Positions 1 to 64,000 of a DNA stretch of 64,000 bases are shown in pieces. Below the pieces are notes generated by a model, which saw only the letters and a list, made by a program, of their open reading frames with translations, did no database searches and was not told where the DNA came from. The DNA comes from Minisyncoccota bacterium (GTDB lineage Bacteria > Patescibacteriota > Minisyncoccia > Phycocordibacterales > UBA9973): the NCBI GenBank assembly GCA_041674285.1, contig JBAYVZ010000005.1:5176-69175 (forward strand), written 5' to 3'. Positions within the stretch are counted from its first letter, which is position 1. Each line of letters begins with the position of its first letter. The position numbers and the translations under genes were made by a program.

Positions 1-813
1 CTGCACAGATCGGATATCAGCACCATTGGATAGTAAATCTGTGGCAAAGCTGTGGCGGATCACGTGAGGGGTGACCTTTTTAGATATACCTGCTTTGATG
101 GCATAGTATTTCACGATACGCTCGATCGATCGGGGAGTGAGGCGACCAGAATCTGAACGATTGCGAGAGTTCTTCACAAATAGTGGCTCGTCTAGATCCT
201 TTCTATTTTTTAAATATACTTTGATTGCCTCCTTGGCTGTAGGAGATAGGAATACTACTCGCACCTTTTCACCCTTTCCGCGGATAGAGAATTCGTCTTT
301 TGACAGATCCAGATCCCGATTCAATGAACATAATTCAGACAGACGGAGCCCAGTGGAGAAGAATAGTTCCAGTATCGCCTTGTCGCGAAGACCCTTTGGT
401 GTAGTCATTTCAGGTGCATTCATCAGGCGAGACAGTTCCTCGACTGATATCAGATCCAGATGTCGCTCTTTTATCTTGGCTAGTTCGATCTTGTCGGGGG
501 ATAGGGATGTGACACTGCGTTTCATCATGTATTTGAGGAATGCGCGCAATGCTATCAGATGATAGTTCTGTGTATTTTTCTTTAGTGTCGCCGAGGACTG
601 TCCACGGACTTTCATGCCTGGGAGTCTATTTATATGCAATCTGAATTCACGAATCATATCGTCGGTGATATCAATGGGATCTTTTGCTTTTGAAATTTCT
701 AAAAAGCGCGAGATATAGTGATCATAATTGCGCACAGTCAGTAGACTATTGCCCTTTTCTATCTCTACGTGCTCGAGGAATTCTCTTTTTAATTGTTCTA
801 ATCGTGTCGCCAT
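1..813 (-). CDS. Tyrosine site-specific recombinase, XerC/XerD-like. Start codon at 811-813; the C-terminal end runs off the window edge.
   Basis: The minus-strand translation begins MATRLEQLKREFLEHVEIEKGNSLLTVRNYDHYISRFL and contains LSELCSLNRDLDL, GKGEKVRVVFLS and HVIRHSFATDLLSNGADIRSVQ (the catalytic R..HxxR region of phage-integrase-family recombinases). It is absent from the ORF track only because it is open at the window edge. Confidence 0.75.
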   Translation of the reverse strand, partial: MATRLEQLKREFLEHVEIEKGNSLLTVRNYDHYISRFLEISKAKDPIDITDDMIREFRLHINRLPGMKVRGQSSATLKKNTQNYHLIALRAFLKYMMKRSVTSLSPDKIELAKIKERHLDLISVEELSRLMNAPEMTTPKGLRDKAILELFFSTGLRLSELCSLNRDLDLSKDEFSIRGKGEKVRVVFLSPTAKEAIKVYLKNRKDLDEPLFVKNSRNRSDSGRLTPRSIERIVKYYAIKAGISKKVTPHVIRHSFATDLLSNGADIRSVQ

Positions 814-850
814 AGTCGTACAATAATTTTACCACATATCTACGGATATT

Positions 851-1423
851 ATGTATAATAAATATATGAGAGAAATAGAAGTTAAAGCAAAAATAAAAGA
901 TAAGGAAAAATTACTCAAAAAGTTAGCGGACCTTGGCTTTGTTTTTGATTCAGAAAAACATCAACACGATAGAGTATACTTTCCAAATGGAGTAGAATTC
1001 ACCGGTTCAAATATTATTGGGCAAAATATCCTCAGAATTCGCACAGAAGAAAAAGACGGCAAGAAAAAATCAATGTTTGCATTGAAGTATTCTGCGAGTG
1101 CCGCCCTCGACAAGATAGAGAAGGAATTCGAGATAGGGGATACAGATCAGATGCATGAGGTAATAAAAATGCTAGGCCACTACCTATTCATCGAGATAAA
1201 GAAACACAGAAGGACAGGCAAGTATGGAGATTACGAGATATGCATAGATGAAGTAGAAGATCTCGGATCATTCATAGAAGTAGAAAAGATAGTAGAGGAG
1301 GACATCGCCGGAGACCAGATCCTAATAGAACTAGACGAATTCTTAAATACTCTCGATATCGACCATTCCGACAAGACAATCCACGGCTACGATATACTGA
1401 TGGGACAAAGAAAAAACATGTAA
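851..1423 (+). CDS. CYTH-domain protein (class IV adenylate cyclase / triphosphate tunnel metalloenzyme-like)
   Basis: The N-terminal EIEVKAKI motif resembles the CYTH EXEXK signature. The protein is about 190 aa and acidic with alternating charged strands. Judged by eye only. Confidence 0.4.
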   Translation: MYNKYMREIEVKAKIKDKEKLLKKLADLGFVFDSEKHQHDRVYFPNGVEFTGSNIIGQNILRIRTEEKDGKKKSMFALKYSASAALDKIEKEFEIGDTDQMHEVIKMLGHYLFIEIKKHRRTGKYGDYEICIDEVEDLGSFIEVEKIVEEDIAGDQILIELDEFLNTLDIDHSDKTIHGYDILMGQRKNM

Positions 1424-1473
1424 TAAACACATAGGTATAGGCCCTTGCAATTCTTTTTAATATGTGATACTAT

Positions 1474-1740
1474 ATGCACATGTTAACAACGAAGAAAAAG
1501 GCAAATATAATCAAGAAAAATCAGATTCACGACAAGGACACTGGCTCTCCAGAAGTTCAGATCGCTGTTATTACTGAGAAAATTGATGAACTTGCATCAC
1601 ATTTAAAGAAGCACAAGAAGGACAATCACTCTCGTCGTGGACTTATACAGATGGTTGCTGACCGTCGCAAGCACCTCAAGTACCTTGAGAAGACAGACAA
1701 GACTCGTCACGAGACAGTAGCTAAAAAATTAAAAGCATAA
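1474..1740 (+). CDS. rpsO: 30S ribosomal protein S15
   Basis: 88 aa; TGSPEVQIAVITEKIDELASHLKKHKKDNHSRRGL matches the conserved S15 core. Confidence 0.9.
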   Translation: MHMLTTKKKANIIKKNQIHDKDTGSPEVQIAVITEKIDELASHLKKHKKDNHSRRGLIQMVADRRKHLKYLEKTDKTRHETVAKKLKA

Positions 1741-1743
1741 TTA

Positions 1744-1776
1744 AAACATCTCGACTAACCTCGAGATGTTTTAATT
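1744..1776 (+). terminator. Rho-independent terminator after rpsO
   Basis: 12-bp hairpin AAAACATCTCGA-ctaacc-TCGAGATGTTTT followed by a T-rich run. Confidence 0.55.
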
Positions 1777-1777
1777 T

Positions 1778-1899
1778 GGTCCCGTTAGAGATGCGTTGTT
1801 GTAAATTTACGGGATAGTGTAAAATAAGAAGAGGAACATATTATTAACAATAATTAACAAGATACGGAAGTCTTTGGACTTCCTATCTCTAACGGGATG
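1778..1899 (+). repeat. A-element copy A1 (about 122 nt; TIR CCCGTTAGAGAT / ATCTCTAACGGG; ends on the ATG of the NYN gene)
   Basis: 5' arm at 1781-1792, subterminal hairpin GGAAGTC-tttg-GACTTCC, 3' arm at 1885-1896, ATG at 1897. Confidence 0.8.
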
Positions 1900-2400
1900 A
1901 TAATCAAACATAAAGAACAAAGAGTTGGAGTGTTTATTGACACAGCCAATCTATATCACAGCGCAAAAAACCTCTATAAGAGAAAGGTAAACTTTGGTGC
2001 TGTACTAAAAGACGCAGTAGCAGGACGTAAACTAGTCCGTGCAACAGCATACGTGATCACTAGTGAGGGAGGCGACGAAAAGAGTTTCTTTGAAGCTCTC
2101 ACAAAGCTAGGCATAGAGACAAAGACAAAAGACCTCCAAGTATTTTCAGGTGGAGCAAAGAAGGGCGACTGGGATGTAGGTATAGCAGTAGATGCTATGA
2201 AGATGGCACCCCGTCTCGATGCAGTAGTACTAGTAGCAGGAGATGGGGACTTTATCCCTCTCGTAGAGTACCTCCGAAATACATATGGCACACAAGTAGA
2301 AGTGGTTTCATTTGGGAAATCTGCTTCTATGAAACTAAAAGAAGCTGCCGATGACTTCCTAGACTTATCAGTGAGTCCTCAAAAATACCTAATGAGATAA
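1897..2400 (+). CDS. NYN/LabA-like (DUF88) domain protein
   Basis: VGVFIDTANLYHSAK ... VLVAGDGDFIPLVEYLR ... VEVVSF is the typical NYN/LabA pattern. Confidence 0.55.
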   Translation: MIIKHKEQRVGVFIDTANLYHSAKNLYKRKVNFGAVLKDAVAGRKLVRATAYVITSEGGDEKSFFEALTKLGIETKTKDLQVFSGGAKKGDWDVGIAVDAMKMAPRLDAVVLVAGDGDFIPLVEYLRNTYGTQVEVVSFGKSASMKLKEAADDFLDLSVSPQKYLMR

Positions 2401-2405
2401 ATTGT

Positions 2406-3320
2406 ATGGAAAAGCTTTGGCCAATCACATTAACGAGGAAAATATCTGATATACACTGCGGTGGTTTCACCATGGCAGAGGAAGAGAGTCTCGGCTTCAA
2501 AGCAGGTGAATTATTTGAGGCACCGAATGAGCTTTTTGAACTAGTGACATTTCACAAGAAAAATCTTTCAACAAATTTACATAAATACAAAGAGGTAATA
2601 ATAAAAAATAACGATTACACCGAGGTCAGACCTGGGGTTTTTGCTCATGCAGGTGCAGTTATAGATGAGCAAGTGGTCTTTAATACAAAAAATGGCTTGG
2701 TCATAGTAGAAAAAGGGGCGCATATAAATCCATTTAATTATATAGCTGGGCCAGTACGTATAGACGAGAGTGCGACAATTAACCCGCATTCAAATATTTC
2801 AAATTCTTATATAGGTAAATACTGCAAAGTGGGAGGTGAAGTCTCAAATTCTATAATAGAGTCATACAGCAACAAAGGTCATCATGGATACCTGGGTGAT
2901 AGTTATGTAGGCTCATGGGTAAATATCGGTGGGGGCGCGTCAACATCAAATCTTAAAAATACATACGGAAAGATAAAGCTAGGTGGGGTAGAGACCGGGG
3001 AGCAATTCCTAGGATCAGTCATCGCCGACCATGCAAAAATAGCCATAAATGTATCTATATATACAGGAAAAGTAATCGGCGTGGCCGCTCACGTATATGA
3101 CACAGTCACAATAGATGTGCCCTCATTTACAAATTATATTTCAAAAGAAAATATGACTATTTTACCCGTTGATATAGCAGTAAAAATAGCAGGACGAATG
3201 CAAGAACGTCGGGGTATAAATACTATAGAGGAGGACAAAGCTATGCTATCATATGCTTATAATGCCACCGAAGGTGAACGAAAGAGTGCTGGCGTTACAG
3301 AAGGTAAATTAGCATTTTAA
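2406..3320 (+). CDS. Left-handed beta-helix (hexapeptide-repeat) protein; putative sugar nucleotidyl- or acyl-transferase family
   Basis: Repeating [LIV]G-x4 hexapeptides (IGKYCKVGGEVSNSII, VGSWVNIGGGAS, IAINVSIYTGKVIGVAA). Specificity is not determinable. The start may be the internal Met at 2469. Confidence 0.4.
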   Translation: MEKLWPITLTRKISDIHCGGFTMAEEESLGFKAGELFEAPNELFELVTFHKKNLSTNLHKYKEVIIKNNDYTEVRPGVFAHAGAVIDEQVVFNTKNGLVIVEKGAHINPFNYIAGPVRIDESATINPHSNISNSYIGKYCKVGGEVSNSIIESYSNKGHHGYLGDSYVGSWVNIGGGASTSNLKNTYGKIKLGGVETGEQFLGSVIADHAKIAINVSIYTGKVIGVAAHVYDTVTIDVPSFTNYISKENMTILPVDIAVKIAGRMQERRGINTIEEDKAMLSYAYNATEGERKSAGVTEGKLAF

Positions 3321-3340
3321 ACCAAAAAATTGCAAATTTT

Positions 3341-3446
3341 TTCTTCGCATATCTTTTCTAGGGTACACAAATTTTTTGCTAAAAATTTGTGAGAGTCTAG
3401 CGCCGGTCGCGCTGTAGAAGCCCCTAAAAAAGATAAGCGTGCGACA
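3341..3446 (+). repeat. B-element copy B1 (about 105 nt structured repeat)
   Basis: TTCTTCGCATATCTTTTCTAGGG ... hairpin CACAAATTTTT-tgct-AAAAATTTGTG ... GCGCC-ggtc-GCGC ... CCCCTAAAAAAGATAAGCGTGCGACA. Flanked by the imperfect direct repeat TTGCAAATTTT / ATTTGCAATTTTT. Confidence 0.7.
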
Positions 3447-4416
3447 ATTTGCAATTTTTAATAAAACTATGTCAAAAATTTTAATTATTGGGGCGTGCGG
3501 TCAGATAGGGGTAGAGCTTACTTTGGCCCTACGAAAGATTCATGGTAATGAAAATGTAATAGCATCTGATATCCGTGGAGAGCATGCCATGCTCGCAGGT
3601 ACTGGACCATATTACACACTAGATGCTACTGACGCAGAGGGGACTCGAGCGATAGTAGAAAAAGAAGGAGTCACAGATATATACTTACTCGCTGCATTAC
3701 TATCTGCAACAGGGGAGAAGAATCCAAAGCTATGCTGGGATTTGAACATGAATAGTCTCAGACAAATTCTAGATCTAGGGGTAGAAAAGAAATTAAAAAT
3801 CTTTTGGCCTAGCTCTATCGCAGTATTCGGACCGACAACACCTAGAGAAAATACACAACTTCACACTATCATCGAGCCTACTACTATGTACGGAGTGACA
3901 AAGTACGCAGGTGAGATGCTCTGCCAATACTATGCAAATAAATTCGGACTAGATGTCCGCTCTGTGCGATACCCGGGCCTCATCAGCTGGAAGAGTGAAC
4001 CAGGTGGTGGAACTACAGACTATGCAGTAGAGATATTTTATGAAGCTATCAAGAATAAAAAATATTCTTGCTTCCTCTCAGAAAATACTTATCTACCGAT
4101 GATGTATATGGATGATGCGATCCGTGCGACGATCGAGCTGATGCAGGCGCCACTTGAAAATATAAAGACTCGAATGTCATACAACTTATCTGCAATTAGC
4201 TTTTCTCCTACTGAGATAGCAGGTGAATTGAAAAAGCACATGCCAGAATTTGAGATATCTTATGCTCCGGATCACCGCCAAGCTATCGCCAACTCTTGGC
4301 CTGCATCTATCGATGATTCTGATGCACGTGCAGACTGGGGATGGAAGCATGAATTTGATCTAGAAAAAATGACAGAGGTAATGCTTGAGAATTTAAAAAA
4401 TAAATTAGCCAAATAG
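3439..4416 (+). CDS. tdh: L-threonine 3-dehydrogenase (NAD-dependent epimerase/dehydratase-fold type)
   Basis: N-terminal Rossmann ILIIGACGQIGVEL and the catalytic YGVTKYAGEMLCQYY motif. It is followed by kbl, and the two form the threonine-to-glycine pathway. The real start is probably the Met at 3469 (MSKILIIG), because the 5' extension overlaps copy B1. Confidence 0.6.
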   Translation: MRQFAIFNKTMSKILIIGACGQIGVELTLALRKIHGNENVIASDIRGEHAMLAGTGPYYTLDATDAEGTRAIVEKEGVTDIYLLAALLSATGEKNPKLCWDLNMNSLRQILDLGVEKKLKIFWPSSIAVFGPTTPRENTQLHTIIEPTTMYGVTKYAGEMLCQYYANKFGLDVRSVRYPGLISWKSEPGGGTTDYAVEIFYEAIKNKKYSCFLSENTYLPMMYMDDAIRATIELMQAPLENIKTRMSYNLSAISFSPTEIAGELKKHMPEFEISYAPDHRQAIANSWPASIDDSDARADWGWKHEFDLEKMTEVMLENLKNKLAK

Positions 4417-4429
4417 ATACTATAAATTC

Positions 4430-4537
4430 GTCGCACGTGTATCTTTTTTAAGGGCTTCTGCAGCGCGACTGGCGCGAAGCCTGAGTAAATTTTTAGCAAA
4501 AAATTTACGTACCTTAAAAAAGATATACGAAGAAAGA
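4430..4537 (-). repeat. B-element copy B2 (opposite orientation to B1/B3) between tdh and kbl
   Basis: The reverse complement aligns to B1/B3 along its length (GTAAATTTTT-agca-AAAAATTTAC hairpin and the GCGCGACTGGCGC hairpin). Flanked by the direct repeat TATAAATT. Confidence 0.7.
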
Positions 4538-4554
4538 ATTTATAAATTATTCAT

Positions 4555-5763
4555 ATGTACACAAAAAAATTTACAGAGTCACTCTCTCTTGATTTGAAAA
4601 ATATCGAAGAGAGTGGAAAGTTCAAAAAAGAAAAGATGATCGAGAGAGTTCAAGGTTCTCATATCAAGATAGGGGAGCAGGATTTTATCATGTACGCCTC
4701 AAACAATTATCTCGGACTAGCAGGTAGTAAATTCTCAACAGATGCAAACAAAGAGGGATTGGAGAAATACGGTTTTGGTATGGCATCGGTCAGATTCCTA
4801 TCCGGCACTCAGACTATACATAGACAACTAGAGGAGAGGATAGCAAAATTCATCGGCACAGAAGATGCGATCATATATTCTACAGGATTCATGGCCAACC
4901 TTGGATTGTTTGCTACGATAATAAATGAACCTCGTGGAAGTGAAGCTCCCTACAAAGATGTTATATATAGCGATGCAAACAATCATGCTTCAATCATCGA
5001 TGCATTCAAGCTCTGCAAAAAAGAAAATCTAGACAAGAGAATCTACAAGGGTGGGGACCTAGCGATGCTTGAGCAATTCCTGTCAGAAGATAAAGATAAA
5101 AATTACAGAACAAAGATTATCGCTACGGACGGGATATTCAGCATGGAGGGGAATTCTGCTGATTTGAAAAAGCTTGTAGATCTAGCTGAAAAGTACGAGG
5201 CCCTACTATTTGTAGACGACGCACACGGTATAGGAGTGATGGGTGATCTCGGAAGAGGTACACCAGAGAGCTGTGATGCACTCGGGAAAGTGGACATCGT
5301 ATCTGGTACATTTGGCAAGGCGCTCGGTGGAGCAGTCGGTGGGTATATAGGAGGTAGTAGAGAGCTCGTAGAATATCTGCGACAAAAATCTCGCACATAC
5401 CTATTCTCAAATGCGATGCCAGCATCGATAGCATACACGGGGATAAAGACACTTGACCTACTAGAGAGCGATGATACACCAATCAAAAAAGTAAAAGAAA
5501 ATGCATTATACTTCAGACAGAAACTCGAAGAGAACAATCTGCCGACACTGCACGGCAATCATGCTATCGTCCCACTGATGATAGGTGATGCGAACAAAGC
5601 AGCCGAGATGTCTAGAAAACTTTTTGATGATGGTATCTATGCAGTCTCACTATCATTCCCAGTAGTACCAGAGGGCGAAGCACGAATCAGATTCCAACTT
5701 TCTGCACTACATACAAAAGAGGACATAGACGAGACAATAGAAAAAATAAAGAAACTATACTAA
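4555..5763 (+). CDS. kbl: 2-amino-3-ketobutyrate CoA ligase (glycine C-acetyltransferase); alpha-oxoamine synthase family
   Basis: 402 aa PLP fold-type I; SNNYLGL, STGFMANLG and FSMEG...DDAHG motifs. Its position beside tdh favours Kbl over BioF. Confidence 0.6.
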   Translation: MYTKKFTESLSLDLKNIEESGKFKKEKMIERVQGSHIKIGEQDFIMYASNNYLGLAGSKFSTDANKEGLEKYGFGMASVRFLSGTQTIHRQLEERIAKFIGTEDAIIYSTGFMANLGLFATIINEPRGSEAPYKDVIYSDANNHASIIDAFKLCKKENLDKRIYKGGDLAMLEQFLSEDKDKNYRTKIIATDGIFSMEGNSADLKKLVDLAEKYEALLFVDDAHGIGVMGDLGRGTPESCDALGKVDIVSGTFGKALGGAVGGYIGGSRELVEYLRQKSRTYLFSNAMPASIAYTGIKTLDLLESDDTPIKKVKENALYFRQKLEENNLPTLHGNHAIVPLMIGDANKAAEMSRKLFDDGIYAVSLSFPVVPEGEARIRFQLSALHTKEDIDETIEKIKKLY

Positions 5764-5800
5764 AAAAATAAAAGCCACAATTGTGGCTTTTATTTTTTTA
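5764..5800. terminator. Bidirectional hairpin terminator between convergent kbl and glmS
   Basis: AAAAGCCACAATTGTGGCTTTT is a perfect hairpin flanked by A-runs and T-runs on both sides. Confidence 0.6.
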
Positions 5801-7660
5801 TTCTACTGTTACGCTCTTTGCTAAATTACGAGGCTTGTCTACATCTGCTCCACGTAGTACTGCCGTATGATATGCCAGTAGCTGTAGTGGTATCACAGAT
5901 AGTATCGGTATCCACTCATCAGGAACATTTGGAATCTCGACAATGTGATCAAAAATATTTTTCAATTCTTCGTTGCCACTGCGTACTATACCGATAGTCA
6001 GCGCTCCACGAGCTTTGACCTCTTGGACATTTGATATTACTTTTTCAATCAATGCATTATTTGTAGCGACTACAATAACAGGGAAATCTTTTTCTACTAG
6101 TGCTATAGGACCATGCTTCATCTCTGCTGCTGGATAACCCTCAGCATGGATATAAGAAATCTCTTTTAATTTCAACGCCCCCTCGAGTGCGACAGGGAAT
6201 AGTACTCCGCGCCCCAGGAACAATGCATTATCTTTTTCTTTTAAAATCTCGGCGATCTTTTTAACCTTTCCTTCTTCTTTCAATACTTGCTCTACCTTGT
6301 CTCCGATAGTAGACAATTCTTGAACCAAGAATACATATTCATCATGGCCTAGAGTGTCGCGATCTTTTGCTAGTAGTAGAGAGAGTAGTGATAGTATCAC
6401 AGCCTGACCAGTAAAAGCTTTTGTCGATGCTACTCCGATCTCGGGACCGACGTGGATATATGAACCTGCGTCAGTGATACGTGCGATAGATGAGCCGACT
6501 ACATTTGATATACCATATGTCATAGCACCGGATTCACGAGCGATCTGTAGTGCAGCTAGTGTATCTGCTGTCTCTCCGGATTGTGATATAGCTATTACGA
6601 TATCGTCTTTGTAAATTATCGGATTGCGATAACGGAACTCTGATGCATACTCTACTTCTACTGGAATCCTAGCTAGAGTCTCTATCAGATATTCACCGAC
6701 GAGCCCTGCGATCCAAGATGTGCCACAAGCAGTGATGATGATCCTCTTTGCATTTTTAAATTTATCAGCCATCTCTTCTATTCCACGTAGATGCACAGTA
6801 TTATCGGGCAGTATGTGGCCACGGAGTGCGTCGTGTATAGTACGAGCCTGCTCAAAAATTTCTTTTTGCATATAGTGATCGTATCCACCTTTTTCCAGCA
6901 TCTCAGCTTCGATATTCAGCTCCTCTATGAATGGAGTATGAGCTACACCATCGATAGACTTTACATAGAATTCACCATTACGCATTACTTTTGCCATATG
7001 ACCATCTTCTAGGTAGATCACACTCTTTGTGTACTCTACGATAGGGGACGCATCCGAAGCGATAAAAAATTCTTTTTCTCCGATGCCGATCACGAGTGGG
7101 CTACCCTTGCGTGCTACGATCAATGTATCGGGATCTTTTTCGTCTAGCACTACGATCGCATAAGCTCCTACTACCTGAGATAGGGCCTCGCGAACAGCCT
7201 CTTCGGTACTTAGATTGTCCTTTATTTTTACTTTTTCTATCAGACGGGCAAGGACTTCTGTATCAGTGTCACTCTTGAAAGTATCTCCATCTTTGAGGAG
7301 GGCAGTCTTTAAAGTAAGATAATTTTCTATAATACCGTTATGTATCAAGGCTATAGACCCAGATTCTGAGAGGTGGGGGTGAGCATTGCGATCCTCTGGT
7401 GCACCATGGGTGGCCCAGCGAGTATGACCTATGCCTATATTCCCAGCAGGATTATGGTCTTTTGCATACTTAAAAAGCTCGGCAACCTTGCCTTTCTTCT
7501 TGAAAACATTCATTTTTCCATCTAGAAGTGCAACTCCAGCTGAATCATACCCTCTATATTCGAGCCTTTCTAAACCCTTTATAATAATGGGAAAGGCTTC
7601 TCTTTTTCCTATGTATCCGATTATTCCACACATATAATATAATAAGCGGGCCAAATCCAT
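5798..7660 (-). CDS. glmS: Glutamine--fructose-6-phosphate aminotransferase (isomerizing)
   Basis: MCGIIGY N-terminal nucleophile glutaminase domain plus two SIS domains. The real start is probably the MCGIIGY Met at about 7633. Confidence 0.9.
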   Translation of the reverse strand: MDLARLLYYMCGIIGYIGKREAFPIIIKGLERLEYRGYDSAGVALLDGKMNVFKKKGKVAELFKYAKDHNPAGNIGIGHTRWATHGAPEDRNAHPHLSESGSIALIHNGIIENYLTLKTALLKDGDTFKSDTDTEVLARLIEKVKIKDNLSTEEAVREALSQVVGAYAIVVLDEKDPDTLIVARKGSPLVIGIGEKEFFIASDASPIVEYTKSVIYLEDGHMAKVMRNGEFYVKSIDGVAHTPFIEELNIEAEMLEKGGYDHYMQKEIFEQARTIHDALRGHILPDNTVHLRGIEEMADKFKNAKRIIITACGTSWIAGLVGEYLIETLARIPVEVEYASEFRYRNPIIYKDDIVIAISQSGETADTLAALQIARESGAMTYGISNVVGSSIARITDAGSYIHVGPEIGVASTKAFTGQAVILSLLSLLLAKDRDTLGHDEYVFLVQELSTIGDKVEQVLKEEGKVKKIAEILKEKDNALFLGRGVLFPVALEGALKLKEISYIHAEGYPAAEMKHGPIALVEKDFPVIVVATNNALIEKVISNVQEVKARGALTIGIVRSGNEELKNIFDHIVEIPNVPDEWIPILSVIPLQLLAYHTAVLRGADVDKPRNLAKSVTVE

Positions 7661-7799
7661 CTGCTTTGTTGTCGATTCCGTTTACTCCCGCAATGTAGAT
7701 AACTACATCTTGGTCATAATACTCATCGACGCCTCGCATCTGCATTCGTCCGGCTGATTATATGATTATACATTTAAACCATTTATTTTAAAAATCCTT

Positions 7800-7904
7800 T
7801 CTTCGCATATCTTTTCTAGGGTACGTAAATTTTTTGCTAAAAATTTACTCAGGCTTCGCGCCAGTTGCGCTGTAGAAGCCCCTAAAAAAGATACGCGTGC
7901 GACA
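7800..7904 (+). repeat. B-element copy B3
   Basis: Near-identical to B1. The hairpin co-varies (GTAAATTTTT-tgct-AAAAATTTAC versus CACAAATTTTT/AAAAATTTGTG in B1). Confidence 0.7.
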
Positions 7905-7933
7905 GATTTTGCAAAATGATAAAATATAAAGAA

Positions 7934-8057
7934 GGTCCCGTTAGAAGTCATATATGTCATTCAAGCTACGGAGACTGTTTAAATAAATTATTTATATTCG
8001 ATATTATTAGTTAAATTATGTACGATAATCTAAAGATTATCTACTTCTAACGGGATG
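7934..8057 (+). repeat. A-element copy A2 (TIR variant CCCGTTAGAAGT / ACTTCTAACGGG)
   Basis: Arms at 7937-7948 and 8043-8054 with a compensatory AGT/ACT change; subterminal hairpin GATAATCT-aaa-GATTATC; ATG at 8055. Confidence 0.8.
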
Positions 8058-9080
8058 TTAAAAAACGATATTAAAAAATACGATTCAAAGAATGTACTAG
8101 CTTCAGTCGAGCTTTTTTATGCCCAATGCAAAAAATCATGGGACACGACTATTTATAAAAATGATAAGAATGAGATATCAAATATATTAGTCATAGGTAT
8201 GGGTGGATCCGCACTGGGTGCACAGATAATACAGTCACTAAATATATTGAAGGTGCCTATGCATATATCAAATGAGTACACGATACCAGAATGGGTAAAT
8301 AAAAATACCTTGGTCTTGGCGATGAGCTACTCTGGTAGCACAGAGGAGACAGTCGAGGCACTGAACTATGCATTAACAAAAAAGGCAAACATCGTAGGTA
8401 TAACTACGGGAGGTAAACTAGCAGAAATCTTGAAAAAGAAAAAGCTTCCACTATGCCTGATCGACAAGACGGACAATCCCTGCGGTCAACCAAGATTTGC
8501 AGTGGGGTCTATGATGATGATCATGCTGCGAATTTTTATCCATCACAAATTGTGCAGATTAAATACAAAAGATATAACGGGGGCACTTTCAGAATTGGAA
8601 AATGAAAAGGTGCTAAATGATAAATCTCTAGAAAAAAAATATAATCAGATAAACAAATTAAAAGACAAGATCCTCGTACTAGTATACGCCGAGCATCTAT
8701 CCCATGTCGGACTATTCGCCAGGAATCAGATTCACGAGACATCAAAAACTTTTGCAGTCACACACAATATACCAGAGCTGAATCATCATCTGATGGAGGG
8801 ACTATCATACCCCGCAGTAAATAAAATTATTCTGCATTTTATATTTACAGAATCCACACTCTACAGTGACAAAATACAAAAGAGAATCAGTGTGACAAAA
8901 GAAGTACTAAAAAAACAAAAGATAAAATCAAGTGTAGTAGAGGCGAGAGGGGGCAGTCATCTATCTGAAATATTGATCCAGATACTAGACTCTATGTATT
9001 TTGCTTATCTACTAGGGATAGCAAATAAAAAAGACCCGAGTGACATCCGCTGGGTAGATTATTTTAAGGCACGGATATAA
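8055..9080 (+). CDS. SIS-domain bifunctional phosphoglucose/phosphomannose isomerase-like protein
   Basis: ILVIGMGGSALGAQII and VLAMSYSGSTEET SIS motifs; 341 aa, archaeal/CPR-type PGI/PMI architecture. Confidence 0.55.
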   Translation: MLKNDIKKYDSKNVLASVELFYAQCKKSWDTTIYKNDKNEISNILVIGMGGSALGAQIIQSLNILKVPMHISNEYTIPEWVNKNTLVLAMSYSGSTEETVEALNYALTKKANIVGITTGGKLAEILKKKKLPLCLIDKTDNPCGQPRFAVGSMMMIMLRIFIHHKLCRLNTKDITGALSELENEKVLNDKSLEKKYNQINKLKDKILVLVYAEHLSHVGLFARNQIHETSKTFAVTHNIPELNHHLMEGLSYPAVNKIILHFIFTESTLYSDKIQKRISVTKEVLKKQKIKSSVVEARGGSHLSEILIQILDSMYFAYLLGIANKKDPSDIRWVDYFKARI

Positions 9081-9127
9081 TTGACATAATCAACATAGTA
9101 ATCTACAATCATAAAAACGCTATAATT

Positions 9128-9280
9128 ATGATCACTTTTATTAAATGGGTGGTAATTATAGTCATAATAATTATCATCTACAGATTTGTAAAAAACTATG
9201 GATATTATCTATACATTCGTGGACCTATCGACAGAAAACCGAGATGGAAAACAGTATGGAAAGTATTAACTAAAAAATGA
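9128..9280 (+). CDS. Small (50 aa) hydrophobic membrane peptide, hypothetical
   Basis: MITFIKWVVIIVIIIIIYRFVK... has a single TM and is followed immediately by a terminator. It is below the ORF-track length cutoff. Confidence 0.3.
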   Translation: MITFIKWVVIIVIIIIIYRFVKNYGYYLYIRGPIDRKPRWKTVWKVLTKK

Positions 9281-9306
9281 CCGTACCAAAAGTACGGTTA
9301 TTTTTA
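9281..9306 (+). terminator. Rho-independent terminator
   Basis: CCGTAC-caaaa-GTACGG followed by TTATTTTTA. Confidence 0.55.
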
Positions 9307-9465
9307 TCCCTTTAAAAAAAGGCTGTTTTCTGCTAATATACTTATATTAGTATGTTAATCAGCTTTCCTCCGGACAATTAGAGTTGAAACCTACATTAAG
9401 GAAGTCGGACTTCATTAAATACAGGGTGTTTCAAAGCTAGAGTCTGGAGAAAAGCTATATATAGT

Positions 9466-11607
9466 ATGCAAAGTAAAGAATACAGTGTAGAGATAGGCGG
9501 CAAACAAGTTGTCGCGGTTTTTAGTGACCTAGCAAACCAAGCCAATGGCTCTGTGATGCTAAAGTGCGAGGGTACAGTAGTCATGGCCACAGCCGTGATC
9601 AGTCGTGATGGCAAGTCCAATCCAGGCTTCTTTAACCTGACAGTAGAATACCTTGAAAAGTTCTATGCTTCAGGTAAAATCCTCGGATCTCAATTCACTC
9701 GTCGTGAAGGACGTCCTAGTGAGCAGGCAATTCTAGCTGCTCGTGTGATCGACCGCACAATCCGTCCACTGTTTGAGCACCACATCAAAAATGCAGTCCA
9801 AGTGATAGTGACTGTGATAGCAGTAGGCAAGGCAGACCCAAAAACTCTGGGTATCAATGCTGCATCTATCGCACTCTGTACATCTGACATACCATGGCAT
9901 GGACCAATCGGTGCAGTGCATATGTCTATGACAAAGGACGCTCCGACAATAGCTATCAACAATTATATCCCCCAGGCAGACGAGCCAGTATACACACTCG
10001 ACCTGATGGTCTGTGGAAAGGATCGCAATATCGCGATGATCGAAGCTATGGCATTTGAACTCTCTGAAGATGTGATCGGTGAAGGTTTCGATCGTGCAGT
10101 TGCAGAGATAGAAAAGTGGGAGAATTTCCAAAAGATGCTGGTAGCAGAATTCGGAAAAACAAAACTACTATTTCCAAAGCCAGAGGCACCGGCAGAGCTA
10201 TCAGAACTATTCGCAGAAAAAATAAAACCGATTCTAGATGAAGGGGCATTCGGACCAAATAGTAAAAAAGTTCTAGATGATGCATGGCACATCTGGAAGG
10301 GAATAGTAGATGAGAAATACGCAGACATGCCCGAGACAAAATTCGTAGCCGAAGACTACATCGAAGAATATATAAACAAGGTTATTCATGATGCGGCACT
10401 CCTAGAATCAAAACGTCCAGACCTAAGAAAGCTCGATGAAGTCCGCAGTCTGTATGTAAAAGCTGGTGGTATATCAGAAGTTCTCCATGGCTCTGGAATA
10501 TTTTACCGCGGAGAAACTCACGTCATGTCAGTGCTGACACTCGCAGGACCAGAGAGCATGTTCACAATCGATGGTATAGAATTTTCTGCAAAGAAAAGAT
10601 TTATGCATCACTACAACTTTCCTCCGTATTCAGCCGGAGAGACTGGTCGCGTAGGTGGTATCAATCGCCGAGAGATGGGTCATGGATTCCTCGCAGAAAA
10701 AGCACTCATACCAGTACTACCGACAAAAGAAATTTTCCCTTACACTATTCGTGTAGTATCTGAATCAACAGCTTCAAATGGATCGACCTCACAGGCGAGT
10801 ATCTGTGCTTCGACAATAGCTATGATGGATGGGGGCGTACCGATCAAAACTCCTGTCGCAGGAATTTCTATCGGAGTGATGATCGATGAAAAAGACAACA
10901 CAAAGTACGCACTCATCTCTGATATCCAAGGACCAGAGGATCACTACGGAGACATGGACTTTAAAGTCGGAGGCACTGTGAATGGTATCACTGCTATCCA
11001 GCTCGATATCAAAGTCGGAGGCATCCCAGTATTTATTTTGAAGGATGCGCTCATTCGTGCAAAAGCTGCTCGACTACAAATACTAGAAGCAATCACAAAA
11101 GAGATTCCTACACACCGTGCAGACATCTCTGAAAATGCTCCAAAGATTTTGACTGTGAAAATAAACAAGGATCAGATCGGTATGGTCATCGGCCCAGGAG
11201 GTAAAAATGTAAACATGATTCGTGAGAAAACTGGGGCAGAGATTACAATCGAAGAAGACGGAACAGTATTTGTAACAGGTAAAAATGGTGCAGCAGAAAA
11301 AGCACAAAAGATAATCGCGGACATGACTCATGAATACAAGGTAGGTGAAGAGGCTACAGGTACTGTGGTCAAGCTCATGGAATTCGGAGCATTCGTATCT
11401 ATCGCATCTGGCACAGAGGGACTAGTACACATCTCAGAGATCGCACCATTCCGTGTAGAGAAAGTTTCTGATATGCTTAAAGAAGGAGACACAGTTCCAG
11501 TGAAGATAATCAAGGTAGATGAAAAAGGAAGACTCAACCTTTCTATAAAAGAAGCCAACAAAGATTTCTTCAAACCAAAGGCTGCCACTCCAACAGAAGC
11601 AAAATAA
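9466..11607 (+). CDS. pnp: Polyribonucleotide nucleotidyltransferase (PNPase)
   Basis: 713 aa; two RNase PH domains followed by C-terminal KH (IGMVIGPGGKNVNMIREKTGA) and S1 domains. Confidence 0.9.
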   Translation: MQSKEYSVEIGGKQVVAVFSDLANQANGSVMLKCEGTVVMATAVISRDGKSNPGFFNLTVEYLEKFYASGKILGSQFTRREGRPSEQAILAARVIDRTIRPLFEHHIKNAVQVIVTVIAVGKADPKTLGINAASIALCTSDIPWHGPIGAVHMSMTKDAPTIAINNYIPQADEPVYTLDLMVCGKDRNIAMIEAMAFELSEDVIGEGFDRAVAEIEKWENFQKMLVAEFGKTKLLFPKPEAPAELSELFAEKIKPILDEGAFGPNSKKVLDDAWHIWKGIVDEKYADMPETKFVAEDYIEEYINKVIHDAALLESKRPDLRKLDEVRSLYVKAGGISEVLHGSGIFYRGETHVMSVLTLAGPESMFTIDGIEFSAKKRFMHHYNFPPYSAGETGRVGGINRREMGHGFLAEKALIPVLPTKEIFPYTIRVVSESTASNGSTSQASICASTIAMMDGGVPIKTPVAGISIGVMIDEKDNTKYALISDIQGPEDHYGDMDFKVGGTVNGITAIQLDIKVGGIPVFILKDALIRAKAARLQILEAITKEIPTHRADISENAPKILTVKINKDQIGMVIGPGGKNVNMIREKTGAEITIEEDGTVFVTGKNGAAEKAQKIIADMTHEYKVGEEATGTVVKLMEFGAFVSIASGTEGLVHISEIAPFRVEKVSDMLKEGDTVPVKIIKVDEKGRLNLSIKEANKDFFKPKAATPTEAK

Positions 11608-11612
11608 AAACT

Positions 11613-11738
11613 ATGGATCCCGTTAGAGATGTGCTTGTCATATTTTTAATTGAGGTGAATTATAAAAATTAAGGTCGTATTTTTAGCATAAACTAATAAG
11701 ATACGGTAATGTAAACATTACCTATCTCTAACGGGATG
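11613..11738 (+). repeat. A-element copy A3
   Basis: ATGGA-TCCCGTTAGAGAT ... GGTAATGT-aaac-ACATTACC-t-ATCTCTAACGGG-ATGGA, with the 5-nt direct repeat ATGGA at both ends. Confidence 0.85.
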
Positions 11739-12617
11739 GACAAAAAAAATAACCCGACAAAAATACAAAACATCCACACCTATTCATCCGACATGGCAGA
11801 TGCAGTACGCGAACAAGAAGCGACGGTTATTAAAATCGCCCTAGCAGAAAAAGAGAGGAAGGATAGAGAAAAATATGTAGAAGAAAATAAAAATAATTTT
11901 TCTTCAAATATTTTTTATGTTATAGGAGGAGTTGTACTAATAGTATCATCCATCTGGGCCACTTCTTACTTTATACAAAAAGGTAAAGAGGCATCCTCGA
12001 TCGCAGTTAAAAAAACTACAGTAGATACTCTGATAAAGACAGATGAACAGATGATGCTAGATGTGACAAGTATCACAAACAAGCAGGACCTAATAAACGC
12101 AATAAAAACTGAAAAATTAAAAGAAATTAAAATTGGAAATATAAAGTCGATAGTTCTATATACAAATACAGAGACTGGGGTAAAAATGCTAACCACCACA
12201 GACCTACTGGAAAGACTCTCGATAAATGTTCCTGGAGCTCTAGCTCGATCACTACATGAGAGTTTCATGCTGGGAGTTCATCAGATAGGAGGAGAGAGAA
12301 ACTTATTCCTAGTATTATCTACAAATGACTACAATTCATCTTTTGCAGGGATGTTATCATGGGAACCTACCATCCTCTCTTCTATGTTTAGTCTATTTAG
12401 TGTGAATGTTTCATCTAGCCTAGAAGGTGTATTTGAAACACCCTGGGGAGATAAGATCATTTTAAACAAAGATTCTAGAGTATTATCTCTACCTGATGGT
12501 ACAGAATTGCTCTCTTACATGTTTATAGACAAGAATAAATTGATTTTAACTGACAAAGAGGAAACAATAAAAGAAGTGATTCAAAGACTAGTTACACAGA
12601 ACATAAAACCCATATAA
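11736..12617 (+). CDS. Hypothetical membrane-anchored protein
   Basis: Single TM (VIGGVVLIVSSIWATSYFI) after a charged N-terminus. No recognisable domain. Confidence 0.35.
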   Translation: MDKKNNPTKIQNIHTYSSDMADAVREQEATVIKIALAEKERKDREKYVEENKNNFSSNIFYVIGGVVLIVSSIWATSYFIQKGKEASSIAVKKTTVDTLIKTDEQMMLDVTSITNKQDLINAIKTEKLKEIKIGNIKSIVLYTNTETGVKMLTTTDLLERLSINVPGALARSLHESFMLGVHQIGGERNLFLVLSTNDYNSSFAGMLSWEPTILSSMFSLFSVNVSSSLEGVFETPWGDKIILNKDSRVLSLPDGTELLSYMFIDKNKLILTDKEETIKEVIQRLVTQNIKPI

Positions 12618-12651
12618 TTGCTGTTTTAATTATAAATGATAAAATTTAACT

Positions 12652-12993
12652 ATGGAAAACTACAAAATAAAACTCGAAGAGGAAAAGCAAATATTAGAGG
12701 AAGAGCTTTCTGGCCTAGGCAAGAAAAATACAGAGACAGGACAGTGGCAAGCAGTCAGTGACGACGCCGGGGCAACAGAAGCAGACGAAAGCGACATGGA
12801 CGACAGAGGTGAGGACTATGAAGAAAAATCTTCTCTGATCCGAGTCCTGTCAAAGAGACTCACTGGTATACTAGTAGCACTCGACAAGATTGAAGGTGGA
12901 AAGTATGGCAAGTGTGAAAAATGTGGCCTTGATATCGAAGCCGAGAGACTAGAAGCAAACCCCTCAGCACCGACTTGTAAAAATTGTATGTAA
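12652..12993 (+). CDS. DksA/TraR-family C4 zinc-finger protein
   Basis: C-terminal CEKCGLDIEAERLEANPSAPTCKNC CxxC-x17-CxxC after an acidic coiled region. Confidence 0.55.
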   Translation: MENYKIKLEEEKQILEEELSGLGKKNTETGQWQAVSDDAGATEADESDMDDRGEDYEEKSSLIRVLSKRLTGILVALDKIEGGKYGKCEKCGLDIEAERLEANPSAPTCKNCM

Positions 12994-12994
12994 C

Positions 12995-13022
12995 AAAAAA
13001 ATCCGCAATTGCGGATTTTTTT
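12995..13022. terminator. Hairpin terminator
   Basis: AAAAAAATCCGCAATTGCGGATTTTTTT. Confidence 0.6.
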
Positions 13023-13054
13023 ATTTATAAATCATTCAAAAGAAAAAATTAAAT

Positions 13055-13150
13055 ATTTCCTGAGTAGGGGGTCCTGCGAGCGGCCGGCTAGCAATTTCAG
13101 AAAATTCTTAGCAAAGAATTTTCGTACCCGGAGCAGGAAGATATTTCATT
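13055..13150 (-). repeat. B-element copy B4 (divergent; same orientation as B2)
   Basis: GAAAATTCTT-agca-AAGAATTTTC hairpin and a GTACC block with GC-rich flanks. Aligns to B2 with compensatory changes in the hairpin. Confidence 0.45.
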
Positions 13151-13201
13151 TTTTCTTTAAAATATTTTGAATTTTTATATTGATAGAGTTATAATTATTT
13201 T

Positions 13202-14773
13202 ATGTCATTCTCGCGAATATATTCTGCGCAGACACATCTACTAAAAGGCAAAGTAGTAACTATCGAAGTGGACATCACAAAGGGAACACTCCATGCATTT
13301 ACTCTTGTCGGACTACCAGACAAGGCCGTCGATGAATCCAAAGACCGCATGAGCTCAGCTCTGAAAAATTCTGGATTCAATTCTCCTAAAAATCAAAATC
13401 AAAAAATAGTCATCTCACTGTCTCCGGCAGATTTAAAAAAGGAGGGACCGTATTTTGATCTGGGTATCGCACTCGCATATCTACTGTCTGCAGGGGAGAT
13501 TGATTTCGATCCAGAGGGAAAAATATTTCTAGGTGAACTATCACTCAATGGTGAACTACAAAATATAAAAGGTGCACTGCCGCTGGCCGAGGAGGCCAAG
13601 AAGCGAGGCTTCAAAGAAATATTTTTACCAATCGGCAATGCGACAGAAGCAGCTCTCGTGTCGGGAATAAAAATTTATGGAGCTCGAAATCTCCGCGAAG
13701 TCATCGATCATCTATCTATACCTCGTAGGGACAAGAAGGGGAATTTATTGGAGCCAGAAAAAAATAAAATCGCACAGACACCCGAGACAAAAATAATTTT
13801 TGAAAATAAAAAACATGCGATAGATTTTTCTGACATTCGGGGACAAGAGGGTGCAAAGCGTGGATTAGAAATTGCAGCAGCCGGTGGACACAACATAGCG
13901 ATGAGTGGATCACCCGGCACAGGCAAGACGATGCTCGCACGAGTCTTCTCGCACATCCTACCCGAACTTTCCAAAGAAGATATTTTAGAAATCACAGGAA
14001 TACATTCTGTCGTCGGACTACTCGATGGAGCACTCGTGACCGAATCTCCATTCCGTGCACCACATCATACTGCGAGCTATGTATCGATGATCGGTGGTGG
14101 AACTAATCCAAAGCCAGGCGAGGTCACCCTCGCGCACAAGGGGGTTTTATTTTTAGATGAGTTCCCGGAGTTTGAGAAAAAAGTTCTCGAATCATTACGA
14201 CAACCACTCGAAGACAATATCGTATCCATCTCTCGTGCACGAGGGTCTGCAATATTTCCATCAAATTTTATTCTAGTTGCTGCGATGAATCCATGCCCGT
14301 GTGGCAATCGCGGTGACAAGAAAAAAATGTGTATCTGCAAACCGATGGACCTGGATAGATACAACAGAAAACTTTCCGGACCGATTCTAGATCGTATCGA
14401 CATCTGGGTAAATGTATCGTCAGTGGACTACGACAAACTCGCGAGTGAAGGGGTAGAGGGAGACAGAACAGAGACTATCAAGGAGCGCGTAGCCCGAGCC
14501 CGCAATATCCAGGAGAAGAGATTCAAGAGTGCTACAAGAAATATCAAGACAAATAGTGAGATGAATGTAAAAGAATTGAATGCATTCGCACCACTCTCGC
14601 CCGAGGTTCGTGAGATACTGCACAGCAGTGCCGAGCGACTACAGTTATCCGCTCGTGCATATCATCGAGTGATAAAGCTCGCCCGCACTATCGCAGATCT
14701 CGAGAGCTCTGAGCACATCACCACTCCGCATATCCTCGAAGCTCTGCAGTATAGACCGCGGACGCAGAATTAA
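13202..14773 (+). CDS. comM: Mg-chelatase-like AAA+ ATPase YifB/ComM
   Basis: GSPGTGKTM Walker A, VLFLDEFPEF Walker B, and a C-terminal ChlI/ComM region. Confidence 0.8.
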   Translation: MSFSRIYSAQTHLLKGKVVTIEVDITKGTLHAFTLVGLPDKAVDESKDRMSSALKNSGFNSPKNQNQKIVISLSPADLKKEGPYFDLGIALAYLLSAGEIDFDPEGKIFLGELSLNGELQNIKGALPLAEEAKKRGFKEIFLPIGNATEAALVSGIKIYGARNLREVIDHLSIPRRDKKGNLLEPEKNKIAQTPETKIIFENKKHAIDFSDIRGQEGAKRGLEIAAAGGHNIAMSGSPGTGKTMLARVFSHILPELSKEDILEITGIHSVVGLLDGALVTESPFRAPHHTASYVSMIGGGTNPKPGEVTLAHKGVLFLDEFPEFEKKVLESLRQPLEDNIVSISRARGSAIFPSNFILVAAMNPCPCGNRGDKKKMCICKPMDLDRYNRKLSGPILDRIDIWVNVSSVDYDKLASEGVEGDRTETIKERVARARNIQEKRFKSATRNIKTNSEMNVKELNAFAPLSPEVREILHSSAERLQLSARAYHRVIKLARTIADLESSEHITTPHILEALQYRPRTQN

Positions 14774-14788
14774 TACACCTCACCCCAG

Positions 14789-14809
14789 CCCTCTCCTGAA
14801 AGGAGAGGG
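14789..14809. terminator. GC-rich hairpin between convergent comM and the TrmB-like gene
   Basis: CCCTCTCCT-gaa-AGGAGAGGG. Confidence 0.4.
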
Positions 14810-14820
14810 TGAATAATACC

Positions 14821-15594
14821 TTAAATCTCTTTTTCTAATCTTTTGGCTTCGGACCAGGCAAGCTCGTAGATCTTTTTCATAGCATCTGCTATCTCGGCGG
14901 ATTCAATGATAATTCCTAACTTTTCACGCCAAGAGGCTATCATGACCTTATTGTCGTAGATATTTATCTCTGGGTGAAAACCAAAACTATCAGGAACTAT
15001 TACAGATTCACGCTTCTCTTCTTTATCAAGACTAGCTCTTTCACGAGCATCTTGAGAATCGGGAAAAATTGCACGTATTGGAATACCTTTTTTTGCACGC
15101 CTCTTGTAATACTCAGGGAAATAATGGGGAAGTGTCGGCTGGATATCCTCGACACTTGCATAGGCAAGAATTGTCTCACTAGAGCTGAGAGTATCCTCAT
15201 ACACCTTCTGCAATCCATCCTTCCCCTCATAAAATTTTATCTTTGGCCTATTCTCTTTATTGTGAATAGATACCAGCTCAGGAATGATCTCTTTGGCCTG
15301 CTTAAGTGCGCTCGTATATTCGGATATCTTTTCCTGTAAGATATGCTCGATATTCTCAGGGGACTCAGCTGTGTATTCCTGCTTTGGTTCTTTGCCCGAG
15401 GTACGCACGAGCTTTTTAAGCTCGAGAGCTGCCAATACATGATAAGCAGTAGGGCGGTTGATACCAGCTTTGCGGGCAATCTGCGTAACGGTACCTTTTC
15501 CCAATTCCAGTAGAGCCAAATAGACTTCAATTTCTTTCTCTGAAAAGCCAATAGAAAGTAGGCTTTTTTTTATATCAAATGATGTATTTTCCAT
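14821..15594 (-). CDS. TrmB-family HTH transcriptional regulator
   Basis: N-terminal FSEKEIEVYLALLELGKGTVTQIARKAGINRPTAYHVLAALE wHTH. Confidence 0.55.
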   Translation of the reverse strand: MENTSFDIKKSLLSIGFSEKEIEVYLALLELGKGTVTQIARKAGINRPTAYHVLAALELKKLVRTSGKEPKQEYTAESPENIEHILQEKISEYTSALKQAKEIIPELVSIHNKENRPKIKFYEGKDGLQKVYEDTLSSSETILAYASVEDIQPTLPHYFPEYYKRRAKKGIPIRAIFPDSQDARERASLDKEEKRESVIVPDSFGFHPEINIYDNKVMIASWREKLGIIIESAEIADAMKKIYELAWSEAKRLEKEI

Positions 15595-15634
15595 CTCATT
15601 AAAAAATTAAAATAATAATGTTTATTTACAGTTT

Positions 15635-15658
15635 CCCGTAAGTCGATTTTCTAACGGG
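15635..15658 (-). repeat. Degenerate or minimal A-element (arms only: CCCGTTAG ... CTTACGGG)
   Basis: On the minus strand GTCCCGTTAGAAAATCGACTTACGGGA lies 45 nt upstream of the TrmB-like start. Confidence 0.3.
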
Positions 15659-15825
15659 ACAAGTATATTCATTGTATTCCAAGCACTATATTTTGTCAAT
15701 CTATATCAACAATATTATTTAAATCTATAAAACACCCTGTTTTACAAGATTAAAATTAAAGAAATTAGTTCTGTGTGCTTGACAAATATTGCTTGCCTGA
15801 TATTATATATATAAAATTTTAAAAC

Positions 15826-16248
15826 ATGGAACAAATAGAAAAAGGGCTCGACGACTTTCGAGTAGAAGCAGTTCGGGGTTTTTTAGGATATCAATCACTA
15901 AAGTATGATTTATCTAAAATAACACCAATTCAAATAAAGTATTCTAGATTATACTTTAAAAAAGAAGGATGTTTTATTGGTGACCTCAGATTAGAAGAAG
16001 CTACTTATATTAGTGATGCGATACTTCCTAATACCGAGGTCAAAAATGTACTATTAGAGGTAGATAGAGCTGGTAATCAGTGGCGAGTAGTCATGAAAAT
16101 TAATTTTTTTGGCTTGAGCTTGTGTGTGCCCCACACAGAAGAAAAACAATTCTATCTAGTTGGAATTCCTGATAATTTTGCCCCCAGATTCAAGGTAATT
16201 TGCAGGGAAGATGACCCTAATTTTCACAGAAATGACAATCTAATTTAA
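15826..16248 (+). CDS. Hypothetical protein
   Basis: 140-aa ORF with no recognisable motif. Confidence 0.3.
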   Translation: MEQIEKGLDDFRVEAVRGFLGYQSLKYDLSKITPIQIKYSRLYFKKEGCFIGDLRLEEATYISDAILPNTEVKNVLLEVDRAGNQWRVVMKINFFGLSLCVPHTEEKQFYLVGIPDNFAPRFKVICREDDPNFHRNDNLI

Positions 16249-16327
16249 TTTTTCATATAGAGCAGTGGGCTAACTACTGTTCTATATTATAAAGTTAATT
16301 TAAGTTATTATTAAATAAGTAAAATAT

Positions 16328-18013
16328 ATGACAAAGCAAAATTGTAAAACATGTAGTAGCGAGTTTGAGATAAGAGACGAGGATCTTGTTTTTTATGAGC
16401 AGATGAAAACAGTCCCGCCCACATACTGCCCAAATTGCCGAATGGCAAAAAGATTGACCTTCCGAAATGAAAGAACTTTTTACAAGCGCCCTTGTGACAT
16501 GTGCAAAAAGGATATCATCACAGTTTACTCTCCGGACTCACCATACACTGTATACTGCCACGATTGCTGGTGGGGTGACGCTTGGGACCCAAAAAGTTTC
16601 GGCAAAGATTATGATTTTAGTAAATCATTTTTCGAACAATACAAAGAACTACAACACGAAGTACCCCGAATTGGCCTCATGGCTTTCAATAATGTCCGAA
16701 GTGAGTATACAAATGGTTCAGCAGAAAATAAAGATTGCTATCTAATATTTGCTGCCGATTACAATGAAGATTGTATGTACGGGCGACTATTACAACGTGA
16801 CAAGCAGTGTGTGGATTGTGCATTCCTGCACGAATCAGAGCTCTGTTATGAATGTATCGACTGCCGACAATGCTTTAAAACAATGTACAGTGAGCAATGC
16901 CAGTCTAGCAGTGACCTACTATTCTGCTACAACATGCGTGATTCACAAAATTGTATTTTGTGTACCAATGGTCGCCATATGTCGAACTCTATTTTAAACA
17001 TAAAATATGACAAGGCCACATTCGAAGAAAAGAAAAAAGAAATACTTTCAAGTTATGAAAATATAGAAAATGCCAAAAAAAGTTTTGAAGAAATAAAAAA
17101 ACAGGCTATAAAAAAATACGCATCCCGCACAAAATGTCACAATGTGACAGGAGACTACCTACACAATTGCTATGATGGGGTAATGCTTTTTGACACATAT
17201 GATGCAAAAAATTGTTCTTATATGACTGACTGTGAAAGCCCGATAGATAGTATGGATTGCAATAACTACTACTACAAACCAGAACTAGGCTACAACATAA
17301 TGGGTGCACTAGAAGGAAGTAAGTTAAAAAATTCAGCTTTTGTATTCTACTGCAACGATGTCGAATATTGTGAGAGTTGTCATCATTTATCAGATTCAAT
17401 TGGATGTATTGGAATCCGAAAAGGAAAGTATCTGATTCTAAATAGAGAATATTCAAAAGAAGAATATCTAGATATTAGAAAAAAAATTGATGAACAAATG
17501 AAAGGGGATGAAAATTATGGACAATTTTTCCCGACAGATATTGCGCCTTTCGGATACAACGAAACACTCTCGCAAGATTTCTTTCCTCTAACACGTGAAG
17601 AGGCTCTGGCTAGAGGTTATCATTGGCAAGAAAAAAATACAGGTACATTTGGCAAGGAGACAATGGGCGAAGAAAATATTCCGAGCTCCATAGAAAAGAC
17701 ACAGGACACGATAATATCAGAGATCCTAGCCTGCAATGAATGTGGCAAGAATTATAAAATCACACAAGCAGAATTGGATTTTTATAAACGACTAAACATC
17801 CCGATCCCGCACAAAGATTTTGAATGTCGCCACCAAGACAGGATGAGAAAAAGAAATCCGAGAAAATTATATGATGGTCACTGTATGTGTGAGGCAGAAA
17901 ATCATATCAATCACGAGGGCTCAAAGTGTAGCGAGATATTCAAGACGACATACAGCCCCGACAGAGGCGAGACAGTATACTGTGAATCATGTTATCAGCA
18001 AGAAGTATCATAA
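16328..18013 (+). CDS. Cysteine-rich protein with multiple zinc-ribbon modules, function unknown
   Basis: More than 35 Cys. The module C-x2-C...Y-x-R...C-x2-C...VYC-x2-C recurs at the N- and C-termini around a central Cys cluster. Confidence 0.4.
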   Translation: MTKQNCKTCSSEFEIRDEDLVFYEQMKTVPPTYCPNCRMAKRLTFRNERTFYKRPCDMCKKDIITVYSPDSPYTVYCHDCWWGDAWDPKSFGKDYDFSKSFFEQYKELQHEVPRIGLMAFNNVRSEYTNGSAENKDCYLIFAADYNEDCMYGRLLQRDKQCVDCAFLHESELCYECIDCRQCFKTMYSEQCQSSSDLLFCYNMRDSQNCILCTNGRHMSNSILNIKYDKATFEEKKKEILSSYENIENAKKSFEEIKKQAIKKYASRTKCHNVTGDYLHNCYDGVMLFDTYDAKNCSYMTDCESPIDSMDCNNYYYKPELGYNIMGALEGSKLKNSAFVFYCNDVEYCESCHHLSDSIGCIGIRKGKYLILNREYSKEEYLDIRKKIDEQMKGDENYGQFFPTDIAPFGYNETLSQDFFPLTREEALARGYHWQEKNTGTFGKETMGEENIPSSIEKTQDTIISEILACNECGKNYKITQAELDFYKRLNIPIPHKDFECRHQDRMRKRNPRKLYDGHCMCEAENHINHEGSKCSEIFKTTYSPDRGETVYCESCYQQEVS

Positions 18014-18016
18014 ATT

Positions 18017-18043
18017 AAAATCACCCCATATTGGGGTGATTTT
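18017..18043. terminator. Bidirectional hairpin terminator
   Basis: AAAATCACCCC-atatt-GGGGTGATTTT. Confidence 0.6.
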
Positions 18044-18049
18044 AATTTA

Positions 18050-18463
18050 TTATTTATTGTACTGAGCTCTGATCTGTGCGCCGGCGACACCGTCGACTAT
18101 CAGACCCTTTGACGCTTGGAATTCACGGAGAGCTTTATCTGTCAGTGGGCCAAAGTTGCTTGTCGCCTTGTGAGTCGCTAGTTCTTTTGCAGCAGGACCT
18201 ACTGATTTCTTTATTAAAAATTTCTGGAGAGTCATAACATCTGAACCCTTCATACCTAGCTTCAAATTACGGACAGTAGCCTTTTTTGATTTAGCTTTTG
18301 CTTTTGGCTTGGCTGAATACGGAGCAGTACCTACTGTGAATTTGGTAGGAGTAGGGATAAATCTTTCCGCTGAAACAAAAAGAGGTGAAACTCCAGCTAA
18401 AAATGAAGCGAATATAAAAATTGTAAATATTTTTTTAATCATTTGGTTGGAAGTCACGTGCAT
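18050..18463 (-). CDS. Secreted peptidoglycan-binding-domain protein
   Basis: Signal peptide; the C-terminal GSDVMTLQKFL...GPLTDKALREFQASKGLIVDGVAG matches the PG_binding_1 pattern. Confidence 0.5.
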   Translation of the reverse strand: MHVTSNQMIKKIFTIFIFASFLAGVSPLFVSAERFIPTPTKFTVGTAPYSAKPKAKAKSKKATVRNLKLGMKGSDVMTLQKFLIKKSVGPAAKELATHKATSNFGPLTDKALREFQASKGLIVDGVAGAQIRAQYNK

Positions 18464-19634
18464 TTACTTTTAATCCTAGGTACGGGTTGCTCTGTGGGCC
18501 ATGGAAACCGATATGAGTATGTGGGCCTGTAGATTTACCAGTATTACCTACATAACCAATAATCTGACCTCTTTTTACCTTATCCCCAGGCTGTACAAGA
18601 ACTTTGCTCATATGACCAAATATGGCTTGTCTACCATCTGTAAAGTCGATAACCACATAAAGACCATATCCTCCATTGTATCCAGTAGGGCGGGCAATCA
18701 AGACAGATCCATCATATATAGCGTATATAGGTGTACCCTTTGGTGCGGCAAAGTCATAAGCATTGTCTCCATGTAGACCTTGGGATATACGCCCTATACC
18801 CCTTGGGAATGGCCAGATATAGCTACTTGAGATTGAGCCGTCTGGCTGACCACTAGAAGCAGGATCTTCTTTAGGCTCTTCGACTATATTTTTAACCTCT
18901 TTTACAGGGACAGCTTCTACTACGACGGGAGCTGGGGCAGGAGTCGGAGCTTGTGCTACTAGCTTTTTAGGCTGTTCGATTAACTTTTCTGAAGAAGTAG
19001 TCTTTTTCTCTGGTGTTTTTGAAGTCACCTTGATTTCTGGAGCTTTTTCGGCCTTTTCAGTCACCTTTGGTACATTCACAGGGATGATAGATAGGACTTG
19101 ACCCACTTTTAGGACTTCGCCCTTCTTTAAGCTGGCAGCATAAACTACTGAATCCTTGGAAACCTTTAATTTTCGAGCGATACCATCTATTGTATCTCCC
19201 TTTTTAACTATATAATTACTGATTTTCTCTGTTGTAGCGTATTTTTGGACGTCATTGTTGCCTAGGAAGCCCTCTGTGGCCTCTATAGCCTGCTCACCGA
19301 CAGTCCCTTGACTTAAATCTATAACTGTATTCTTTAGTTCTGGGGTTAGATTTGATTCAAGAAGAGGGACTGTTTGCGAGTTGTGGGGCATATCTCCGGT
19401 AGACTCGGGAACAACAGAGGCATAGGTATCTGACCCTACAATAGCGCTAAATACATCCCCAAAAAAACTAGCAGAAGCAGTACTAGGAGCCAGTGATACC
19501 GACAAAACAAGGACCAAAGAAAAACAAGCTTTCATAGTAAAAGCTTTATTTTGCAAGGCTATTTTTGGAAAACTGGCTTTCTGCTCTAGGAGCTCGTGGC
19601 GCAGATTTTCCTTTTTAAAGAAAAATGATTGCAT
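18435..19634 (-). CDS. Secreted LysM-domain M23 (LytM-type) metallo-endopeptidase
   Basis: LysM (YIVKKGDTIDGIARKLKVS), a Pro/Ala-rich linker, and M23 motifs HGDNAYDFAA and GYVGNTGKSTGPHTH. The signal peptide (MKACFSLVLVLSVSLAPSTASA) suggests the true start is about 19535. Confidence 0.75.
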   Translation of the reverse strand: MQSFFFKKENLRHELLEQKASFPKIALQNKAFTMKACFSLVLVLSVSLAPSTASASFFGDVFSAIVGSDTYASVVPESTGDMPHNSQTVPLLESNLTPELKNTVIDLSQGTVGEQAIEATEGFLGNNDVQKYATTEKISNYIVKKGDTIDGIARKLKVSKDSVVYAASLKKGEVLKVGQVLSIIPVNVPKVTEKAEKAPEIKVTSKTPEKKTTSSEKLIEQPKKLVAQAPTPAPAPVVVEAVPVKEVKNIVEEPKEDPASSGQPDGSISSSYIWPFPRGIGRISQGLHGDNAYDFAAPKGTPIYAIYDGSVLIARPTGYNGGYGLYVVIDFTDGRQAIFGHMSKVLVQPGDKVKRGQIIGYVGNTGKSTGPHTHIGFHGPQSNPYLGLKVNARDFQPND

Positions 19635-19750
19635 AAGAAATGTGGGCGTACGGACAGGCGGTCATCTGAGGGAAACTATCCACTATTCTGTATTGCAGGG
19701 GTATATTCCCCCTGTCTATATATGGTACCGCAGGGGGTATATGTAGTCAA

Positions 19751-19782
19751 CCATAGTTATGCACATATGTGCATAACTATGG
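19751..19782. promoter_or_regulatory. 32-bp perfect palindrome (candidate operator)
   Basis: CCATAGTTATGCACATATGTGCATAACTATGG lies about 100 nt upstream of the 999-aa gene. Confidence 0.4.
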
Positions 19783-19882
19783 GAAAACATAGGCACCGAG
19801 AATGGGGGTATTTTCTTTGACAACACACAACTTAATATTGTAAAATATAGGTACTTTTAACAATAAAACTTATAAATATATT

Positions 19883-22882
19883 ATGTCAGGACACGAATCA
19901 CATGGGCACGAAAAAAAAGTTGTCATCCGAAAACCTATCAAAAAATATGAAAAGGAGGAAAATATAACTGATGAATATATAGAAAACCTGGGGGCAGAAC
20001 TCATAATAATAAGAGACCAGCTGGCAGATCTAGAGGAGAGAATGCACGGGAAACTGAGCTCAAAGGATAAACACGACATAGAACACCTAATACATGAAAA
20101 AACAGAGAGGGAAATACATCTCTTAAATGAACAGGCTCGTGCTTTTATTTATTCCATAAAAGAAGAAGAGGCACTAACAAAAGCAAGAGAGAGGGTAAAT
20201 TTTTTAAAAAAAGACATTCCCCATGAGAAAATCCCAGAACTAAAAAAGAAAAAAGAGAATGAGCTTACTGAACTAGAAGAAAACATAATTACACAAAGCT
20301 TAAAAGCAGAAAAGAACAAGGAAAATATTGAGGATGCAAAAATACAAATTCAATTAAATAGAACTCGATCTGAGTATGCAAAAGAATTCAAAAAGCACAA
20401 TAAAGGAATTAAAACGAGGAAGGCAATAGACTCTGTATCTACTTATTTAAAAAATATCGGAATAAAGACAAAGAACAAATTAAACTCAATAAGACCATCC
20501 TCTTGGGATTGGACACGGGATGATTTTGCAAAGGGGAATAATGGACAAAAAAACCTTTTAAAGAAAAAAGATATTTCAGAGTATGAGACACCTGAGCTAA
20601 AAGCAAAGAGGGGAGCCTATGATGCAGCTCGTCTTGCTTTTGCAGATAGAATGTACGAGAAGAGAAAAAACGAGCTCGCAAGCGCAAGCTCAATAACAGA
20701 AGAAGCAGCAGTGGAAGAACTCAGAGAAAAAGAACTTCACAAAGCAGAAGCAAGTGGTGTGAATATGAGCCTGGACGACATAAAAGAATGGGAAGAAATA
20801 TTTAAGCGTAAAGTAAAATCCGGTGAATACAAAGATGAAATAGAAGAAATAAAAAACAGAGGAAAGATAGATTCTACAGAACAGATAAGGAGATTACAAC
20901 AATTTAAGGCAAAAGAAATACTTCAAAAAACTTTCTTTGATGAAAGAAGGAGGGTATATGAGGAGAGTGGTGTACCAGAGAGGGGTGCAGTTTTGAAATT
21001 GATGCATGGGTATGCGAGCCTGCCAAGATGGAAAAGAATCACACTGTCTACAATACTATTCACTGCTGGTGGAGTAACAGGGGCAATCCCATTCGCCCCT
21101 TTTGCTGGAGCAATGATAGCAAAATACGGCATAATATCTTACGCCGGGATGAGATTTGGTTTAAGTGCTTTTACAGCAGGAGTAGCAACAGAGGGCGCAA
21201 GGGGAGCAGATCGGTGGAATCACAAAAAAGATGAAGAATTTAAAAAAGAACAAGCGAGAAAAAGAAAAGAATCAGAGGATCAATTTGCAAATGGAGAGAT
21301 AAGCAAAGAAACACATGAAAAAAATCTTATTTCCATAGAAATAGATGAAAATGAAGATAGAAAAAAAAGAATGAGAATAAAGGCTGTAGTTGGAACACTA
21401 CTAGGTGTTGGAGCGGGAGCTGGGGCTTATCAATTAATAGGTGGAATGATGACCCCAGAAAATGAACACATAACACCACCAATGACAAAAGGAGAGCACT
21501 TTACTAAAGCGCCTGCACCAGTTCAACTAGAAAAAACCCTCGATGAATTTGCAGTGAAAGCAGACAGGGTAGAGGCAGTACCTACACCCCCAGCACCGAT
21601 TAGTACAGGAGGAGATCCAGTAATGTTAAAATACCCAGATCTAAATATCGACCAGACAGAGTTTAAAAATATGGAAGGGGGGCTAGCTACTACATCAGAT
21701 TTCACTCCACATACTACAGCAGATGAATTCAACCCAGGTAATTCAAATGCAGACCAAACACCTGCAGTAGAAAAACCAAAATACAATTTTGGAGATTATA
21801 ATCCAGATGAAAGGAATCTCAACCAAGAGAATCCTGAATCCGGGGAGAGATTAGAACTACCAAAGACCCCAGCCCCAGAGGGGCAAGAGAACCCTGAATC
21901 TGGAGAAAGGTTAGATATACCAGAGACTCCAGATCCAACTGGCCAAGAGAACCCTGAATCTGGAGAAAGGTTAGATATACCAGAGACTACAGGGGATGCA
22001 ACAGAGCCAAAAATAGAGAGTCCTACATCTACAGAAAATACAAATACTGAATCTGATATAAATAATAGTACTGAAAAGCCTAAACTTAAAATAAATTTTG
22101 AAGAGACTCAGAAGATCCAAGAAAATCAATTGACTGAACTTAAAAATGAACTAGGCGAAAAAGAATACAACAAGATAATTAAAGATCTAGAATCTAAAAA
22201 CATTCCCTACAAATCAGACTCAACGGCATTCCGAACAATTTCAATAGGAGAAAGTACTAATGAAAATTTTGCGAGAACTATTGCTAGAAATTATGCTGGT
22301 TCTCAGGTTCTAGAACAAACAGGTCAAACACAAGCAACAATAGGTAGTAGCCGAATCTTAGATTCACACATGTACAAACTTCCTAACGGGGAATACCGAA
22401 GTGTGATAATATTTGAAACAGAAAAAGTAAACGGGCAAGATGTTGGCGAGCTTTTAAACACAGAAAAAAGCCCAATAACAGAAGTCCCAGAGAGCACTGG
22501 AAATGGGGAAGAAATGAAAATCAACCCTCAGGAGACAAAAGGAAGTATGGAGGCTCCAAACATAGAAAGTGAGACTAACCTTGCCATTGAAAATATAATA
22601 AAGGAAGGGAAATACAAGGATATAGTTAAAAACGTAGAAATGCTTGGTTATAAATTTGAAGGGTCTCGCAGTGCAGATGTTACTGTTCTAAAATTCCTAG
22701 AATCTTACAAGTCTGGTGAATACACATTAGCAATAGACTCAGCAGATGCTCCTACACACAATCTTGCGTCTCAAGCAATTAGCCAGAGACAAGACCTCGT
22801 AAACACAGCAGAAAAAATGAATCTATGGAAAAAAACTGACAGTGGATATCATATGATTTCTATTCGTTTAATCAAAAAATAA
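19883..22882 (+). CDS. Giant (999 aa) coiled-coil membrane protein with tandem 20-aa repeats
   Basis: K/E-rich coiled coil of about 330 aa at the N-terminus, two TM helices (ITLSTILFTAGGVTGAIPF ... ), and QENPESGERL[DE][IL]P[EK]TP repeated three times. Confidence 0.4.
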   Translation: MSGHESHGHEKKVVIRKPIKKYEKEENITDEYIENLGAELIIIRDQLADLEERMHGKLSSKDKHDIEHLIHEKTEREIHLLNEQARAFIYSIKEEEALTKARERVNFLKKDIPHEKIPELKKKKENELTELEENIITQSLKAEKNKENIEDAKIQIQLNRTRSEYAKEFKKHNKGIKTRKAIDSVSTYLKNIGIKTKNKLNSIRPSSWDWTRDDFAKGNNGQKNLLKKKDISEYETPELKAKRGAYDAARLAFADRMYEKRKNELASASSITEEAAVEELREKELHKAEASGVNMSLDDIKEWEEIFKRKVKSGEYKDEIEEIKNRGKIDSTEQIRRLQQFKAKEILQKTFFDERRRVYEESGVPERGAVLKLMHGYASLPRWKRITLSTILFTAGGVTGAIPFAPFAGAMIAKYGIISYAGMRFGLSAFTAGVATEGARGADRWNHKKDEEFKKEQARKRKESEDQFANGEISKETHEKNLISIEIDENEDRKKRMRIKAVVGTLLGVGAGAGAYQLIGGMMTPENEHITPPMTKGEHFTKAPAPVQLEKTLDEFAVKADRVEAVPTPPAPISTGGDPVMLKYPDLNIDQTEFKNMEGGLATTSDFTPHTTADEFNPGNSNADQTPAVEKPKYNFGDYNPDERNLNQENPESGERLELPKTPAPEGQENPESGERLDIPETPDPTGQENPESGERLDIPETTGDATEPKIESPTSTENTNTESDINNSTEKPKLKINFEETQKIQENQLTELKNELGEKEYNKIIKDLESKNIPYKSDSTAFRTISIGESTNENFARTIARNYAGSQVLEQTGQTQATIGSSRILDSHMYKLPNGEYRSVIIFETEKVNGQDVGELLNTEKSPITEVPESTGNGEEMKINPQETKGSMEAPNIESETNLAIENIIKEGKYKDIVKNVEMLGYKFEGSRSADVTVLKFLESYKSGEYTLAIDSADAPTHNLASQAISQRQDLVNTAEKMNLWKKTDSGYHMISIRLIKK
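21823..21990 (+). repeat. Tandem 60-nt in-frame coding repeat (about 2.8 units)
   Basis: Units 2 and 3 are identical over about 50 nt (CCAAGAGAACCCTGAATCTGGAGAAAGGTTAGATATACCAGAGACT). Confidence 0.7.
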
Positions 22883-22902
22883 TTATTAATTAATAAAAAT
22901 AT

Positions 22903-23211
22903 ATGGATACAAAAATAAAAAATGATATAGTTTCTATCCTTGGTATAGATTCACTACCAAAAGAAGAACAGGAGGAAGTGTACATGCAGTTCGGTGCGAT
23001 CATCTATATGGAGGTCATGACTCGTGCTATGGATATACTATCCGAAGATGATCAAAATATCCTGGATAAATTAATCCAAGAGAATCCTGATCCAGAAGTA
23101 ATGTTCACATTTCTAGCAGAAAAAATCCCAAACCTAGATGAGATAGTTCGGGAAGAAGCAGAAAAGGTTCACAAAGAAGCAGGAGATCTGATGAGTAAAG
23201 TAGGTCAATAA
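22903..23211 (+). CDS. Small acidic hypothetical protein
   Basis: 102-aa ORF followed by a terminator. Confidence 0.35.
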   Translation: MDTKIKNDIVSILGIDSLPKEEQEEVYMQFGAIIYMEVMTRAMDILSEDDQNILDKLIQENPDPEVMFTFLAEKIPNLDEIVREEAEKVHKEAGDLMSKVGQ

Positions 23212-23219
23212 TACAAAAG

Positions 23220-23240
23220 AAAAACGCCTTTGGCGTTTTT
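23220..23240 (+). terminator. Rho-independent terminator
   Basis: AAAAACGCC-ttt-GGCGTTTTT. Confidence 0.6.
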
Positions 23241-23264
23241 CTTTTGTTCTGTATAATAGAACCA

Positions 23265-23391
23265 ATGTCTCCCGTTAGAGATTCGCTTGTTATATTTCTA
23301 ATTTGAGGTGATTTGCAAAATGAATGTCGTATTATTTACTATATATTAACAAAGGGCGGTAATGTAAACATTACCTATCTCTAACGGGATG
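23265..23391 (+). repeat. A-element copy A5
   Basis: TCTCCCGTTAGAGAT ... GGTAATGT-aaac-ACATTACC-t-ATCTCTAACGGG-ATG. Extended -10 TGTATAAT at 23249-23256 sits just upstream. Confidence 0.85.
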
Positions 23392-25320
23392 GATTATCTA
23401 AATACACTAAATGAAAAGCAGAAAGAAGCGGTCCTTCAGACAGAGGGGCCGCTTCTGATTGTAGCAGGGGCCGGAGCAGGAAAGACCAAGACTCTAACAC
23501 ATCGAATCGTACATATAGTACATGGTGGAGTGAAGCCAGAGAATATACTAGCAGTTACTTTTACCAATAAAGCCGCAAAAGAGATGAGAGAAAGAGTGAT
23601 AGGACTACTTTCACAGAGGGAAAACGGTGCCCCCGCTGGTGGACATAGTGGTTATCCATTTGTTTCTACATTTCACGCACTCGGAGTAAGAATTATAAAG
23701 GAGAATGCGCACTTACTAGGCCTGACAAAGCACTTTGTCATAGCAGATGACGATGACTGCATGAAGATTATCAAGGAATCTCTCAAGACCCGCGACATAG
23801 ACCCAAAGCAGTATGAGCCGAGAAAGATCAAGAGTATCATTTCTCGAGCAAAGGGGGATTTTATAAACATAGATAAATTCTCAAATGAAGTAAAATCAGG
23901 ATTTGAAAGTGTGGTCGCTACTATCTGGCGTGACTATGAAAGAACTCTTAAATCAGAAAAGGCTCTAGACTTTGATGACCTATTGATCGAGACTGTGATG
24001 ATTTTGAAAAAGTATCCAGAAGTAAAACTACACTATCAAAATCAATGGCAGTATATCCATGTGGATGAATATCAGGATACCAATGAGGTACAGTATGAGA
24101 TGGTAAAGCTACTCGTAGGACCCAGGGAGAATATCTGTGTAGTGGGTGATACAGATCAGAATATCTATAGTTGGCGCGGAGCAAATATAAAGAACATGCT
24201 TCATTTTGAAAAAGATTATCCGAAAACTGTGATTGTGATGCTCGAACAGAATTACCGATCCACAAAGAATATAATCGAGGCAGCAAACAATGTGATAAAT
24301 AAAAATGTATTCCGAGTGCCAAAGACGCTCTTCACAGAAAAGGAGACAGGGGAGGATATCACAATATACGAGGCCTTCGACGAGATATATGAGGGGCAGT
24401 ATGTAGCAAATCAGATCCATGAATTGCTCCGTGAAAATAAACCCGAAGATATAGCTATACTCTATCGTGCGAATTTCCAATCCCGCGTATTAGAGGAAGC
24501 GATGCTTTCAAAAAATATCCCATACCAAGTCCTCGGTACAAAGTTCTTTGACCGAAAAGAAATTAAAGATGTCCTATCTTATCTACGTGCAGCATTGAAT
24601 CGTGATAGTCTGTCAGACATCAAGAGGGTGATCAATACTCCCGCTCGAGGTATCGGAAAAGTGACTCTAGTAAAACTATTCTCCGGAGGAATCAATGACT
24701 TGCCAGCTAGTATGCAGATGAAGATCAGTAACTTCTACAATTTACTAGATGAGATCCATGAATACGCCATGGTGAACAAGCCAAGTGAAATAATAAAATT
24801 CATCATTGAGCGTAGTGGACTAGAAGAAGAACTTAAAAAGGGCACTAGCGATGACCTAGAGAGACTAGAAAACATGAAGGAACTAGTGACACTCGCCATC
24901 CGATACGATGGTTTCGATATCGAGGAGGGTATAGATAAAATACTCGAAGACGCAGCACTATCTAGTGATCAAGACAGCCTGATAAACAAGCCAAAACCAG
25001 GAGGAGTACGCCTGATGACTGTGCACGCATCCAAAGGCCTTGAATTCAAATACGTATTTATCACAGGCCTTGAAAAAGATTTATTCCCGCACTCACGCCC
25101 CGGTGGAGGCAAGAAGGAGGATAGCGAGGAGGAGCGCAGACTATTCTATGTAGCACTGACTCGCGCCGAGAAAAAGCTATATCTATGCTATGCATCACTA
25201 CGAACAATATTCGGTATGAAGCAGGTAAATACCCCTAGTGAATTCCTAGAAGACATACCATCACACCTAGTAGAGTATGATAGGGGTGGCGGAAATGGAG
25301 AAAGGATTGTGTATATTTAA
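23389..25320 (+). CDS. UvrD/PcrA/Rep-family ATP-dependent DNA helicase
   Basis: AGAGAGKTKTL Walker A, VDEYQDTN, and the full set of SF1 motifs. Confidence 0.85.
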   Translation: MDYLNTLNEKQKEAVLQTEGPLLIVAGAGAGKTKTLTHRIVHIVHGGVKPENILAVTFTNKAAKEMRERVIGLLSQRENGAPAGGHSGYPFVSTFHALGVRIIKENAHLLGLTKHFVIADDDDCMKIIKESLKTRDIDPKQYEPRKIKSIISRAKGDFINIDKFSNEVKSGFESVVATIWRDYERTLKSEKALDFDDLLIETVMILKKYPEVKLHYQNQWQYIHVDEYQDTNEVQYEMVKLLVGPRENICVVGDTDQNIYSWRGANIKNMLHFEKDYPKTVIVMLEQNYRSTKNIIEAANNVINKNVFRVPKTLFTEKETGEDITIYEAFDEIYEGQYVANQIHELLRENKPEDIAILYRANFQSRVLEEAMLSKNIPYQVLGTKFFDRKEIKDVLSYLRAALNRDSLSDIKRVINTPARGIGKVTLVKLFSGGINDLPASMQMKISNFYNLLDEIHEYAMVNKPSEIIKFIIERSGLEEELKKGTSDDLERLENMKELVTLAIRYDGFDIEEGIDKILEDAALSSDQDSLINKPKPGGVRLMTVHASKGLEFKYVFITGLEKDLFPHSRPGGGKKEDSEEERRLFYVALTRAEKKLYLCYASLRTIFGMKQVNTPSEFLEDIPSHLVEYDRGGGNGERIVYI

Positions 25321-25560
25321 CTGCTTCGTAGATTAATTCTCGGACTCAGCACGAATATTTTTCTGTTGAAAAATTTTTTCCTATGGTCTGCTATGCAACG
25401 ACCATTTCGCTTCACGAACCGGATGAAATGAAAAGAAGTTTTCATTTCATTACCCGCGCTCAAGAAAATAATATTCGTCAACTCATTTATTTTCTAAGCT
25501 CCTGCGCAAGACTTCGCTCGAGAACAAATCTACTTCGCAAAAATATGGTAGTATAAAAAC

Positions 25561-26340
25561 ATGATTCATAAAGCTAAAAAATCACTAGGGCAAAACTTTC
25601 TCAAGAGCAAACCAGCATTGAATATGATGATTAGTGCCGGCGAGGTAGGGAATGCAGATACTATAGTAGAGATCGGTCCGGGTAAAGGCGCTCTCACAGA
25701 GAAACTCCTTGAAAATGCGGGACATGTCATTGCGATTGAAAAAGATCGTGATCTTATAGACTTTCTGAAAGAAAAGTTCGCGACAGAAATAGAAAACGGG
25801 AAATTTGAATTAGTGCAAGGGGATTGTCTGGAGTGGAATCCGAGTGCACTAAAAGCAAAAAGCTACAAGCTAATAGCAAATATCCCATATAATATAACCG
25901 GTGCAATACTAAAAAAATTCCTCTCTGAAGAAAATCAGCCAGAGCGCATGGTGCTATTAGTCCAAAAGGAAGTAGCCGAGAGGATAGTGGCCCGAGACGG
26001 CAAGGAGAGCATACTGTCTATCAGCGTAAAAGCATATGGTACACCTAAATACATGATGAAAGTAGAAAAAAGATTCTTTTCTCCGGCACCAAAGGTAGAT
26101 TCTGCCATTATCGCTATAACAGCTATATCAAAAAAGAATTTCAAGGATCAGGAACAAGAAAATAAATTCTTTGAAATACTAAAATCTGGATTTGCCCACA
26201 AGAGAAAGGTGCTAAAGAAAAATCTAGAGGACACCCTACTAAAAGAAAAGATATCTGAATTATTCAAAACATACAATATAAATGAAAAAGTTAGAGCAGA
26301 GGACATAAAACTCCAAAACTGGCTTGATTTCGTAAAATAA
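25561..26340 (+). CDS. rsmA: 16S rRNA (adenine1518/1519-N6)-dimethyltransferase
   Basis: KKSLGQNFL..., VEIGPGKGALT, NIPYNIT. Confidence 0.85.
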   Translation: MIHKAKKSLGQNFLKSKPALNMMISAGEVGNADTIVEIGPGKGALTEKLLENAGHVIAIEKDRDLIDFLKEKFATEIENGKFELVQGDCLEWNPSALKAKSYKLIANIPYNITGAILKKFLSEENQPERMVLLVQKEVAERIVARDGKESILSISVKAYGTPKYMMKVEKRFFSPAPKVDSAIIAITAISKKNFKDQEQENKFFEILKSGFAHKRKVLKKNLEDTLLKEKISELFKTYNINEKVRAEDIKLQNWLDFVK

Positions 26341-26378
26341 AAACCTTACAGGTCCGACCTGTAAGGTTTTTATTTTAT
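26341..26378. terminator. Bidirectional hairpin terminator
   Basis: AAACCTTACAGG-tccgac-CTGTAAGGTTT followed by a T-run. Confidence 0.6.
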
Positions 26379-26382
26379 TTAA

Positions 26383-26763
26383 TTAGAAAGATGTACCTAC
26401 AAATTTGATAGTGCCCTTTGATGCTGTAATTGGCTCGCAGGGAGTACCCAACATAAGACATGACCCACCAGAACTATACTGACCCAAGAGATAGCTACCT
26501 TGTTTTACGGTACCCCGAGAATAAGTCTTTGTTCCGGCCAGAGGAGAATACAGATATGTACCACTACTGCCCTTGGGTCCACTGATGGTCAACAGATAAT
26601 CCCCTGGACTACAAGTACAAGACTCTTTTACCATCACTTTTCCTCCAAAATAACTTCCACTATAAGAAGCCTCTGTCTCTGTGTATGGGAATAGTGGTGA
26701 CATAAACAAACAAATTAAAATTAACAACCCGAGTTTTTTCAAATCTACTAGAATATTTTGCAT
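26383..26763 (-). CDS. Small secreted hypothetical protein
   Basis: Signal peptide LGLLILICLFMSPLF. Confidence 0.35.
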   Translation of the reverse strand: MQNILVDLKKLGLLILICLFMSPLFPYTETEASYSGSYFGGKVMVKESCTCSPGDYLLTISGPKGSSGTYLYSPLAGTKTYSRGTVKQGSYLLGQYSSGGSCLMLGTPCEPITASKGTIKFVGTSF

Positions 26764-26785
26764 ACATATATGATATAATATTTTT

Positions 26786-27733
26786 GTGAATAAAGAAAAT
26801 AAAAAATCTTATCTCCCTAGTCACGAATTCGTGGCCAGAGTCATCATCCTCGTCCTACTACTAGGGGCTGCAGTAGGGGGCAATGCTCTATATAAATACT
26901 TTAAAAACAAAAAAGACAATAAATCCACCTCTATCCCCACAGACACCATCAGACTCGAGAGTGGGCTGACTGTTTCAGATGTGATGTCAAAGGATTCAAA
27001 TAAAAATGGAATAGCAGATTGGGAGGAATCTCTATGGGGCCTAGATCCTAAATCTGATGGTTTTTCAAATAAAACAATAATAGACAATAAAAAGAAAGCC
27101 CTAAATACACAAAATGGGACAATGGACACAAATACAGAAGAAAAAGAGGACGAAACAAAAAAATTAGCTATAGAATTCTTCTCTTCTTTTATGTCTCTCA
27201 AGGAATCTGGAGCTTTAAATACAAATGCCGTCGAGAACTTAACTTCAGTTATAGGGCAAGAAGTAGGGAATACAGAAACACCAGATACATACATAGGTAA
27301 TAGTATAAAAACAACCAAATCAAACAAAGAAAATCTTGCAAAATACCAAAAAGACCTCGAAAATATAATAACAAAGCACGAAAACAGATTGCCAGGCACA
27401 GAACTCGAAATAATGGCTCGCGCCATGGAAAATGAAGATAGTGCTCTCATCGGAGATCTAGCTCAGATATCAAACGAATACAGGAGCCTGGCAAAAGACA
27501 TGACCACAATAACAGCGCCGATGAATGTGGCGCAAAATCATCTTTTGCTTATAAATGCTTATGACAAGATTGGTATATCTATAATCAAAATGTCCGACGC
27601 ATTAACAAATCCTGTAGCTGCAGCCACAGGCACCGCAATGTATACAAGATATACAAATGAGATCAACCAAATAGTAGAAGAAATGAAGACAACATTTATA
27701 GATAATGGTATACTTGAAAAAGATGCGAACTAG
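26786..27733 (+). CDS. Membrane-anchored hypothetical protein (first gene of the T4SS-like island)
   Basis: N-terminal TM VIILVLLLGAAVGG. Confidence 0.35.
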   Translation: MNKENKKSYLPSHEFVARVIILVLLLGAAVGGNALYKYFKNKKDNKSTSIPTDTIRLESGLTVSDVMSKDSNKNGIADWEESLWGLDPKSDGFSNKTIIDNKKKALNTQNGTMDTNTEEKEDETKKLAIEFFSSFMSLKESGALNTNAVENLTSVIGQEVGNTETPDTYIGNSIKTTKSNKENLAKYQKDLENIITKHENRLPGTELEIMARAMENEDSALIGDLAQISNEYRSLAKDMTTITAPMNVAQNHLLLINAYDKIGISIIKMSDALTNPVAAATGTAMYTRYTNEINQIVEEMKTTFIDNGILEKDAN

Positions 27734-29873
27734 ATTTTATACACAATTTATATCGTTGTTTATTATCTTGCAATTAGTATTTGCTCCTATTGTTACAGTT
27801 GCAGCCGAGACCGCAGGAGCGGATGCATTTGGAGGATTCGGGTCACTCATAGGATGCTCTAGTAGCACGGCTCGAGGTATGGGTGGAGCACTGAGCTCTA
27901 TATCTGGATTATTTACTAAAAAATCAGACTCAACAAAAGCTAAAAATATAACAGATGGATTCCTAAAATCTCAGACAACTAGCGAGTCCTTGGGTGCTTC
28001 TGCTATACCAGTAGAAAACAAAGATCTAGTAAAAACAGCAGAGAACACTGCAAAGACTGCAGAGATAAATGAACGGGTAAACCAAAGAGAGGAGTGTCTA
28101 AATGGTCTAGCATACAGAGTAGCAAAATTCGCACTAGCGAAACTAACAGAGCAGACAGTGAACTGGATAAACACTGGATTTAATGGTGATCCGTTCTTTA
28201 TACGTGACCCACAATCATATTTCAAGAGTATCGTAGATAGTGAAGTAAATTCAATTCTAGGACCAATCAGCAAATACCAAGACAAAGAAACATACCCATA
28301 TGGCAGAGATTTTGCCAGGGCTTTTCTTCAAAATAGAACAAATAGCTACAACAGCTATTCACAGTCAAATCTGAATAGATATATGATGAAAAACACCACC
28401 CCGGAGCAATACTCACGTAATTTTGCAAACGGTGGATGGGATGGGTGGCTAGGAATGACTCAAAATCCAGCAAACAATCCACTAGGATTCGGATTGATAA
28501 CATCCCAAGAAATAGCTGACAGGAGTGCTAGATCAACACAAGACACACTAAATGAACTAAACTGGGGGGATGGATTTCTCAGTCAGAAAAAATGTGCAGA
28601 ACCAAAAGACTACACACCAGCAAATGCAAAAGAAAAACCTTGTCAAAAGTGGGAGACAGTCACACCAGGTATAGCAATATCCGGACAGCTATCAAGAGTG
28701 ATGGGTACATCATACAATCAACTAGAGATGGCTGACCAGATAAATGAATCAATGAGCCTAATATTTGATGCTCTAATAAACAAAGCAATGGTAGACGGAG
28801 TGAGCAAGCTCTCTAGTAAAAGAGATAATTCATATACTACATTTGGAGGACTCGGGTCAAACAGAGTATACAACAGCACTGGAGAAGATATAACTAGCCT
28901 GACAAATATGGGAATTAGTGGGAACAATTCAATGAATTCTCCTCAAGCATCGGGATGGTTTAATCAAAATGAAGAATTCGACATAACAGGAAAGAAAAAC
29001 AGTTCAAATAATCTAGGGGTAGTATTAAAAAATCAAAGAGATTACAAAACAGAACTAACTAAAACAGTAGAGATCATCCCAAAAATTCTACCGAGCGTAG
29101 GGGAGCTAGACTACTGCATACCAGGACCAAATCCAAACTGGACCACAGACGTGGAATACATATTATCAAATATTGATTCATTGCAAGCAAAAGGAGTAAA
29201 TCTTGCAGATCCAGATTTTCAAGAGGTGTCCAAGGGGTGGGGAGTAGCAGGCAATATATTGATGGTGACTGGAGGTGTGATATCTATGACAGGCATAGGA
29301 GCTCCTATCGGTCTAGCTGTAGCTGGTATCGGTATGTTAGTAAGCTCAATATCAAGCTGGGTAGGTAGTAAAAAGCAAGATGTATACAATGCCAACAAAA
29401 CAATACTAGAAAATACCCAAGAAGCTGAGATCAATATGCAGAACAATTTAATAGAAGAGACTGCGGGGTTAGACAGAGAAGAATACAAAAAATACAAAGC
29501 TGCAATTGAGAAATATTATGCAAAAAATATTCCAGTAGCAGAAAAAGCTCTAGGGATAGCATCAAATCTAAACAGCTACAAAGAATCGGTACCCGATGCT
29601 ATAGATATATATAGCCAGACGATAAACGAGACGACTGTAAACATAAATGAGCTTGTTGACATAAAGAGGCAAGTGGATGAGATAATGAAACAAGATTATA
29701 TCCAAAAACAAATAGACCGATGTGGTACACAGGCAGCACCTGCAGATCTAGGGTCATATAGTGGTGGTGGATTTATAAATGTAGGTGGTGGTACTGGTCC
29801 TAGCACGGGAGGGAATAGTGGATCTGCCGGATCAGTGGGCAACAATGGTGGTGGATTTATACAATTCCCATAA
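27705..29873 (+). CDS. Large secreted protein (722 aa) with a Gly-rich C-terminus
   Basis: Signal peptide; a possible second TM region (GVAGNILMVTGGVISMTGIGAPIGLAVAGIGMLV); C-terminal GGGFINVGGGTGPSTGGNSG. Confidence 0.4.
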   Translation: MVYLKKMRTRFYTQFISLFIILQLVFAPIVTVAAETAGADAFGGFGSLIGCSSSTARGMGGALSSISGLFTKKSDSTKAKNITDGFLKSQTTSESLGASAIPVENKDLVKTAENTAKTAEINERVNQREECLNGLAYRVAKFALAKLTEQTVNWINTGFNGDPFFIRDPQSYFKSIVDSEVNSILGPISKYQDKETYPYGRDFARAFLQNRTNSYNSYSQSNLNRYMMKNTTPEQYSRNFANGGWDGWLGMTQNPANNPLGFGLITSQEIADRSARSTQDTLNELNWGDGFLSQKKCAEPKDYTPANAKEKPCQKWETVTPGIAISGQLSRVMGTSYNQLEMADQINESMSLIFDALINKAMVDGVSKLSSKRDNSYTTFGGLGSNRVYNSTGEDITSLTNMGISGNNSMNSPQASGWFNQNEEFDITGKKNSSNNLGVVLKNQRDYKTELTKTVEIIPKILPSVGELDYCIPGPNPNWTTDVEYILSNIDSLQAKGVNLADPDFQEVSKGWGVAGNILMVTGGVISMTGIGAPIGLAVAGIGMLVSSISSWVGSKKQDVYNANKTILENTQEAEINMQNNLIEETAGLDREEYKKYKAAIEKYYAKNIPVAEKALGIASNLNSYKESVPDAIDIYSQTINETTVNINELVDIKRQVDEIMKQDYIQKQIDRCGTQAAPADLGSYSGGGFINVGGGTGPSTGGNSGSAGSVGNNGGGFIQFP

Positions 29874-29893
29874 TAAATAATTAAGTATAAAAT

Positions 29894-31522
29894 ATGCAAA
29901 ACAATGGAAACAAATTAAGAGCATTCATCATAACATTCATCGTAATGGGTATTTTGATTGCTATAGGATATTTTATATTTAAAAATGCAGGCACTGACAA
30001 CACAACACGAGGAGAAAGCATCGGGAAAAAATTCACGTCTCTGTTCGGACAATCAAAACAATTACCAGCCGACAAGATAGACGACGTAGACACACAAAAT
30101 AACACAAACAATACGGACCCCAACCAAACGGACCAAACTGCCGGGAATGGATCAACAGGATCAAACACTGACGGGACAAGCAACACAGGCAGCACGGGGT
30201 CACAGAACAATGGACAGAGCACGGCGAACAATGGATTATCAAACACAATAATACCTAAACTTAATCCATTCCCATACGGCGGTAGTGGAACTTATGGGGG
30301 TGGACTTATCAGTGGGGGAGGTGTCACTGGTGGTGGATTTATAGGAGGGGGTGGTTTTACAGGTGGTGATAGTGGCTTTACGGGAGGGGGTACGAATGGT
30401 GGAGGTGATACATTTGACTACGGTGACCTAATAACATCAAAACCAGAGTGTAGCGATGGCATAGACAATGACGGTGACGGCAAAAAAGATAGCGCCGATT
30501 CAGGGTGTCACACAGACTTGAAAGCATCAAATGCCTATTCATATTTCCCTGGATGGGACGATGAACAGTCAGAAAATGATATCACAGTCGATGACAAGAA
30601 AAATATGTGCGAAGTAAACATAATATTCAACGACACAGACAAGAAGAGGATGGAGGAGCTAACTAGGCTTTTCTATAGACTTGCGCCGAATCTAGCCACA
30701 GCAGAAGATATCAAACTAGAAGTAGCCAATCAGAAGACATACGAAAATGTAATAAATAAATCAAAAGAATACACCGCTCAGTGCTACAAGGAAAGAGAGA
30801 CTCTAGGGCCGAGCAGAGCTCTGTCGAACGGCAAAGACTACATGCTAGAATCTAGAGACAATGGATATGCAAATCTTTCAAAAATAAAACCATCAGAGAC
30901 ATTCCTACCAGGGGACAAAGGTGCGTCGTTTGAAACTCCATACATAACAGTCACAGACTCATACAGAAATAGATATTTCCAAGAGCACGGAGATGATCTA
31001 ATTATAAATACAGCCATTACAAAGCAAAAAGATAGAGGCGGAGCGGCAGGTGCAGTAGCTGCTCATATCCTACAAAATATGCATGATTATGGAATAATAA
31101 AAAGATATATACCAGACCAACTAGCAGTCCCAATGACATTTGAAAATGCAAATATCAAAAACCCTGATGGTATATATAACTACAAAGGAGATGAAAATTA
31201 CCAAAAAGTCCTAGATATACTACTCCGAGAAACGGGCCAATACCTAGATGCCCTCGAACCAGGCAGGAGAGAGTGGTCTGATAGAAGTGGGAGGAATGAG
31301 ACACTCGAGACATTTATAGGATTTGTACAAGTAGTAGGATCAGATTACTGGGGATACATAAATACAAAAGAAGCCCTGAATCTATATCTAATATCAGGAG
31401 CCACCGACGATACTAGAAAGGTAGATTTTGGTAAGATCACATGGTTCTCTGGTGCATCAGAATTTGAAAATAAACCAAAGAATGCATACAAAAATTTTGA
31501 GGATGCTTTTATGATTTGGTAA
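29894..31522 (+). CDS. Membrane-anchored Gly/Thr/Asn-rich surface protein (542 aa)
   Basis: N-terminal TM; GGxxGGGF repeats; a DGIDNDGDGKKD calcium-binding-like motif. Confidence 0.4.
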   Translation: MQNNGNKLRAFIITFIVMGILIAIGYFIFKNAGTDNTTRGESIGKKFTSLFGQSKQLPADKIDDVDTQNNTNNTDPNQTDQTAGNGSTGSNTDGTSNTGSTGSQNNGQSTANNGLSNTIIPKLNPFPYGGSGTYGGGLISGGGVTGGGFIGGGGFTGGDSGFTGGGTNGGGDTFDYGDLITSKPECSDGIDNDGDGKKDSADSGCHTDLKASNAYSYFPGWDDEQSENDITVDDKKNMCEVNIIFNDTDKKRMEELTRLFYRLAPNLATAEDIKLEVANQKTYENVINKSKEYTAQCYKERETLGPSRALSNGKDYMLESRDNGYANLSKIKPSETFLPGDKGASFETPYITVTDSYRNRYFQEHGDDLIINTAITKQKDRGGAAGAVAAHILQNMHDYGIIKRYIPDQLAVPMTFENANIKNPDGIYNYKGDENYQKVLDILLRETGQYLDALEPGRREWSDRSGRNETLETFIGFVQVVGSDYWGYINTKEALNLYLISGATDDTRKVDFGKITWFSGASEFENKPKNAYKNFEDAFMIW

Positions 31523-31612
31523 CAATAAAACTCGCCACAAAATGGCGAGTTTTATTAACATATTTTCATAAAAAAATAATGTTATTTTTTTATGAAGTGA
31601 TATAATATAATT

Positions 31613-34600
31613 GTGAAAAAATTTGGTAGCTATCTTTTGCTTTTTCTAATTATCGCGAACCTCTTCGCGCCTATTTCATTGCAGAAAAATAGTCAAGGTA
31701 ACCATGCAATAAAGACAAACATAGCCTCAGCTGAAAATGAGGCAGATACTGAAATAATAGACAATTGTAAAAAAAGTAGAGTCCAGTACTGCATCAGTAT
31801 TCGACCTACATCTGCTTCTAGCTCTACAAAAACAGTATCGATCCTCAGAATAAACATATACACCACAGAAAGCTGGTCTACGACCGAGAATCTTTCTGTT
31901 CACCTAACAATGAAAGAACAACTTTCTGGTCTAAGTGTTTTAGATAAAACTATACTTAGCTCAGAAATGCAAAAAGTAGATAGTCCATATTCAAAATCAA
32001 ATGGATTTGGTCAATACACAATACCAGTACTAGTAAATAAAGAATTAAACCCAGACACTGATTATGTGACGACAGTTGACTCGATGAGCATAGTAAAAGT
32101 AAACAATGTCGGTGGTGTGACTACAGTCCTAGCTACATCTCTAGCTACAGCTATAACAATTAAAATGTCGACAGCTTGTCTTGTTTTTCTTATACCTGGA
32201 ATTGGGCAAGTGGCTCTTGCCACATTAGCTGCAGCAACGCTAGCAGCTGGGGCTGTATATGTCTACTCAGCACTAATTGATCCAGTCACCAACAAAGAAA
32301 AGTTTGACATTCAGTTTAAAACTCCACCAGCAGCGAAGGACGGAGAGGGTCCGAATATAACAGTAGGGGATAAGACATATAGAGGTTCTACGGGTGACAC
32401 GATCATGCCGGGGTGCTCTATGATGCCAGCGATCTTAGATGAGGTAGCAAACACGAGCGGTACTTTTATGGGATGTGTAGCTCAGTTATTCTACTACGCA
32501 GTTTTTGTCCCTACATCTTTCCTATTTGCACTAGGTGGCAAATTCTTTGACTTTGCATTGCACTATTCTATACAGGACTCTTCATACAGGACACCTTTTG
32601 TCACAGAAGGGTGGAAGATCGTACGTGATCTATGTAATATATTCTTTATATTCCTGCTACTCTCTGCTGCTGTAAAGATGATCCTAGATATTGGGCACGG
32701 AGCAAAGGATATGATAGTAAAGGTAGTCATCATCGGACTATTGATAAACTTTAGCCTATTTACCACACAGATAGTAATCGACGCATCCAATATACTGACT
32801 AGATTGTTCTACAATTCAGATGCGATAAATATAGTAGTTAAAAATGGCCAAAACTCAAACGGAAACGGCAGTGTATCTAGCTATGTATACGGACAAAATG
32901 GTCAGCTACCATTGTCAGCAGCTCTAGTAGACAAGGTAGATCCCCAAGCGATAATATTGAATGCGAAAAATATAAATATCCAGAGTGTAGACAATGGAAA
33001 AGTGACAAATCCAAATGCAGCAGACATGGAAGCTGCCAATCAGGGTATCGGAGTGGGGCCATTCTTCCTAGTCACACTGCTAGCTGTAGCTATAAACTTG
33101 ATAGGATTCTTTGTGTTTATATCTGTAGCCTTAATCTTTGTGGGTAGGGTAGTAGGACTATGGTTCTCTATGATTTTTGTGCCACTCGCATTCTTCTCTT
33201 ATGCGGCACCAGACCTCCCAGAGGGATTAAAGAGATTTGGATGGAAGGGTTGGTGGGCAGAGCTGATCGGTACTGCGATGCTAGCTCCAGTATTTATGTT
33301 TATGATGTATCTGATACTCCTATTCCTATCAAAGGGATTCATGGGGTTATTCTACTCAAATGCACAAGGAGCAGAATTCGTATTGCAGACCCTCGTACCA
33401 TTCATCGTGATAATGATACTACTATGGCAAGCAAAAAGTGTGGCATCCGATATGTCAAAAGGGGTAGCTAGCTCTGTGACTACAGGCCTAAAGGTGGCTG
33501 GTGGTGCGGCTCTAGCACTAGGTGGTGCAGGCGTAGGATGGGCAGGAAGAAGTGTAATCAGAAAAATTTCATCAAAAGCTTCAGCTGGAACTACGTCAAC
33601 CCAAGAATACGAAGCAGCATCGAGAGCTGAGAAGGATTTTGGTGACTCGAGCCTGATGCAAGCATATAACAAAAAACGTGGTTTTGTCGGCCGTAATTTA
33701 GGCAAGTTAGGAACCAAAATCGGAATGCATAAAGTTTTTGGGCAAAGCACTATTGGTGGAGGAAAGGACCCTACAACAGGCCAGATATTACCTACAGAGG
33801 TTGGTGGAGTTATGAATGGCATAGGAGGTAGAATAAACAAGGCGCAGAAAAAAGTTGGAGATATTGTCCACGCAAATCATGAATACGAAAAAATTGCAAA
33901 AGAATTACATCTTGATCCTAAAATACCATACAAAGATCTTGGGGCAGTAGACAAGGCAGCGGTGGATAAAAAATTCAGAGATTCAAAGAGAGCGGATACT
34001 GAGAATAATATTAAAAAAGGTCTTGTTTCTGGAGTACCGGGAGAAAATGACTACATCAAAGATCAGGGTAATCTAGCCCGTGCAACCAGCGAATACAGTG
34101 CAGACAGAAAAGCAGAAATTACACAAGACTTCTTACTTAAAAACAATGCGACAAGCGTAGCTGGATTATCTACAGACAAAAAAGATGCCTTGGCAGCAAA
34201 AATCGCAGCCCCACTCACAGAATCAGACAATAACAAGATTAAGAACAAGCTGACAACAGAATACAAAGAAACAGTCCTAAAACACGAGACAGATCACAAA
34301 CTAGATTACGACCTGGATCATATGGCAGAAAATTCAGCAAAGAGCATATCGATAAAGGACAGGCTTTCTGCAGATTCTACTCGCGGTACATACAACCCGC
34401 TCAACCTCTCAAAACTTGACTCTATCAAGAACGACGCCTTTGCTACAAAACTAATCTTTGGTATCACCAGTGCAGTAGCAGTGGGTATGAGGACTGGTAT
34501 GAAGAATATACCTCAGGTTAATATGGGTACAGGTTCTGGGGAATTCAAAGATGACTTCAAGAACGCATTTGCAGAAGCGATAAAGGGTGCAAACTTCAAA

Positions 34601-34690
34601 ATGGAATCTGCGGGAGGTGGAGGAGGCCACGGTGGTGGACATGACGATCATGGTGGAGGGCACGACGATCATGGACATGGAGGTCACTAG
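31613..34690 (+). CDS. VirB6/TrbL/TcpH-like polytopic membrane protein (1025 aa) with a His-rich C-terminal tail
   Basis: Signal peptide, an extracytoplasmic domain of about 180 aa, about 10 TM helices, a hydrophilic tail of about 380 aa, and a terminal GGGGGHGGGHDDHGGGHDDHGHGGH. Confidence 0.45.
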   Translation: MKKFGSYLLLFLIIANLFAPISLQKNSQGNHAIKTNIASAENEADTEIIDNCKKSRVQYCISIRPTSASSSTKTVSILRINIYTTESWSTTENLSVHLTMKEQLSGLSVLDKTILSSEMQKVDSPYSKSNGFGQYTIPVLVNKELNPDTDYVTTVDSMSIVKVNNVGGVTTVLATSLATAITIKMSTACLVFLIPGIGQVALATLAAATLAAGAVYVYSALIDPVTNKEKFDIQFKTPPAAKDGEGPNITVGDKTYRGSTGDTIMPGCSMMPAILDEVANTSGTFMGCVAQLFYYAVFVPTSFLFALGGKFFDFALHYSIQDSSYRTPFVTEGWKIVRDLCNIFFIFLLLSAAVKMILDIGHGAKDMIVKVVIIGLLINFSLFTTQIVIDASNILTRLFYNSDAINIVVKNGQNSNGNGSVSSYVYGQNGQLPLSAALVDKVDPQAIILNAKNINIQSVDNGKVTNPNAADMEAANQGIGVGPFFLVTLLAVAINLIGFFVFISVALIFVGRVVGLWFSMIFVPLAFFSYAAPDLPEGLKRFGWKGWWAELIGTAMLAPVFMFMMYLILLFLSKGFMGLFYSNAQGAEFVLQTLVPFIVIMILLWQAKSVASDMSKGVASSVTTGLKVAGGAALALGGAGVGWAGRSVIRKISSKASAGTTSTQEYEAASRAEKDFGDSSLMQAYNKKRGFVGRNLGKLGTKIGMHKVFGQSTIGGGKDPTTGQILPTEVGGVMNGIGGRINKAQKKVGDIVHANHEYEKIAKELHLDPKIPYKDLGAVDKAAVDKKFRDSKRADTENNIKKGLVSGVPGENDYIKDQGNLARATSEYSADRKAEITQDFLLKNNATSVAGLSTDKKDALAAKIAAPLTESDNNKIKNKLTTEYKETVLKHETDHKLDYDLDHMAENSAKSISIKDRLSADSTRGTYNPLNLSKLDSIKNDAFATKLIFGITSAVAVGMRTGMKNIPQVNMGTGSGEFKDDFKNAFAEAIKGANFKMESAGGGGGHGGGHDDHGGGHDDHGHGGH

Positions 34691-34697
34691 AAAATAG

Positions 34698-34824
34698 ATG
34701 GATCCCGTTAGAGATGTGTTGTTAATAAAATAAAATATAAGTTAAAATTAAGTATAAAATAATATTACATAATAAAAATTAATAAGATACGGAAATGTAA
34801 ACATTTCCTATCTCTAATGGGATG
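34698..34824 (+). repeat. A-element copy A6
   Basis: ATGGA-TCCCGTTAGAGAT ... GGAAATGT-aaac-ACATTTCC-t-ATCTCTAATGGG-ATGGA. The hairpin co-varies (A/T). Direct repeat ATGGA at both ends. Confidence 0.85.
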
Positions 34825-35979
34825 GACAAAACAGAACTACAAAAACAAATAGCAGAATACTTTTCAAAGCTACCACCAGAAGCTGCTGCTATTTTTAGTA
34901 GCATGGCCTGGATAGATCAGACAGAAGAAATAGGCAATAGGTATAATCTGACAGAGGACCAATTAAAAGCCCTAATAACAGAGACTAGCCTGGCTCTCCT
35001 AGGAGTCATACACTTGAATCAATATGAGGATATATTAATCCAAGAACTCGCTCTCCCTAAAGAAAAGATAGCACCCATGATATCTGAAATAGATAGGGAA
35101 GTATTCGCATCTATCCGCCCAGCCCTAGAAAATACATTTGAATCAAACATAGAGAACATAGCAAAAAACAAATACGGTGGAGCTCAGAATATGGACGACA
35201 GATTCAAAGGGTTGCCACCTGCTGTCCAAGAGGCTATAACAAATTCCAACTACAAAAAGAACCTATACAATATAGCCAGTAAGTACAAATTGAACATGCC
35301 GAGCATGAGCACCCTAGATGAAGTAACCACAAAAGTCATGCTAGGGATAATCCCCAGTGAAAACTACAAAAATGAACTGTCAGCAGGGGTCCAAGCTTCG
35401 CCAGAAAATATAGATCTCATAGTATCAGAAGTCAATGAACAGGTTTTTAAAAACATAAGGTCATTCCTAATTCAAAATACAAAAAGAGATGACGCTGAAA
35501 AAGAAAAAATAGAGATACCGATACCTCCATATAAGAAATCAAATATCCCGACACCCCCATACAAGAAAACAGAGCCATTCGTTCCAGTAAATTTACCAAT
35601 CGCAGAATTTGAAAAAAAAGAGACGGATGATGGCATGAAAATATCGGGGATAGAGATACTAGCAGACGAGAATACAGAAGAAAAAGTAGACGAAGAAAAA
35701 GTTACAATAAAAGAAGACAATATAATGGTAAAATCTGGGGTCTCGGTAGTAGAAGAGGGTAACAATCCCCAGGAATCACACATTATACCGAGCAAGGAAA
35801 CACAAAAATCAGTATTGTACGGTATAGAGAACCCCCAATCAACAAAATCAATACTAAATATGAAGCTCCAGGGAGCAACATCAAGTGGAGTATCCAAAAG
35901 CAATCAACCAATATCAAATATACCTCCACAAAACACAACAAAGTCAGTGATTCATGATCCATATCATGAGCAAATATAA
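34822..35979 (+). CDS. Hypothetical soluble protein with an internal duplication
   Basis: 385 aa; PPYKKSNIPTPPYKKTEP; no TM. Confidence 0.35.
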   Translation: MDKTELQKQIAEYFSKLPPEAAAIFSSMAWIDQTEEIGNRYNLTEDQLKALITETSLALLGVIHLNQYEDILIQELALPKEKIAPMISEIDREVFASIRPALENTFESNIENIAKNKYGGAQNMDDRFKGLPPAVQEAITNSNYKKNLYNIASKYKLNMPSMSTLDEVTTKVMLGIIPSENYKNELSAGVQASPENIDLIVSEVNEQVFKNIRSFLIQNTKRDDAEKEKIEIPIPPYKKSNIPTPPYKKTEPFVPVNLPIAEFEKKETDDGMKISGIEILADENTEEKVDEEKVTIKEDNIMVKSGVSVVEEGNNPQESHIIPSKETQKSVLYGIENPQSTKSILNMKLQGATSSGVSKSNQPISNIPPQNTTKSVIHDPYHEQI

Positions 35980-35994
35980 ACACCAATCATATAC

Positions 35995-36408
35995 ATGCAA
36001 TTCAAAGTCCCACAATTCATAGATATAGAAGATAAATTATTTGGACCTTTTACGTTCAAACAATTCTCATACCTAGCTGGGGGAGCGGGTATTGTATTTT
36101 TAATATACAAAACGATGCCATTATGGATAGGCATATTCCTGATTATCCCCATTGCGGGGTTAGTATTGGCTTTAGTTTTTTACAAGATAAACAATCAGCC
36201 ATTCATATATTATCTCCAGGCAGCGATAACATATGCACTCGGAAATAAACTATATATATGGAAACAGAGAATCCAAGAAAAAAATGAAGAATCAGAAGAA
36301 GAAATAAAACAAACCTCTGTCGTACCTAAAATGTCTCAAAGTAAATTAAAAGATATTGCATGGGGACTCGACATGAAAGAAGAAGATAACTCAAAAAACC
36401 TCTCGTAG
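35995..36408 (+). CDS. Small 2-TM protein, VirB3/PrgI/TcpE-like
   Basis: FKQFSYLAGGAGIVFLIY and IGIFLIIPIAGLVLALVFY. Lies immediately upstream of virB4, as in Gram-positive-type T4SS. Confidence 0.35.
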   Translation: MQFKVPQFIDIEDKLFGPFTFKQFSYLAGGAGIVFLIYKTMPLWIGIFLIIPIAGLVLALVFYKINNQPFIYYLQAAITYALGNKLYIWKQRIQEKNEESEEEIKQTSVVPKMSQSKLKDIAWGLDMKEEDNSKNLS

Positions 36409-36456
36409 TAGAGGTTTTTTTGCACTAAAAATAAAAATTGATGATATAATATAAAA

Positions 36457-37110
36457 ATGGCAATCAATGCAGAAAAATCTCAAGAATTTGTACCAATAAA
36501 AGAAATCCGTGATGGAGTGATCATCCTGAAAGATGGGGGATATCGGGCAATACTGATAGCTTCTTCTATAAACCTATCTCTAAAATCTAGCGATGAGCAG
36601 GTAGCAATAATAAATCAATTCCAAACATTCCTAAATAGTCTGGATTTTTCCGTGGAAATAGTAGTGCAGTCTCGAAGATTAGATATCCGTCCGTATTTAA
36701 TGACACTAGAAGACAGGATGAAGAACCAAGTAGAGCCACTACTTAAGATACAGACCAAGGAATACATAGACTTCATAAGATCTTTTACTGACGAGGTAAA
36801 CATAATGACAAAGTCATTCTTTATCGTAATCCCATACAGCTCCACAATAATAAAACCTACAGAGGGAATATTTGATAAACTAACTGGCAGTAGAGTAGGT
36901 ATGTCTGCTCCTGCAGAGCTTTCCAAAAAAGAAACAGAGATGGCTGAATTCGAAGAGACCAGATCTCAGCTAGATCAGCGTGTGAGCGTAGTAGCATCAG
37001 GACTTTCAGGAATGGGAATTAGAACTTCTCAATTAAAAACAGAGGAAGTAGTAGAATTATTTTATAAAACATTTAATCCTGGCGATATAAGCCAAGGAAT
37101 GAAATTATAA
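36457..37110 (+). CDS. VirB4 N-terminal domain encoded as a separate ORF
   Basis: VPIKEIRDGVIILKDGGYRAILIASSINLSLKSSDEQVAIINQFQTFLNSLDFSVEIVVQSRR follows the CagE/TrbE/VirB4 N-terminal pattern. Ends in TAA two nt before copy A7. Confidence 0.6.
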   Translation: MAINAEKSQEFVPIKEIRDGVIILKDGGYRAILIASSINLSLKSSDEQVAIINQFQTFLNSLDFSVEIVVQSRRLDIRPYLMTLEDRMKNQVEPLLKIQTKEYIDFIRSFTDEVNIMTKSFFIVIPYSSTIIKPTEGIFDKLTGSRVGMSAPAELSKKETEMAEFEETRSQLDQRVSVVASGLSGMGIRTSQLKTEEVVELFYKTFNPGDISQGMKL

Positions 37111-37111
37111 T

Positions 37112-37235
37112 ATGGGTCCCGTTAGAAGCCGCGATCACGATTTATAAATAAAAAATATGAAAAATAATTATCGAAACATTAAAAATATAACTGAGCAAAG
37201 TCGCGAAACGATCGCGATCTGCTTCTAACGGGATG
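37112..37235 (+). repeat. A-element copy A7 (TIR variant CCCGTTAGAAGC / GCTTCTAACGGG) between the two virB4 cistrons
   Basis: ATGGG-TCCCGTTAGAAGC ... TCGCGA-aac-GATCGCGA ... GCTTCTAACGGG-ATGGG. Direct repeat ATGGG at both ends. Confidence 0.85.
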
Positions 37236-45252: not shown

Positions 45253-45393
45253 TTATTTCTTTATAGATACACTAGCGCGACCTTTTTGGCGTCGGCGGGC
45301 AGTGACCTTTCGGCCATTTTTTGTCTTTGTACGTACAAGAAAACCGTGTGTTTTAGCTCTTTTACGTTTGTTTGGTTGATATGTTTGAGACAT
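45253..45393 (-). CDS. rpmH: 50S ribosomal protein L34
   Basis: [46 protein letters not shown], translated by hand; below the ORF-track length cutoff. Confidence 0.85.
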
Positions 45394-45515
45394 AATGTCT
45401 AATATATACTATAATGGTGCATTATGCAACCCATAAAGTTATCCACACGATATACACAGGATTGCACACAATTCAAACAGGACGATTATAAATCTTAACT
45501 AGTATAATAGGAACT

Positions 45516-46868
45516 ATGGTATCAGATACAAAAAAATTATGGGAAAGCTGTTTGGCGGAAATCGAATTATCCATTTCAAAAGCAAATTTTACAACCTGGT
45601 TTAAAAATACACAGATAGTAAAAGAAGAGGAGGGAGTACTATTTATAGGAGTACCAAATGAATTCGTAAAAGACTGGTTGAATAATAAATTTCACAAGCT
45701 AATCCTTAAAACTCTAATGAATTATGAGGATAGTGTACGCAATATAGAATACATAATCACAAAACACGAAGTAGTAAAACCAAAAACAGAAAATGAACAA
45801 GCCCCTATATCTATAAACAAAGAACTGCCACTAGCTGATCTCTATGTAAACAAGGACGACAACTTAAATCCTAAATATACATTCAATAATTTTATTGTTG
45901 GACCATTCAACGAGCTTGCATATGCAGTTTCCCAAGCTATCATCACCACACCAGGGGAAACATATAATCCATTCTTTGTATATGGAGGTACAGGTCTTGG
46001 TAAGACACATATGATCCAATCGATAGGGAATAGTATCAAGAATAAATTTCCAAATAAAAAGATTTATTATGTGAGTCTTGAAAAATTTGCTATTGACTAC
46101 ATAAACTCAATTCAAAACAAAAATCCAAATGGATTTAAAGAGAAGTATAGAAAATACGATGTGATAATTATGGATGACATCCAATTCATATCAGGAAAAG
46201 AAAAGACTCAAGAAGAATTATTCCATTTGTTCAATATATTCCACGAAAACAATAAGCAAATTGTTTTTTCTTCAGATAAACATCCAAACTTTATCCAAGG
46301 ATTAGAAGAACGTCTACAATCTAGATTCGCTTCTGGTATGACAGTACAGATAACAGAGCCTGACTATGAATCACGCGTAGCGATCATCAAAGCTAAGCTA
46401 CAGAAGACAAATATAATAGTGGATGAACCAGTCATCTCCTACCTTGCAGAGGTACTAGAGGGTAATATACGAGAATTGGAGGGTAGTTTAAATACAATCA
46501 TCTGCCAATCTCAACTCAAAGATAAATCACTCTCTTTAAATGAGACAAAAAATTTAATTAAAAATAATATCCGACCAAAGAAAAATGTAGCTATCAAAGA
46601 TATTATTAAAATAATTGCTGATTATTACAATATCCCCGAAGCTCACGTATATGAGAAGACCAGGAGAAAGGAGATAGTCCAAGCTCGCCAAGTAGCGATG
46701 TACCTACTCCGAGAAGATTTCAATATTTCATACCCACTAATAGGTCAAAAGTTTGGGGGTAGGGATCACACCACAGTCATACACTCACACCTCAAAATAA
46801 AAGAAGATTTAAAGACGAATCCAAGCCTACTCCAAGAGATAGAGAGGATCAGAATCATGTTCAAATAG
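45516..46868 (+). CDS. dnaA: Chromosomal replication initiator DnaA
   Basis: GGTGLGKTHM AAA+ motifs and a C-terminal DNA-binding helix-turn-helix. Confidence 0.92.
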   Translation: MVSDTKKLWESCLAEIELSISKANFTTWFKNTQIVKEEEGVLFIGVPNEFVKDWLNNKFHKLILKTLMNYEDSVRNIEYIITKHEVVKPKTENEQAPISINKELPLADLYVNKDDNLNPKYTFNNFIVGPFNELAYAVSQAIITTPGETYNPFFVYGGTGLGKTHMIQSIGNSIKNKFPNKKIYYVSLEKFAIDYINSIQNKNPNGFKEKYRKYDVIIMDDIQFISGKEKTQEELFHLFNIFHENNKQIVFSSDKHPNFIQGLEERLQSRFASGMTVQITEPDYESRVAIIKAKLQKTNIIVDEPVISYLAEVLEGNIRELEGSLNTIICQSQLKDKSLSLNETKNLIKNNIRPKKNVAIKDIIKIIADYYNIPEAHVYEKTRRKEIVQARQVAMYLLREDFNISYPLIGQKFGGRDHTTVIHSHLKIKEDLKTNPSLLQEIERIRIMFK

Positions 46869-47092
46869 CTGTGGATAAAACTGTTAATAACTAGGGGGCT
46901 AGAATTTAACAAGATGTTCACAAAAACATAAACAAAACTAATCCACAGCAAAGTATACAGATGACATGTTTTATAAGAATTTTAAAAAAGAGATAAAAAG
47001 CTTACTTTATATAGTCGAAAAAAGTAATCCACATATCCACAGGAATAGTATTAGTAATAGAGTTTATTTAATAATTAATTAAGAAAGAATAT
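46869..47092. promoter_or_regulatory. oriC: DnaA-box cluster between dnaA and dnaN
   Basis: TGTGGATAA (46869-46877, perfect), TAATCCACA (46939-46947), TAATCCACA (47025-47033) and ATATCCACA (47034-47042), with an AT-rich stretch. One more perfect TTATCCACA lies at 45439-45447, upstream of dnaA. Confidence 0.6.
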
Positions 47093-48193
47093 ATGAAACT
47101 AGAATGTTCAATAGAAAAGATAAAAGATGCACTAATAACAGCAGAAAGAATTACAGGAAAGAACCTCACTCTTCCAGTACTAGGATCTGTACTTTGGGTA
47201 GCTTCAAATAAAGTTTTAAAACTTCGAGCTACAAATTTAAACATTGGTATTGAGATTGAGATACCGGCAAAGATAGAGACTGAGGGTGTAGTGGCTGTGA
47301 AGGGTGATATTCTTTCTTCTTTGTTTTCTCTACTACACGGAGATTCTACTGTAAAGTTTGAATTAATTGATTCTAATTTTTCTGTTAAAACAAAATCAAA
47401 TAATATTTTATTAAATACAATTCCTTATGAAGACTTTCCAACTATTCCGATACTCTCCGGTGAAGAGATTACAGTACCCTCTGTAAAGCTCGTAGAGGGC
47501 CTCAAGGCGGTTTATTATAGCGCAGCGGTATCAGACATCAAACCAGAGATTGGAAGTGTCTACATCTACCCACAGGACGATATGCTGGTGTTCGTGGCGA
47601 CAGACTCTTTCCGTCTCGCAGAAAAGAAAGTTAAGATTAAAAAAGAACTTAATTTTGATGGAATATTATTACCTTTAAAAAATGCAACAGAGATAATTCG
47701 TATTTTAGATGGGGTGGATGATGATGTAAAAATAATCTTACACAAAAATCAGATATCTCTATCTGTGAATGGTATATATATCACATCTAGAGTTGTAGAT
47801 GGAACATTCCCAGATTACAAACAAATTATTCCAAGAGAATCAAAAACTCAAGCTACACTTCTCAAGCAAGATTTGTTGTATGCAATAAAAGTTTCAAATA
47901 TTTTATCTGATAAATTTAATCAAATAACATTTAATCTGAAACCTAATGAAAAAGTTTTTGAAGTTGATTCAAAAAATAATGATATAGGTGAGAACACTAC
48001 ACACATAGAAAGTTCTCTGTCTGGGGAAGAGGTGAGTGTAAATATAAATTATAAATACATTGTGGATTGTTTTCAGTCTATAAATGGCGATAGTGTGACA
48101 CTGGAATTCAATGGTAGTAATAGACCTATTATAATTCGTGTAGTAGGAGATTCATCTTTTATGTATCTCGTGATGCCTATGAACCGTCAGTAA
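47093..48193 (+). CDS. dnaN: DNA polymerase III beta sliding clamp
   Basis: 366 aa; three-domain clamp pattern; position after dnaA. Confidence 0.88.
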   Translation: MKLECSIEKIKDALITAERITGKNLTLPVLGSVLWVASNKVLKLRATNLNIGIEIEIPAKIETEGVVAVKGDILSSLFSLLHGDSTVKFELIDSNFSVKTKSNNILLNTIPYEDFPTIPILSGEEITVPSVKLVEGLKAVYYSAAVSDIKPEIGSVYIYPQDDMLVFVATDSFRLAEKKVKIKKELNFDGILLPLKNATEIIRILDGVDDDVKIILHKNQISLSVNGIYITSRVVDGTFPDYKQIIPRESKTQATLLKQDLLYAIKVSNILSDKFNQITFNLKPNEKVFEVDSKNNDIGENTTHIESSLSGEEVSVNINYKYIVDCFQSINGDSVTLEFNGSNRPIIIRVVGDSSFMYLVMPMNRQ

Positions 48194-48197
48194 AATT

Positions 48198-48461
48198 ATG
48201 GATTATAATCACATAAATAAATTTTTAGAGAAATTTGTAAAGATGGTGTCTAAGGGTGATCTAGTCCTCAGTGAGATATCTTCAGTAATATATAAACACA
48301 CAAATCTTAAAATAGAAAAAGAAAATATAAATTTTAAGGGTGGGTATATCAAGATAAACACAACACCACTTGCAAAAGGGGAGTTGCTCATGAGTAAGGA
48401 AAAGATTTTGCTTGAATTGCGTACAAATATGCCCGGTACAAATTTCTTGGATATAAAATAA
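48198..48461 (+). CDS. DUF721/DciA-like small protein
   Basis: 87 aa immediately after dnaN, which is the typical locus for this family. Confidence 0.45.
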   Translation: MDYNHINKFLEKFVKMVSKGDLVLSEISSVIYKHTNLKIEKENINFKGGYIKINTTPLAKGELLMSKEKILLELRTNMPGTNFLDIK

Positions 48462-48492
48462 AAACCTCGATAATATCGAGGTTTTTATTTTT
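48461..48492. terminator. Bidirectional hairpin terminator
   Basis: AAAACCTCGAT-aat-ATCGAGGTTTT followed by a T-run. Confidence 0.6.
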
Positions 48493-51005
48493 TACTTTAC
48501 GTAAAAGTTTAATTTTTGCTGACTTGTACCACCATCCATATCGTATATTTTTACCAGTATTGTATTTCCTCCACCGTCTATACCTAGCTCACTAGGGATA
48601 AATGATACACCATAAGGATCATTTTTTAAGGAAGTTAGATAATTGTTGTTTACAAATATATCTATTTTTTGTATTGGACTCTGGCTCTTTACCTCTACTT
48701 TAAAAGATATTGTCTCATCTTTATTGTAGGGTGTGTTTAGTAGGTTTTTAATTGTAAAACTCGGTTTTGTCGATGAGTTGTGGATATTGTCATAAAACAG
48801 TGGTTTATCTTTTAGACTCACGTATTTATATTTGTAAGAATTTTTTGACCACCAGTTCTGTACACTTATCTCAAAGTGATCATACAGGGAATCACTCGAA
48901 GGTCCAGGAGTCTTTTCATTCTTTGGGTCTTTTTTGTCTACCCAGTACAAGATAGTATGAACATTTGTTAGTGATTTTTCTTCAATACTTTCTTTTGGGG
49001 TGAACTCTGTCGCTAATCCTCCAGATTTTTTATCAACCTTGAAAGTATCACCACCTTGCCAGTATCCTCGGAGTAGGGGATTCAAATTTGAATCTACTTC
49101 ATCTGGCTTGTTAAATGTTTCATCTTTGGGTAGTTTTGTTAATGCTTGCATCATTATTTGGTTCCAGATTGGTCCAGCGAGAGATACACCACCTTTTTTC
49201 ATTGGTATATTATCATTGTTACCCACCCATACACCCACCACCACAGATGGGGTATATCCTATAGTCCAAGCATCTTTGTTGTCATTTGTTGTTCCAGTCT
49301 TTACTGCAGCCTGGATACCTTCTGGTAGTACTAGAGCTGAGTTTGCTCCGTATGTAGGGATACGAGCATTGTTGTCGGTAAGAATGTCTGCCAAAATTCT
49401 TGTTGAATTTGGATTCAATATTTGTTCTGGTCTGTCTTTGTATTCTTCTAATATATTCCCTGTACCATCTGATATTGAAAGAACTCCTGTATTTGGATGT
49501 CTGATACCTTCTGTGGCGAATACGCTATATACAGAAGTCATATCTAAGAGCTTTGTCTCTCCACCTCCGATCACTAGAGACAATCCATATCTATTTGCAT
49601 CATTGAGTGTAGTCACACCCAGGTCGTGAGCCATCTTTATAGCATCTTGTACTCCTACTAGGTATAGAAGTTTTACTGCTATTACGTTTATGGACTGAGC
49701 TAGAGCATCTTTGAGTGTCATCGGTCCATGGAATGCATTGTCGTAATTGTCTGGATTATAACAATCTGTTTTTTTGTTTTTACCTTTTGGGTTGCTATAT
49801 GCATCACAACTTGTAGAAAATTCTGTAGGTACGTCGAATAGTACTGTATCTTTTGTGTATCCCTTTTCAAATGCGGCTGCATAGACTATAGGCTTGAATG
49901 ATGATCCCGGCTGTCTCTCTGCTGTAGCTACATTGAAATTCCCATCTATACTTTTATCAAAATAATTTCGTGATCCAACCATAGATAGTATTTGACCTGT
50001 CTTTGGATCCATTACCACTGCGGCTGCATTTTTTCCATCCCAGTTTTTTTCATTATCCAGAGCTCTTTCTAGGACTATAGCTTCTGCTTTTTTCTGTAAT
50101 TCAAAATCAAGAGTTGTGGTAACTTTTAATCCGCCGTTCTCTACCATCTCTACTCCATATTTCTTTTCCAAGTAATCTTTTATGAAGAATACAAAGTGTG
50201 GAGCTGCTATATACATCGGTTGCGCAGGTAGGAATTCTACTTTTTCTGCCACAGCTTCATTGTATTGATTTTCTGTGATGAATTTTAAATCCAGCATCCT
50301 TTTTAATACTAGATTTTTCCTTGTATCTAGGCGTGCGCGACCCTTATAAGGGGAGTAGTATGTAGGACCATTTGGTATCGCTGCTAGGTATGCAGATTCA
50401 GCGAGTGTCAGATCTATTGGTGCTTTACCAAAGAATGCTTTTGAAGCTTCCTCTATTCCGTAAATATTTCCACCATAAGGGGCTTCGTTTAGATACAGAG
50501 CTAGAATTTCGTCCTTGTTCATTACTTTTTCAAGCTTGATTGCCAGGATCCATTCTTTTATCTTTCTGGTCACAGTCCTCTCTGATGTCAGTAATGTCTG
50601 CTTTATGATCTGCTGAGTGATAGTCGATCCACCTTGGATTTTTCCACCTGTCATATTTGCCCACACAGCACGAATCAGTGACTTTAATCTAACTCCGTGA
50701 TGTTGGTAGAATTCAGAATCTTCTATAGCAACAGTGGCATTCTTGCTATATGTACCCATAGACTCATAGGGGATGACAGTACGTTTTATGTTGCTGTGTA
50801 CGTCATATAATATGATGGTTCCAGTCCTGTCATATATCTTTGTAGAGCTGGCTATTTTGCGCTCGGTAAAGAGTTTAAAGTCTGGTAATTGTAATGTGCT
50901 AGTCCAGATTGCTAATATACCTACGACCAATAGTCCAAAACCAAAAATACCCAAAATCCAATTTTTGAGCTGGTGTTTATTAAATTTAAACTTAATTTTC
51001 TTCAT
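48492..51005 (-). CDS. Class A penicillin-binding protein (GT51 transglycosylase + transpeptidase)
   Basis: N-terminal TM; GT51 motifs (EDSEFYQHHGV, GGSTITQQ); the SSFK (SxxK) transpeptidase motif. Confidence 0.85.
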   Translation of the reverse strand: MKKIKFKFNKHQLKNWILGIFGFGLLVVGILAIWTSTLQLPDFKLFTERKIASSTKIYDRTGTIILYDVHSNIKRTVIPYESMGTYSKNATVAIEDSEFYQHHGVRLKSLIRAVWANMTGGKIQGGSTITQQIIKQTLLTSERTVTRKIKEWILAIKLEKVMNKDEILALYLNEAPYGGNIYGIEEASKAFFGKAPIDLTLAESAYLAAIPNGPTYYSPYKGRARLDTRKNLVLKRMLDLKFITENQYNEAVAEKVEFLPAQPMYIAAPHFVFFIKDYLEKKYGVEMVENGGLKVTTTLDFELQKKAEAIVLERALDNEKNWDGKNAAAVVMDPKTGQILSMVGSRNYFDKSIDGNFNVATAERQPGSSFKPIVYAAAFEKGYTKDTVLFDVPTEFSTSCDAYSNPKGKNKKTDCYNPDNYDNAFHGPMTLKDALAQSINVIAVKLLYLVGVQDAIKMAHDLGVTTLNDANRYGLSLVIGGGETKLLDMTSVYSVFATEGIRHPNTGVLSISDGTGNILEEYKDRPEQILNPNSTRILADILTDNNARIPTYGANSALVLPEGIQAAVKTGTTNDNKDAWTIGYTPSVVVGVWVGNNDNIPMKKGGVSLAGPIWNQIMMQALTKLPKDETFNKPDEVDSNLNPLLRGYWQGGDTFKVDKKSGGLATEFTPKESIEEKSLTNVHTILYWVDKKDPKNEKTPGPSSDSLYDHFEISVQNWWSKNSYKYKYVSLKDKPLFYDNIHNSSTKPSFTIKNLLNTPYNKDETISFKVEVKSQSPIQKIDIFVNNNYLTSLKNDPYGVSFIPSELGIDGGGNTILVKIYDMDGGTSQQKLNFYVK

Positions 51006-51044
51006 AAGTTAATAATAACATACTATATTCTATAAATATGGCAA

Positions 51045-51599
51045 TTGTGGGATAATTTAATTATGAGAAAAAAATCATCAACCCCGTCCTCTGATTACAG
51101 AGTCCACCCCTCAAGAGGGGAATTAAATATGAATACAAAAAATACATCCACCCCACCTTTTGATTACAAAAGGCACCCCTCAAGAGGGGAATTTTGGGAT
51201 ACAGGTTCTTTGTATCCATATTGGGAAATTCCTAAAAATAAACTTTTAATCTCACGAGCAAAAGAATTAAGAAAAGCTGGCAATTTAGCGGAAGTTATTT
51301 TTTGGAAAACTTTCAATGATAAAAATAAAATAGGTTTTGATATTGATCGGCAAGTTATAGTAGGGAACTATATTGTCGATTTTTTTATCCCGGAATTGGG
51401 TTTAGTTTTTGAAATAGACGGATCGAGTCACGATAATAAAATAGATTATGATGCCGAACGGGATGCATTTATGAATGACCTTGGATTGTTTGTTATTCGA
51501 ATTCCTGATGTAGATGTGAAGAAAAATATGGAAAGTGTCTATAATTTTGTAACTAATATAATTTTAGAAAGAACAAATAAACTCAAGGGTTTTTCTTAG
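51045..51599 (+). CDS. DUF559 (Vsr-like endonuclease fold) protein. The ORF-track 5' extension consists of C-repeat units, and the true start is uncertain.
   Basis: C-terminal ...VDFFIPELGLVFEIDGSSHD...DAERDAFMNDLGLFVIRI matches DUF559. Confidence 0.5.
   Translation: MWDNLIMRKKSSTPSSDYRVHPSRGELNMNTKNTSTPPFDYKRHPSRGEFWDTGSLYPYWEIPKNKLLISRAKELRKAGNLAEVIFWKTFNDKNKIGFDIDRQVIVGNYIVDFFIPELGLVFEIDGSSHDNKIDYDAERDAFMNDLGLFVIRIPDVDVKKNMESVYNFVTNIILERTNKLKGFS
51079..51192 (+). repeat. C-repeat locus 2: two direct units
   Basis: Units at 51079-51123 and 51147-51192 read in-frame as ...DY[RK][VR]HPSRGE[LF]. Confidence 0.65.
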
Positions 51600-51605
51600 A
51601 AACAC

Positions 51606-51634
51606 TTGCAATAAACAACCTTGTATGGTATAGT
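51606..51634 (+). promoter_or_regulatory. Sigma70-like promoter (TTGCAA-17-TATAGT)
   Basis: Near-consensus -35 and -10 with 17-nt spacing. Confidence 0.45.
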
Positions 51635-51685
51635 TTATCTAATGGAATCTTCTTTGCTCTTTGTTAGGTTCCAGATTTATATGCT

Positions 51686-51718
51686 CTCGGAGGGTCCAAT
51701 CTCCGGGGGCATTTTTTT
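51686..51718 (+). terminator. Rho-independent terminator about 50 nt after the promoter (candidate short leader or sRNA)
   Basis: CTCGGAG-ggtccaat-CTCCGGG followed by GGCATTTTTTT. Confidence 0.5.
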
Positions 51719-51780
51719 ATTGGTTCATAACTCCAATCAAAATACCCACGACATATGTCTGAAAACATTAATTTTTTAAA

Positions 51781-51827
51781 ATTCCCCTCTTGAGGGGTGG
51801 CATTTGTACTCAAATGACGGGGTGGAT
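51781..51827 (-). repeat. C-repeat locus 3: a single unit in inverted orientation
   Basis: ATTCCCCTCTTGAGGGGTGGCATTTGTACTCAAATGACGGGGTGGAT. Confidence 0.6.
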
Positions 51828-51857
51828 GTATTGAATTTGGTGTGGTAAAGTATAAAT

Positions 51858-53051
51858 ATGATAAAGAATGATACAAATGAATTGCTAAATCGGGGAATAG
51901 AGAATATCTACCCTTCAAAAGCATACCTAGAATCTCGTATTGCAAAGGGTGAAAAGCTCACTATCTATCTAGGAGTAGATCCTACTGGTCCGACACTACA
52001 CCTCGGGCATGCTATACCACTACTCAAACTTTCAGAATTTCAAAAAGCTGGCCATAAGATCATCCTTCTTATGGGTGATTTTACTGCGATGATCGGTGAC
52101 CCGACAGACAAGGGTACTGCTCGTGTGCCTCTAACCCACAAGCAAGTGATGGCGAATTTGAAAAATTACAAAAAGCAGGCAAGCTCAATTATTTCATTTT
52201 CTGGCAAGAATGCAGCTCAAATAAAATTCAATTCAAAGTGGCTCGGTAAGATGAACTTTGAAGACGTGCTGAGTCTCGCATCAAATATGACAGTACAGCA
52301 GATGCTAGAACGTGATATGTTCTCAAAGAGAATGGAAGAGGGCAAGCCAATATTTATTCATGAATTTATGTATCCACTCATGCAGGGATACGACTCTGTA
52401 GCTATGGATATAGATGGAGAGATCGGGGGCAATGATCAGACATTCAACATGCTCCAAGGTCGCAACTTGATGAAGACTCTCAAGAATAAAGAAAAATTTG
52501 TCATTACCGTAAAACTCCTCGAAGATAGTAGTGGTAAAAAGATGGGCAAGACAGAGGGTAATATGGTCGCCTTATCAGACACCCCAGAGGAGATGTATGG
52601 CAAGGTCATGAGCTGGACTGACGGCATGATCCTCCCAGGATTTGAATTGTGTACTACTGTATCCCTCGAAGATATGGAAGCTATGGCTACCGATATTGCC
52701 AAGGGTATGAATCCTCGCGATCTGAAGATGCGCCTAGCTCGTGCGGTTGTGAATACTTTTTACGGAGAAAAGAAAGCATTGGATGCAGAAAATAATTTTA
52801 TCTCTACATTCCAAAAATCTGAAATACCAGAAGATCTGCCTGAGGTAAAAGTAGGGGATGGGACACTACTAGTAGATGTACTCCTCGCAAACAAGATAAT
52901 TGCTTCAAAGACAGAATTCCGCAGGCTCGTAGATGAGGGTGCTATTACCAATCTGGATACTGATAAAAAGGTGGATAGTCATACGGCACATGCTGTATCA
53001 GCTGTATACCGCATAGGTAAAAAGCGCTTTTGTAAAATTAAAATAGGATAG
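51858..53051 (+). CDS. tyrS: Tyrosyl-tRNA synthetase
   Basis: HLGH and KMGKT class I motifs; C-terminal S4-like domain. Confidence 0.85.
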   Translation: MIKNDTNELLNRGIENIYPSKAYLESRIAKGEKLTIYLGVDPTGPTLHLGHAIPLLKLSEFQKAGHKIILLMGDFTAMIGDPTDKGTARVPLTHKQVMANLKNYKKQASSIISFSGKNAAQIKFNSKWLGKMNFEDVLSLASNMTVQQMLERDMFSKRMEEGKPIFIHEFMYPLMQGYDSVAMDIDGEIGGNDQTFNMLQGRNLMKTLKNKEKFVITVKLLEDSSGKKMGKTEGNMVALSDTPEEMYGKVMSWTDGMILPGFELCTTVSLEDMEAMATDIAKGMNPRDLKMRLARAVVNTFYGEKKALDAENNFISTFQKSEIPEDLPEVKVGDGTLLVDVLLANKIIASKTEFRRLVDEGAITNLDTDKKVDSHTAHAVSAVYRIGKKRFCKIKIG

Positions 53052-53053
53052 TT

Positions 53054-53088
53054 AAAACACGAGGTTCATTCCTCGTGTTTTTGATATA
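53054..53088 (+). terminator. Rho-independent terminator
   Basis: AAAACACGAGG-ttcatt-CCTCGTGTTTT followed by T. Confidence 0.6.
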
Positions 53089-53096
53089 ATAAATAT

Positions 53097-53693
53097 ATGA
53101 ATAAAATTACACTCAATAATGAATTTTACAATGCTACAGAAAATGATTTTCCTTATTTAGTTGTCTATGGAGAAAAGTCTGGTGGGTCACACTTTTCTGT
53201 GACTTTGATGGCAGAGCTTTTTTCCTCTGGTTCTAAAATATTATTTTTTACAGCCTTTCCGATGGCTACCGATAATTTTTTAGGGCAAATTGGGTCTGAC
53301 AATTCAAATGTCGCAATTGTTAAAAATATGGAAGATTTAAAACAATACGAAAACAGCCAGGCTATTATCTTGGATAGTGGAAATGAAATCTTGTTTTTAC
53401 AGGCGATAAAAGAATTGAAAGATATAAATGAGAGAATAATACTCGTGAAAAATATAGAGGCATCTAGTGACGAGTTATTGGGTTCTTGCTTGAGTTTCAA
53501 GAATATTATTTTATCTGGTGATATTGATACTTGTGTGTCAAAAGAAAAGATTATCAAAAAAACTTTTAAGAGTGTTGTTGTTTTTACAAAGCCAGAGACT
53601 TCACTTTCGATAGATGTTCCAGAACTAGAAAAATGGACTGGGTATTTAAATGGGGGAGATAAAAAAGGAATTATTAAAGTTAAAGTAAGTTAA
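53097..53693 (+). CDS. Hypothetical protein
   Basis: 198-aa ORF. The VVYGEKSGGSH stretch faintly resembles a degenerate P-loop. Confidence 0.3.
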   Translation: MNKITLNNEFYNATENDFPYLVVYGEKSGGSHFSVTLMAELFSSGSKILFFTAFPMATDNFLGQIGSDNSNVAIVKNMEDLKQYENSQAIILDSGNEILFLQAIKELKDINERIILVKNIEASSDELLGSCLSFKNIILSGDIDTCVSKEKIIKKTFKSVVVFTKPETSLSIDVPELEKWTGYLNGGDKKGIIKVKVS

Positions 53694-53725
53694 AAATTTT
53701 TGGAGGAATTGTGATAAGTGTGATA

Positions 53726-53751
53726 AAAAATCCCCACACGGGGGATTTTTT
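53726..53751. terminator. Bidirectional hairpin terminator
   Basis: AAAAATCCCC-acac-GGGGGATTTTT. Confidence 0.55.
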
Positions 53752-53753
53752 AT

Positions 53754-53939
53754 TTATATAGCGTCTACATCATCTGAAGAGAATTCATCTTCGAATCCCT
53801 CTTCGTCATCTTCATCGATTATCTCACCATCATCATCTAGTAGGGCATCATCTAGATCTAGATCTGCATCTTCACTAAAAGCAGAATCATCGTCTTCGTT
53901 TCCAAACCCTATTTTGAATTCTTCTTCATCAATACTCAT
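53754..53939 (-). CDS. Very acidic 61-aa protein, hypothetical
   Basis: About 50% D/E (DDALLDDDGEIIDEDDEEGFEDEF). Confidence 0.3.
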   Translation of the reverse strand: MSIDEEEFKIGFGNEDDDSAFSEDADLDLDDALLDDDGEIIDEDDEEGFEDEFSSDDVDAI

Positions 53940-54025
53940 ATTGTATTATCGATAATTTAAATTATTAAACGACTCATTTTTGTAATAGATTATTTGTAAC
54001 AAAATCTATTTTTCTTTGCAAGGGG

Positions 54026-54556
54026 TCAAATCTGTGGAAATCTTTCGCAGGCAAAACAGGTCAATCCTATGGCTATGGCGTCTAGCTCGTCGTCTGATTT
54101 TATGGTTCTCTCTATCTTGATCAATTTAGGTACCATACTCATCACTGCACTCTTGTCTGACTTGCCGTAGCCCGTCACAGCTATCTTGATCTGAGGGGGA
54201 GTGTATTCAAATACTTGTAGCCCGTACTTCATGGCAGAGTATATGATCACCCCACGAGCTTCGGCTACGCCCATGACGGTCTTTTGGTTGTTTGTAAAAA
54301 AAAGTTTTTCTATGGCTAATGCTTTTGGTTTGTATTCTTTTGATATACTTTCTATTTTTTCACCTATCAGTAGTATTCTCTCATAAAAGGGGAGCTTTGC
54401 ACTTGTCTTGAAGCACTCTGAATACAATAGCGTCTCCTTGCTCTTGCCGTCCTTTTCTATTATCGCGATTCCGATTCTCTCGAATCCCGGGTCTATGCCA
54501 AGTATGATCATAGTATGATTGTATTTTGTATGGAAGTGTTTTGCAAATTTTGCCAA
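54026..54556 (-). CDS. ruvC: Holliday junction resolvase RuvC
   Basis: MIILGIDPG...; the real start is probably the Met at about 54511. Confidence 0.85.
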   Translation of the reverse strand: MAKFAKHFHTKYNHTMIILGIDPGFERIGIAIIEKDGKSKETLLYSECFKTSAKLPFYERILLIGEKIESISKEYKPKALAIEKLFFTNNQKTVMGVAEARGVIIYSAMKYGLQVFEYTPPQIKIAVTGYGKSDKSAVMSMVPKLIKIERTIKSDDELDAIAIGLTCFACERFPQI

Positions 54557-54615
54557 AATAGTTTTTTTGTGTTATCTTGAAGAAAAAAACTTTCCACAAT
54601 TTAAATTTTTAACTC

Positions 54616-55203
54616 ATGCCAGAACAAGTAGCCCAAGAGGCACCAAAGAAGCTTAGCTTCGAAAACGATTTCACATTGATTCGTCGTTACAGGATACTCT
54701 ATGTAGACCATGGTTCTATTGCCGATGCCACAAAACAAGAAGAAAAGAAAGAGGGTAAACCCACAAAAGAAATTATGATTAATTCTGTGACCAATCTTTC
54801 TGGAATTGATTTAAAGATGAAGCAGGCATCTAGAAAATCTGAAATTAGTATCGACGTAAGAATGATGCAAAAGGTGGATATAACACTCCTCCAAGCCTAC
54901 CACTCGATTGGAAAAACAAGGGAAATAATTATCCCCGAGGATCGGATTATGCAGATCATTCATTCTCTAAGTAGAAGCTGCTTGGATTTTAGGGGTGATA
55001 TTTATAAATCTCCCACTCGGACAGTTAATTTTTTTGTAAAACAAAAGGTTAAAAAATTAGACGAAAAGAGAACTATTGTTTACAGAGTCATTATGACAAA
55101 AGGGAAAAAATTCGACATTGTAATCCTTTCCTTGCAGGACCCAGAAATTATAAAAGGGGAAGCAGGGCACCTTTTTGCAATTGACTACTCATTAAAACAT
55201 TAG
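54616..55203 (+). CDS. Hypothetical protein
   Basis: 195-aa ORF on the strand opposite ruvC/ruvB. Not RuvA-like. Confidence 0.35.
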   Translation: MPEQVAQEAPKKLSFENDFTLIRRYRILYVDHGSIADATKQEEKKEGKPTKEIMINSVTNLSGIDLKMKQASRKSEISIDVRMMQKVDITLLQAYHSIGKTREIIIPEDRIMQIIHSLSRSCLDFRGDIYKSPTRTVNFFVKQKVKKLDEKRTIVYRVIMTKGKKFDIVILSLQDPEIIKGEAGHLFAIDYSLKH

Positions 55204-55253
55204 ACCTTTCATCAAAGATATAAAAAACAGCAAATACAAAGTTTGCTGTTTTT

Positions 55254-56249
55254 TTATATCTCTTCTGGAAAATCAAACCCCAAGTGTGCGTAACCCTTTT
55301 TTGTGACAGTACGCCCACGTGCCCCACGCTCTATTAATCCGAGCTGTATGAGGTAGGGCTCGATGACTTCCTCTATGGTAGCCTCCTCTTCACTAGTAGC
55401 AGCAGCGATAGTCTTGAGACCTACTGGACCACCGTTGAATTTTGAAATTATGATCTCTAGTACTCTACGGTCAGAAGCAGAGAGTCCTAGCTCGTCAATT
55501 TCTAGTAGTGCCAGAGCCTTCTTTACCGCATCCTTGTCCATCATAGTCTTGTGGACTTGGGCATAGTCACGGCAACGCTTCAAAAAGTAGTTTGCTGTGC
55601 GGGGTGTGAATCGTGCACGCTTTGCGATCTCGTCTAGTGCGCCATCATCTAGTGTGACACCTAGAATCTTTGCAGAGCGAGCGAGAATTTTTTTTATCTC
55701 TTCATGATTGTAGAATTCTAGTCGGAATACTCCACCAGAGAATCGTGATCGGAGGGGGGATGATAGTAGTGCGATACGAGTAGTCGCAGCGATCAATGTG
55801 AATGGTGGTAGCTCGAGCTGGATAGTACGAGCAGATGGTCCCTTGCCGATGATGATGTCGAGCACTCCAGACTCCATAGCAGGGTACAGGACCTCCTCTA
55901 CCATTTTATTTAATCTGTGTATCTCATCGATAAATACTATATCTCCAGGTGCGAGATTTGTTAGGATGGATGCGAGGTCACCGACCTTTTCTATTGCAGG
56001 ACCGGAGGTAATCTTGATCTGCCTCCTGGTCTCGTGCGCTACGAGGTGAGCGAGAGTGGTCTTGCCTAGTCCTGGAGGACCGTAGAATAGTATATGCTCT
56101 GCTGGGTGAGAGCGCTCTTCGGCTGCCTGGAGGAGAATTTTAAGGTTGGCCTTGATGTTTTCCTGACCAATGTATTCATCCCACACACTTGGACGGAGTG
56201 TCTGGTCTAAAAAGCCTTCATCTTTGGTTGTATCTTTGGGACTTGACAT
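55254..56249 (-). CDS. ruvB: Holliday junction branch-migration helicase RuvB
   Basis: GPPGLGKTTLA, DEIHRL, and a C-terminal winged helix. Confidence 0.9.
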   Translation of the reverse strand: MSSPKDTTKDEGFLDQTLRPSVWDEYIGQENIKANLKILLQAAEERSHPAEHILFYGPPGLGKTTLAHLVAHETRRQIKITSGPAIEKVGDLASILTNLAPGDIVFIDEIHRLNKMVEEVLYPAMESGVLDIIIGKGPSARTIQLELPPFTLIAATTRIALLSSPLRSRFSGGVFRLEFYNHEEIKKILARSAKILGVTLDDGALDEIAKRARFTPRTANYFLKRCRDYAQVHKTMMDKDAVKKALALLEIDELGLSASDRRVLEIIISKFNGGPVGLKTIAAATSEEEATIEEVIEPYLIQLGLIERGARGRTVTKKGYAHLGFDFPEEI

Positions 56250-56503
56250 TATTTTTTGTTTATGATATACTCTGTGTAGATTCAGTTACAACAGTATTAT
56301 AGCATCAAAGCAAAGAGGACATAAATCTCTAAGCAATCAGCCCCGTGCTCTATGTGTGCGCGTAGGACATTCTGGTTTATTTTTAATATTACTGGGGTTA
56401 TCCTTCAACCACTCATTACTTTAGGACTTGTTTTTAAAGGATTGTTTAGAGATTTATGTCTTTTTCTATGGGTAGATGTTTTGTTTTGTGTTAAAATAAA
56501 AAT

Positions 56504-56659
56504 ATGAAAATCAATCTTCATATACCTGTAAATTTTCCATTTGCAGCAGTAGTCATCACTATTATCGGGGCAATGTTTACATTTTATATATATAAAGTCG
56601 CAGATGGGGCTATCACTCAGGTCGCATCCAATGGAATAGTCTCTACTCCTATGGAATAA
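56504..56659 (+). CDS. Small (51 aa) membrane peptide, hypothetical
   Basis: MKINLHIPVNFPFAAVVITIIGAMFTFYIY... followed by a terminator. Confidence 0.3.
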   Translation: MKINLHIPVNFPFAAVVITIIGAMFTFYIYKVADGAITQVASNGIVSTPME

Positions 56660-56660
56660 A

Positions 56661-56696
56661 AAAACAATCCTAATTTTATTAGGATTGTTTTTTTAT
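56661..56696. terminator. Bidirectional hairpin terminator
   Basis: AAACAATCCTAAT-ttt-ATTAGGATTGTTT followed by a T-run. Confidence 0.6.
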
Positions 56697-58396
56697 TACT
56701 CTGCGTAGAAATCTACTACACTTGCAACTTCTTCAAAAGATGTAGCACCGGTGAGGATCTTTACCACACCATCTTCTTCCATATTTAGATTGCCCTGATT
56801 GCTGGCCACCTCTTTAATCTCGCGTTCACTAGGATTGTTTGGGATTATGGCTTCGATTTCTGCATTGTTGTGCACAGCTTCGAATATTCCCATGCGACCC
56901 TTGTATCCAGTAAAGTTACATTTTTCGCAACCGACGGGTTCATATGTTTTGAATGGATTTGTCATGTCGACTCCGTAATTTGCCAAATCTTTTTTGTGAG
57001 CCACTGCTCCGGCTATCACTTTATCGATTATAATTTTTTCACTGTCTGAAATTTGTTTTTCTTTTTTACATTCTACGCACAGCTTGCGCACTAGACGCTG
57101 AGCGATAGATAGAGATAGTGCAGATACTAATATCTTTGGATTTACCTCTAGGTCTATCAGGCGGGGGATTACTCCAGCGGCATTGTTCGTGTGTAGTGTC
57201 GAGAATACAAGGTGACCAGTGAGGGCTGATTCGACTGCAATCTTTGCAGTCTCGCTGTCACGGATTTCTCCGACCATGATCACATCCGGGTCCTGGCGGA
57301 GTGCTGATCGTAGGCCCTCTAGGAATGTATAGCCCTTTTCTGTATCTACCTGCGTCTGCGTGATGCCGGGTAGATGATATTCTACTGGGTCCTCGATCGT
57401 GATGATCTTTATCTCGCTAGAATATATCTTTTGTAGGAATGAGTATAGTGTAGTAGTCTTTCCAGATCCAGTAGGTCCAGTCAGGAGGATCAGTCCATTT
57501 GGTTTTTTGATCTCGCGCATGAATACTTCAAAAAGTTTTGGCTCGATACCCATATCCTCGAGCTCTACTCTGATAGATTTTGGATTGAGTAGTCTCATCA
57601 CTATGGATTCACCGTATGCCCCAGGGATGAGTGATACACGGAGAGATATCTCATCGCCATTTATCACTACACTGAATCTGCCGTCTTGGGCTATAGAGTG
57701 AGATGTGATTTTTAATCCAGAGAGTAATTTGATTCTAGAATTTATGAACTTGTGGATCTCGATAGGGATGTCGGCTACCTCTTGGAGGATACCGTCTAGT
57801 CTGTATCGTAGGCGAACTATATTCTCCTCTGGCTCGATGTGTACGTCAGAAGCATTCACTGCGATAGCTCCGGCCATGATCACCTCGAGCATGTGTGATG
57901 TAGTGTGGGTCTTTTCTTTTTCTATCTTTTCAATCTCGGCTTTGATGTCTACTATGTTTTTTATATTACCGGCGATTTTTTCTAGCACGTCACCAGAGAT
58001 ATCGATACTACCTGCTTTTGATTCTGATGCATAGGAGATCTCGGCATACCTATCCCAGGCCTTTTCTAGTGATGCAGTAGAAGCCATATAGAAATGTGGT
58101 TCATATCCATGAGAAGTAAAATATTCTGTAGCCATCTGTATGTTGTCTGGCTGAGGAGACTTGATTGCTATGTGGAGATTCTTGCCTAGTATTTTGAAAG
58201 GAGCCAATTCTTTCTCCCTGGCTTCTGCCTCGGGGATAGTACGTAGGGCATCGTTCTCGATAGGGAGGTTTGCTAGGTTTACATGAGGCATATTGTACTT
58301 TGATTCTGCTAGCATAGCCACTAGATTCTCTTCCTCTTGTTTATGTATATCTGCCAAGTCTTTATTCTCTTTTTCGTCATCAAAAATGATAGTCAT
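56696..58396 (-). CDS. pilB: GspE/PilB-family type IV pilus assembly ATPase
   Basis: N-terminal GspII_E-like domain, GPTGSGKTTTL Walker A, and a C-terminal CxxC...CxxC zinc site. Confidence 0.8.
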   Translation of the reverse strand: MTIIFDDEKENKDLADIHKQEEENLVAMLAESKYNMPHVNLANLPIENDALRTIPEAEAREKELAPFKILGKNLHIAIKSPQPDNIQMATEYFTSHGYEPHFYMASTASLEKAWDRYAEISYASESKAGSIDISGDVLEKIAGNIKNIVDIKAEIEKIEKEKTHTTSHMLEVIMAGAIAVNASDVHIEPEENIVRLRYRLDGILQEVADIPIEIHKFINSRIKLLSGLKITSHSIAQDGRFSVVINGDEISLRVSLIPGAYGESIVMRLLNPKSIRVELEDMGIEPKLFEVFMREIKKPNGLILLTGPTGSGKTTTLYSFLQKIYSSEIKIITIEDPVEYHLPGITQTQVDTEKGYTFLEGLRSALRQDPDVIMVGEIRDSETAKIAVESALTGHLVFSTLHTNNAAGVIPRLIDLEVNPKILVSALSLSIAQRLVRKLCVECKKEKQISDSEKIIIDKVIAGAVAHKKDLANYGVDMTNPFKTYEPVGCEKCNFTGYKGRMGIFEAVHNNAEIEAIIPNNPSEREIKEVASNQGNLNMEEDGVVKILTGATSFEEVASVVDFYAE

Positions 58397-58447
58397 AATA
58401 CGCTTATTATACTTGATTTTTAAAGGTAAAAATAGGGGTAATACCCC

Positions 58448-59539
58448 TTGACTTTTATATCCAAATATGATACAATATGTGTAAATAAAAAAACTTTGAA
58501 AAAATTACTTTTCGTAGTGATGGTACTAGGTGCCTTAGCTACAACAAGCGCAATCGCGCAAAATTACTTGCCTTTGTTGCCAGTATGCAACTACAAGCCT
58601 GGAACTCTTGAATATCGTCAGCATTTTTATAACGAGATCAAGAGTGACTCTGCTTATGAGTCACAGCTTCTTCTTTTTGTTAACACTGCATTGAAAAATG
58701 CAGGCGAAGACAAAAATCTGAACAATGGTAAACCACTTGGGCCTAAGCATCTTTGGTGGATAACGGGTCAGATCTATTATGGTAATGTACGGTTAGGTAA
58801 GTATGAAAGTTTTATTAACACTAGAAAATTAAGAAGTGGTAAAACTGAGTACTACGAAGACTCAATTCAAAAAGATTTTACCGCAGGTACTTTTAAGTAC
58901 AAAGAATGCAGTTTAACTTTTTTGAAAGGTGATTGCTTTAACTTCATCACACTACCTCTTTCTGACCAAGTTAACCCTGAAGAAGGATTGGCAACTCTTC
59001 CTGTGGAGCGTATCCGTGACACAGTCTATCTTCCTGGAGAAGTAAAGATTGAGTACAGGGACAGGGATGTAGAAAGAGGAAAAGTTGCCGCTGAAGCTCA
59101 TGCTAGAAACATGAGCGGAAGTACAAGTAGCTCTAGCTCGTGGAACCATCAATCATCTGAAGATATCTCCCAAGTAGATTATCATCGGAGTGCTGGTGTT
59201 TCCATAAATGCAGGAGCATTGTTTCAGACTGTTTGTGCTATTGCCGGTATCGGTAATGGTAGTTATCAGTCTAGTAATTCTGGTGGTAATTTAGGGGTTA
59301 CTGTTATCCCAAGTGAGACCTACAGTGCTTACTCAAACAAAAGAAGTTTAAGTGGAGGAGCATCTTCTTCAAATTCTACTTCTGTTAATCTGGGTGGTAA
59401 TGCTGGAAATCAGAATCAAAACCAACAGGCTCAAACACAAGGTACAAACAGCAAGTGCCGTTATTGTAATTACAATAACAACCTGGTTGGGCAAAAACCA
59501 GTACAGCAGGGCTACAATATAGCCACAACTGCAGAGTAG
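58448..59539 (+). CDS. Secreted Ser/Asn/Gly-rich hypothetical protein
   Basis: Signal peptide; low-complexity C-terminus. Confidence 0.35.
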   Translation: MTFISKYDTICVNKKTLKKLLFVVMVLGALATTSAIAQNYLPLLPVCNYKPGTLEYRQHFYNEIKSDSAYESQLLLFVNTALKNAGEDKNLNNGKPLGPKHLWWITGQIYYGNVRLGKYESFINTRKLRSGKTEYYEDSIQKDFTAGTFKYKECSLTFLKGDCFNFITLPLSDQVNPEEGLATLPVERIRDTVYLPGEVKIEYRDRDVERGKVAAEAHARNMSGSTSSSSSWNHQSSEDISQVDYHRSAGVSINAGALFQTVCAIAGIGNGSYQSSNSGGNLGVTVIPSETYSAYSNKRSLSGGASSSNSTSVNLGGNAGNQNQNQQAQTQGTNSKCRYCNYNNNLVGQKPVQQGYNIATTAE

Positions 59540-59655
59540 TTCTTGTGTCGAAATTTATTGCTCGGGAGGGTTTTTTATGAAAACTCCTCCCTTGCTTTTT
59601 TAAGTTTTCAATATATTATCAGGTAACCCTATTGAAGATTTAAAATTGCAAATAT

Positions 59656-61077
59656 ATGAAAAAATTATTTATAACAATGTTTATAGTTGGTGCATTCCTA
59701 TTTGTAGGGGATGTTGTTTCTGCTGTCACAGTGCCAGGTTGTAATATCTATTGTCACAACGCTCCGCAAGTGCCAGTAGTACAACCTACACCTTGCTGTG
59801 CTCCACAGCAACCAGTTTATTATCCACCAACAAATCCTTGTTGTGTGCCTGCTCCACAGCCACAGCCTCCATGTTCACAGTATCCATGTGGTGGTTTTCC
59901 TGTTCCTACACCTGAGCCGGTAGTAGACAATTGTCGTATCTCTAGTTTTACATCAAATCGAAATTATGTGACTTCTGGTGAAGCGGTCACTCTACGATGG
60001 ACTACTACAGGGGATTGTTATAAAGCCAATCTCTCTGACTATGGATCAGTGAATACTTATGGTAGTAGGACTATATATCCTACTGTCAGTGATAGCTACA
60101 CTCTACGTGCATACGGATACAACAATACAGATTCTGAGGATCTGTATATCACAGTTAACGGAGGTAATACAAACATCCTCCCTAATGTATCTACATACAA
60201 TCCTTCATATTTGGGCACAGGCTCTGCAGTTTTAAATGGTTATGCTAGTATCTCATCTGGTACTATGAATGCATGGATAGAATTCCCATGTTACTCTACA
60301 AATTATGGTAATCGATATAGTGTCTCTAGTACAAATCTTTCTGGTACTGTATACAATCTAAAGCCAAACACTACATACTCATACTGTGCTGCAGGACAGA
60401 GTACATATGGTAGTCAGATCGTGAGGGGTAATATCGTATCATTTACCACTATCGCACTATCAAATCCAGTAGATACTGATTCTTCTGTACGCACAAATGC
60501 TCCTACTTATGTATCTAGGAATTCTGGTACTATGAACGGTACTATCAGTAATCCAAACAATTATTCTCTCAATGGATATTTTGAATATGGTACAAGCGTA
60601 GGTTTGGGGTCTCGTACAAGTTCAAAGACTCTAGGGAATAGCAATACTATAAACTTTAGCGAGACACTAACAGGTCTGTCAGAGGGTACTATATACTACT
60701 ACCGCGCAGTCTCTGAAGGTTCAAATGGTACACAGAGAGGATTGATAGAAGTATTCGGTACGACATCACCTACAAAGACAGTGGTGATAAACAAACAGCC
60801 AACAGTGCAAAAGAGATACAAGACTATATATGTACCTACTATCGTAGAGGATACTAGTCCTATAGTAGATGAAGCCCCAGTTATCCAACCAGTTCAAAAT
60901 AATCTCGGGGCCAATGCTTTCTGGAGTGCTATGTGGCTACAGTACGGACCATACTTCTGGTTATTGATAATCATCATAATCTTGCTTATAATTCTATTGG
61001 CTCGTACATATCGAAACGATGGGAATACAAAAACAAAAACTACAACAGTAGTAACTCATGACAACAATATTCACTAA
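59656..61077 (+). CDS. Cell-surface protein with a Cys/Pro-rich N-terminal region and a C-terminal TM anchor
   Basis: Signal peptide; PCCAPQQPVYYPPTNPCCVPAPQPQPPC; C-terminal FWLLIIIIILLIILLA followed by a basic tail. Confidence 0.35.
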   Translation: MKKLFITMFIVGAFLFVGDVVSAVTVPGCNIYCHNAPQVPVVQPTPCCAPQQPVYYPPTNPCCVPAPQPQPPCSQYPCGGFPVPTPEPVVDNCRISSFTSNRNYVTSGEAVTLRWTTTGDCYKANLSDYGSVNTYGSRTIYPTVSDSYTLRAYGYNNTDSEDLYITVNGGNTNILPNVSTYNPSYLGTGSAVLNGYASISSGTMNAWIEFPCYSTNYGNRYSVSSTNLSGTVYNLKPNTTYSYCAAGQSTYGSQIVRGNIVSFTTIALSNPVDTDSSVRTNAPTYVSRNSGTMNGTISNPNNYSLNGYFEYGTSVGLGSRTSSKTLGNSNTINFSETLTGLSEGTIYYYRAVSEGSNGTQRGLIEVFGTTSPTKTVVINKQPTVQKRYKTIYVPTIVEDTSPIVDEAPVIQPVQNNLGANAFWSAMWLQYGPYFWLLIIIIILLIILLARTYRNDGNTKTKTTTVVTHDNNIH

Positions 61078-61504
61078 AAATGAATTAGGAGACATCGCAA
61101 AAAAGATACTTGAAAAAGTATCTTTTTTGGCTTCATCTCGTGCAGATGTAGTCACGCTATCTGGTGACCTAGGTGCAGGCAAGACTACGCTCTCTCAGTC
61201 TGCAGCAAAAGAATTGGGTGTGGTAGAAAATGTAATCTCTCCGACTTTTGTAATAATGAAAAGTTACGAGATTAAAAATAAAAATTATAAGTGGAAAAAT
61301 CTAGTTCACATAGATGCGTACAGATTAGCAAAGAGTGAAGAACTTTTAAAACTCGGATGGGAAAAAATATTATCTGATAAAAATAATTTAATTCTGATAG
61401 AGTGGTCCGAGCTAGTTCCTGAGTGCATACCAGATGGGGGAGTGTGCAGGGTGAATCTAAAACATGTAGATGAAGAAAGAAGAGAGTTGGAAATAATGTT
61501 ATAA
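61058..61504 (+). CDS. tsaE: tRNA threonylcarbamoyladenosine biosynthesis protein TsaE
   Basis: GDLGAGKTT P-loop, SPTF. Confidence 0.75.
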   Translation: MTTIFTKNELGDIAKKILEKVSFLASSRADVVTLSGDLGAGKTTLSQSAAKELGVVENVISPTFVIMKSYEIKNKNYKWKNLVHIDAYRLAKSEELLKLGWEKILSDKNNLILIEWSELVPECIPDGGVCRVNLKHVDEERRELEIML

Positions 61505-61519
61505 TTAATTTTTTAAATT

Positions 61520-63286
61520 ATGAAAATATCAAATCCAAATGCAGACTATAAATTGTATCCGATAAAAGATCTTATCTTAGATGTTTGGAAACATTCTGGG
61601 TCCGGACGCCTGAATCTCATTCTAGGAACTTTTTTTAGAGCGGCTGGCGATCTCGTGGATCTTTATCCTGCTGTGGCCTTGGGTGTGATTGTCAGCACTT
61701 TAACTGCTGGGTCTTTAAATGTCTGGCTAGTTTTGTTGAAGGTTTTTATTTTTTGGATTTTGTCTGTTGTCGCTCGGCAATTTTTCCTTTATCTTGCGAA
61801 AAAATTAATATTTAGTGAATCTATAAAGATAACGACTATTGTTCAAAAGAAAATGATAGAGATATTAATATCTTTAGATAGCGGATGGCAGGAAAATGAG
61901 TCGTCAGGTAAAAAAATGAAAAGAATCGAAGTAGGTTCTTTTAGCTATAGAGACATATTGTCTTCTTGGGTAAATAATTATATAGAGATAATAATTCGTT
62001 TTGTCGGTATCCCGATTATTCTGTTTAAGTTTGATCCTATCGTCGCCGGCCTCGTTGTCTTGTTTTTGTTTATATATTGGTTTATTTCTGTGTATTTGAG
62101 AAAGAGTTGTATACAGGCCGCTTATGATTATAATCTTTATCAGGAAGAATCATCAGGTCTAGCTTTTGAGGTGATTAGTAATATCAAGACGATTAGAGTA
62201 CTACATGTATCTGACGCTATATTGAAAAAGCTCAGCTCCAAGATAAATGATTTTGCTTCTGGTGCAAAAAGACGTTTTTCTGCTTTTAATACAAGAAGTA
62301 GAACAATGAATATGTTTTCGAATTTATACAGAATAGGAGTTGTATTTTATATTATTTATGCTGTGTTGAATCATCAGTATGAAGTCGGTTTTATCGTAAT
62401 ATTCTTTTCTTATTTCAGTGGGATTATTGAAACCATAAAAGAACTTTCTGATGTTAGTCAGGATACTATTGTCCATAGGCAGAATATCTATCGCATGTAT
62501 GATCTCATTGGCAAAGAATTACCAGTAGAAAAAGGTGCGCACAACTTTCCAAAAAAATGGGATGCACTAAGTATTAAAAATCTTTCATTTTCTTATGGAG
62601 AGAATGAAGCCATTAAAGATTTATCCTTGGCTGTAGAGCATGGTCAAAAAGTGGGAATTGTAGGATTGTCTGGTGCAGGGAAATCGACATTGTTCAAGCT
62701 TCTTATCCGAGAGCGTGATGATTATACTGGATCTATCGATTTTGGAAATGTTTCTTTTAGGGATATCAAGAAAGATGATTTTTATAAAAATGTTTCTATT
62801 GTTCCGCAAGATACAGAAGTTTTTAATTTCTCATTAAAAGAAAATATTACAATCGCAAAACCAGAAGACGAAGAAAATGCAGAACTGCTCGACCGTGCAC
62901 TGACAATCAGTCATGTAAAAGAATTCCTACACAAGTTATCTCTCGGAGTAGATACTATGATAGGGGAGAAAGGGGTAAAGCTCTCTGGTGGGGAGCGTCA
63001 GCGCCTAGGTATCGCCCGTGCAGTATTCAAACAACCAGAGATACTATTGCTCGATGAGGCTACATCTCACCTGGATATCGAATCTGAAGAAAAGATTAAA
63101 GATTCACTCCACCTATTTTTCAAAGATATAACTGCCATAGTGATCGCACACCGATTAACCACAATAAGGGAGATGGACAAGATTGTAGTCATAGAAGATG
63201 GACGTGTGGTAGAGGCGGGTTCATTTGATGAACTCATGAATAAAAAAGATAGATTTTATTCTATGTGGCAAAAACAAAAATTTTAA
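61520..63286 (+). CDS. ABC exporter, fused permease and ATP-binding subunit
   Basis: About 6 TM at the N-terminus; GLSGAGKST Walker A, LSGGERQRLGIARA signature, ILLLDEATSHLD. Confidence 0.8.
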   Translation: MKISNPNADYKLYPIKDLILDVWKHSGSGRLNLILGTFFRAAGDLVDLYPAVALGVIVSTLTAGSLNVWLVLLKVFIFWILSVVARQFFLYLAKKLIFSESIKITTIVQKKMIEILISLDSGWQENESSGKKMKRIEVGSFSYRDILSSWVNNYIEIIIRFVGIPIILFKFDPIVAGLVVLFLFIYWFISVYLRKSCIQAAYDYNLYQEESSGLAFEVISNIKTIRVLHVSDAILKKLSSKINDFASGAKRRFSAFNTRSRTMNMFSNLYRIGVVFYIIYAVLNHQYEVGFIVIFFSYFSGIIETIKELSDVSQDTIVHRQNIYRMYDLIGKELPVEKGAHNFPKKWDALSIKNLSFSYGENEAIKDLSLAVEHGQKVGIVGLSGAGKSTLFKLLIRERDDYTGSIDFGNVSFRDIKKDDFYKNVSIVPQDTEVFNFSLKENITIAKPEDEENAELLDRALTISHVKEFLHKLSLGVDTMIGEKGVKLSGGERQRLGIARAVFKQPEILLLDEATSHLDIESEEKIKDSLHLFFKDITAIVIAHRLTTIREMDKIVVIEDGRVVEAGSFDELMNKKDRFYSMWQKQKF

Positions 63287-63301
63287 TTAAATAAAAAAAG
63301 A

Positions 63302-63330
63302 GCGCGACTTGTGGGTCGCGCCTTTTTATT
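63302..63330. terminator. Hairpin terminator
   Basis: GAGCGCGAC-ttgtg-GGTCGCGCC followed by a T-run. Confidence 0.5.
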
Positions 63331-63959
63331 TACTTTCTTAGTCCTTTGAGTTTAATCTCATCGGGATCTAAAATCTTGTGGTGAACTTCCAACTTTGCAT
63401 CAGAGCCAGTTATGATGTAGAACTTGCCACCCAGGTACTCGATGTATTGGTGGTTTTTTCCTATGCCGTACTTGTCCTTGATGCCCCTTGGTACTTTTGG
63501 AGCTTCATCTTTTTCGGAATCCAGGTCGTAATAATCACCACGCTCGATCCAAGTGAAAGAAACTGTGTCTCTCTCGCTATGCTGAGTTAGGATAATACCG
63601 GGACTTACACGGATGGCTTTGCCATATGTGCGCACTGGTAAAGTAATTAGTTTCCAGTTTCCTTCGATGAGATAATCATCTTTAAAGAAAACTCCCTTAG
63701 TTACAACTGGGACACCTATCAATTTGATTTCCTCCGAGTTCAAAAAGGTGGCATCCCTCCTGTCGAGGATTTGACGATCTGTTAGCATTCCACGGTAGTG
63801 TTTATTAAAGAAGATAATATCCTCAGGGCTAGTTTCTTCGTAGCCCATCTTTTGCTGTGTTGCACAAGAGCCCAATACGAGGACTAATAGTGCTGTGAAA
63901 AGTTTAATCATAATTTGTAAATTTGTGTATATTATATCACTTTCTATATATATTGTCAA
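63330..63959 (-). CDS. Putative lipoprotein
   Basis: LLVLVLGSC lipobox after the internal Met (MIKLF...). Confidence 0.4.
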   Translation of the reverse strand: MTIYIESDIIYTNLQIMIKLFTALLVLVLGSCATQQKMGYEETSPEDIIFFNKHYRGMLTDRQILDRRDATFLNSEEIKLIGVPVVTKGVFFKDDYLIEGNWKLITLPVRTYGKAIRVSPGIILTQHSERDTVSFTWIERGDYYDLDSEKDEAPKVPRGIKDKYGIGKNHQYIEYLGGKFYIITGSDAKLEVHHKILDPDEIKLKGLRK

Positions 63960-64000
63960 TGTAGGATGTGTTGATTTATATGGGTTAAAATAGAAAAAAT

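What the first reader, a model, noticed from the sequence alone, without database searches (positions are those of the whole stretch)
3341..13150. Second structured repeat family (B-element, about 105 nt, 4 copies in both orientations) with TSD-like direct repeats
The copies are B1 3341-3446 (+), B2 4430-4537 (−), B3 7800-7904 (+) and a divergent B4 at about 13055-13150 (−).

- Conserved stems. An outer stem (CATATCTTTTCTAGGG / CCCCTAAAAAAGATA, with a recurring A-C mismatch). An internal hairpin with co-varying stem and a fixed TGCT/AGCA loop (GTAAATTTTT/AAAAATTTAC; CACAAATTTTT/AAAAATTTGTG; GAAAATTCTT/AAGAATTTTC). A GC hairpin (GCGCC-N4-GCGC).
- Flanks. Short AT-rich direct repeats flank the copies: TATAAATT on both sides of B2, and TTGCAA(A)TTTT on both sides of B1.
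- Placement. Orientation is not tied to the downstream gene, which fits a DNA-level mobile repeat rather than a leader RNA. B2 sits between tdh and kbl. B3 lies directly upstream of A2 in the glmS/pgi gap.
Basis: seen in the sequence. Interest (0 to 1): 0.55.

Follow-up and report, generated by a model that had tools for sequence, protein, structure and literature searches.

The report
Mobile structured hairpin repeat of Paceibacteria
A 120-135-nt repeat that folds into a long hairpin capped by a three-way junction lies between core genes of many ultra-small Paceibacteria (candidate phyla radiation); it is gained, lost, flipped and copied between close relatives like a small mobile element, yet its structure and sequence are kept by selection, and it matched no family in Rfam and nothing in my literature searches.

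Summary
The four copies are real: covariance model 81-112 bits, next-best window hit 27 bits.

**Structure.** A long, variable outer stem leads to a conserved three-way junction with a GC hairpin and an A/U hairpin with an AGCA loop. Across 46 copies from about 25 Patescibacteria MAGs, 93% of cells pair and 28 of 31 pairs show double changes. The structure is strand-specific: G·U 62 versus A·C 12, and G·A 67 versus C·U 1.

**Flanks.** The "TSD-like direct repeats" are palindrome-containing inverted arms of the outer stem. No target-site duplication exceeds chance.

**Mobility.** Orientation is unrelated to neighbouring genes, which are core housekeeping genes. Close relatives show empty sites, an inverted copy and a different subtype at one site. 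B1 and B3 are recent local copies of the older B2. Resident copies still diverge 4-10 times more slowly than fourfold-degenerate sites.

**Verdict.** It is not in Rfam or viral contigs, and I found no literature on it. It is best read as an undescribed, bcr1/ERIC-like, strand-specifically structured mobile repeat. The mobilising enzyme and the RNA-versus-ssDNA level are unresolved.

The parts
3325..3459 (-). B1, full hairpin unit. Core is 3347-3439. Outer arms are 3325-3338 and 3446-3459, a perfect 14-bp inverted repeat (AAAAATTGCAAATT / AATTTGCAATTTTT). It fills the LbH|tdh spacer and is antisense to both genes.
   Evidence: R1 scores 106.2 bits. The fold is -40.1 kcal/mol on the - strand versus -35.6 on the + strand; the extended fold is -53.1. 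The site is empty in L118-L122, L003, L022 and L040-L043, and holds a different B subtype in L038.
4421..4544 (+). B2, full hairpin unit in the tdh|kbl spacer, in sense orientation. It is the oldest resident copy. Outer arms are 4421-4429 / 4536-4544 (TATAAATTC / GAATTTATA).
   Evidence: R1 scores 110.7 bits. The fold is -43.2 kcal/mol, z -6.6. Copies at the same site occur in L038, L119-L122, L003, L022 and L042/43; the copy is inverted in L041, L020 and L039; the site is empty in L040 and in all relatives with 54-58% kbl identity.
4436..4453 (+). B2, P1 5' strand. It pairs with 4512-4529 (18 bp). The sequence is variable across the family and co-varies.
   Evidence: MFE structure. All 17 P1 pairs show double changes across 46 copies.
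4454..4480 (+). B2, P2 domain. P2a is GCTTC (4454-4458) paired with GAAGC (4476-4480). P2b is GCGC (4463-4466) paired with GCGC (4472-4475). The loop is GACTG (4467-4471).
   Evidence: all 4 P2b pairs co-vary, for example GCGC, GAGC/GCTC and CGAC/GTCG. The junction-closing pair C·G alternates with G·C, 30 versus 6 copies.
4485..4508 (+). B2, P3. This is a 10-bp A/U hairpin with an AGCA loop (4495-4498) and is the most conserved module of the family. It is followed by the junction bases GTA (4509-4511).
   Evidence: The consensus is ..GAGnAAATTTTTAGCAAAAAATTTnnGTACCC. Copies found independently of the search pattern show compensated variants, such as C-AGCA-G closing pairs and AGTA or ACCA loops.
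4512..4529 (+). B2, P1 3' strand.
7791..7910 (-). B3, full hairpin unit in the divergent glmS|pgi spacer, on the glmS-sense strand. Core is 7805-7897. It is a recent copy of B2.
   Evidence: R1 scores 111.6 bits. It is 91% identical to B2, whereas the same-site L122 copy of B2 is only 77% identical to window B2. It is present in L038, L008 and L118; the site is a 26-nt empty spacer in L122. It differs at 6 of 120 positions from L038, against 18.2% divergence at fourfold sites (P = 7e-5). One pair runs U-A, U·G, C-G across window, L118 and L038.
13038..13158 (+). B4, a divergent subfamily. Core is 13052-13144. It lies between the canonical terminator of the dksA-like gene (12996-13023) and a promoter-like site for comM (13167-13195).
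   Evidence: R1 scores 80.6 bits. The fold is -32.0 (core) and -42.0 (extended) kcal/mol. The JAGOUR01 copy at the same site (L034) differs at 3 of 121 positions, against 26.6% divergence at fourfold sites (P = 8e-13).

Best explanation
B is a small, non-coding, non-autonomous mobile repeat of Paceibacteria (Parcubacteria group, candidate phyla radiation).

**Unit and structure.** The unit is the whole 120-135-nt hairpin, and one defined strand carries the structure.
- A 20-40-bp outer stem has free sequence but maintained pairing. It contains conserved purine-purine internal loops.
- The stem is capped by a compact three-way junction: GGGG | C..P2 (GC hairpin)..G | AG | P3 (A/U hairpin, AGCA loop) | GUA | CCC.

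**Proposed mechanism (inferred).**
- The conserved apical junction is the module recognised by a trans-acting factor that copies the element. The stem only has to pair.
- Copying goes through a single-stranded intermediate of the structured strand, or through replication template switching at the hairpin.
- New copies land in very short spacers next to stop or start codons, often close to the donor and inverted, and leave no target-site duplication.

**After insertion.**
- Shown: the copy is retained under purifying selection.
- Inferred: when read through by neighbouring transcription, either strand gives a very stable RNA hairpin. That hairpin could act as a 3'-end barrier or an RNase III-type processing site.

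**What is shown and what is inferred.**
- Shown: family membership, structure, strand specificity, gain/loss/inversion/local duplication, absence of TSD, and in-situ constraint.
- Inferred: the nature of the intermediate, the recognising factor, and any effect on neighbouring genes.
For: **Family and structure**
- There are 4 window copies. A pattern scan found 35 loci in 20 Patescibacteria assemblies, all with full-length model hits. Further copies were found with no pattern bias in kbl/tdh-anchored loci.
- In 46 copies, 93.1% of cells pair and 28 of 31 pairs have double changes. None of 500 shuffles reached these values, and slid controls pair at only 47-62%.

**Strand specificity**
- G·U+U·G number 62 versus A·C+C·A 12, and A·G+G·A number 67 versus C·U+U·C 1.
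- 37 of 41 copies fold better on the model strand, by 6.2 kcal/mol on average.

**Not gene-linked**
- No copy lies inside an ORF, and orientation is mixed.
- Neighbouring genes are diverse and, read by eye, are housekeeping genes: DnaK, EF-P, L11, FtsZ, NusA, TrxB, SOD.

**Mobility**
- The LbH|tdh site is empty (8-20-nt spacers) in relatives with 91-98% tdh identity. It is filled by B1(-) in the window and by a different subtype (+) with different arms in L038, about 93% identical to the window in nucleotides across the main aligned block.
- The tdh|kbl site is filled (+) in many relatives, inverted in L041, L020 and L039, and empty (TAAtatATG) in L040.
- The glmS|pgi site is empty in L122.
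- B1, B2 and B3 are 85-91% identical to each other, whereas the same-site L122 copy of B2 is 77% identical. B1 and B3 are therefore recent local copies, 1.1 and 3.3 kb from B2 and both inverted relative to it.
- Head-to-head doublets occur in L028, L025 and L030. A decayed relic lies at L123:17383-17470. Three contigs end inside a copy.

**No TSD**.

**Constraint in situ**
- B4 diverges 2.5% against 26.6% at fourfold sites. B3 diverges 3-5% against about 18%.
- One B3 pair follows the path U-A, U·G, C-G across three relatives.

**Precedent**
- bcr1 of the Bacillus cereus group is described as a roughly 155-bp mobile repeat whose location is not conserved between strains. Compensatory changes keep a cruciform-like two-stem-loop RNA structure (PMC3184786, read).
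Against: - No mobilising gene was found. About 86 kb of the source contig carries no transposase Pfam hit, only a XerC/D-like integrase. No protein family recurs next to copies.
- Each copy or subfamily has its own perfectly complementary outer arms, which no known transposition mechanism readily explains.
- Copy number is low: 4 copies plus 1 relic in about 86 kb here, and at least 7 in the best-sampled MAG.
- Strong in-situ conservation, and long retention at tdh|kbl across genomes with only 72-74% kbl identity, would also fit a primarily host-beneficial RNA.
- The empty and filled sites in the more distant relatives cannot be aligned base by base, so exact insertion boundaries were not obtained.
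- No transcription data are available.
- Most non-window copies were first found with a pattern lying in P3, which inflates the apparent conservation of P3.
Confidence: 0.55

Rival explanations
1. B is primarily a host cis-acting RNA module: an mRNA 3'-end stabiliser, bidirectional terminator or RNase III processing site. It is selected for that role and is only occasionally duplicated.
For: - In co-directional spacers the core lies mostly 10-30 nt from the preceding gene's stop codon, in either orientation.
- Both strands form very stable hairpins, -24 to -73 kcal/mol.
- Outer arms tend to be A-rich on the 5' side and T-rich on the 3' side: 28 copies versus 11.
- Resident copies are as conserved as neighbouring promoter and terminator DNA, and 4-10 times more conserved than fourfold sites.
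- Neighbours include highly expressed core genes.
- SPRITE and REP are precedents for terminator-like or stabiliser repeats (PMC3184786).
Against: - The structure is constrained on one strand only, yet 11 of 27 co-directional copies put that strand antisense to transcription.
- The terminator scan calls none of the four copies.
- B4 sits directly after a canonical terminator and before a promoter-like site, so it may not be in any mRNA.
- The genome uses ordinary short GC hairpin plus T-tract terminators elsewhere, at 5761-5800 and 12996-13023.
- Close relatives do without the element at three of the four sites.
Confidence: 0.2
2. B is an independently transcribed small RNA gene family. The RNA is stable and structured, and acts in trans or binds a protein through the conserved three-way junction.
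For: - Conserved junction and loops with variable, co-varying stems is the classic signature of a structured RNA.
- Orientation is independent of neighbours.
- B4 lies between a terminator and a promoter-like site.
- Purifying selection acts on resident copies.
Against: - No conserved promoter motif lies upstream. Promoter-like matches in the region are no more frequent than in shuffles, 33 versus 29.4 ± 4.7.
- Head-to-head doublets leave only 29-56 nt between the two 5' ends, which is too little for two promoters.
- Copies are dispensable between genomes 91-98% identical in tdh.
- Some copies decay: the L038 copy of B2 has lost P2, and a relic lies at L123.
Confidence: 0.12
3. B is a classical DDE-transposase MITE with terminal inverted repeats and target-site duplication.
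For: - The element has long inverted ends.
- It is intergenic and occurs in both orientations.
- It shows presence/absence between relatives.
Against: - No TSD exceeds chance. The proposed TSDs are inverted arms.
- Terminal sequences differ between copies in the same genome, while the interior is conserved.
- The structure is strand-asymmetric.
- No parental IS or transposase was seen.
Confidence: 0.05
4. B is a leader RNA or riboswitch, or a double-stranded DNA operator, controlling the adjacent genes.
For: - B3 and B2 lie upstream of glmS and kbl on the sense strand.
- P3 is a 22-bp palindrome, which could bind a dimeric protein.
- Some neighbours are stress genes: dnaK, sodA, trxB.
Against: - Orientation and position are not fixed and neighbouring genes are unrelated in function.
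- No Rfam family matches.
- Symmetric compensatory changes together with G·U and G·A asymmetry indicate hairpin formation, not recognition of a double-stranded half-site.
- The same genes lack the element in close relatives.
Confidence: 0.03

Closest known systems
bcr1 (Group A interspersed repeat of the Bacillus cereus group, about 155 bp)
   Same: - Small, non-coding and multi-copy.
- Location is not conserved between closely related strains.
- Compensatory base changes keep a cruciform-like fold with two independent stem-loops on a closing stem.
- Some copies lose stability.
- No known transposase. (Description from PMC3184786.)
   Different: - bcr1 is flanked by 5-bp direct repeats; B has none.
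- bcr1 is reported as transcribed; for B this is unknown.
- The two occur in unrelated phyla. Sequence homology was not tested, because no bcr1 sequence was available to me.
- B has copy-specific outer arms and low copy number.
ERIC / Correia (NEMIS) / RUP bacterial MITEs
   Same: - Intergenic imperfect palindromes of 100-160 nt, found in both orientations.
- Predicted long RNA hairpins.
- Presence/absence between relatives (PMC3184786).
   Different: - Those families have conserved TIRs and TA or longer target duplications.
- In B the termini are the most variable part, the apex is the most conserved, there is no TSD, and the fold is a strand-specific three-way junction.
REP / REPIN elements mobilised by RAYT (HUH Y1) transposases, and IS200/IS605-derived palindromic elements
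   Same: - Hairpin-based, with no TIR or TSD logic.
- Strand-specific recognition of folded single-stranded DNA.
- Doublets in inverted orientation.
   Different: - REPs are GC-rich palindromes of about 35 nt (PMC3184786); from my own knowledge they carry a 5' GTAG tetranucleotide and a linked RAYT gene.
- B is a 120-135-nt AT-rich three-way junction.
- No Y1 transposase was seen in 86 kb of the source contig.
- Orientation alternates within 10 kb, so no strand bias is apparent.
SPRITE (pneumococcal Rho-independent-terminator-like element) and intrinsic terminators
   Same: - About 105 nt.
- Placed close to the 3' ends of genes.
- Hairpin with A-rich then T-rich polarity of the arms.
   Different: - None of the four copies meets the terminator criteria.
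- B also occurs in divergent promoter spacers (6 of 38 copies).
- It has a branched apex.

Membership tests
Any Rfam 15 RNA family (riboswitches, ribozymes, sRNAs, tRNA-like) | Covariance-model match at the gathering score, or at least a suggestive E-value | tested here: not met
   No hit in the whole window at gathering thresholds. No hit overlapping the element at E<=1 in L037, L030 or L007. ARAGORN finds no tRNA or tmRNA in the window.
Classical MITE | Target-site duplication flanking each copy | tested here: not met
Over 40 copies, the longest shared substring of the 10-nt flanks is 2.83 versus 2.97 ± 0.16 in mismatched controls. Abutting repeats of at least 2 nt occur in 12.5% versus 11.8%.
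Classical MITE | Terminal inverted repeats whose sequence is conserved among copies, as the transposase binding site | tested here: not met
   The ends are inverted repeats, but their sequence differs between copies, even within one genome: B1, B2, B3 and B4, and the 6 JANYAX01 copies. The apex is the conserved part.
Classical MITE | A related autonomous IS with the same ends in the same genomes | tested here: inconclusive
   No transposase Pfam hit in about 86 kb of the source contig. No recurrent neighbouring protein family. Whole genomes could not be searched.
Mobile interspersed repeat (general; bcr1-like class) | Presence/absence at corresponding sites in closely related genomes | tested here: met
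   The LbH|tdh, tdh|kbl and glmS|pgi sites are each empty in some relatives and filled in others. Also seen: an inversion, a subtype replacement and recent paralogous copies.
Mobile interspersed repeat (general; bcr1-like class) | Compensatory changes that maintain a branched, two-stem-loop secondary structure | tested here: met
   93.1% of cells pair and 28 of 31 pairs show double changes; none of 500 shuffles reached this. The alignment was fitted to the model, which favours the structure. The slid controls (47-62% paired) and RNAalifold on a MAFFT alignment agree.
bcr1 specifically | 5-bp direct repeats at both ends; restriction to the Bacillus cereus group; sequence homology | tested here: not met
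   No direct repeats. All hosts are Patescibacteria. Sequence homology could not be tested, because the primary paper is not held.
REP / REPIN-RAYT | Short GC-rich palindrome (about 35 nt per PMC3184786); 5' GTAG and a RAYT gene in the genome (from my own knowledge) | tested here: not met
   The element is 120-135 nt, 36-50% GC and branched. No Y1 transposase was seen in the sequence available. Genome-wide absence was not testable.
Riboswitch / cis-regulatory leader | Fixed sense orientation upstream of functionally related genes | tested here: not met
   Contexts are 16 sense, 11 antisense, 6 divergent and 5 convergent. Neighbouring genes are unrelated.
Intrinsic (Rho-independent) terminator | Short GC-rich stem followed directly by a T-tract | tested here: not met
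   None of the 12 terminator-like sites in 3000-13400 coincides with a B copy. Six copies lie in divergent spacers. Arm polarity, A-rich 5' and T-rich 3' in 28 copies versus 11, is only suggestive.
Independent sRNA gene | Own promoter and defined transcript ends | not testable with these tools
   No expression data are available. Promoter-like sites are not enriched. Doublets with 29-56-nt spacing argue against it.

The most novel reading that the evidence does not exclude
The conserved three-way junction is a 'handle' for a dedicated protein, acting on one of two substrates.

1. **RNA substrate.** The variable, perfectly paired 20-40-bp stem would be a processed precursor of copy-specific small duplex RNAs, analogous to a pri-miRNA or guide-RNA precursor in a bacterium.
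2. **Single-stranded DNA substrate.** This would define a new class of mobile element, recognised through an apical structured module rather than through its ends. That would explain why each copy can carry its own arms.

Neither is excluded. The strand-specific G·U and G·A pattern, the purine-purine internal loops at fixed distance, and the perfect copy-specific arms are all unexplained by known repeat classes.
Probability: 0.1. Interest if true: 0.8.

Novelty: new variant of a known kind. Interest (0 to 1): 0.5.

Why it matters
- **Unexpected host.** Candidate-phyla-radiation bacteria have genomes under about 1 Mb (from my own knowledge) and very short intergenic spacers. They are not known, as far as my literature searches could find, for interspersed structured repeats.
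- **What this family shows.** Such genomes still carry and exchange small mobile hairpin elements. This window holds two further families, A and C. The elements insert within a few bases of stop and start codons of core genes such as tdh/kbl, glmS, dnaK, ftsZ and nusA.
- **Unusual organisation.** The apex is conserved while the ends are free and no TSD is made, the reverse of the usual MITE layout. This points to an unusual recognition or copying mechanism.
- **Practical consequences.**
  - The family breaks MAG assemblies; three contigs end inside a copy.
  - It provides strain-level markers.
  - The covariance model built here (R2) could be used to annotate it.

Tried and rejected
- **Known RNA families.** Rfam at gathering and E-value thresholds gave nothing on the element. 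ARAGORN found no tRNA or tmRNA. I had noticed a passing resemblance of GGGGCU...CGACGG to the tmRNA 5' end and dropped it.
- **Ribozyme and operator look-alikes, by inspection only.** Junction lengths (0 / 1-2 / 3-4 nt) do not fit the hammerhead core. The only similarity to the CIRCE operator is TTAGCA.
- **Viral contigs.** A pattern scan gave 0 hits, so there is no phage link.
- **Promoter scan.** Matches are no more frequent than in shuffles. The TTTAAA-16-TATAAT and TTGAAT-17-TATAAT sites just outside B3 and B4 are only suggestive.
- **Extra covarying pairs or pseudoknots.** My filter was too permissive. Only one credible extra pair emerged, the junction-closing C·G alternating with G·C.
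- **Empty-site tests that did not work cleanly.**
  - L008/JAGOUR01 was not a clean empty site for B2. A GNAT acetyltransferase gene sits in that spacer instead.
  - Base-level insertion boundaries for B1 and B3 could not be mapped. The LbH 3' end and the glmS|pgi spacer in the empty-site relatives are too diverged or recombined to align.
- **Replication-strand bias.** dnaA and dnaN are in the window, but GC skew does not switch there. I make no replichore argument.
- **Outer arms as guides.** I considered scanning viral contigs for matches to the arms. They are too short and AT-rich to separate real matches from chance, so I did not run it.
- **Literature.** Searches for CPR or Patescibacteria structured repeats or MITEs found nothing relevant. 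The primary bcr1 paper is not held.

Full report

Yes, for the copies and their stems. The repeat finder recovers the B1/B3 direct matches (D8, D13). It also recovers the B2 inverted matches: I1 (126 nt, 90%), I5 and I11. The four stretches align with 77% mean column identity.

Each copy folds into a long outer stem that encloses two hairpins. Fold z-scores are -2.6 to -6.6. RNAalifold finds 31 pairs, 8 of them compensated among just these four copies.

A covariance model (R1) built from the four copies was run over all 64 kb with filters off. It finds exactly these four, at 80.6-111.6 bits. The next hit scores 27 bits and belongs to another repeat family.

**2. Corrections to the description**

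- **Strand.** All four copies are 2-8 kcal/mol more stable on that strand. The structured strand is therefore B1(-), B2(+), B3(-), B4(+).
- **Length.** Pairing continues into the flanks. The full hairpins are 3325-3459, 4421-4544, 7791-7910 and 13038-13158.
- **The supposed TSDs are inverted arms.**
  - B1 is bracketed by AAAAATTGCAAATT / AATTTGCAATTTTT. This is a perfect 14-bp inverted repeat but an imperfect direct one.
  - B2 is bracketed by TATAAATTC / GAATTTATA.
  - They resemble direct repeats only because each arm contains a palindrome (TTGCAA, or AATTTATAAATT).
  - Over 40 copies, the sequence outside the hairpin shows no direct repeat beyond mismatched controls.

**3. Where else is it?**

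The window is part of a 258-kb metagenome contig, ENA ERZ27247358 k141_1702343. The NCBI copy of the protein is labelled Candidatus Paceibacterota.

- **Species-representative genomes.** An exact-pattern scan gave 35 loci in 20 assemblies, all Patescibacteria: Paceibacteria, Nomurabacteria, Taylorbacteria and Adlerbacteria labels, plus two MAGs labelled Saccharibacteria. Every locus holds a full-length R1 hit, and six hold a second copy that the pattern had not found. One MAG (JANYAX01) has at least 7 copies on 6 contigs.
- **Loci fetched independently of the element.** These were anchored on kbl and tdh proteins and add further copies.
- **Same contig.** A decayed fifth copy lies about 69 kb away.
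- **Negative results.** No viral contig carries the pattern. Rfam 15 has no match. My literature searches found no description.

**4. Anatomy and constraint**

Across 46 copies (45 distinct), 93.1% of cells form standard pairs and 28 of 31 pairs show changes on both sides. None of 500 shuffles reached the observed values. Versions with partners slid by 1-3 columns pair at only 47-62%. The alignment was model-fitted, which leans towards the structure, but the controls are far away.

The consensus is: variable P1 – A-GGGG – C – P2 (an inner GC-rich 4-bp helix, loop GACG or GACUG) – G – AG – P3 (nAAAUUUUU-AGCA-AAAAAUUUn) – nGUA – CCC – P1'. The pair that closes the P2 domain co-varies, C·G in 30 copies and G·C in 6.

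Non-canonical pairs are strongly strand-asymmetric:

| Pair type in paired columns | Count | Mirror type on the other strand | Count |
|---|---|---|---|
| G·U + U·G | 62 | A·C + C·A | 12 |
| A·G + G·A | 67 | C·U + U·C | 1 |

In addition, 37 of 41 copies fold better on the model strand, by 6.2 kcal/mol on average. A single-stranded form of one defined strand is therefore what is constrained.

Outside the conserved core the stem continues for 6-40 bp. This outer part has copy-specific or subfamily-specific sequence. It often contains a 3×3 purine loop (GAA, GUA or GGA opposite GAA, GGA or GUA) about nine pairs from the core.

**5. Relation to genes**

No copy lies within an ORF. Relative to neighbours there are 16 sense and 11 antisense copies in co-directional spacers, 6 in divergent spacers and 5 in convergent ones.

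Neighbouring genes share no function. Read by eye, they are core genes: DnaK, EF-P, L11, FtsZ, NusA, TrxB, SOD and H+-pyrophosphatase. In the window the neighbours are tdh, kbl, glmS, pgi, a dksA-like gene and comM.

In co-directional spacers the core lies mostly 10-30 nt from the preceding stop codon, in either orientation. In several tdh|kbl copies the arm itself supplies the stop codon.

These facts exclude a leader or riboswitch. They also argue against a strand-specific role inside mRNAs.

**6. Mobility**

| Site | Filled | Altered | Empty |
|---|---|---|---|
| LbH\|tdh (B1) | B1(-) in the window | L038 (about 93% nt identity to the window): a different, B4-like subtype in (+) orientation with different arms | 8-20-nt spacers in L118, L119-121 (tdh 97-98%), L122 (91%), L040 and others |
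| tdh\|kbl (B2) | (+) in window, L038, L119-122, L003, L022, L042/43 | Inverted in L041, L020, L039; a GNAT gene instead in L008 and L118 | L040 (…TAAtatATG…) and all relatives with 54-58% kbl identity |
| glmS\|pgi (B3) | Window, L038, L008, L118 | – | L122 (26-nt spacer) |

- **Recent local copying.** B1, B2 and B3 are 85-91% identical to one another. The L122 copy at the B2 site is only 77% identical to window B2. B1 and B3 are therefore recent copies of a B2-like donor. They lie 1.1 and 3.3 kb away and are both inverted relative to B2.
- **Other signs of mobility.** Head-to-head doublets 29-56 nt apart occur in three other genomes. Three short contigs end inside the element.
- **No mobilising gene found.** No transposase appears in about 86 kb of this contig. 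No protein family recurs beside copies.

**7. Resident copies are not neutral**

| Comparison | Element divergence | Fourfold-site divergence in flanking genes | Binomial P |
|---|---|---|---|
| B4, window vs JAGOUR01 (L034) | 3 of 121 positions (2.5%) | 26.6% | 8e-13 |
| B3, window vs L038 | 6 of 120 (5.0%) | 18.2% | 7e-5 |
| B3, window vs L118 | 4 of 120 (3.3%) | 17.6% | – |

The binomial tests counted one alignment gap as an extra difference: for B3 versus L038, P(≤7) = 7e-5; for B3 versus L118, P(≤5) = 9e-6.

- This level of conservation matches the adjacent promoter and terminator DNA, which diverges 0-7%.
- One B3 base pair reads U-A in the window, U·G in L118 and C-G in L038. This is a compensatory path through a wobble that exists only on the model strand.
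- Decay also occurs. The L038 copy of B2 has its P2 hairpin replaced by unrelated sequence, and the L123 relic no longer folds significantly.

**8. Interpretation**

The best-supported reading is a small mobile repeat that is structured on one strand. The unit is the whole hairpin, and its conserved apical three-way junction is what a trans-acting factor recognises. It is copied without target duplication, often locally and in inverted orientation. Once inserted in the tiny spacers of these genomes it is retained under selection.

The intermediate (ssDNA, RNA, or template switching at a hairpin), the factor, and any effect on neighbouring transcripts are all inferred, not shown.

The main rivals are:
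- a primarily host-beneficial 3'-end or processing hairpin;
- an independent sRNA family.

Both fit the conservation data. Both fit less well with the antisense placements, the doublets, the dispensability between near-identical genomes and the lack of promoter signal.

A classical TIR/TSD MITE, a riboswitch or leader, a double-stranded DNA operator and a simple terminator each fail at least one tested defining feature (see the membership table).

**9. Comparison with known elements**

By description (review PMC3184786), the nearest analogue is bcr1 of the Bacillus cereus group. It is about 155 bp and its location is not conserved between strains. Compensatory changes keep a cruciform-like fold with two stem-loops. 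[quoted passage not shown]"

B differs from bcr1 in lacking the 5-bp direct repeats, in its host phylum and in its copy-specific arms.

B resembles ERIC, Correia and RUP in size and placement. It reverses their pattern of conserved ends and variable interior.

B shares hairpin logic and the lack of a TSD with REP/REPIN and IS200/IS605-derived elements. It shares neither their size nor an associated Y1 transposase in the sequence I could see.

**10. Verdict**

This is a real and apparently undescribed family. It is ordinary in kind, a small structured interspersed repeat. It is unusual in host and in organisation. The mechanistic question of how a copy acquires its own perfectly paired arms is unresolved.

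- Interest: 0.5.
- Novelty: new variant of a known kind.

Noticed in passing
window 1781-1912, 7932-8054, 11603-11751, 23255-23404, 34695-34837 (+); 43562-43721, 44792-44924 (-): The A-family repeat has conserved TIRs, CCCGTTAGAGAT / ATCTCTAACGGG. It is a clean insertion relative to close relatives: 7932-8054 is absent in L008, L038 and L118, and 11606-11736 is absent in L034. Its 3' end, ...CTAACGGGATG, supplies the ATG start codon of the downstream ORF for 6 of 7 copies (ORF starts at 1897, 8055, 11736, 23389 and 34822, and at 43583 on the - strand). This resembles the Neisseria REP2 and Borrelia IR repeats, which carry a promoter, RBS and ATG (PMC3184786).
   Followed up: partly
window 44476-44599, 51068-51193, 51763-51832: A third repeat family (C) has arms AATTCCCCTCTTGAGGGGTG / CACCCCTCAAGAGGGGAATT. 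It folds into a multi-branched hairpin of about 100 nt (-63 kcal/mol, z -7.7). Copies flank the rnpA/yidC-dnaA region and the DUF559 gene. It gave the only weak cross-hit to the B model, at 27 bits.
   Followed up: partly
window 43716-48193: yidC, rnpA (- strand) and dnaA, dnaN (+ strand) lie here, so the replication origin is probably near 45 kb. However, GC skew does not change sign there.
   Followed up: partly
window about 35900-43100: A run of conjugation or type-IV-secretion-like genes (PrgI, TraC-like, TraG-type P-loop ATPase, VanY peptidase) sits among large ORFs of 1000 aa with no Pfam hit.
   Followed up: no
L038:6043-6135 (site corresponding to window B2): This genome is about 93% identical to the window. 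Its B2 copy has the whole P2 hairpin (about 22 nt) replaced by unrelated AT-rich sequence, while the rest is nearly identical. The cause could be localised replacement or decay.
   Followed up: no
L008:860-1420 / L118:6956-7495: In JAGOUR01 and JAGOOI01 the tdh|kbl spacer holds a 179-aa GNAT acetyltransferase gene instead of B2. The kbl N-terminus there is also divergent, with only 61% overall identity. This spacer appears to be a recombination hot spot.
   Followed up: partly
window 7634-7763: The window and L118 carry about 130 extra nt between the glmS start codon and B3 that L038 lacks. I did not examine its nature.
   Followed up: no
window 5761-5800 and 12996-13023: Canonical bidirectional intrinsic terminators (A-tract, GC hairpin, T-tract) follow kbl/glmS and the dksA-like gene. 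This shows that the organism uses ordinary terminators alongside the B elements.
   Followed up: yes

What the first reader, a model, noticed from the sequence alone, without database searches (positions are those of the whole stretch)
19640..19882. 32-bp perfect palindrome and a second GC-rich inverted repeat upstream of the 999-aa membrane protein gene
The palindrome CCATAGTTATGCACATATGTGCATAACTATGG (19751-19782) is perfect over 32 bp. Immediately 5' of it is GGGGTATATTCCCCCTG...CAGGGGGTATATG (19698-19745), containing CCCCCTG/CAGGGGG arms and a repeated GGGGTATAT. The region is locally GC-richer than its surroundings.

A perfect 32-mer palindrome in an AT-rich genome is very unlikely by chance. 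It is a strong candidate for a dimeric transcription-factor operator, or for a structured RNA leader of the downstream gene at 19883.
Basis: seen in the sequence. Interest (0 to 1): 0.5.

Follow-up and report, generated by a model that had tools for sequence, protein, structure and literature searches.

The report
Palindromic operator at M23 peptidase promoter
The perfect 32-bp palindrome is real and conserved, but it sits just upstream of the promoter of the cell-wall peptidase gene on the opposite strand, not the 999-aa gene, and is most likely a protein-binding control site made of two facing DnaA-box-like sequences.

Summary
The palindrome (19751-19782) is perfect, far beyond chance and single-copy. 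The window comes from a Candidatus Paceibacterota (CPR) metagenome contig. Comparison of 12 syntenic lineages shows the conserved features belong to the minus-strand M23/LysM peptidase gene (18435-19634). These are a sigma-70-type promoter, TTGACT (19750-19745), 17 nt, TACCAT (19727-19722), an inferred TSS near 19715, and a near-invariant leader.

The arm next to the -35 (19751-19766, -51..-36) is conserved in all 12 lineages. The other arm (19767-19782) exists only in one monophyletic clade of five. There it is 16/16 invariant, while the adjoining 24 bp are scrambled and 4-fold sites are 58-65% identical.

Each arm contains TTATGCACA, a full match to the DnaA-box consensus TT(A/T)TNCACA. The only position that varies across lineages is the N. 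Canonical TTATCCACA boxes flank dnaA in the same window.

The "GC-rich inverted repeat" resolves into a covarying 5'-terminal RNA hairpin of the M23 leader (19696-19714). The complementary CCCCCTG in the promoter spacer is not maintained as its partner.

Best reading: a DNA-level operator of the M23 promoter, probably bound by DnaA, doubled by inverted duplication. An RNA leader for gene 19883 and a TrmB link are not supported. This is a new member of a known kind, of moderate interest.

The parts
19751..19782 (.). Perfect 32-bp palindrome. It spans -67..-36 relative to the inferred M23 TSS, with its centre at -51.5.
19751..19766 (-). Promoter-proximal arm. On the M23 strand it reads ATGTGCATAACTATGG (-51..-36). 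It is the ancestral element and directly abuts the -35.
   Evidence: Conserved as (A/C)TGTG(C/T)ATAACTA(T/C)GG in all 12 syntenic lineages. In the fetched loci it is found only at this orthologous position.
19767..19782 (.). Distal arm: a clade-specific inverted copy of the proximal arm.
   Evidence: Present only in the monophyletic group A (window, L002, L024, L005, L030). It is 16/16 invariant there, while the adjacent spacer has 4/24 invariant columns. L006, L009, L032, L010, L011, L021 and L033 lack it.
19757..19765 (+). DnaA-box match TTATGCACA (fits TT[A/T]TNCACA), at -50..-42 of the M23 promoter.
   Evidence: In L006 and L009 it is TTATACACA, so only the N position varies. The consensus is quoted from PMC6868365.
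19768..19776 (-). Second DnaA-box match TTATGCACA. It is convergent with the first, with 2 bp (TA) between them, at -61..-53.
   Evidence: Present in group A only.
19745..19750 (-). -35 hexamer TTGACT of the M23 promoter (TTGACG in four lineages).
   Evidence: Promoter scan. GGTTGAC is invariant in 12 lineages.
19722..19727 (-). -10 hexamer TACCAT with a 17-nt spacer, inside the invariant block CCCTG(C/G)GGTACCATATATA.
   Evidence: The TSS near 19715 is inferred from hexamer geometry and is not measured.
19731..19737 (-). CCCCCTG in the promoter spacer (-22..-16). It is complementary to 19708-19714 in the window's clade only.
   Evidence: Watson-Crick pairs fall from 7 to 3-6 in group B. The partner covaries with the P1 3' strand instead.
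19696..19714 (-). P1: an RNA hairpin, CAGGGG-GAAUAUA-CCCCUG, at +2..+20 of the M23 mRNA.
   Evidence: Each of the 12 lineages folds into a 6-9-bp hairpin here, with different stem sequences and loops (GAAUAUA, UAAG, CAGG, UUCA, UUCG). Pair 57/71 is GC in 6 and AU in 5 sequences.
19635..19715 (-). M23 5' UTR (about 81 nt). It contains P1 and P2, where P2 is (A/G)GAA..GUGG paired with CCAC..UUCU and ends 3 nt before the AUG.
   Evidence: 75/81 columns are invariant in group A. RNAalifold finds one compensatory change in P2 in L006, GUAG/CUAC. The single-sequence fold gives z = -1.8. No Rfam family matches.
19676..19684 (+). Weak DnaA-box-like CTATCCACT, which is TTATCCAC(T/C) in 8 of 12 lineages, at +32..+40. 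It overlaps the GUGG strand of P2.
   Evidence: The RNA pairing explanation competes with the box explanation, because L006 shows a compensatory change.
19628..19636 (-). TTATGCAAT spanning the M23 start codon, inside the 37-nt invariant block ACATTTCTTATGCAATCATTTTT.T.TAAAAAGGA. TTATGCA is complementary to the TGCATAA of the proximal arm and identical to the arm's box core.
   Evidence: TTATGCAAC also heads the box array upstream of dnaA.
18435..19634 (-). M23/LysM peptidoglycan peptidase gene, the gene the element serves.
   Evidence: Pfam Peptidase_M23 1.5e-25 and LysM 2.2e-6. Synteny holds in all relatives.
19783..19806 (.). Unconstrained spacer between the palindrome and the 999-aa gene's promoter.
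   Evidence: Mean pairwise identity is 0.52 (minimum 0.25) in group A. It is completely replaced in L024.
19817..19846 (+). Promoter of the 999-aa gene: TTGACA, 18 nt, TAAAAT.
   Evidence: 11/12 match to consensus. The hexamers are conserved and the spacer is variable in group A and L006.
19883..22882 (+). 999-aa orphan membrane protein gene. It is a neighbour, not the target of the conserved elements.

Best explanation
The palindrome is a DNA-level regulatory site of the promoter of the M23/LysM peptidase gene on the minus strand.

Shown:
- A 16-bp element directly upstream of the -35 (-51..-36) is conserved in every lineage that shares this promoter.
- In one clade, an exact inverted copy was added next to it, giving the perfect 32-mer.
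- That copy has since been kept unchanged while the flanking spacer randomised.
- Each arm carries TTATGCACA, a complete match to the DnaA-box consensus.

Inferred:
- The replication initiator DnaA, acting as a transcription factor, binds the box at -50..-42 in all lineages. In the window's clade it also binds a second, convergent box 2 bp away.
- This couples expression of a cell-wall, cell-separation hydrolase to replication status.
- Whether it activates or represses cannot be told. The weak -10 (TACCAT) and the site's position next to the -35 favour activation or recruitment. The further box-like sequences at +32 and at the start codon would fit repression by a DnaA oligomer.

The GC-rich 'second inverted repeat' is a separate thing. 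It is the 5'-terminal stem-loop of the M23 mRNA leader (probably a stabilising or regulatory hairpin), plus a fortuitous or clade-specific complement in the promoter spacer.

My confidence is about 0.75 that it is a protein-binding site of the M23 promoter, and about 0.45 that the protein is DnaA. The stated 0.5 is for the combined statement.
For: Reality and uniqueness:
- Arm length is 16, against 7-11 in shuffles.
- There is no other copy in the window, in about 230 kb of related loci, or in the phage, plasmid and viral collections.

Promoter:
- TTGACT-17-TACCAT is found by the scan.
- Both hexamers lie in invariant blocks across 12 lineages.
- Canonical TTGACA promoters are used by neighbouring genes.

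Proximal arm:
- It is conserved in all 12 lineages. The block ends sharply at the palindrome axis on one side and merges into the conserved -35 on the other.

Distal arm:
- It is present only in the monophyletic group A.
- It is 16/16 invariant, against 4/24 in the next 24 bp.
- 4-fold-site identity of the window is 0.58 to L030, 0.65 to L005 and 0.87 to L002 in M23. For ComM the values are 0.51, 0.64 and 0.72.
- By my arithmetic, a neutral 16-mer would be identical with probability about 1.6e-4 (L030) and 1e-3 (L005).

DnaA:
- TTATGCACA fits TT(A/T)TNCACA on both arms (consensus from PMC6868365).
- Across lineages the box varies only at the N position: TTATGCACA or TTATACACA.
- The chance that a given 16-mer holds a consensus match is about 9e-4. 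This comes from 7.49 expected matches per 128,000 position-strands, times 16 placements.
- The organism has dnaA and dnaN in the window.
- Perfect TTATCCACA boxes lie at 45439 and 46870. There are arrays with 2-bp spacing upstream of dnaA and in the dnaA-dnaN spacer.
- Each lineage has 2-3 boxes with at most one mismatch within 340 bp, where about 0.14 are expected.
- DnaA is an established activator and repressor of, among others, cell-division genes (PMC8203912).

P1 hairpin: covariation and loop swaps.
Against: - No binding or transcription data exist. The TSS is inferred from hexamer geometry only.
- The relaxed DnaA consensus is not enriched in the window as a whole: 10 matches against 7.5 +/- 2.7.
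- I compared the arm from memory with roughly ten regulator motifs before DnaA fitted, so the corrected chance is about 1e-2.
- The conserved unit is 16 nt, not 9. The six outer bases (CTATGG) are invariant in the distal arm too, which a DnaA box alone does not explain.
- Convergent boxes 2 bp apart are not a documented DnaA arrangement. DARS boxes I and II are 5 bp apart (PMC6868365).
- The +32 box-like block is also explained by the P2 RNA pairing. In L006 a compensatory change keeps the pairing but destroys the box.
- Only one origin event for the distal arm is sampled, so its link to any function is phylogenetically a single observation.
Confidence: 0.5

Rival explanations
1. The palindrome is an operator for a different, unidentified dimeric or tetrameric DNA-binding protein that recognises the whole 16-bp half-site. 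The DnaA-box match is a coincidence.
For: All 16 positions of each arm, including the six outside the 9-mer box, are conserved. Perfect dyad symmetry suits a symmetric oligomer. The relaxed DnaA consensus is common by chance in this AT-rich DNA. The proximal arm also contains an internal dyad, CATAnnTATG, centred near -41.5 (read).
Against: No candidate regulator co-varies with the element. The TrmB module is uncoupled from it. No second site for such a factor occurs in 64 kb or in the related loci. In seven lineages only one half-site exists, yet it is fully conserved, which is unusual for an obligate symmetric dimer site. The variable position coincides with the N of the DnaA box.
Confidence: 0.22
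2. Only the proximal arm is functional. The distal arm is a by-product of a replication template switch (snap-back copying) that made a perfect inverted copy. It has stayed identical because hairpin-templated correction of quasipalindromes is much faster than point mutation, not because the copy does anything.
For: A zero-spacer, 100% perfect palindrome is the signature of template switching rather than of selected operators, which are usually imperfect. Quasipalindromes are corrected to perfect palindromes by template switching (PMC7202029), and template switching creates new perfect hairpins (bioRxiv 10.1101/2023.04.19.537475). The sister lineage L006 has a weak in-register resemblance at the distal position, 7/16, including TTAT..AC. 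This would fit a quasipalindrome precursor. The single mismatch seen (L005, CTGTGG) is near the outer end, where correction is least efficient.
Against: The copy coincides exactly with the conserved functional unit at both ends: the axis lies at the element's edge and the outer end stops at the -35 boundary. It has persisted unchanged through divergence that saturated 4-fold sites and scrambled the neighbouring 24 bp in at least three independent branches. The L005 mismatch has not been corrected.
Confidence: 0.15
3. The element acts at RNA level. A longer M23 transcript starts upstream of the palindrome. The proximal arm (UGCAUAA) pairs with the start-codon region (UUAUGCA) to mask translation initiation, and the distal arm competes for it as a 16-bp hairpin.
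For: RNAalifold pairs columns 6-12 with 134-140 (7 bp). The only substitution (C to U in L006 and L009) keeps a G-U pair. The whole stretch from the arm to the start codon is unusually conserved for a promoter.
Against: Both partners are invariant, so there is no covariation. There is no conserved promoter upstream of the palindrome. That DNA is scrambled within group A and carries the divergent gene's promoter. The invariant TTGAC and TACCAT at 17-nt spacing are better explained as a promoter that would start transcription downstream of the arm. The companion helix predicted in the same fold (columns 14-19 with 43-48) shows no compensatory change, and its pair 16/46 is broken in 2 of 12 sequences.
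Confidence: 0.06
4. The palindrome is a recombination or structural boundary element, such as a cruciform or crossover hotspot. It would mark the edge of the hypervariable 999-aa gene cassette.
For: L024 equals L002 up to and including the palindrome, and equals the window from 19807 on, with a unique 24-26 bp directly next to the distal arm. The 999-aa gene is mosaic between strains.
Against: The window-versus-L002 breakpoint is elsewhere, at about 19862. No matching site occurs at the other mosaic boundaries or anywhere else in the window. The mosaic pattern fits ordinary homologous recombination anchored in conserved DNA. The proximal arm is conserved in lineages without the palindrome.
Confidence: 0.05

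Closest known systems
DnaA-box-controlled promoters (DnaA as transcription factor: dnaA autoregulation, nrd and mioC in E. coli; the B. subtilis DnaA regulon; ftsZ/gcrA in Caulobacter)
   Same: There are 9-mers that fit TT(A/T)TNCACA next to and around a sigma-70-type promoter. The target gene belongs to cell-cycle and cell-envelope physiology. The cognate DnaA uses canonical boxes at its own oriC and dnaA promoter (PMC8203912, PMC4447404).
   Different: The two boxes are convergent, 2 bp apart, and part of a perfect 32-bp palindrome. Conservation covers 16 nt per arm rather than 9. The target is an M23/LysM peptidase in a CPR bacterium, and I found no precedent for that. Binding is untested.
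DARS core (DnaA-reactivating sequences of E. coli)
   Same: It is a pair of oppositely oriented DnaA boxes lying outside oriC (PMC6868365).
   Different: DARS has three boxes, a conserved 5-bp gap between boxes I and II, and is not a palindrome. Here there are two boxes, a 2-bp gap and no box III in the required place, and the site is embedded in a promoter.
Classical palindromic operators of dimeric repressors and activators in divergent intergenic regions
   Same: It has dyad symmetry, lies between back-to-back promoters and abuts a -35 hexamer.
   Different: It is perfect over 32 bp with no spacer. Only one half is ancestral. No regulator gene is linked to it.
Quasipalindrome template-switch products
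   Same: It is an exact inverted copy of adjacent sequence with a zero-length spacer (PMC7202029; bioRxiv 10.1101/2023.04.19.537475).
   Different: Here the copy equals a functional unit and has been retained across deep divergence. This suggests a mutational origin followed by selection.
lysM-TM7, lysM-Actino, lysM-Prevotella and M23 RNA motifs (Weinberg et al. 2017, PMC5737381)
   Same: These are candidate cis-regulatory structured 5' UTRs of lysM and M23 peptidase genes, one of them from a CPR phylum. The M23 leader here is likewise strongly conserved and has covarying hairpins.
   Different: There is no Rfam 15 match on either strand, even at E <= 10. The leader here is a separate candidate, and it does not include the palindrome.

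Membership tests
DnaA box / DnaA-regulated promoter | A 9-mer matching TT(A/T)TNCACA | tested here: met
   TTATGCACA at 19757-19765 (+) and 19776-19768 (-). The proximal box is kept in all 12 lineages and varies only at N.
DnaA box / DnaA-regulated promoter | The match is more than chance | tested here: inconclusive
   The window-wide count of 10 against 7.5 +/- 2.7 is not enriched. The chance for this 16-mer is about 9e-4 before correcting for about 10 motifs tried. Local density is 2-3 hits against 0.14 expected per 340 bp.
DnaA box / DnaA-regulated promoter | The organism encodes DnaA that uses canonical boxes | tested here: met
   Bac_DnaA 2.9e-64 and Bac_DnaA_C 2.7e-26. Perfect TTATCCACA lies at 45439 and 46870, with arrays around dnaA.
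DnaA box / DnaA-regulated promoter | DnaA binds the site and changes transcription | not testable with these tools
   This needs EMSA, footprinting or ChIP, plus reporter assays.
DARS core | Three DnaA boxes, with I and II head-to-head and a conserved 5-bp gap (PMC6868365) | tested here: not met
   There are only two boxes at the palindrome, 2 bp apart. The next box-like sequence is about 80 bp away.
Sigma-70-type promoter (M23 gene) | -35 and -10 hexamers at 16-18 nt, conserved across relatives | tested here: met
   TTGACT-17-TACCAT scores 9/12. The hexamers are invariant in 12 lineages. The TSS itself is not testable here.
Structured RNA leader of the gene at 19883 | The element lies between that gene's TSS and its start codon | tested here: not met
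   The conserved promoter at 19817-19846 puts the TSS at about 19853, which is 70 nt downstream of the palindrome.
Rfam families, including lysM-TM7, lysM-Actino, lysM-Prevotella, M23 and ydaO-yuaA | A covariance-model match | tested here: not met
   There is no hit at gathering score in the window. At E <= 10 over 19450-19950, the only hits are spurious miRNA-hairpin matches to the palindrome.
Intrinsic (bidirectional) terminator | A GC-rich stem followed by a T-run, at the end of a gene | tested here: not met
   No terminator-like site was found. The flanks are GTCAA and GAAAAC, and both neighbouring genes diverge from the site. The true terminator palindromes at 5761, 12995, 18007 and 23213 have A/T-run flanks.
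Dispersed repeat / MITE / mobile-element end | Multiple copies in the genome or in other genomes | tested here: not met
   It is single-copy in 64 kb. In 33 fetched loci it occurs only at the orthologous position. There is no match in plasmids, phages or viral contigs. The rest of the 258-kb contig and the genome were not searchable.
Operator of the nearby TrmB-like regulator | Co-occurrence of regulator and site, and a similar site at the regulator's own promoter | tested here: not met
   L005 and L030 have the palindrome without the adjacent TrmB module. L032 has TrmB with one arm only. No half-site lies in 15595-15825. A TrmB copy elsewhere in those genomes cannot be excluded.

The most novel reading that the evidence does not exclude
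In these reduced CPR genomes with few transcription factors, DnaA may be a main cell-cycle regulator. The head-to-head box pair at the M23 promoter would then be a new type of DnaA site. One possibility is a convergent two-box switch that reads DnaA nucleotide state or dosage to time daughter-cell separation. Another is a DARS-like or titration site embedded in a promoter. In either case it arose by inverted duplication of a single ancestral box, and it sits beside a novel conserved riboregulatory leader of the peptidase mRNA.
Probability: 0.12. Interest if true: 0.6.

Novelty: new member of a known kind. Interest (0 to 1): 0.4.

Why it matters
Almost nothing is known about transcriptional control in Patescibacteria (CPR), which cannot be grown alone and encode very few regulators. 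This locus offers three things:
- A sharply delimited, strongly conserved promoter plus leader for a peptidoglycan hydrolase.
- A concrete, testable candidate regulator, DnaA, which would link replication to cell-wall cleavage.
- A dated example of how a single binding site becomes a perfect palindromic site by inverted duplication and is then retained.

It also corrects the gene assignment. Anyone testing the site should assay the M23 peptidase promoter, not the 999-aa gene.

Tried and rejected
- Known RNA families: Rfam at gathering score and at E <= 10 gave nothing relevant. ARAGORN found no tRNA or tmRNA.
- Terminator: rejected.
- Repeat family or mobile element: rejected for the DNA available.
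- Homologues of the 999-aa protein: only itself was found, so synteny was followed through the M23 gene instead.
- Genome and metagenome scans with the invariant 20-mer ATTTCTTATGCAATCATTTT: only three true loci were found (L018 = the L002 contig, L021, L024) among 14 hits. This exhausted those caps, so the palindrome itself could not be scanned there.
- TrmB link: rejected.
- Alternative M23 start codon at 19535: considered. An ATG, GTG or TTG occurs at or within one codon of that position in most lineages, but it is ATT in L030. The KIAL(F)xK(P/A) motif upstream of it is conserved in homologues at 45-50% identity. The annotated start at 19634 is therefore kept, while nucleotide-level constraint overlaps the first 33 codons.
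- Regulator motifs compared from memory and not matching: CRP and FNR (half-sites in the wrong order or spacing), PhoB and WalR direct repeats, sigma-54 and ECF promoters, the LysR T-N11-A box, the NrdR box (CAC..GTG spacing is 4, not 8), Fur, Rex, parS (the central CACGTG is absent) and dif/Xer (wrong arm order, and only about 26 kb from oriC). These are recollections, not tests.
- An apparent 9-nt reverse (not complementary) match between the L024 spacer and the window spacer: judged to be chance.

Full report
OBSERVATION

The sequence CCATAGTTATGCACATATGTGCATAACTATGG lies at 19751-19782. It is a perfect palindrome of two 16-nt arms with no spacer. In 50 dinucleotide-preserving shuffles of the whole window, the longest such arm was 7-11 nt. 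As single-stranded DNA it forms a 14-bp hairpin of -14.2 kcal/mol (z = -7.1). The GC-rich repeat is also there: GGGGTATATTCCCCCTG at 19698-19714 and CAGGGGGTATATG at 19731-19743. GC content is 0.42-0.48 over 19600-19800, against about 0.39 for the window. No other copy or half-site exists in the 64 kb. The other long perfect palindromes of the window (5761-5800, 12995-13022, 18007-18053, 23213-23247) have A/T-run flanks and sit at gene ends, so they are terminators. This one does not.

CONTEXT

The window is part of an ENA metagenome contig (ERZ27247358, k141_1702343, 258 kb). The nearest named relative is a Candidatus Paceibacterota MAG (JAGOUR010000004.1).

The palindrome lies in a divergent intergenic region. 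On the minus strand is an M23/LysM peptidoglycan peptidase gene (18435-19634; Pfam 1.5e-25 and 2.2e-6). On the plus strand is a 999-aa protein with no Pfam domain and no detectable homologue other than itself.

COMPARATIVE DATA

I followed synteny through M23 homologues and one DNA scan each of the genome and metagenome collections. This gave 12 distinct syntenic lineages, all with the same divergent arrangement.

These are truly diverged genomes. 4-fold degenerate sites are 0.47-0.65 identical to the window for most of them, in M23 and in the neighbouring ComM gene.

Against that background, about 250 bp on the M23 side of the intergenic region are nearly invariant. Read on the minus strand, the invariant blocks are:
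- (A/C)TGTG(C/T)ATAACTA(T/C)GG
- GGTTGAC
- CCCTG(C/G)GGTACCATATATA
- a stretch running to and past the start codon.

TTGACT (19750-19745), 17 nt, TACCAT (19727-19722) is a sigma-70-type promoter. Neighbouring genes use canonical TTGACA promoters, for example TTGACA-18-TAAAAT at 19817-19846 for the 999-aa gene. From hexamer geometry I infer a TSS near 19715. This is an inference, not a measurement.

WHAT THE PALINDROME IS

With that numbering, the arm at 19751-19766 occupies -51..-36 and directly abuts the -35. It is present in all 12 lineages.

The other arm (19767-19782, -67..-52) is present only in five lineages: window, L002, L024, L005 and L030. These form a monophyletic group in the M23 tree, with L006 as sister.

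Within that group the segments compare as follows:

| Segment | Invariant columns |
|---|---|
| Distal arm | 16/16 |
| Proximal arm | 15/16 (L005 has one change) |
| Next 24 bp towards the 999-aa gene | 4/24 (mean identity 0.52, minimum 0.25) |

By my arithmetic, a neutral 16-mer would stay identical to L030 with probability about 0.58^16 = 1.6e-4, and to L005 with about 1e-3.

So the palindrome arose once, as an exact inverted copy of a pre-existing conserved promoter-upstream element. It has been maintained since. It is 34 bp upstream of the -35 of the 999-aa gene's promoter and is not part of that gene's transcript.

THE SECOND INVERTED REPEAT

On the minus strand, CAGGGG (19714-19709), GAAUAUA, CCCCUG (19701-19696) forms a hairpin at +2..+20 of the inferred M23 mRNA. 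Every lineage folds into a 6-9-bp hairpin at this place. The stem sequences differ (CAGGGG/CCCCUG, AAGGGG/CCCCUU, AGGGGG/CCCUCU and others), and so do the loops (GAAUAUA, UAAG, CAGG, UUCA, UUCG).

It is complete only in the window's clade and falls to 3-6 Watson-Crick pairs elsewhere. This happens because CAGGGGG co-varies with the downstream strand, not with the spacer.

The rest of the 81-nt leader has a second helix, (A/G)GAA..GUGG with CCAC..UUCU. It ends 3 nt before the AUG and shows one compensatory change. There are further hairpins in the first 100 nt of the ORF. Support for these is modest, and the single-sequence z-score is -1.8.

No Rfam family matches. That includes the lysM-TM7, lysM-Actino, lysM-Prevotella and M23 motifs, which Weinberg et al. 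described upstream of such genes (PMC5737381).

WHO BINDS

Each arm contains TTATGCACA: 19757-19765 on the plus strand and 19776-19768 on the minus strand. The two are convergent and 2 bp apart. This is a complete match to the DnaA-box consensus TT(A/T)TNCACA (consensus as quoted in PMC6868365).

Evidence for DnaA:
- Across the 12 lineages the proximal box is TTATGCACA or TTATACACA. It varies only at the degenerate position.
- The same window carries dnaA and dnaN.
- Perfect TTATCCACA boxes lie at 45439 and 46870. Arrays of near-consensus boxes, some 2 bp apart, lie upstream of dnaA and in the dnaA-dnaN spacer. This organism's DnaA therefore uses canonical boxes.
- A further TTATCCAC(T/C) lies at +32..+40 in 8 of 12 lineages.
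- TTATGCAAT spans the start codon, and TTATGCAAC heads the dnaA-upstream array.
- DnaA is a known activator and repressor, including of division genes (PMC8203912, PMC4447404).

Caveats:
- The relaxed consensus is not enriched in the window overall (10 against 7.5 +/- 2.7).
- The chance for this 16-mer is about 9e-4, but I tried about ten motifs from memory first.
- The conserved unit is 16 nt, not 9.
- The +32 block is also explained by RNA pairing.
- Convergent boxes 2 bp apart are not a described arrangement. DARS uses 5 bp and a third box (PMC6868365).

I therefore rate 'protein-binding site of the M23 promoter' at about 0.75 and 'the protein is DnaA' at about 0.45.

RIVALS

(a) Another symmetric regulator recognises the full half-site.

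(b) The distal arm is a template-switch product kept perfect by hairpin-templated correction rather than by selection (PMC7202029; bioRxiv 10.1101/2023.04.19.537475). L006 shows a weak in-register resemblance (7/16) that could be a quasipalindrome precursor.

(c) An RNA-level role exists in a longer transcript. The proximal arm's UGCAUAA is complementary to UUAUGCA at the start codon. However, there is no covariation and no conserved upstream promoter.

(d) It is a recombination boundary, suggested by the L024 mosaic.

The TrmB idea is not supported.

VERDICT

The gene, the RNA-leader alternative and the candidate regulator are wrong.

It is a new member of a known kind: a promoter-proximal protein-binding palindrome, plausibly a DnaA-box pair. 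The instructive features are its origin by inverted duplication and the conserved, possibly riboregulatory, M23 leader next to it. Interest is moderate.

Noticed in passing
window 19883-22882 (compare L002:2783-5752 and L024:6063-7679): The 999-aa orphan gene is hypervariable and mosaic. The window and L002 share only 35-55% nt identity over about 19900-21450, while the flanks are 93-98% identical, with patches of 92-100% further on. N-terminal allele types (MSGHESHGHE... versus another type) are shuffled relative to the M23 tree. This looks like a fast-evolving or diversifying surface or membrane protein.
   Followed up: partly
L024 against window 19783-19806: L024 is a recombinant. It is 100% identical to L002 on the M23 side up to and including the palindrome, and 97-100% identical to the window from 19807 on. 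It has a unique, unalignable 24-26 bp directly next to the distal arm.
   Followed up: partly
window 19536-19715, minus strand: The M23 5' UTR and first 33 codons are almost invariant at nucleotide level, including third codon positions, across lineages with saturated synonymous sites. There are covarying hairpins: P1, P2, and one enclosing a second in-frame start at 19535. This is a candidate new cis-regulatory leader, with no Rfam match.
   Followed up: partly
window 45420-45470 and 46869-47092: dnaA (45516-46868) and dnaN (47093-48193) are flanked by DnaA-box arrays: TTATGCAAC, TTATCCACA, ATATACACA and TTGCACACA upstream, and TTATCCACA, TAATCCACA (twice) and ATATCCACA in the spacer. They lie in the most AT-rich part of the window. 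This is very likely oriC.
   Followed up: partly
window 14821-18013: The TrmB-like regulator plus the 140-aa and 561-aa genes behave as a variable module. The module is present in the window, L002, L024 and the outgroup L012. It is absent between ComM and M23 in L005, L030, L006, L010 and L011. TrmB in L032 is 98% identical in protein although its M23 is only 60% identical. The 561-aa protein is only 72% identical between the window and L002.
   Followed up: partly
window 5761-5800, 12995-13022, 18007-18053, 23213-23247: Long perfect or near-perfect palindromes with A-run and T-run flanks lie at gene ends. They look like bidirectional intrinsic terminators.
   Followed up: no
window 13202-14773 against L010 and L011: ComM (Mg-chelatase-like) is 97% identical in protein between the window and L010/L011, although their M23 peptidases are about 60% identical. 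The ComM and M23 similarity rankings disagree (L006 is more distant than L010 for ComM). This indicates recombination and very uneven rates across this locus.
   Followed up: no
window 15636-15660: An inverted repeat, CCCGTAAGTCGATTTTCTAACGGG, lies in the TrmB / 140-aa divergent intergenic region. It is a possible operator of that pair and is unrelated in sequence to the palindrome.
   Followed up: no

What the first reader, a model, noticed from the sequence alone, without database searches (positions are those of the whole stretch)
23216..23391. Copy A5 begins at a predicted transcription start: terminator, then TGTATAAT, then the element, then ATG (uvrD-like helicase)
After the terminator at 23220-23240 there is an extended -10 (TGTATAAT, 23249-23256). 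The 5' arm starts about 9 nt later, so the entire 5' UTR of the helicase gene would be the element. That fits a 5'-UTR RNA structure rather than a DNA-only repeat.

In contrast, the interior of several copies contains TTGTTR ... TAAAAT / TAATAAGAT strings that could act as internal outward-facing promoters, as in Correia-type MITEs. The interior is AT-rich and variable, so I cannot tell these from chance matches.
Basis: inference. Interest (0 to 1): 0.5.

Follow-up and report, generated by a model that had tools for sequence, protein, structure and literature searches.

The report
Mobile hairpin element inserted at start codons
The sequence in front of this helicase gene is one copy of a small hairpin-forming mobile DNA element, apparently undescribed, that sits at start codons in many Patescibacteria genomes; a near-identical strain lacks this copy, so it is an insertion and not a dedicated regulatory leader.

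Summary
The layout is real: terminator hairpin (23213-23247), TATAAT (23252-23257), 120-nt element (23270-23389), uvrD ATG (23389). That is this genome's usual leaderless spacing.

This ATG(TC) is the 5' copy of a flanking direct repeat of about 5 nt. A relative with 99% identical UvrD has the same terminator and promoter joined directly to the ATG, with no element. So A5 is an insertion into a leaderless start.

The family has 8 copies in the window and at least 119 hits, nearly all in Patescibacteria MAGs. Its features:
- 13-bp arms and a second 6-8-bp helix, both with strong covariation
- ATGNN duplications, and diverse downstream genes
- patchy distribution
- orthologous copies far more conserved than synonymous sites

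Element length favours multiples of 3. An upstream reading frame from the 5' ATG is open to a UAA 4 nt before the real AUG far more often than chance. This suggests translational coupling, as proposed for mycobacterial MIRUs.

A5's own upstream frame stops after 13 codons, so how uvrD is translated here is unresolved. Internal promoters are not supported. Verdict: a new variant of a known kind (MITE-like).

The parts
22903..23211 (+). Upstream gene (102 aa, weak DUF5663 hit); its TAA stop is at 23209-23211.
   Evidence: ORF list; Pfam label on the identical gene in L200; synteny kept in relatives.
23213..23247 (+). Intrinsic-terminator-like hairpin: 16 bp, UUU loop, A-tract and U-tract flanks.
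   Evidence: Fold -21 kcal/mol, z = -7.78; conserved in L209 and L205.
23252..23257 (+). -10 box TATAAT of the uvrD promoter (with -35-like TTGGCG at 23230-23235). It ends 7 nt before the ATG at 23265, the leaderless spacing.
   Evidence: The identical box lies 7 nt before the uvrD ATG in the empty alleles L209 and L205. 15 of 44 other window genes have such a box 5-9 nt before the start, against 3.4% of random positions.
23265..23269 (+). 5' copy (ATGTC) of the flanking direct repeat. This is the original start codon and the predicted 5' end of the mRNA. The 3' copy is ATGGA at 23389-23393.
   Evidence: The family-wide repeat spans exactly 5 columns. 81 of 127 flank pairs are identical, against 21.9 in shuffles. 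In A5 only ATG still matches.
23265..23306 (+). Upstream reading frame MSPVRDSLVIFLI*, from the 5' ATG into the element, with its TGA stop at 23304-23306. It is in frame with the UAA of the 3' arm but closed early by this single stop.
23270..23282 (+). 5' arm of helix P1 (TCCCGTTAGAGAT); at DNA level, the terminal inverted repeat.
23283..23357 (+). Variable AT-rich interior, with no conserved structure or promoter.
23358..23375 (+). Helix P2 hairpin GGTAATG-TAAA-CATTACC, separated from the 3' arm only by T23376.
   Evidence: P2 of at least 6 bp in 115 of 127 copies; 7 of 8 pairs show changes on both sides.
23377..23389 (+). 3' arm of P1 (ATCTCTAACGGGA). It contains UAA at 23382-23384, 4 nt before the uvrD AUG. 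The last A is the A of that AUG.
23389..25320 (+). uvrD/pcrA-type helicase gene (643 aa).
   Evidence: Pfam UvrD-helicase 1.8e-87 and UvrD_C 3.8e-69; named 'UvrD-helicase domain-containing protein, Candidatus Paceibacterota' by NCBI.
1780..1897 (+). Copy A1, directly after the rpsO terminator and in front of a NYN-domain gene (1897-2400). Its flanks are TTTGG and ATGAT, so there is no 5' ATG.
7936..8055 (+). Copy A2 (arms with GAAGT/ACTTC), in front of a SIS/PGI-like gene (8055-9080).
11618..11736 (+). Copy A3, between pnp (ends 11607) and a 293-aa gene; flanks ATGGA and ATGGA.
   Evidence: The empty orthologous site in L203 reads TAAaaatATGGAC.
34703..34822 (+). Copy A6, between a 1025-aa gene (ends 34690) and a 385-aa gene; flanks ATGGA and ATGGA.
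   Evidence: empty orthologous sites in L203 and L205.
37117..37233 (+). Copy A9 (long-stem type, CGCGATC helix). Flanks are ATGGG and ATGGG. The 5' ATG lies 1 nt after the stop of gene 36457-37110. Downstream is a TraG/VirB4-like ATPase gene.
43583..43700 (-). Copy A8 (arms TCCCGTATGAAAT, changed on both sides), between yidC and jag/khpB; flanks ATGGA and ATGGA.
44807..44924 (-). Copy A7, between rnpA and yidD. The rnpA stop codon is the TAG inside the 5' arm. The 5' flank is ACTTG.
15630..15659 (-). Remnant of about 30 nt (TCCCGTTAGAAAA..CTTACGGGA on the minus strand), lying 35 nt upstream of the TrmB-like gene start at 15594. An arm-like motif at the syntenic position in L209 (2417, between the TrmB-like gene and the 140-aa gene) suggests it is shared.

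Best explanation
A5 is one copy of a roughly 120-nt, non-autonomous, hairpin-forming mobile element (MITE-like) that has spread in Patescibacteria.

Shown:
- The element sits immediately after a start codon and duplicates about 5 bp (ATGNN).
- The original start, with its own expression context, therefore stays on the 5' side. A regenerated start abuts the 3' arm.
- At uvrD that context is a TATAAT box 7 nt upstream, the leaderless arrangement.

Inferred:
- The mRNA starts at or next to A23265 and carries the element as its leader.
- In the RNA the 13-bp helix P1 would stack on the 7-bp helix P2 and bury the true uvrD AUG.
- Ribosomes that load on the 5'-terminal AUG, probably while the 3' arm is still untranscribed, translate MxPVR... 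into the element. This holds P1 open.
- In many family members they terminate at the conserved UAA 4 nt before the real AUG and re-initiate there.
- The insertion is therefore tolerated, and the gene stays under its original start signals. P1 and P2 are kept by selection because downstream genes, many of them housekeeping genes, depend on them, and possibly also for transposition.

In A5 the upstream frame now ends after 13 codons. Hand-over to the uvrD AUG would then need unmasking of the AUG or re-initiation over a longer distance.
For: Insertion:
- The flanking repeat spans exactly 5 columns, with identity 0.78-0.80 against 0.13-0.42 outside.
- 81 of 127 flank pairs are identical 5-mers, against 21.9 (maximum 35) in shuffles. 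Rare ones match too (ATGCG, ACTGA, ATTGA, ATACA).
- L209 (UvrD 99% identical, uvrD DNA 96.6% identical) has the same terminator and TGTATAAT but no element. L205 (87%) is the same.
- The A3 and A6 sites are empty in relatives, and the pnp junction shows a clean ATGGA duplication.
- None of 70 more distant orthologues has the element.
- Only 1 element occurs in 488 kb of relatives' DNA, against 8 in this 64 kb.
- Elements 83-89% alike stand before unrelated genes. Downstream proteins are almost all unrelated.

Leaderless context:
- -10-like boxes peak 6-9 nt before the 5' ATG copy, in 29 of 83 copies, against 21% of ordinary gene starts and 2.6% of random positions.
- In the window, 15 of 44 other genes have such a box and 1 of 44 has an SD-like motif.

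Pairing under selection:
- 98.8% of cells are paired. The covariation score is 0.331 against 0.130 in shuffles (0 of 500 reach it) and at most 0.086 when slid.
- P2 is present in 115 of 127 copies, with 35 distinct stem sequences among the 72 local hairpins.
- The sense strand is the more stable in 77 of 109 copies, p = 4e-6.

Constraint:
- Orthologous copies are 0.93 and 0.87 identical where 4-fold degenerate sites are 0.49 and 0.51.

Translation through the element:
- Length mod 3 is biased (28/9/9 and 41/24/16).
- In-frame copies are open to the UAA in 17 of 20 (4.3 expected, p = 3e-9) and 10 of 26 (1.9 expected, p = 7e-6).

Precedent: MIRUs.
Against: - No transposase or autonomous partner was found: none in the window and no widely spaced arm pairs in 119 loci.
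- None of the eight window copies has an open full-length upstream frame. Three lack a 5' ATG altogether (A1, A2, A7). Coupling through a complete upstream frame therefore cannot explain expression in this genome.
- Copies are not independent samples, since they share ancestry, so the p-values are optimistic.
- P1's sequence conservation was partly imposed by the search pattern.
- The sense/antisense stability difference could partly reflect base composition.
- No transcript or ribosome data exist for any copy.
Confidence: 0.6

Rival explanations
1. The element is a dedicated cis-regulatory leader RNA (a riboswitch or protein-binding leader) that controls a set of genes. The flanking repeats would be part of the functional RNA.
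For: Conserved two-helix architecture with covariation. Strong orientation bias, 109 of 127. Sense-strand folding advantage. Purifying selection on whole orthologous copies. Conserved unpaired 'AC' before P2 and 'U' between the helices.
Against: Downstream genes are functionally unrelated: 112 proteins, nearly all singletons, including topA, pheT, glyA, tpiA, ftsW, uvrD, pgi and yidD. The interior is variable, with no conserved core. A near-identical strain expresses uvrD from the same promoter without the element. The distribution is patchy and lineage-specific. Inverted copies exist. There is no Rfam family match.
Confidence: 0.08
2. The element is purely selfish DNA. The arms are transposase-binding inverted repeats, the RNA fold has no role, and downstream genes are expressed by unrelated means.
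For: Terminal inverted repeats, target duplications and filled/empty polymorphism. Arm sequence, not only pairing, is conserved. The window copies have broken upstream frames.
Against: Changes on both sides keep pairing in P1 positions 7, 8, 11 and 12, and throughout P2. P2 lies on one side only and varies in sequence. The 109-to-about-9 orientation bias, the 3n length bias and the excess of open frames are strand- and frame-specific. Orthologous copies are far more conserved than silent sites.
Confidence: 0.15
3. The element works like a Correia element and carries an outward-facing internal promoter that drives the downstream gene.
For: A1 lies directly after a terminator with no room for a promoter. 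91 of 127 copies contain at least one -10-like hexamer in the interior.
Against: The hexamers show no positional peak and are equally common on the antisense strand, as expected for AT-rich DNA. The invariant 3' end (CCTAYYTCTAACGGG-ATG) has only TAYYTC at the leaderless -10 position, and it lacks the final T. GC-rich copies have few such hexamers.
Confidence: 0.07
4. The stacked P1+P2 helix of about 20 bp is a processing site, for example for RNase III. It would separate the element from the coding part and leave a short-leader or leaderless mRNA.
For: The combined helix length is nearly constant: 13 + 6-8 bp in 115 of 127 copies, either as a nicked stack or as one long stem. RNase III is reported as retained in Patescibacteria (PMC12641178). 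Own knowledge: Correia element transcripts are reported to be RNase III substrates.
Against: Cleavage would make reading frame and open upstream frames irrelevant, yet both are selected. No cleavage site would leave an exact 5' AUG. This is untestable here.
Confidence: 0.1

Closest known systems
Mycobacterial interspersed repetitive units (MIRUs; Supply et al. 1997, as summarised in review PMC12548453)
   Same: Short repeats that appear mobile and insert at start codons. [quoted passage not shown] Both occur in lineages rich in leaderless or SD-poor genes (own knowledge for mycobacteria).
   Different: MIRU coupling uses a -4 overlap (ATGA); here the stop lies 4 nt upstream (UAA-CGGG-AUG). MIRUs are 46-101-bp direct, often tandem, units (own knowledge) without long terminal inverted repeats. 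These elements are single palindromic units with 13-bp arms, a second helix and 5-bp duplications, and they occur in a different phylum.
Bacterial MITEs such as Correia/CREE, ERIC and RUP (review PMC3184786)
   Same: Under 200 bp, with terminal inverted repeats, target-site duplications and no transposase gene. They fold into long RNA stem-loops, lie near gene 5' ends and are co-transcribed.
   Different: Correia and ERIC-type elements are flanked by TA (for Correia from own knowledge; one search states it only for ERIC-type elements). Correia elements also carry promoters and an IHF site. Here the duplication is ATGNN at start codons, no promoter is evident, there are frame and open-reading-frame constraints, and no parent IS is known.
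Neisseria REP2 and Borrelia IR upstream repeats (PMC3184786)
   Same: Repeats located immediately upstream of genes that include the ATG start codon.
   Different: Those repeats supply a promoter, a ribosome-binding site and the ATG. This element supplies neither a promoter nor an SD. It keeps the host's own start context on its 5' side.
Leader-peptide translational attenuation or coupling by RNA unfolding (erm-type leaders; RNA-unfolding model in PMC12548453)
   Same: Translation of a short upstream frame would open a helix that sequesters the downstream start codon (for the model).
   Different: Those leaders are gene-specific and often drug-sensing. This one is a mobile cassette in front of unrelated genes, and no stalling signal has been identified.

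Membership tests
MITE (non-autonomous inverted-repeat element; criteria from PMC3184786) | Small size (generally under 200 bp) and no transposase gene inside | tested here: met
   111-133 nt, with shorter (67-83 nt) and longer (192-280 nt) variants. The interior encodes at most a peptide of about 38 aa.
MITE (non-autonomous inverted-repeat element; criteria from PMC3184786) | Terminal inverted repeats | tested here: met
   13-nt arms, 99.6% paired in 56 copies; 13 arm matches in the window against 1.2 expected.
MITE (non-autonomous inverted-repeat element; criteria from PMC3184786) | Flanking target-site duplication | tested here: met
   Direct repeat of exactly 5 nt. 81 of 127 pairs are identical against 21.9 in shuffles, with a few 4-nt and 6-nt cases. 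The empty site TAAaaatATGGAC compares with the filled site ...ATGGA[el]ATGGAC.
MITE (non-autonomous inverted-repeat element; criteria from PMC3184786) | Evidence of mobility: presence/absence at orthologous sites, and similar copies at unrelated sites | tested here: met
   A5 is absent in L209 (99% UvrD) with identical flanks. A3 and A6 are absent in L203 and L205. Copies 83-89% alike stand before unrelated genes.
MITE (non-autonomous inverted-repeat element; criteria from PMC3184786) | A transposase acting in trans, or an autonomous IS with the same ends | tested here: inconclusive
   No transposase domain in about 52 window ORFs. No arm pairs more than 300 nt apart in 119 loci. Whole genomes could not be searched.
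Correia element (CREE) | TA target duplication, 26-bp Neisseria-type inverted repeats, functional internal promoters | tested here: not met
   The duplication is ATGNN. The arms are TCCCGTTAGARRT. There is no positional promoter signal.
MIRU-type start-codon repeat | Located at start codons or intergenic junctions within operons | tested here: met
   109 of 127 copies end at an ATG. 46 of 83 lie within 45 nt after an upstream ORF.
MIRU-type start-codon repeat | Internal ORF in phase, with its stop overlapping the downstream start (-4 spacing) | tested here: not met
   The ORF ends at a UAA 4 nt upstream of the ATG and does not overlap it. It is open in only 27 of 46 in-frame copies and in none of the window copies. 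The element resembles a MIRU in logic but is not a member.
MIRU-type start-codon repeat | Direct, often tandem, units of about 46-101 bp in mycobacteria (own knowledge) | tested here: not met
   Single palindromic unit per site; the hosts are Patescibacteria.
Riboswitch or curated cis-regulatory RNA family | Match to a described family | tested here: not met
   No Rfam 15 match at gathering score in the window. Only noise around A5, on the terminator.
Riboswitch or curated cis-regulatory RNA family | Conserved unpaired core, and association with functionally related genes | tested here: not met
   The interior is variable and a third helix is not above shuffles (5.64 against 5.57). Downstream genes are unrelated.
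Integron attC site | 5'-RYYYAAC ... GTTRRRY-3' core order, located at the 3' end of promoterless cassettes | tested here: not met
   Read directly from the sequence, the order is reversed (5'-..GTTAGAG ... CTCTAAC..-3'). The elements sit at gene starts among housekeeping genes 4-11 kb apart.
REP/REPIN | GTAG-type 5' tetranucleotide, RAYT transposase, no target duplication (own knowledge) | tested here: not met
   The arms begin TCCCG. A duplication of about 5 bp is present. No Y1-transposase domain occurs in the window.

The most novel reading that the evidence does not exclude
The helix exists to place the two identical AUGNN copies side by side at its base. Ribosomes loaded on the 5'-terminal AUG of a leaderless mRNA would be passed across the closed stem to the second AUG. 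This would be a bacterial counterpart of ribosome shunting or translational bypassing, carried by a mobile element. Alternatively, a Patescibacteria-specific factor recognises the conserved P1 duplex and removes the element from the RNA. Either would explain how copies with broken upstream frames, or with none (all eight in this window), still allow expression of housekeeping genes. It would also explain why about 80% identity per position is kept between the two 5-nt repeats, although the time since the insertions is not known.
Probability: 0.1. Interest if true: 0.85.

Novelty: new variant of a known kind. Interest (0 to 1): 0.65.

Why it matters
Patescibacteria have tiny, dense genomes and largely unknown gene-expression rules. 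This family shows three things.

- Many of their genes are laid out for leaderless translation, with a -10 box 6-8 nt before the ATG and no SD.
- A mobile element has specialised in the one place where an insertion into such a genome can be survived, the start codon. It appears to pay for this with built-in features: a duplicated AUG, an open frame ending 4 nt before the real AUG, and a start-masking helix.
- The host then has to conserve the element.

The family therefore offers a natural experiment on leaderless initiation, re-initiation and RNA unfolding in an uncultivated phylum. It may be a useful marker of strain-level variation. It also warns annotators that these conserved '5' UTR structures' are not riboswitches.

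I found no description of it in Rfam or in the searchable literature.

Tried and rejected
- **Rfam.** Nothing at gathering score. The low-score hits around A5 all fall on the terminator hairpin.
- **tRNA or tmRNA mimicry.** No hits.
- **Third conserved helix.** I tested pairing between the TTGTTR region after the 5' arm and YAACAA before P2. It looks convincing in A1, A5 and A6 but is not above shuffles family-wide (5.64 against 5.57).
- **Internal promoter.** No positional signal.
- **G-U against A-C mismatches in the arms.** 8 against 3 in gene-facing copies is too few to decide between RNA and DNA. The whole-element sense/antisense comparison was used instead.
- **Autonomous element.** Unpaired or distant arms turned out to be short, long or degenerate copies, not transposons. 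Pfam on all window ORFs found no transposase.
- **Functional enrichment of downstream genes.** None.
- **attC, REP/REPIN, retron and self-cleaving ribozyme readings.** Rejected on anatomy and on the empty Rfam result.
- **Peptide-coding mini-gene.** A GC-rich subfamily keeps AATCGGATAGGGTTCGG (peptide NRIGFG). Coding and RNA constraint could not be separated.
- **Literature.** Searches for the arm sequence, for Patescibacteria with MITE, leaderless or RNA motif, and for start-codon MITEs found no description of this element.
- **More strain polymorphisms.** Looked for at A1, A3, A8 and A9; the contigs that reach those sites carry the filled state (the A6 site lay just beyond the only independent contig).

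Full report
**Observation**

The region reads, in order:
- TAA stop of a 102-aa gene at 23209-23211
- a perfect 16-bp hairpin with a U-tract at 23213-23247 (-21 kcal/mol, z = -7.8)
- TATAAT at 23252-23257, with a -35-like TTGGCG 16 nt upstream
- seven bases
- ATGTC at 23265-23269
- the 5' arm TCCCGTTAGAGAT at 23270-23282
- a 75-nt AT-rich interior
- the hairpin GGTAATG-TAAA-CATTACC at 23358-23375, then T
- the 3' arm ATCTCTAACGGGA at 23377-23389, whose last A begins the uvrD ATG

The TG is not in the extended -10 register. The arm starts 12 nt after the hexamer, not 9. The ATG at 23265 was overlooked. The promoter scan on its own is not above chance (3 sites against 4.9 expected).

**The family**

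The arm motif occurs 13 times in the window against 1.2 expected. A two-arm pattern finds 7 copies against 0 expected. An eighth copy lies at 37117-37233, and a 30-nt remnant at 15630-15659. In all eight full copies the last A of the 3' arm is the A of a start codon. The genes behind them are:
- a NYN-domain protein
- a SIS/PGI-like enzyme
- two proteins with no Pfam match
- UvrD
- a TraG/VirB4-like ATPase
- Jag/KhpB
- YidD

Almost all are Patescibacteria MAGs: Paceibacterota/Parcubacteria, Kaiser-, Wolfe-, Nomura-, Taylor-, Lipton- and Lloydbacteria, Kazan, and automatically labelled 'Saccharibacteria'. Flanking G+C in these loci ranges from about 0.28 to 0.62. Rfam has no matching family, and I found no paper describing the element.

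**Anatomy**

All copies share helix P1 (13 bp). 115 of 127 also have a 6-8-bp helix P2 whose 3' strand is separated from the 3' arm by a single T. The 5' strand of P2 is placed in one of two ways:
- local, forming a hairpin stacked on P1 (72 copies, including most of those in the window)
- 3 nt after the 5' arm, forming one long interrupted stem (38 copies, mostly GC-richer genomes)

On 56 copies, 98.8% of cells pair. 11 of 21 pairs show changes on both sides. The covariation score is 0.331, against 0.130 in shuffles (0 of 500 reach it) and at most 0.086 when the partners are slid. P1 positions 11 and 12 switch between G-C and A-U with only 2-4 exceptions in 127 copies.

Two caveats apply. The invariant P1 columns were partly imposed by my search pattern. 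The 56 copies were also chosen for having a local P2.

The interior is not conserved, and a candidate third helix is no better than shuffles. The sense strand folds better than the antisense strand in 77 of 109 gene-facing copies (p = 4e-6) and has more G-U pairs, 389 against 255.

**It is an insertion**

The 5 nt before the 5' arm repeat the 5 nt that start at the terminal A of the 3' arm. Identity is 0.78-0.80 in exactly five columns and 0.13-0.42 outside them. 81 of 127 flank pairs are identical, against 21.9 (maximum 35) after shuffling. These include rare ones (ATGCG, ATGGG, ACTGA, ATTGA, ATACA), and a few repeats are 4 or 6 nt long. The consensus is ATGRA.

Orthologous sites settle the matter:
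- **A5, closest relative.** L209 (GCA_018061145.1) has UvrD 99% identical and uvrD DNA 96.6% identical. It reads ...terminator...cTGTATAATagaacgcATGGAGGATTATCTAAAT. The window reads ...the same terminator...cTGTATAATagaaccaATGTC[120 nt]ATGGATTATCTAAAT.
- **A5, other relatives.** L205 (87%) has the same terminator and promoter followed by ATGAATGATTAC. Relatives at 89-97% and 70 more distant orthologues also lack the element.
- **A3.** At the pnp junction the empty site TAAaaatATGGAC in L203 compares with TAAaaactATGGA[A3]ATGGAC in the window.
- **A6.** The site is empty in L203 and L205.

In 488 kb around UvrD genes of related organisms there is one element, against eight in this 64 kb. Elements 83-89% alike precede unrelated genes in different genomes. 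About nine copies are inverted relative to the gene. No transposase was found.

**The context is leaderless**

In the window, 15 of 44 genes without an element have a TATAAT-like box ending 5-9 nt before the start codon, against 3.4% of random positions. Only 1 of 44 has an SD-like motif. The closest uvrD orthologues show TGCTACAAT + 7 nt + ATG. Across the family, -10-like boxes peak sharply 6-9 nt before the 5' ATG copy: 29 of 83 copies, against 21% of ordinary gene starts and 2.6% of random positions. Another 34 copies (46 of 83 in all) lie within 45 nt after an upstream ORF.

The element therefore splits a pre-existing start from its gene.

**Constraint and a likely mechanism**

Orthologous copies are much better conserved than silent sites:

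| Gene | Loci | Protein identity | 4-fold site identity | Element identity |
|---|---|---|---|---|
| glyA | L092/L113 | 0.81 | 0.49 | 0.93 |
| ftsW-like | L034/L091 | 0.78 | 0.51 | 0.87 |

The reading frame from the 5' ATG gives M-x-P-V-R-(N/D/S/G). Element length favours multiples of three: 28/9/9 in GC-rich copies and 41/24/16 in AT-rich copies. That length places the UAA of the 3' arm (UAA-CGGG-AUG) in frame with the 5' ATG. In-frame copies are open right through to that UAA in 17 of 20 (4.3 expected) and 10 of 26 (1.9 expected). In 10 copies an upstream gene ends at the TAG inside the 5' arm; window rnpA is one of them.

These frame-specific signals argue that ribosomes starting at the retained 5' AUG translate into or through the element. 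They would open P1 and re-initiate at the real AUG. This is the logic proposed for MIRUs, which 'insert themselves at start codons' with a coupled internal ORF (PMC12548453). P1 would then tie the gene to its original start signals.

This step is inferred, not shown. It is also incomplete. None of the eight window copies has an open full-length frame, and A1, A2 and A7 lack a 5' ATG. A5's frame has one stop (MSPVRDSLVIFLI*, TGA at 23304-23306), as do the frames of A2 and A9.

**Rivals**

- A dedicated regulatory leader is contradicted by the unrelated gene set, the variable interior, the patchy distribution and the element-free near-identical allele.
- A purely DNA-level repeat is contradicted by one-sided P2 covariation and by the orientation, frame and open-frame biases.
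- Internal promoters have no positional signal.
- RNase III-type processing of the roughly 20-bp P1+P2 stack cannot be tested here and does not explain the frame constraints.
- A shunt, bypass or excision mechanism remains possible and would be the most novel outcome.

**Unexplained**

- The recurrent 5' flank ACTTG.
- The extra codon after ATG in both closest empty alleles. L209's ATGGAGGATTAT equals ATGGA|ATGGATTAT minus AT, which may be an excision footprint.
- The means of mobility.

**Verdict**

The 'RNA leader' reading is only half the story. This is a MITE-like element inserted at start codons, apparently undescribed, with MIRU-like coupling features. It is a new variant of a known kind.

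Noticed in passing
window, all gene starts (e.g. 26786, 31613, 36457, 39104, 44459-, 45516, 53097, 58396-): Most genes have a TATAAT-like box ending 6-8 nt before the start codon and no Shine-Dalgarno motif (15 of 44 against 3.4% at random; SD-like motif in 1 of 44). The genome appears to rely largely on leaderless mRNAs.
   Followed up: partly
window 44487-44512, 44543-44599, 51068-51124, 51137-51193, 51778-51832: A second, unrelated repeat family: a GC-rich hairpin unit containing CACCCCTCAAGAGGGGAAT next to GGGGTGGA...TTGTACTCAAA. It lies between yidD and yidC and on both sides of ORF 51045-51599.
   Followed up: no
window 3313-3446, 4424-4549 (inverted), 7784-7909: A third repeat of about 126 nt (82-94% identity) containing the palindrome GTAAATTTTTnGCnAAAAATTTAC. 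It lies in front of an epimerase gene and an aminotransferase gene and just upstream of element copy A2. It may be a shared operator or promoter region.
   Followed up: no
window 43116-48193: The classic origin-proximal gene order rpmH-rnpA-yidD-yidC-jag on the minus strand, facing dnaA-dnaN on the plus strand. The replication origin is probably near 45.4 kb. Two element copies (A7, A8) sit inside this conserved operon.
   Followed up: partly
window 44916-44924 (minus strand): The rnpA reading frame runs into element A7 and ends at the TAG inside the 5' arm (...GLYLSR*). In 10 of 127 family members an upstream ORF ends at this arm TAG.
   Followed up: yes
window 44925-44929 and 15660-15664 (minus strand); L033, L092, L113, L094, L012: The pentamer ACTTG recurs directly 5' of the element in unrelated loci, without a matching 3' repeat. 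This is unexplained.
   Followed up: partly
L209:9986-10015 and L205:5920-5955, compared with window 23250-23400: Both element-free uvrD alleles closest to the window carry one extra codon right after ATG (MEDY and MNDY, against MDY elsewhere). L209 also differs in the 2 nt before ATG, although the 60 nt upstream are identical. This may be an excision footprint.
   Followed up: partly
L014, L029, L034, L053, L068, L091, L098, L111 (element interiors): A GC-rich subfamily keeps the interior motif AATCGGATAGGGTTCGG. Its full-length upstream frames read MNPVRNRGR...NRIGFGR...ASASYF*. Whether this reflects a peptide or an RNA motif is undecided.
   Followed up: partly
window 21824-22003: Three 60-nt tandem coding repeats inside the 999-aa ORF 19883-22882, which has no Pfam match. 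The relative L209 aligns poorly over the 2 kb upstream of the uvrD promoter, which covers this ORF (1485 of 1745 aligned positions identical).
   Followed up: no
window 34822-43078: A type IV secretion-like cluster: PrgI-family protein at 35995, TraC-like at 36457, TraG/VirB4-like ATPase at 37233, and a T4SS-pilin/VanY fusion at 40092. Element copies A6 and A9 lie in front of two of its genes.
   Followed up: no
L006:7173-7239, L020:159-238, L078:1665-1745, L148:3062-3144, L052:4422-4504; L037:858-1049, L077:1335-1614: Short (67-83 nt) and long (192-280 nt) variants of the element exist, so much of the interior is dispensable or expandable. In L052 the 5' ATG copy keeps the ATGA overlap with the stop of the upstream PBP gene.
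   Followed up: partly
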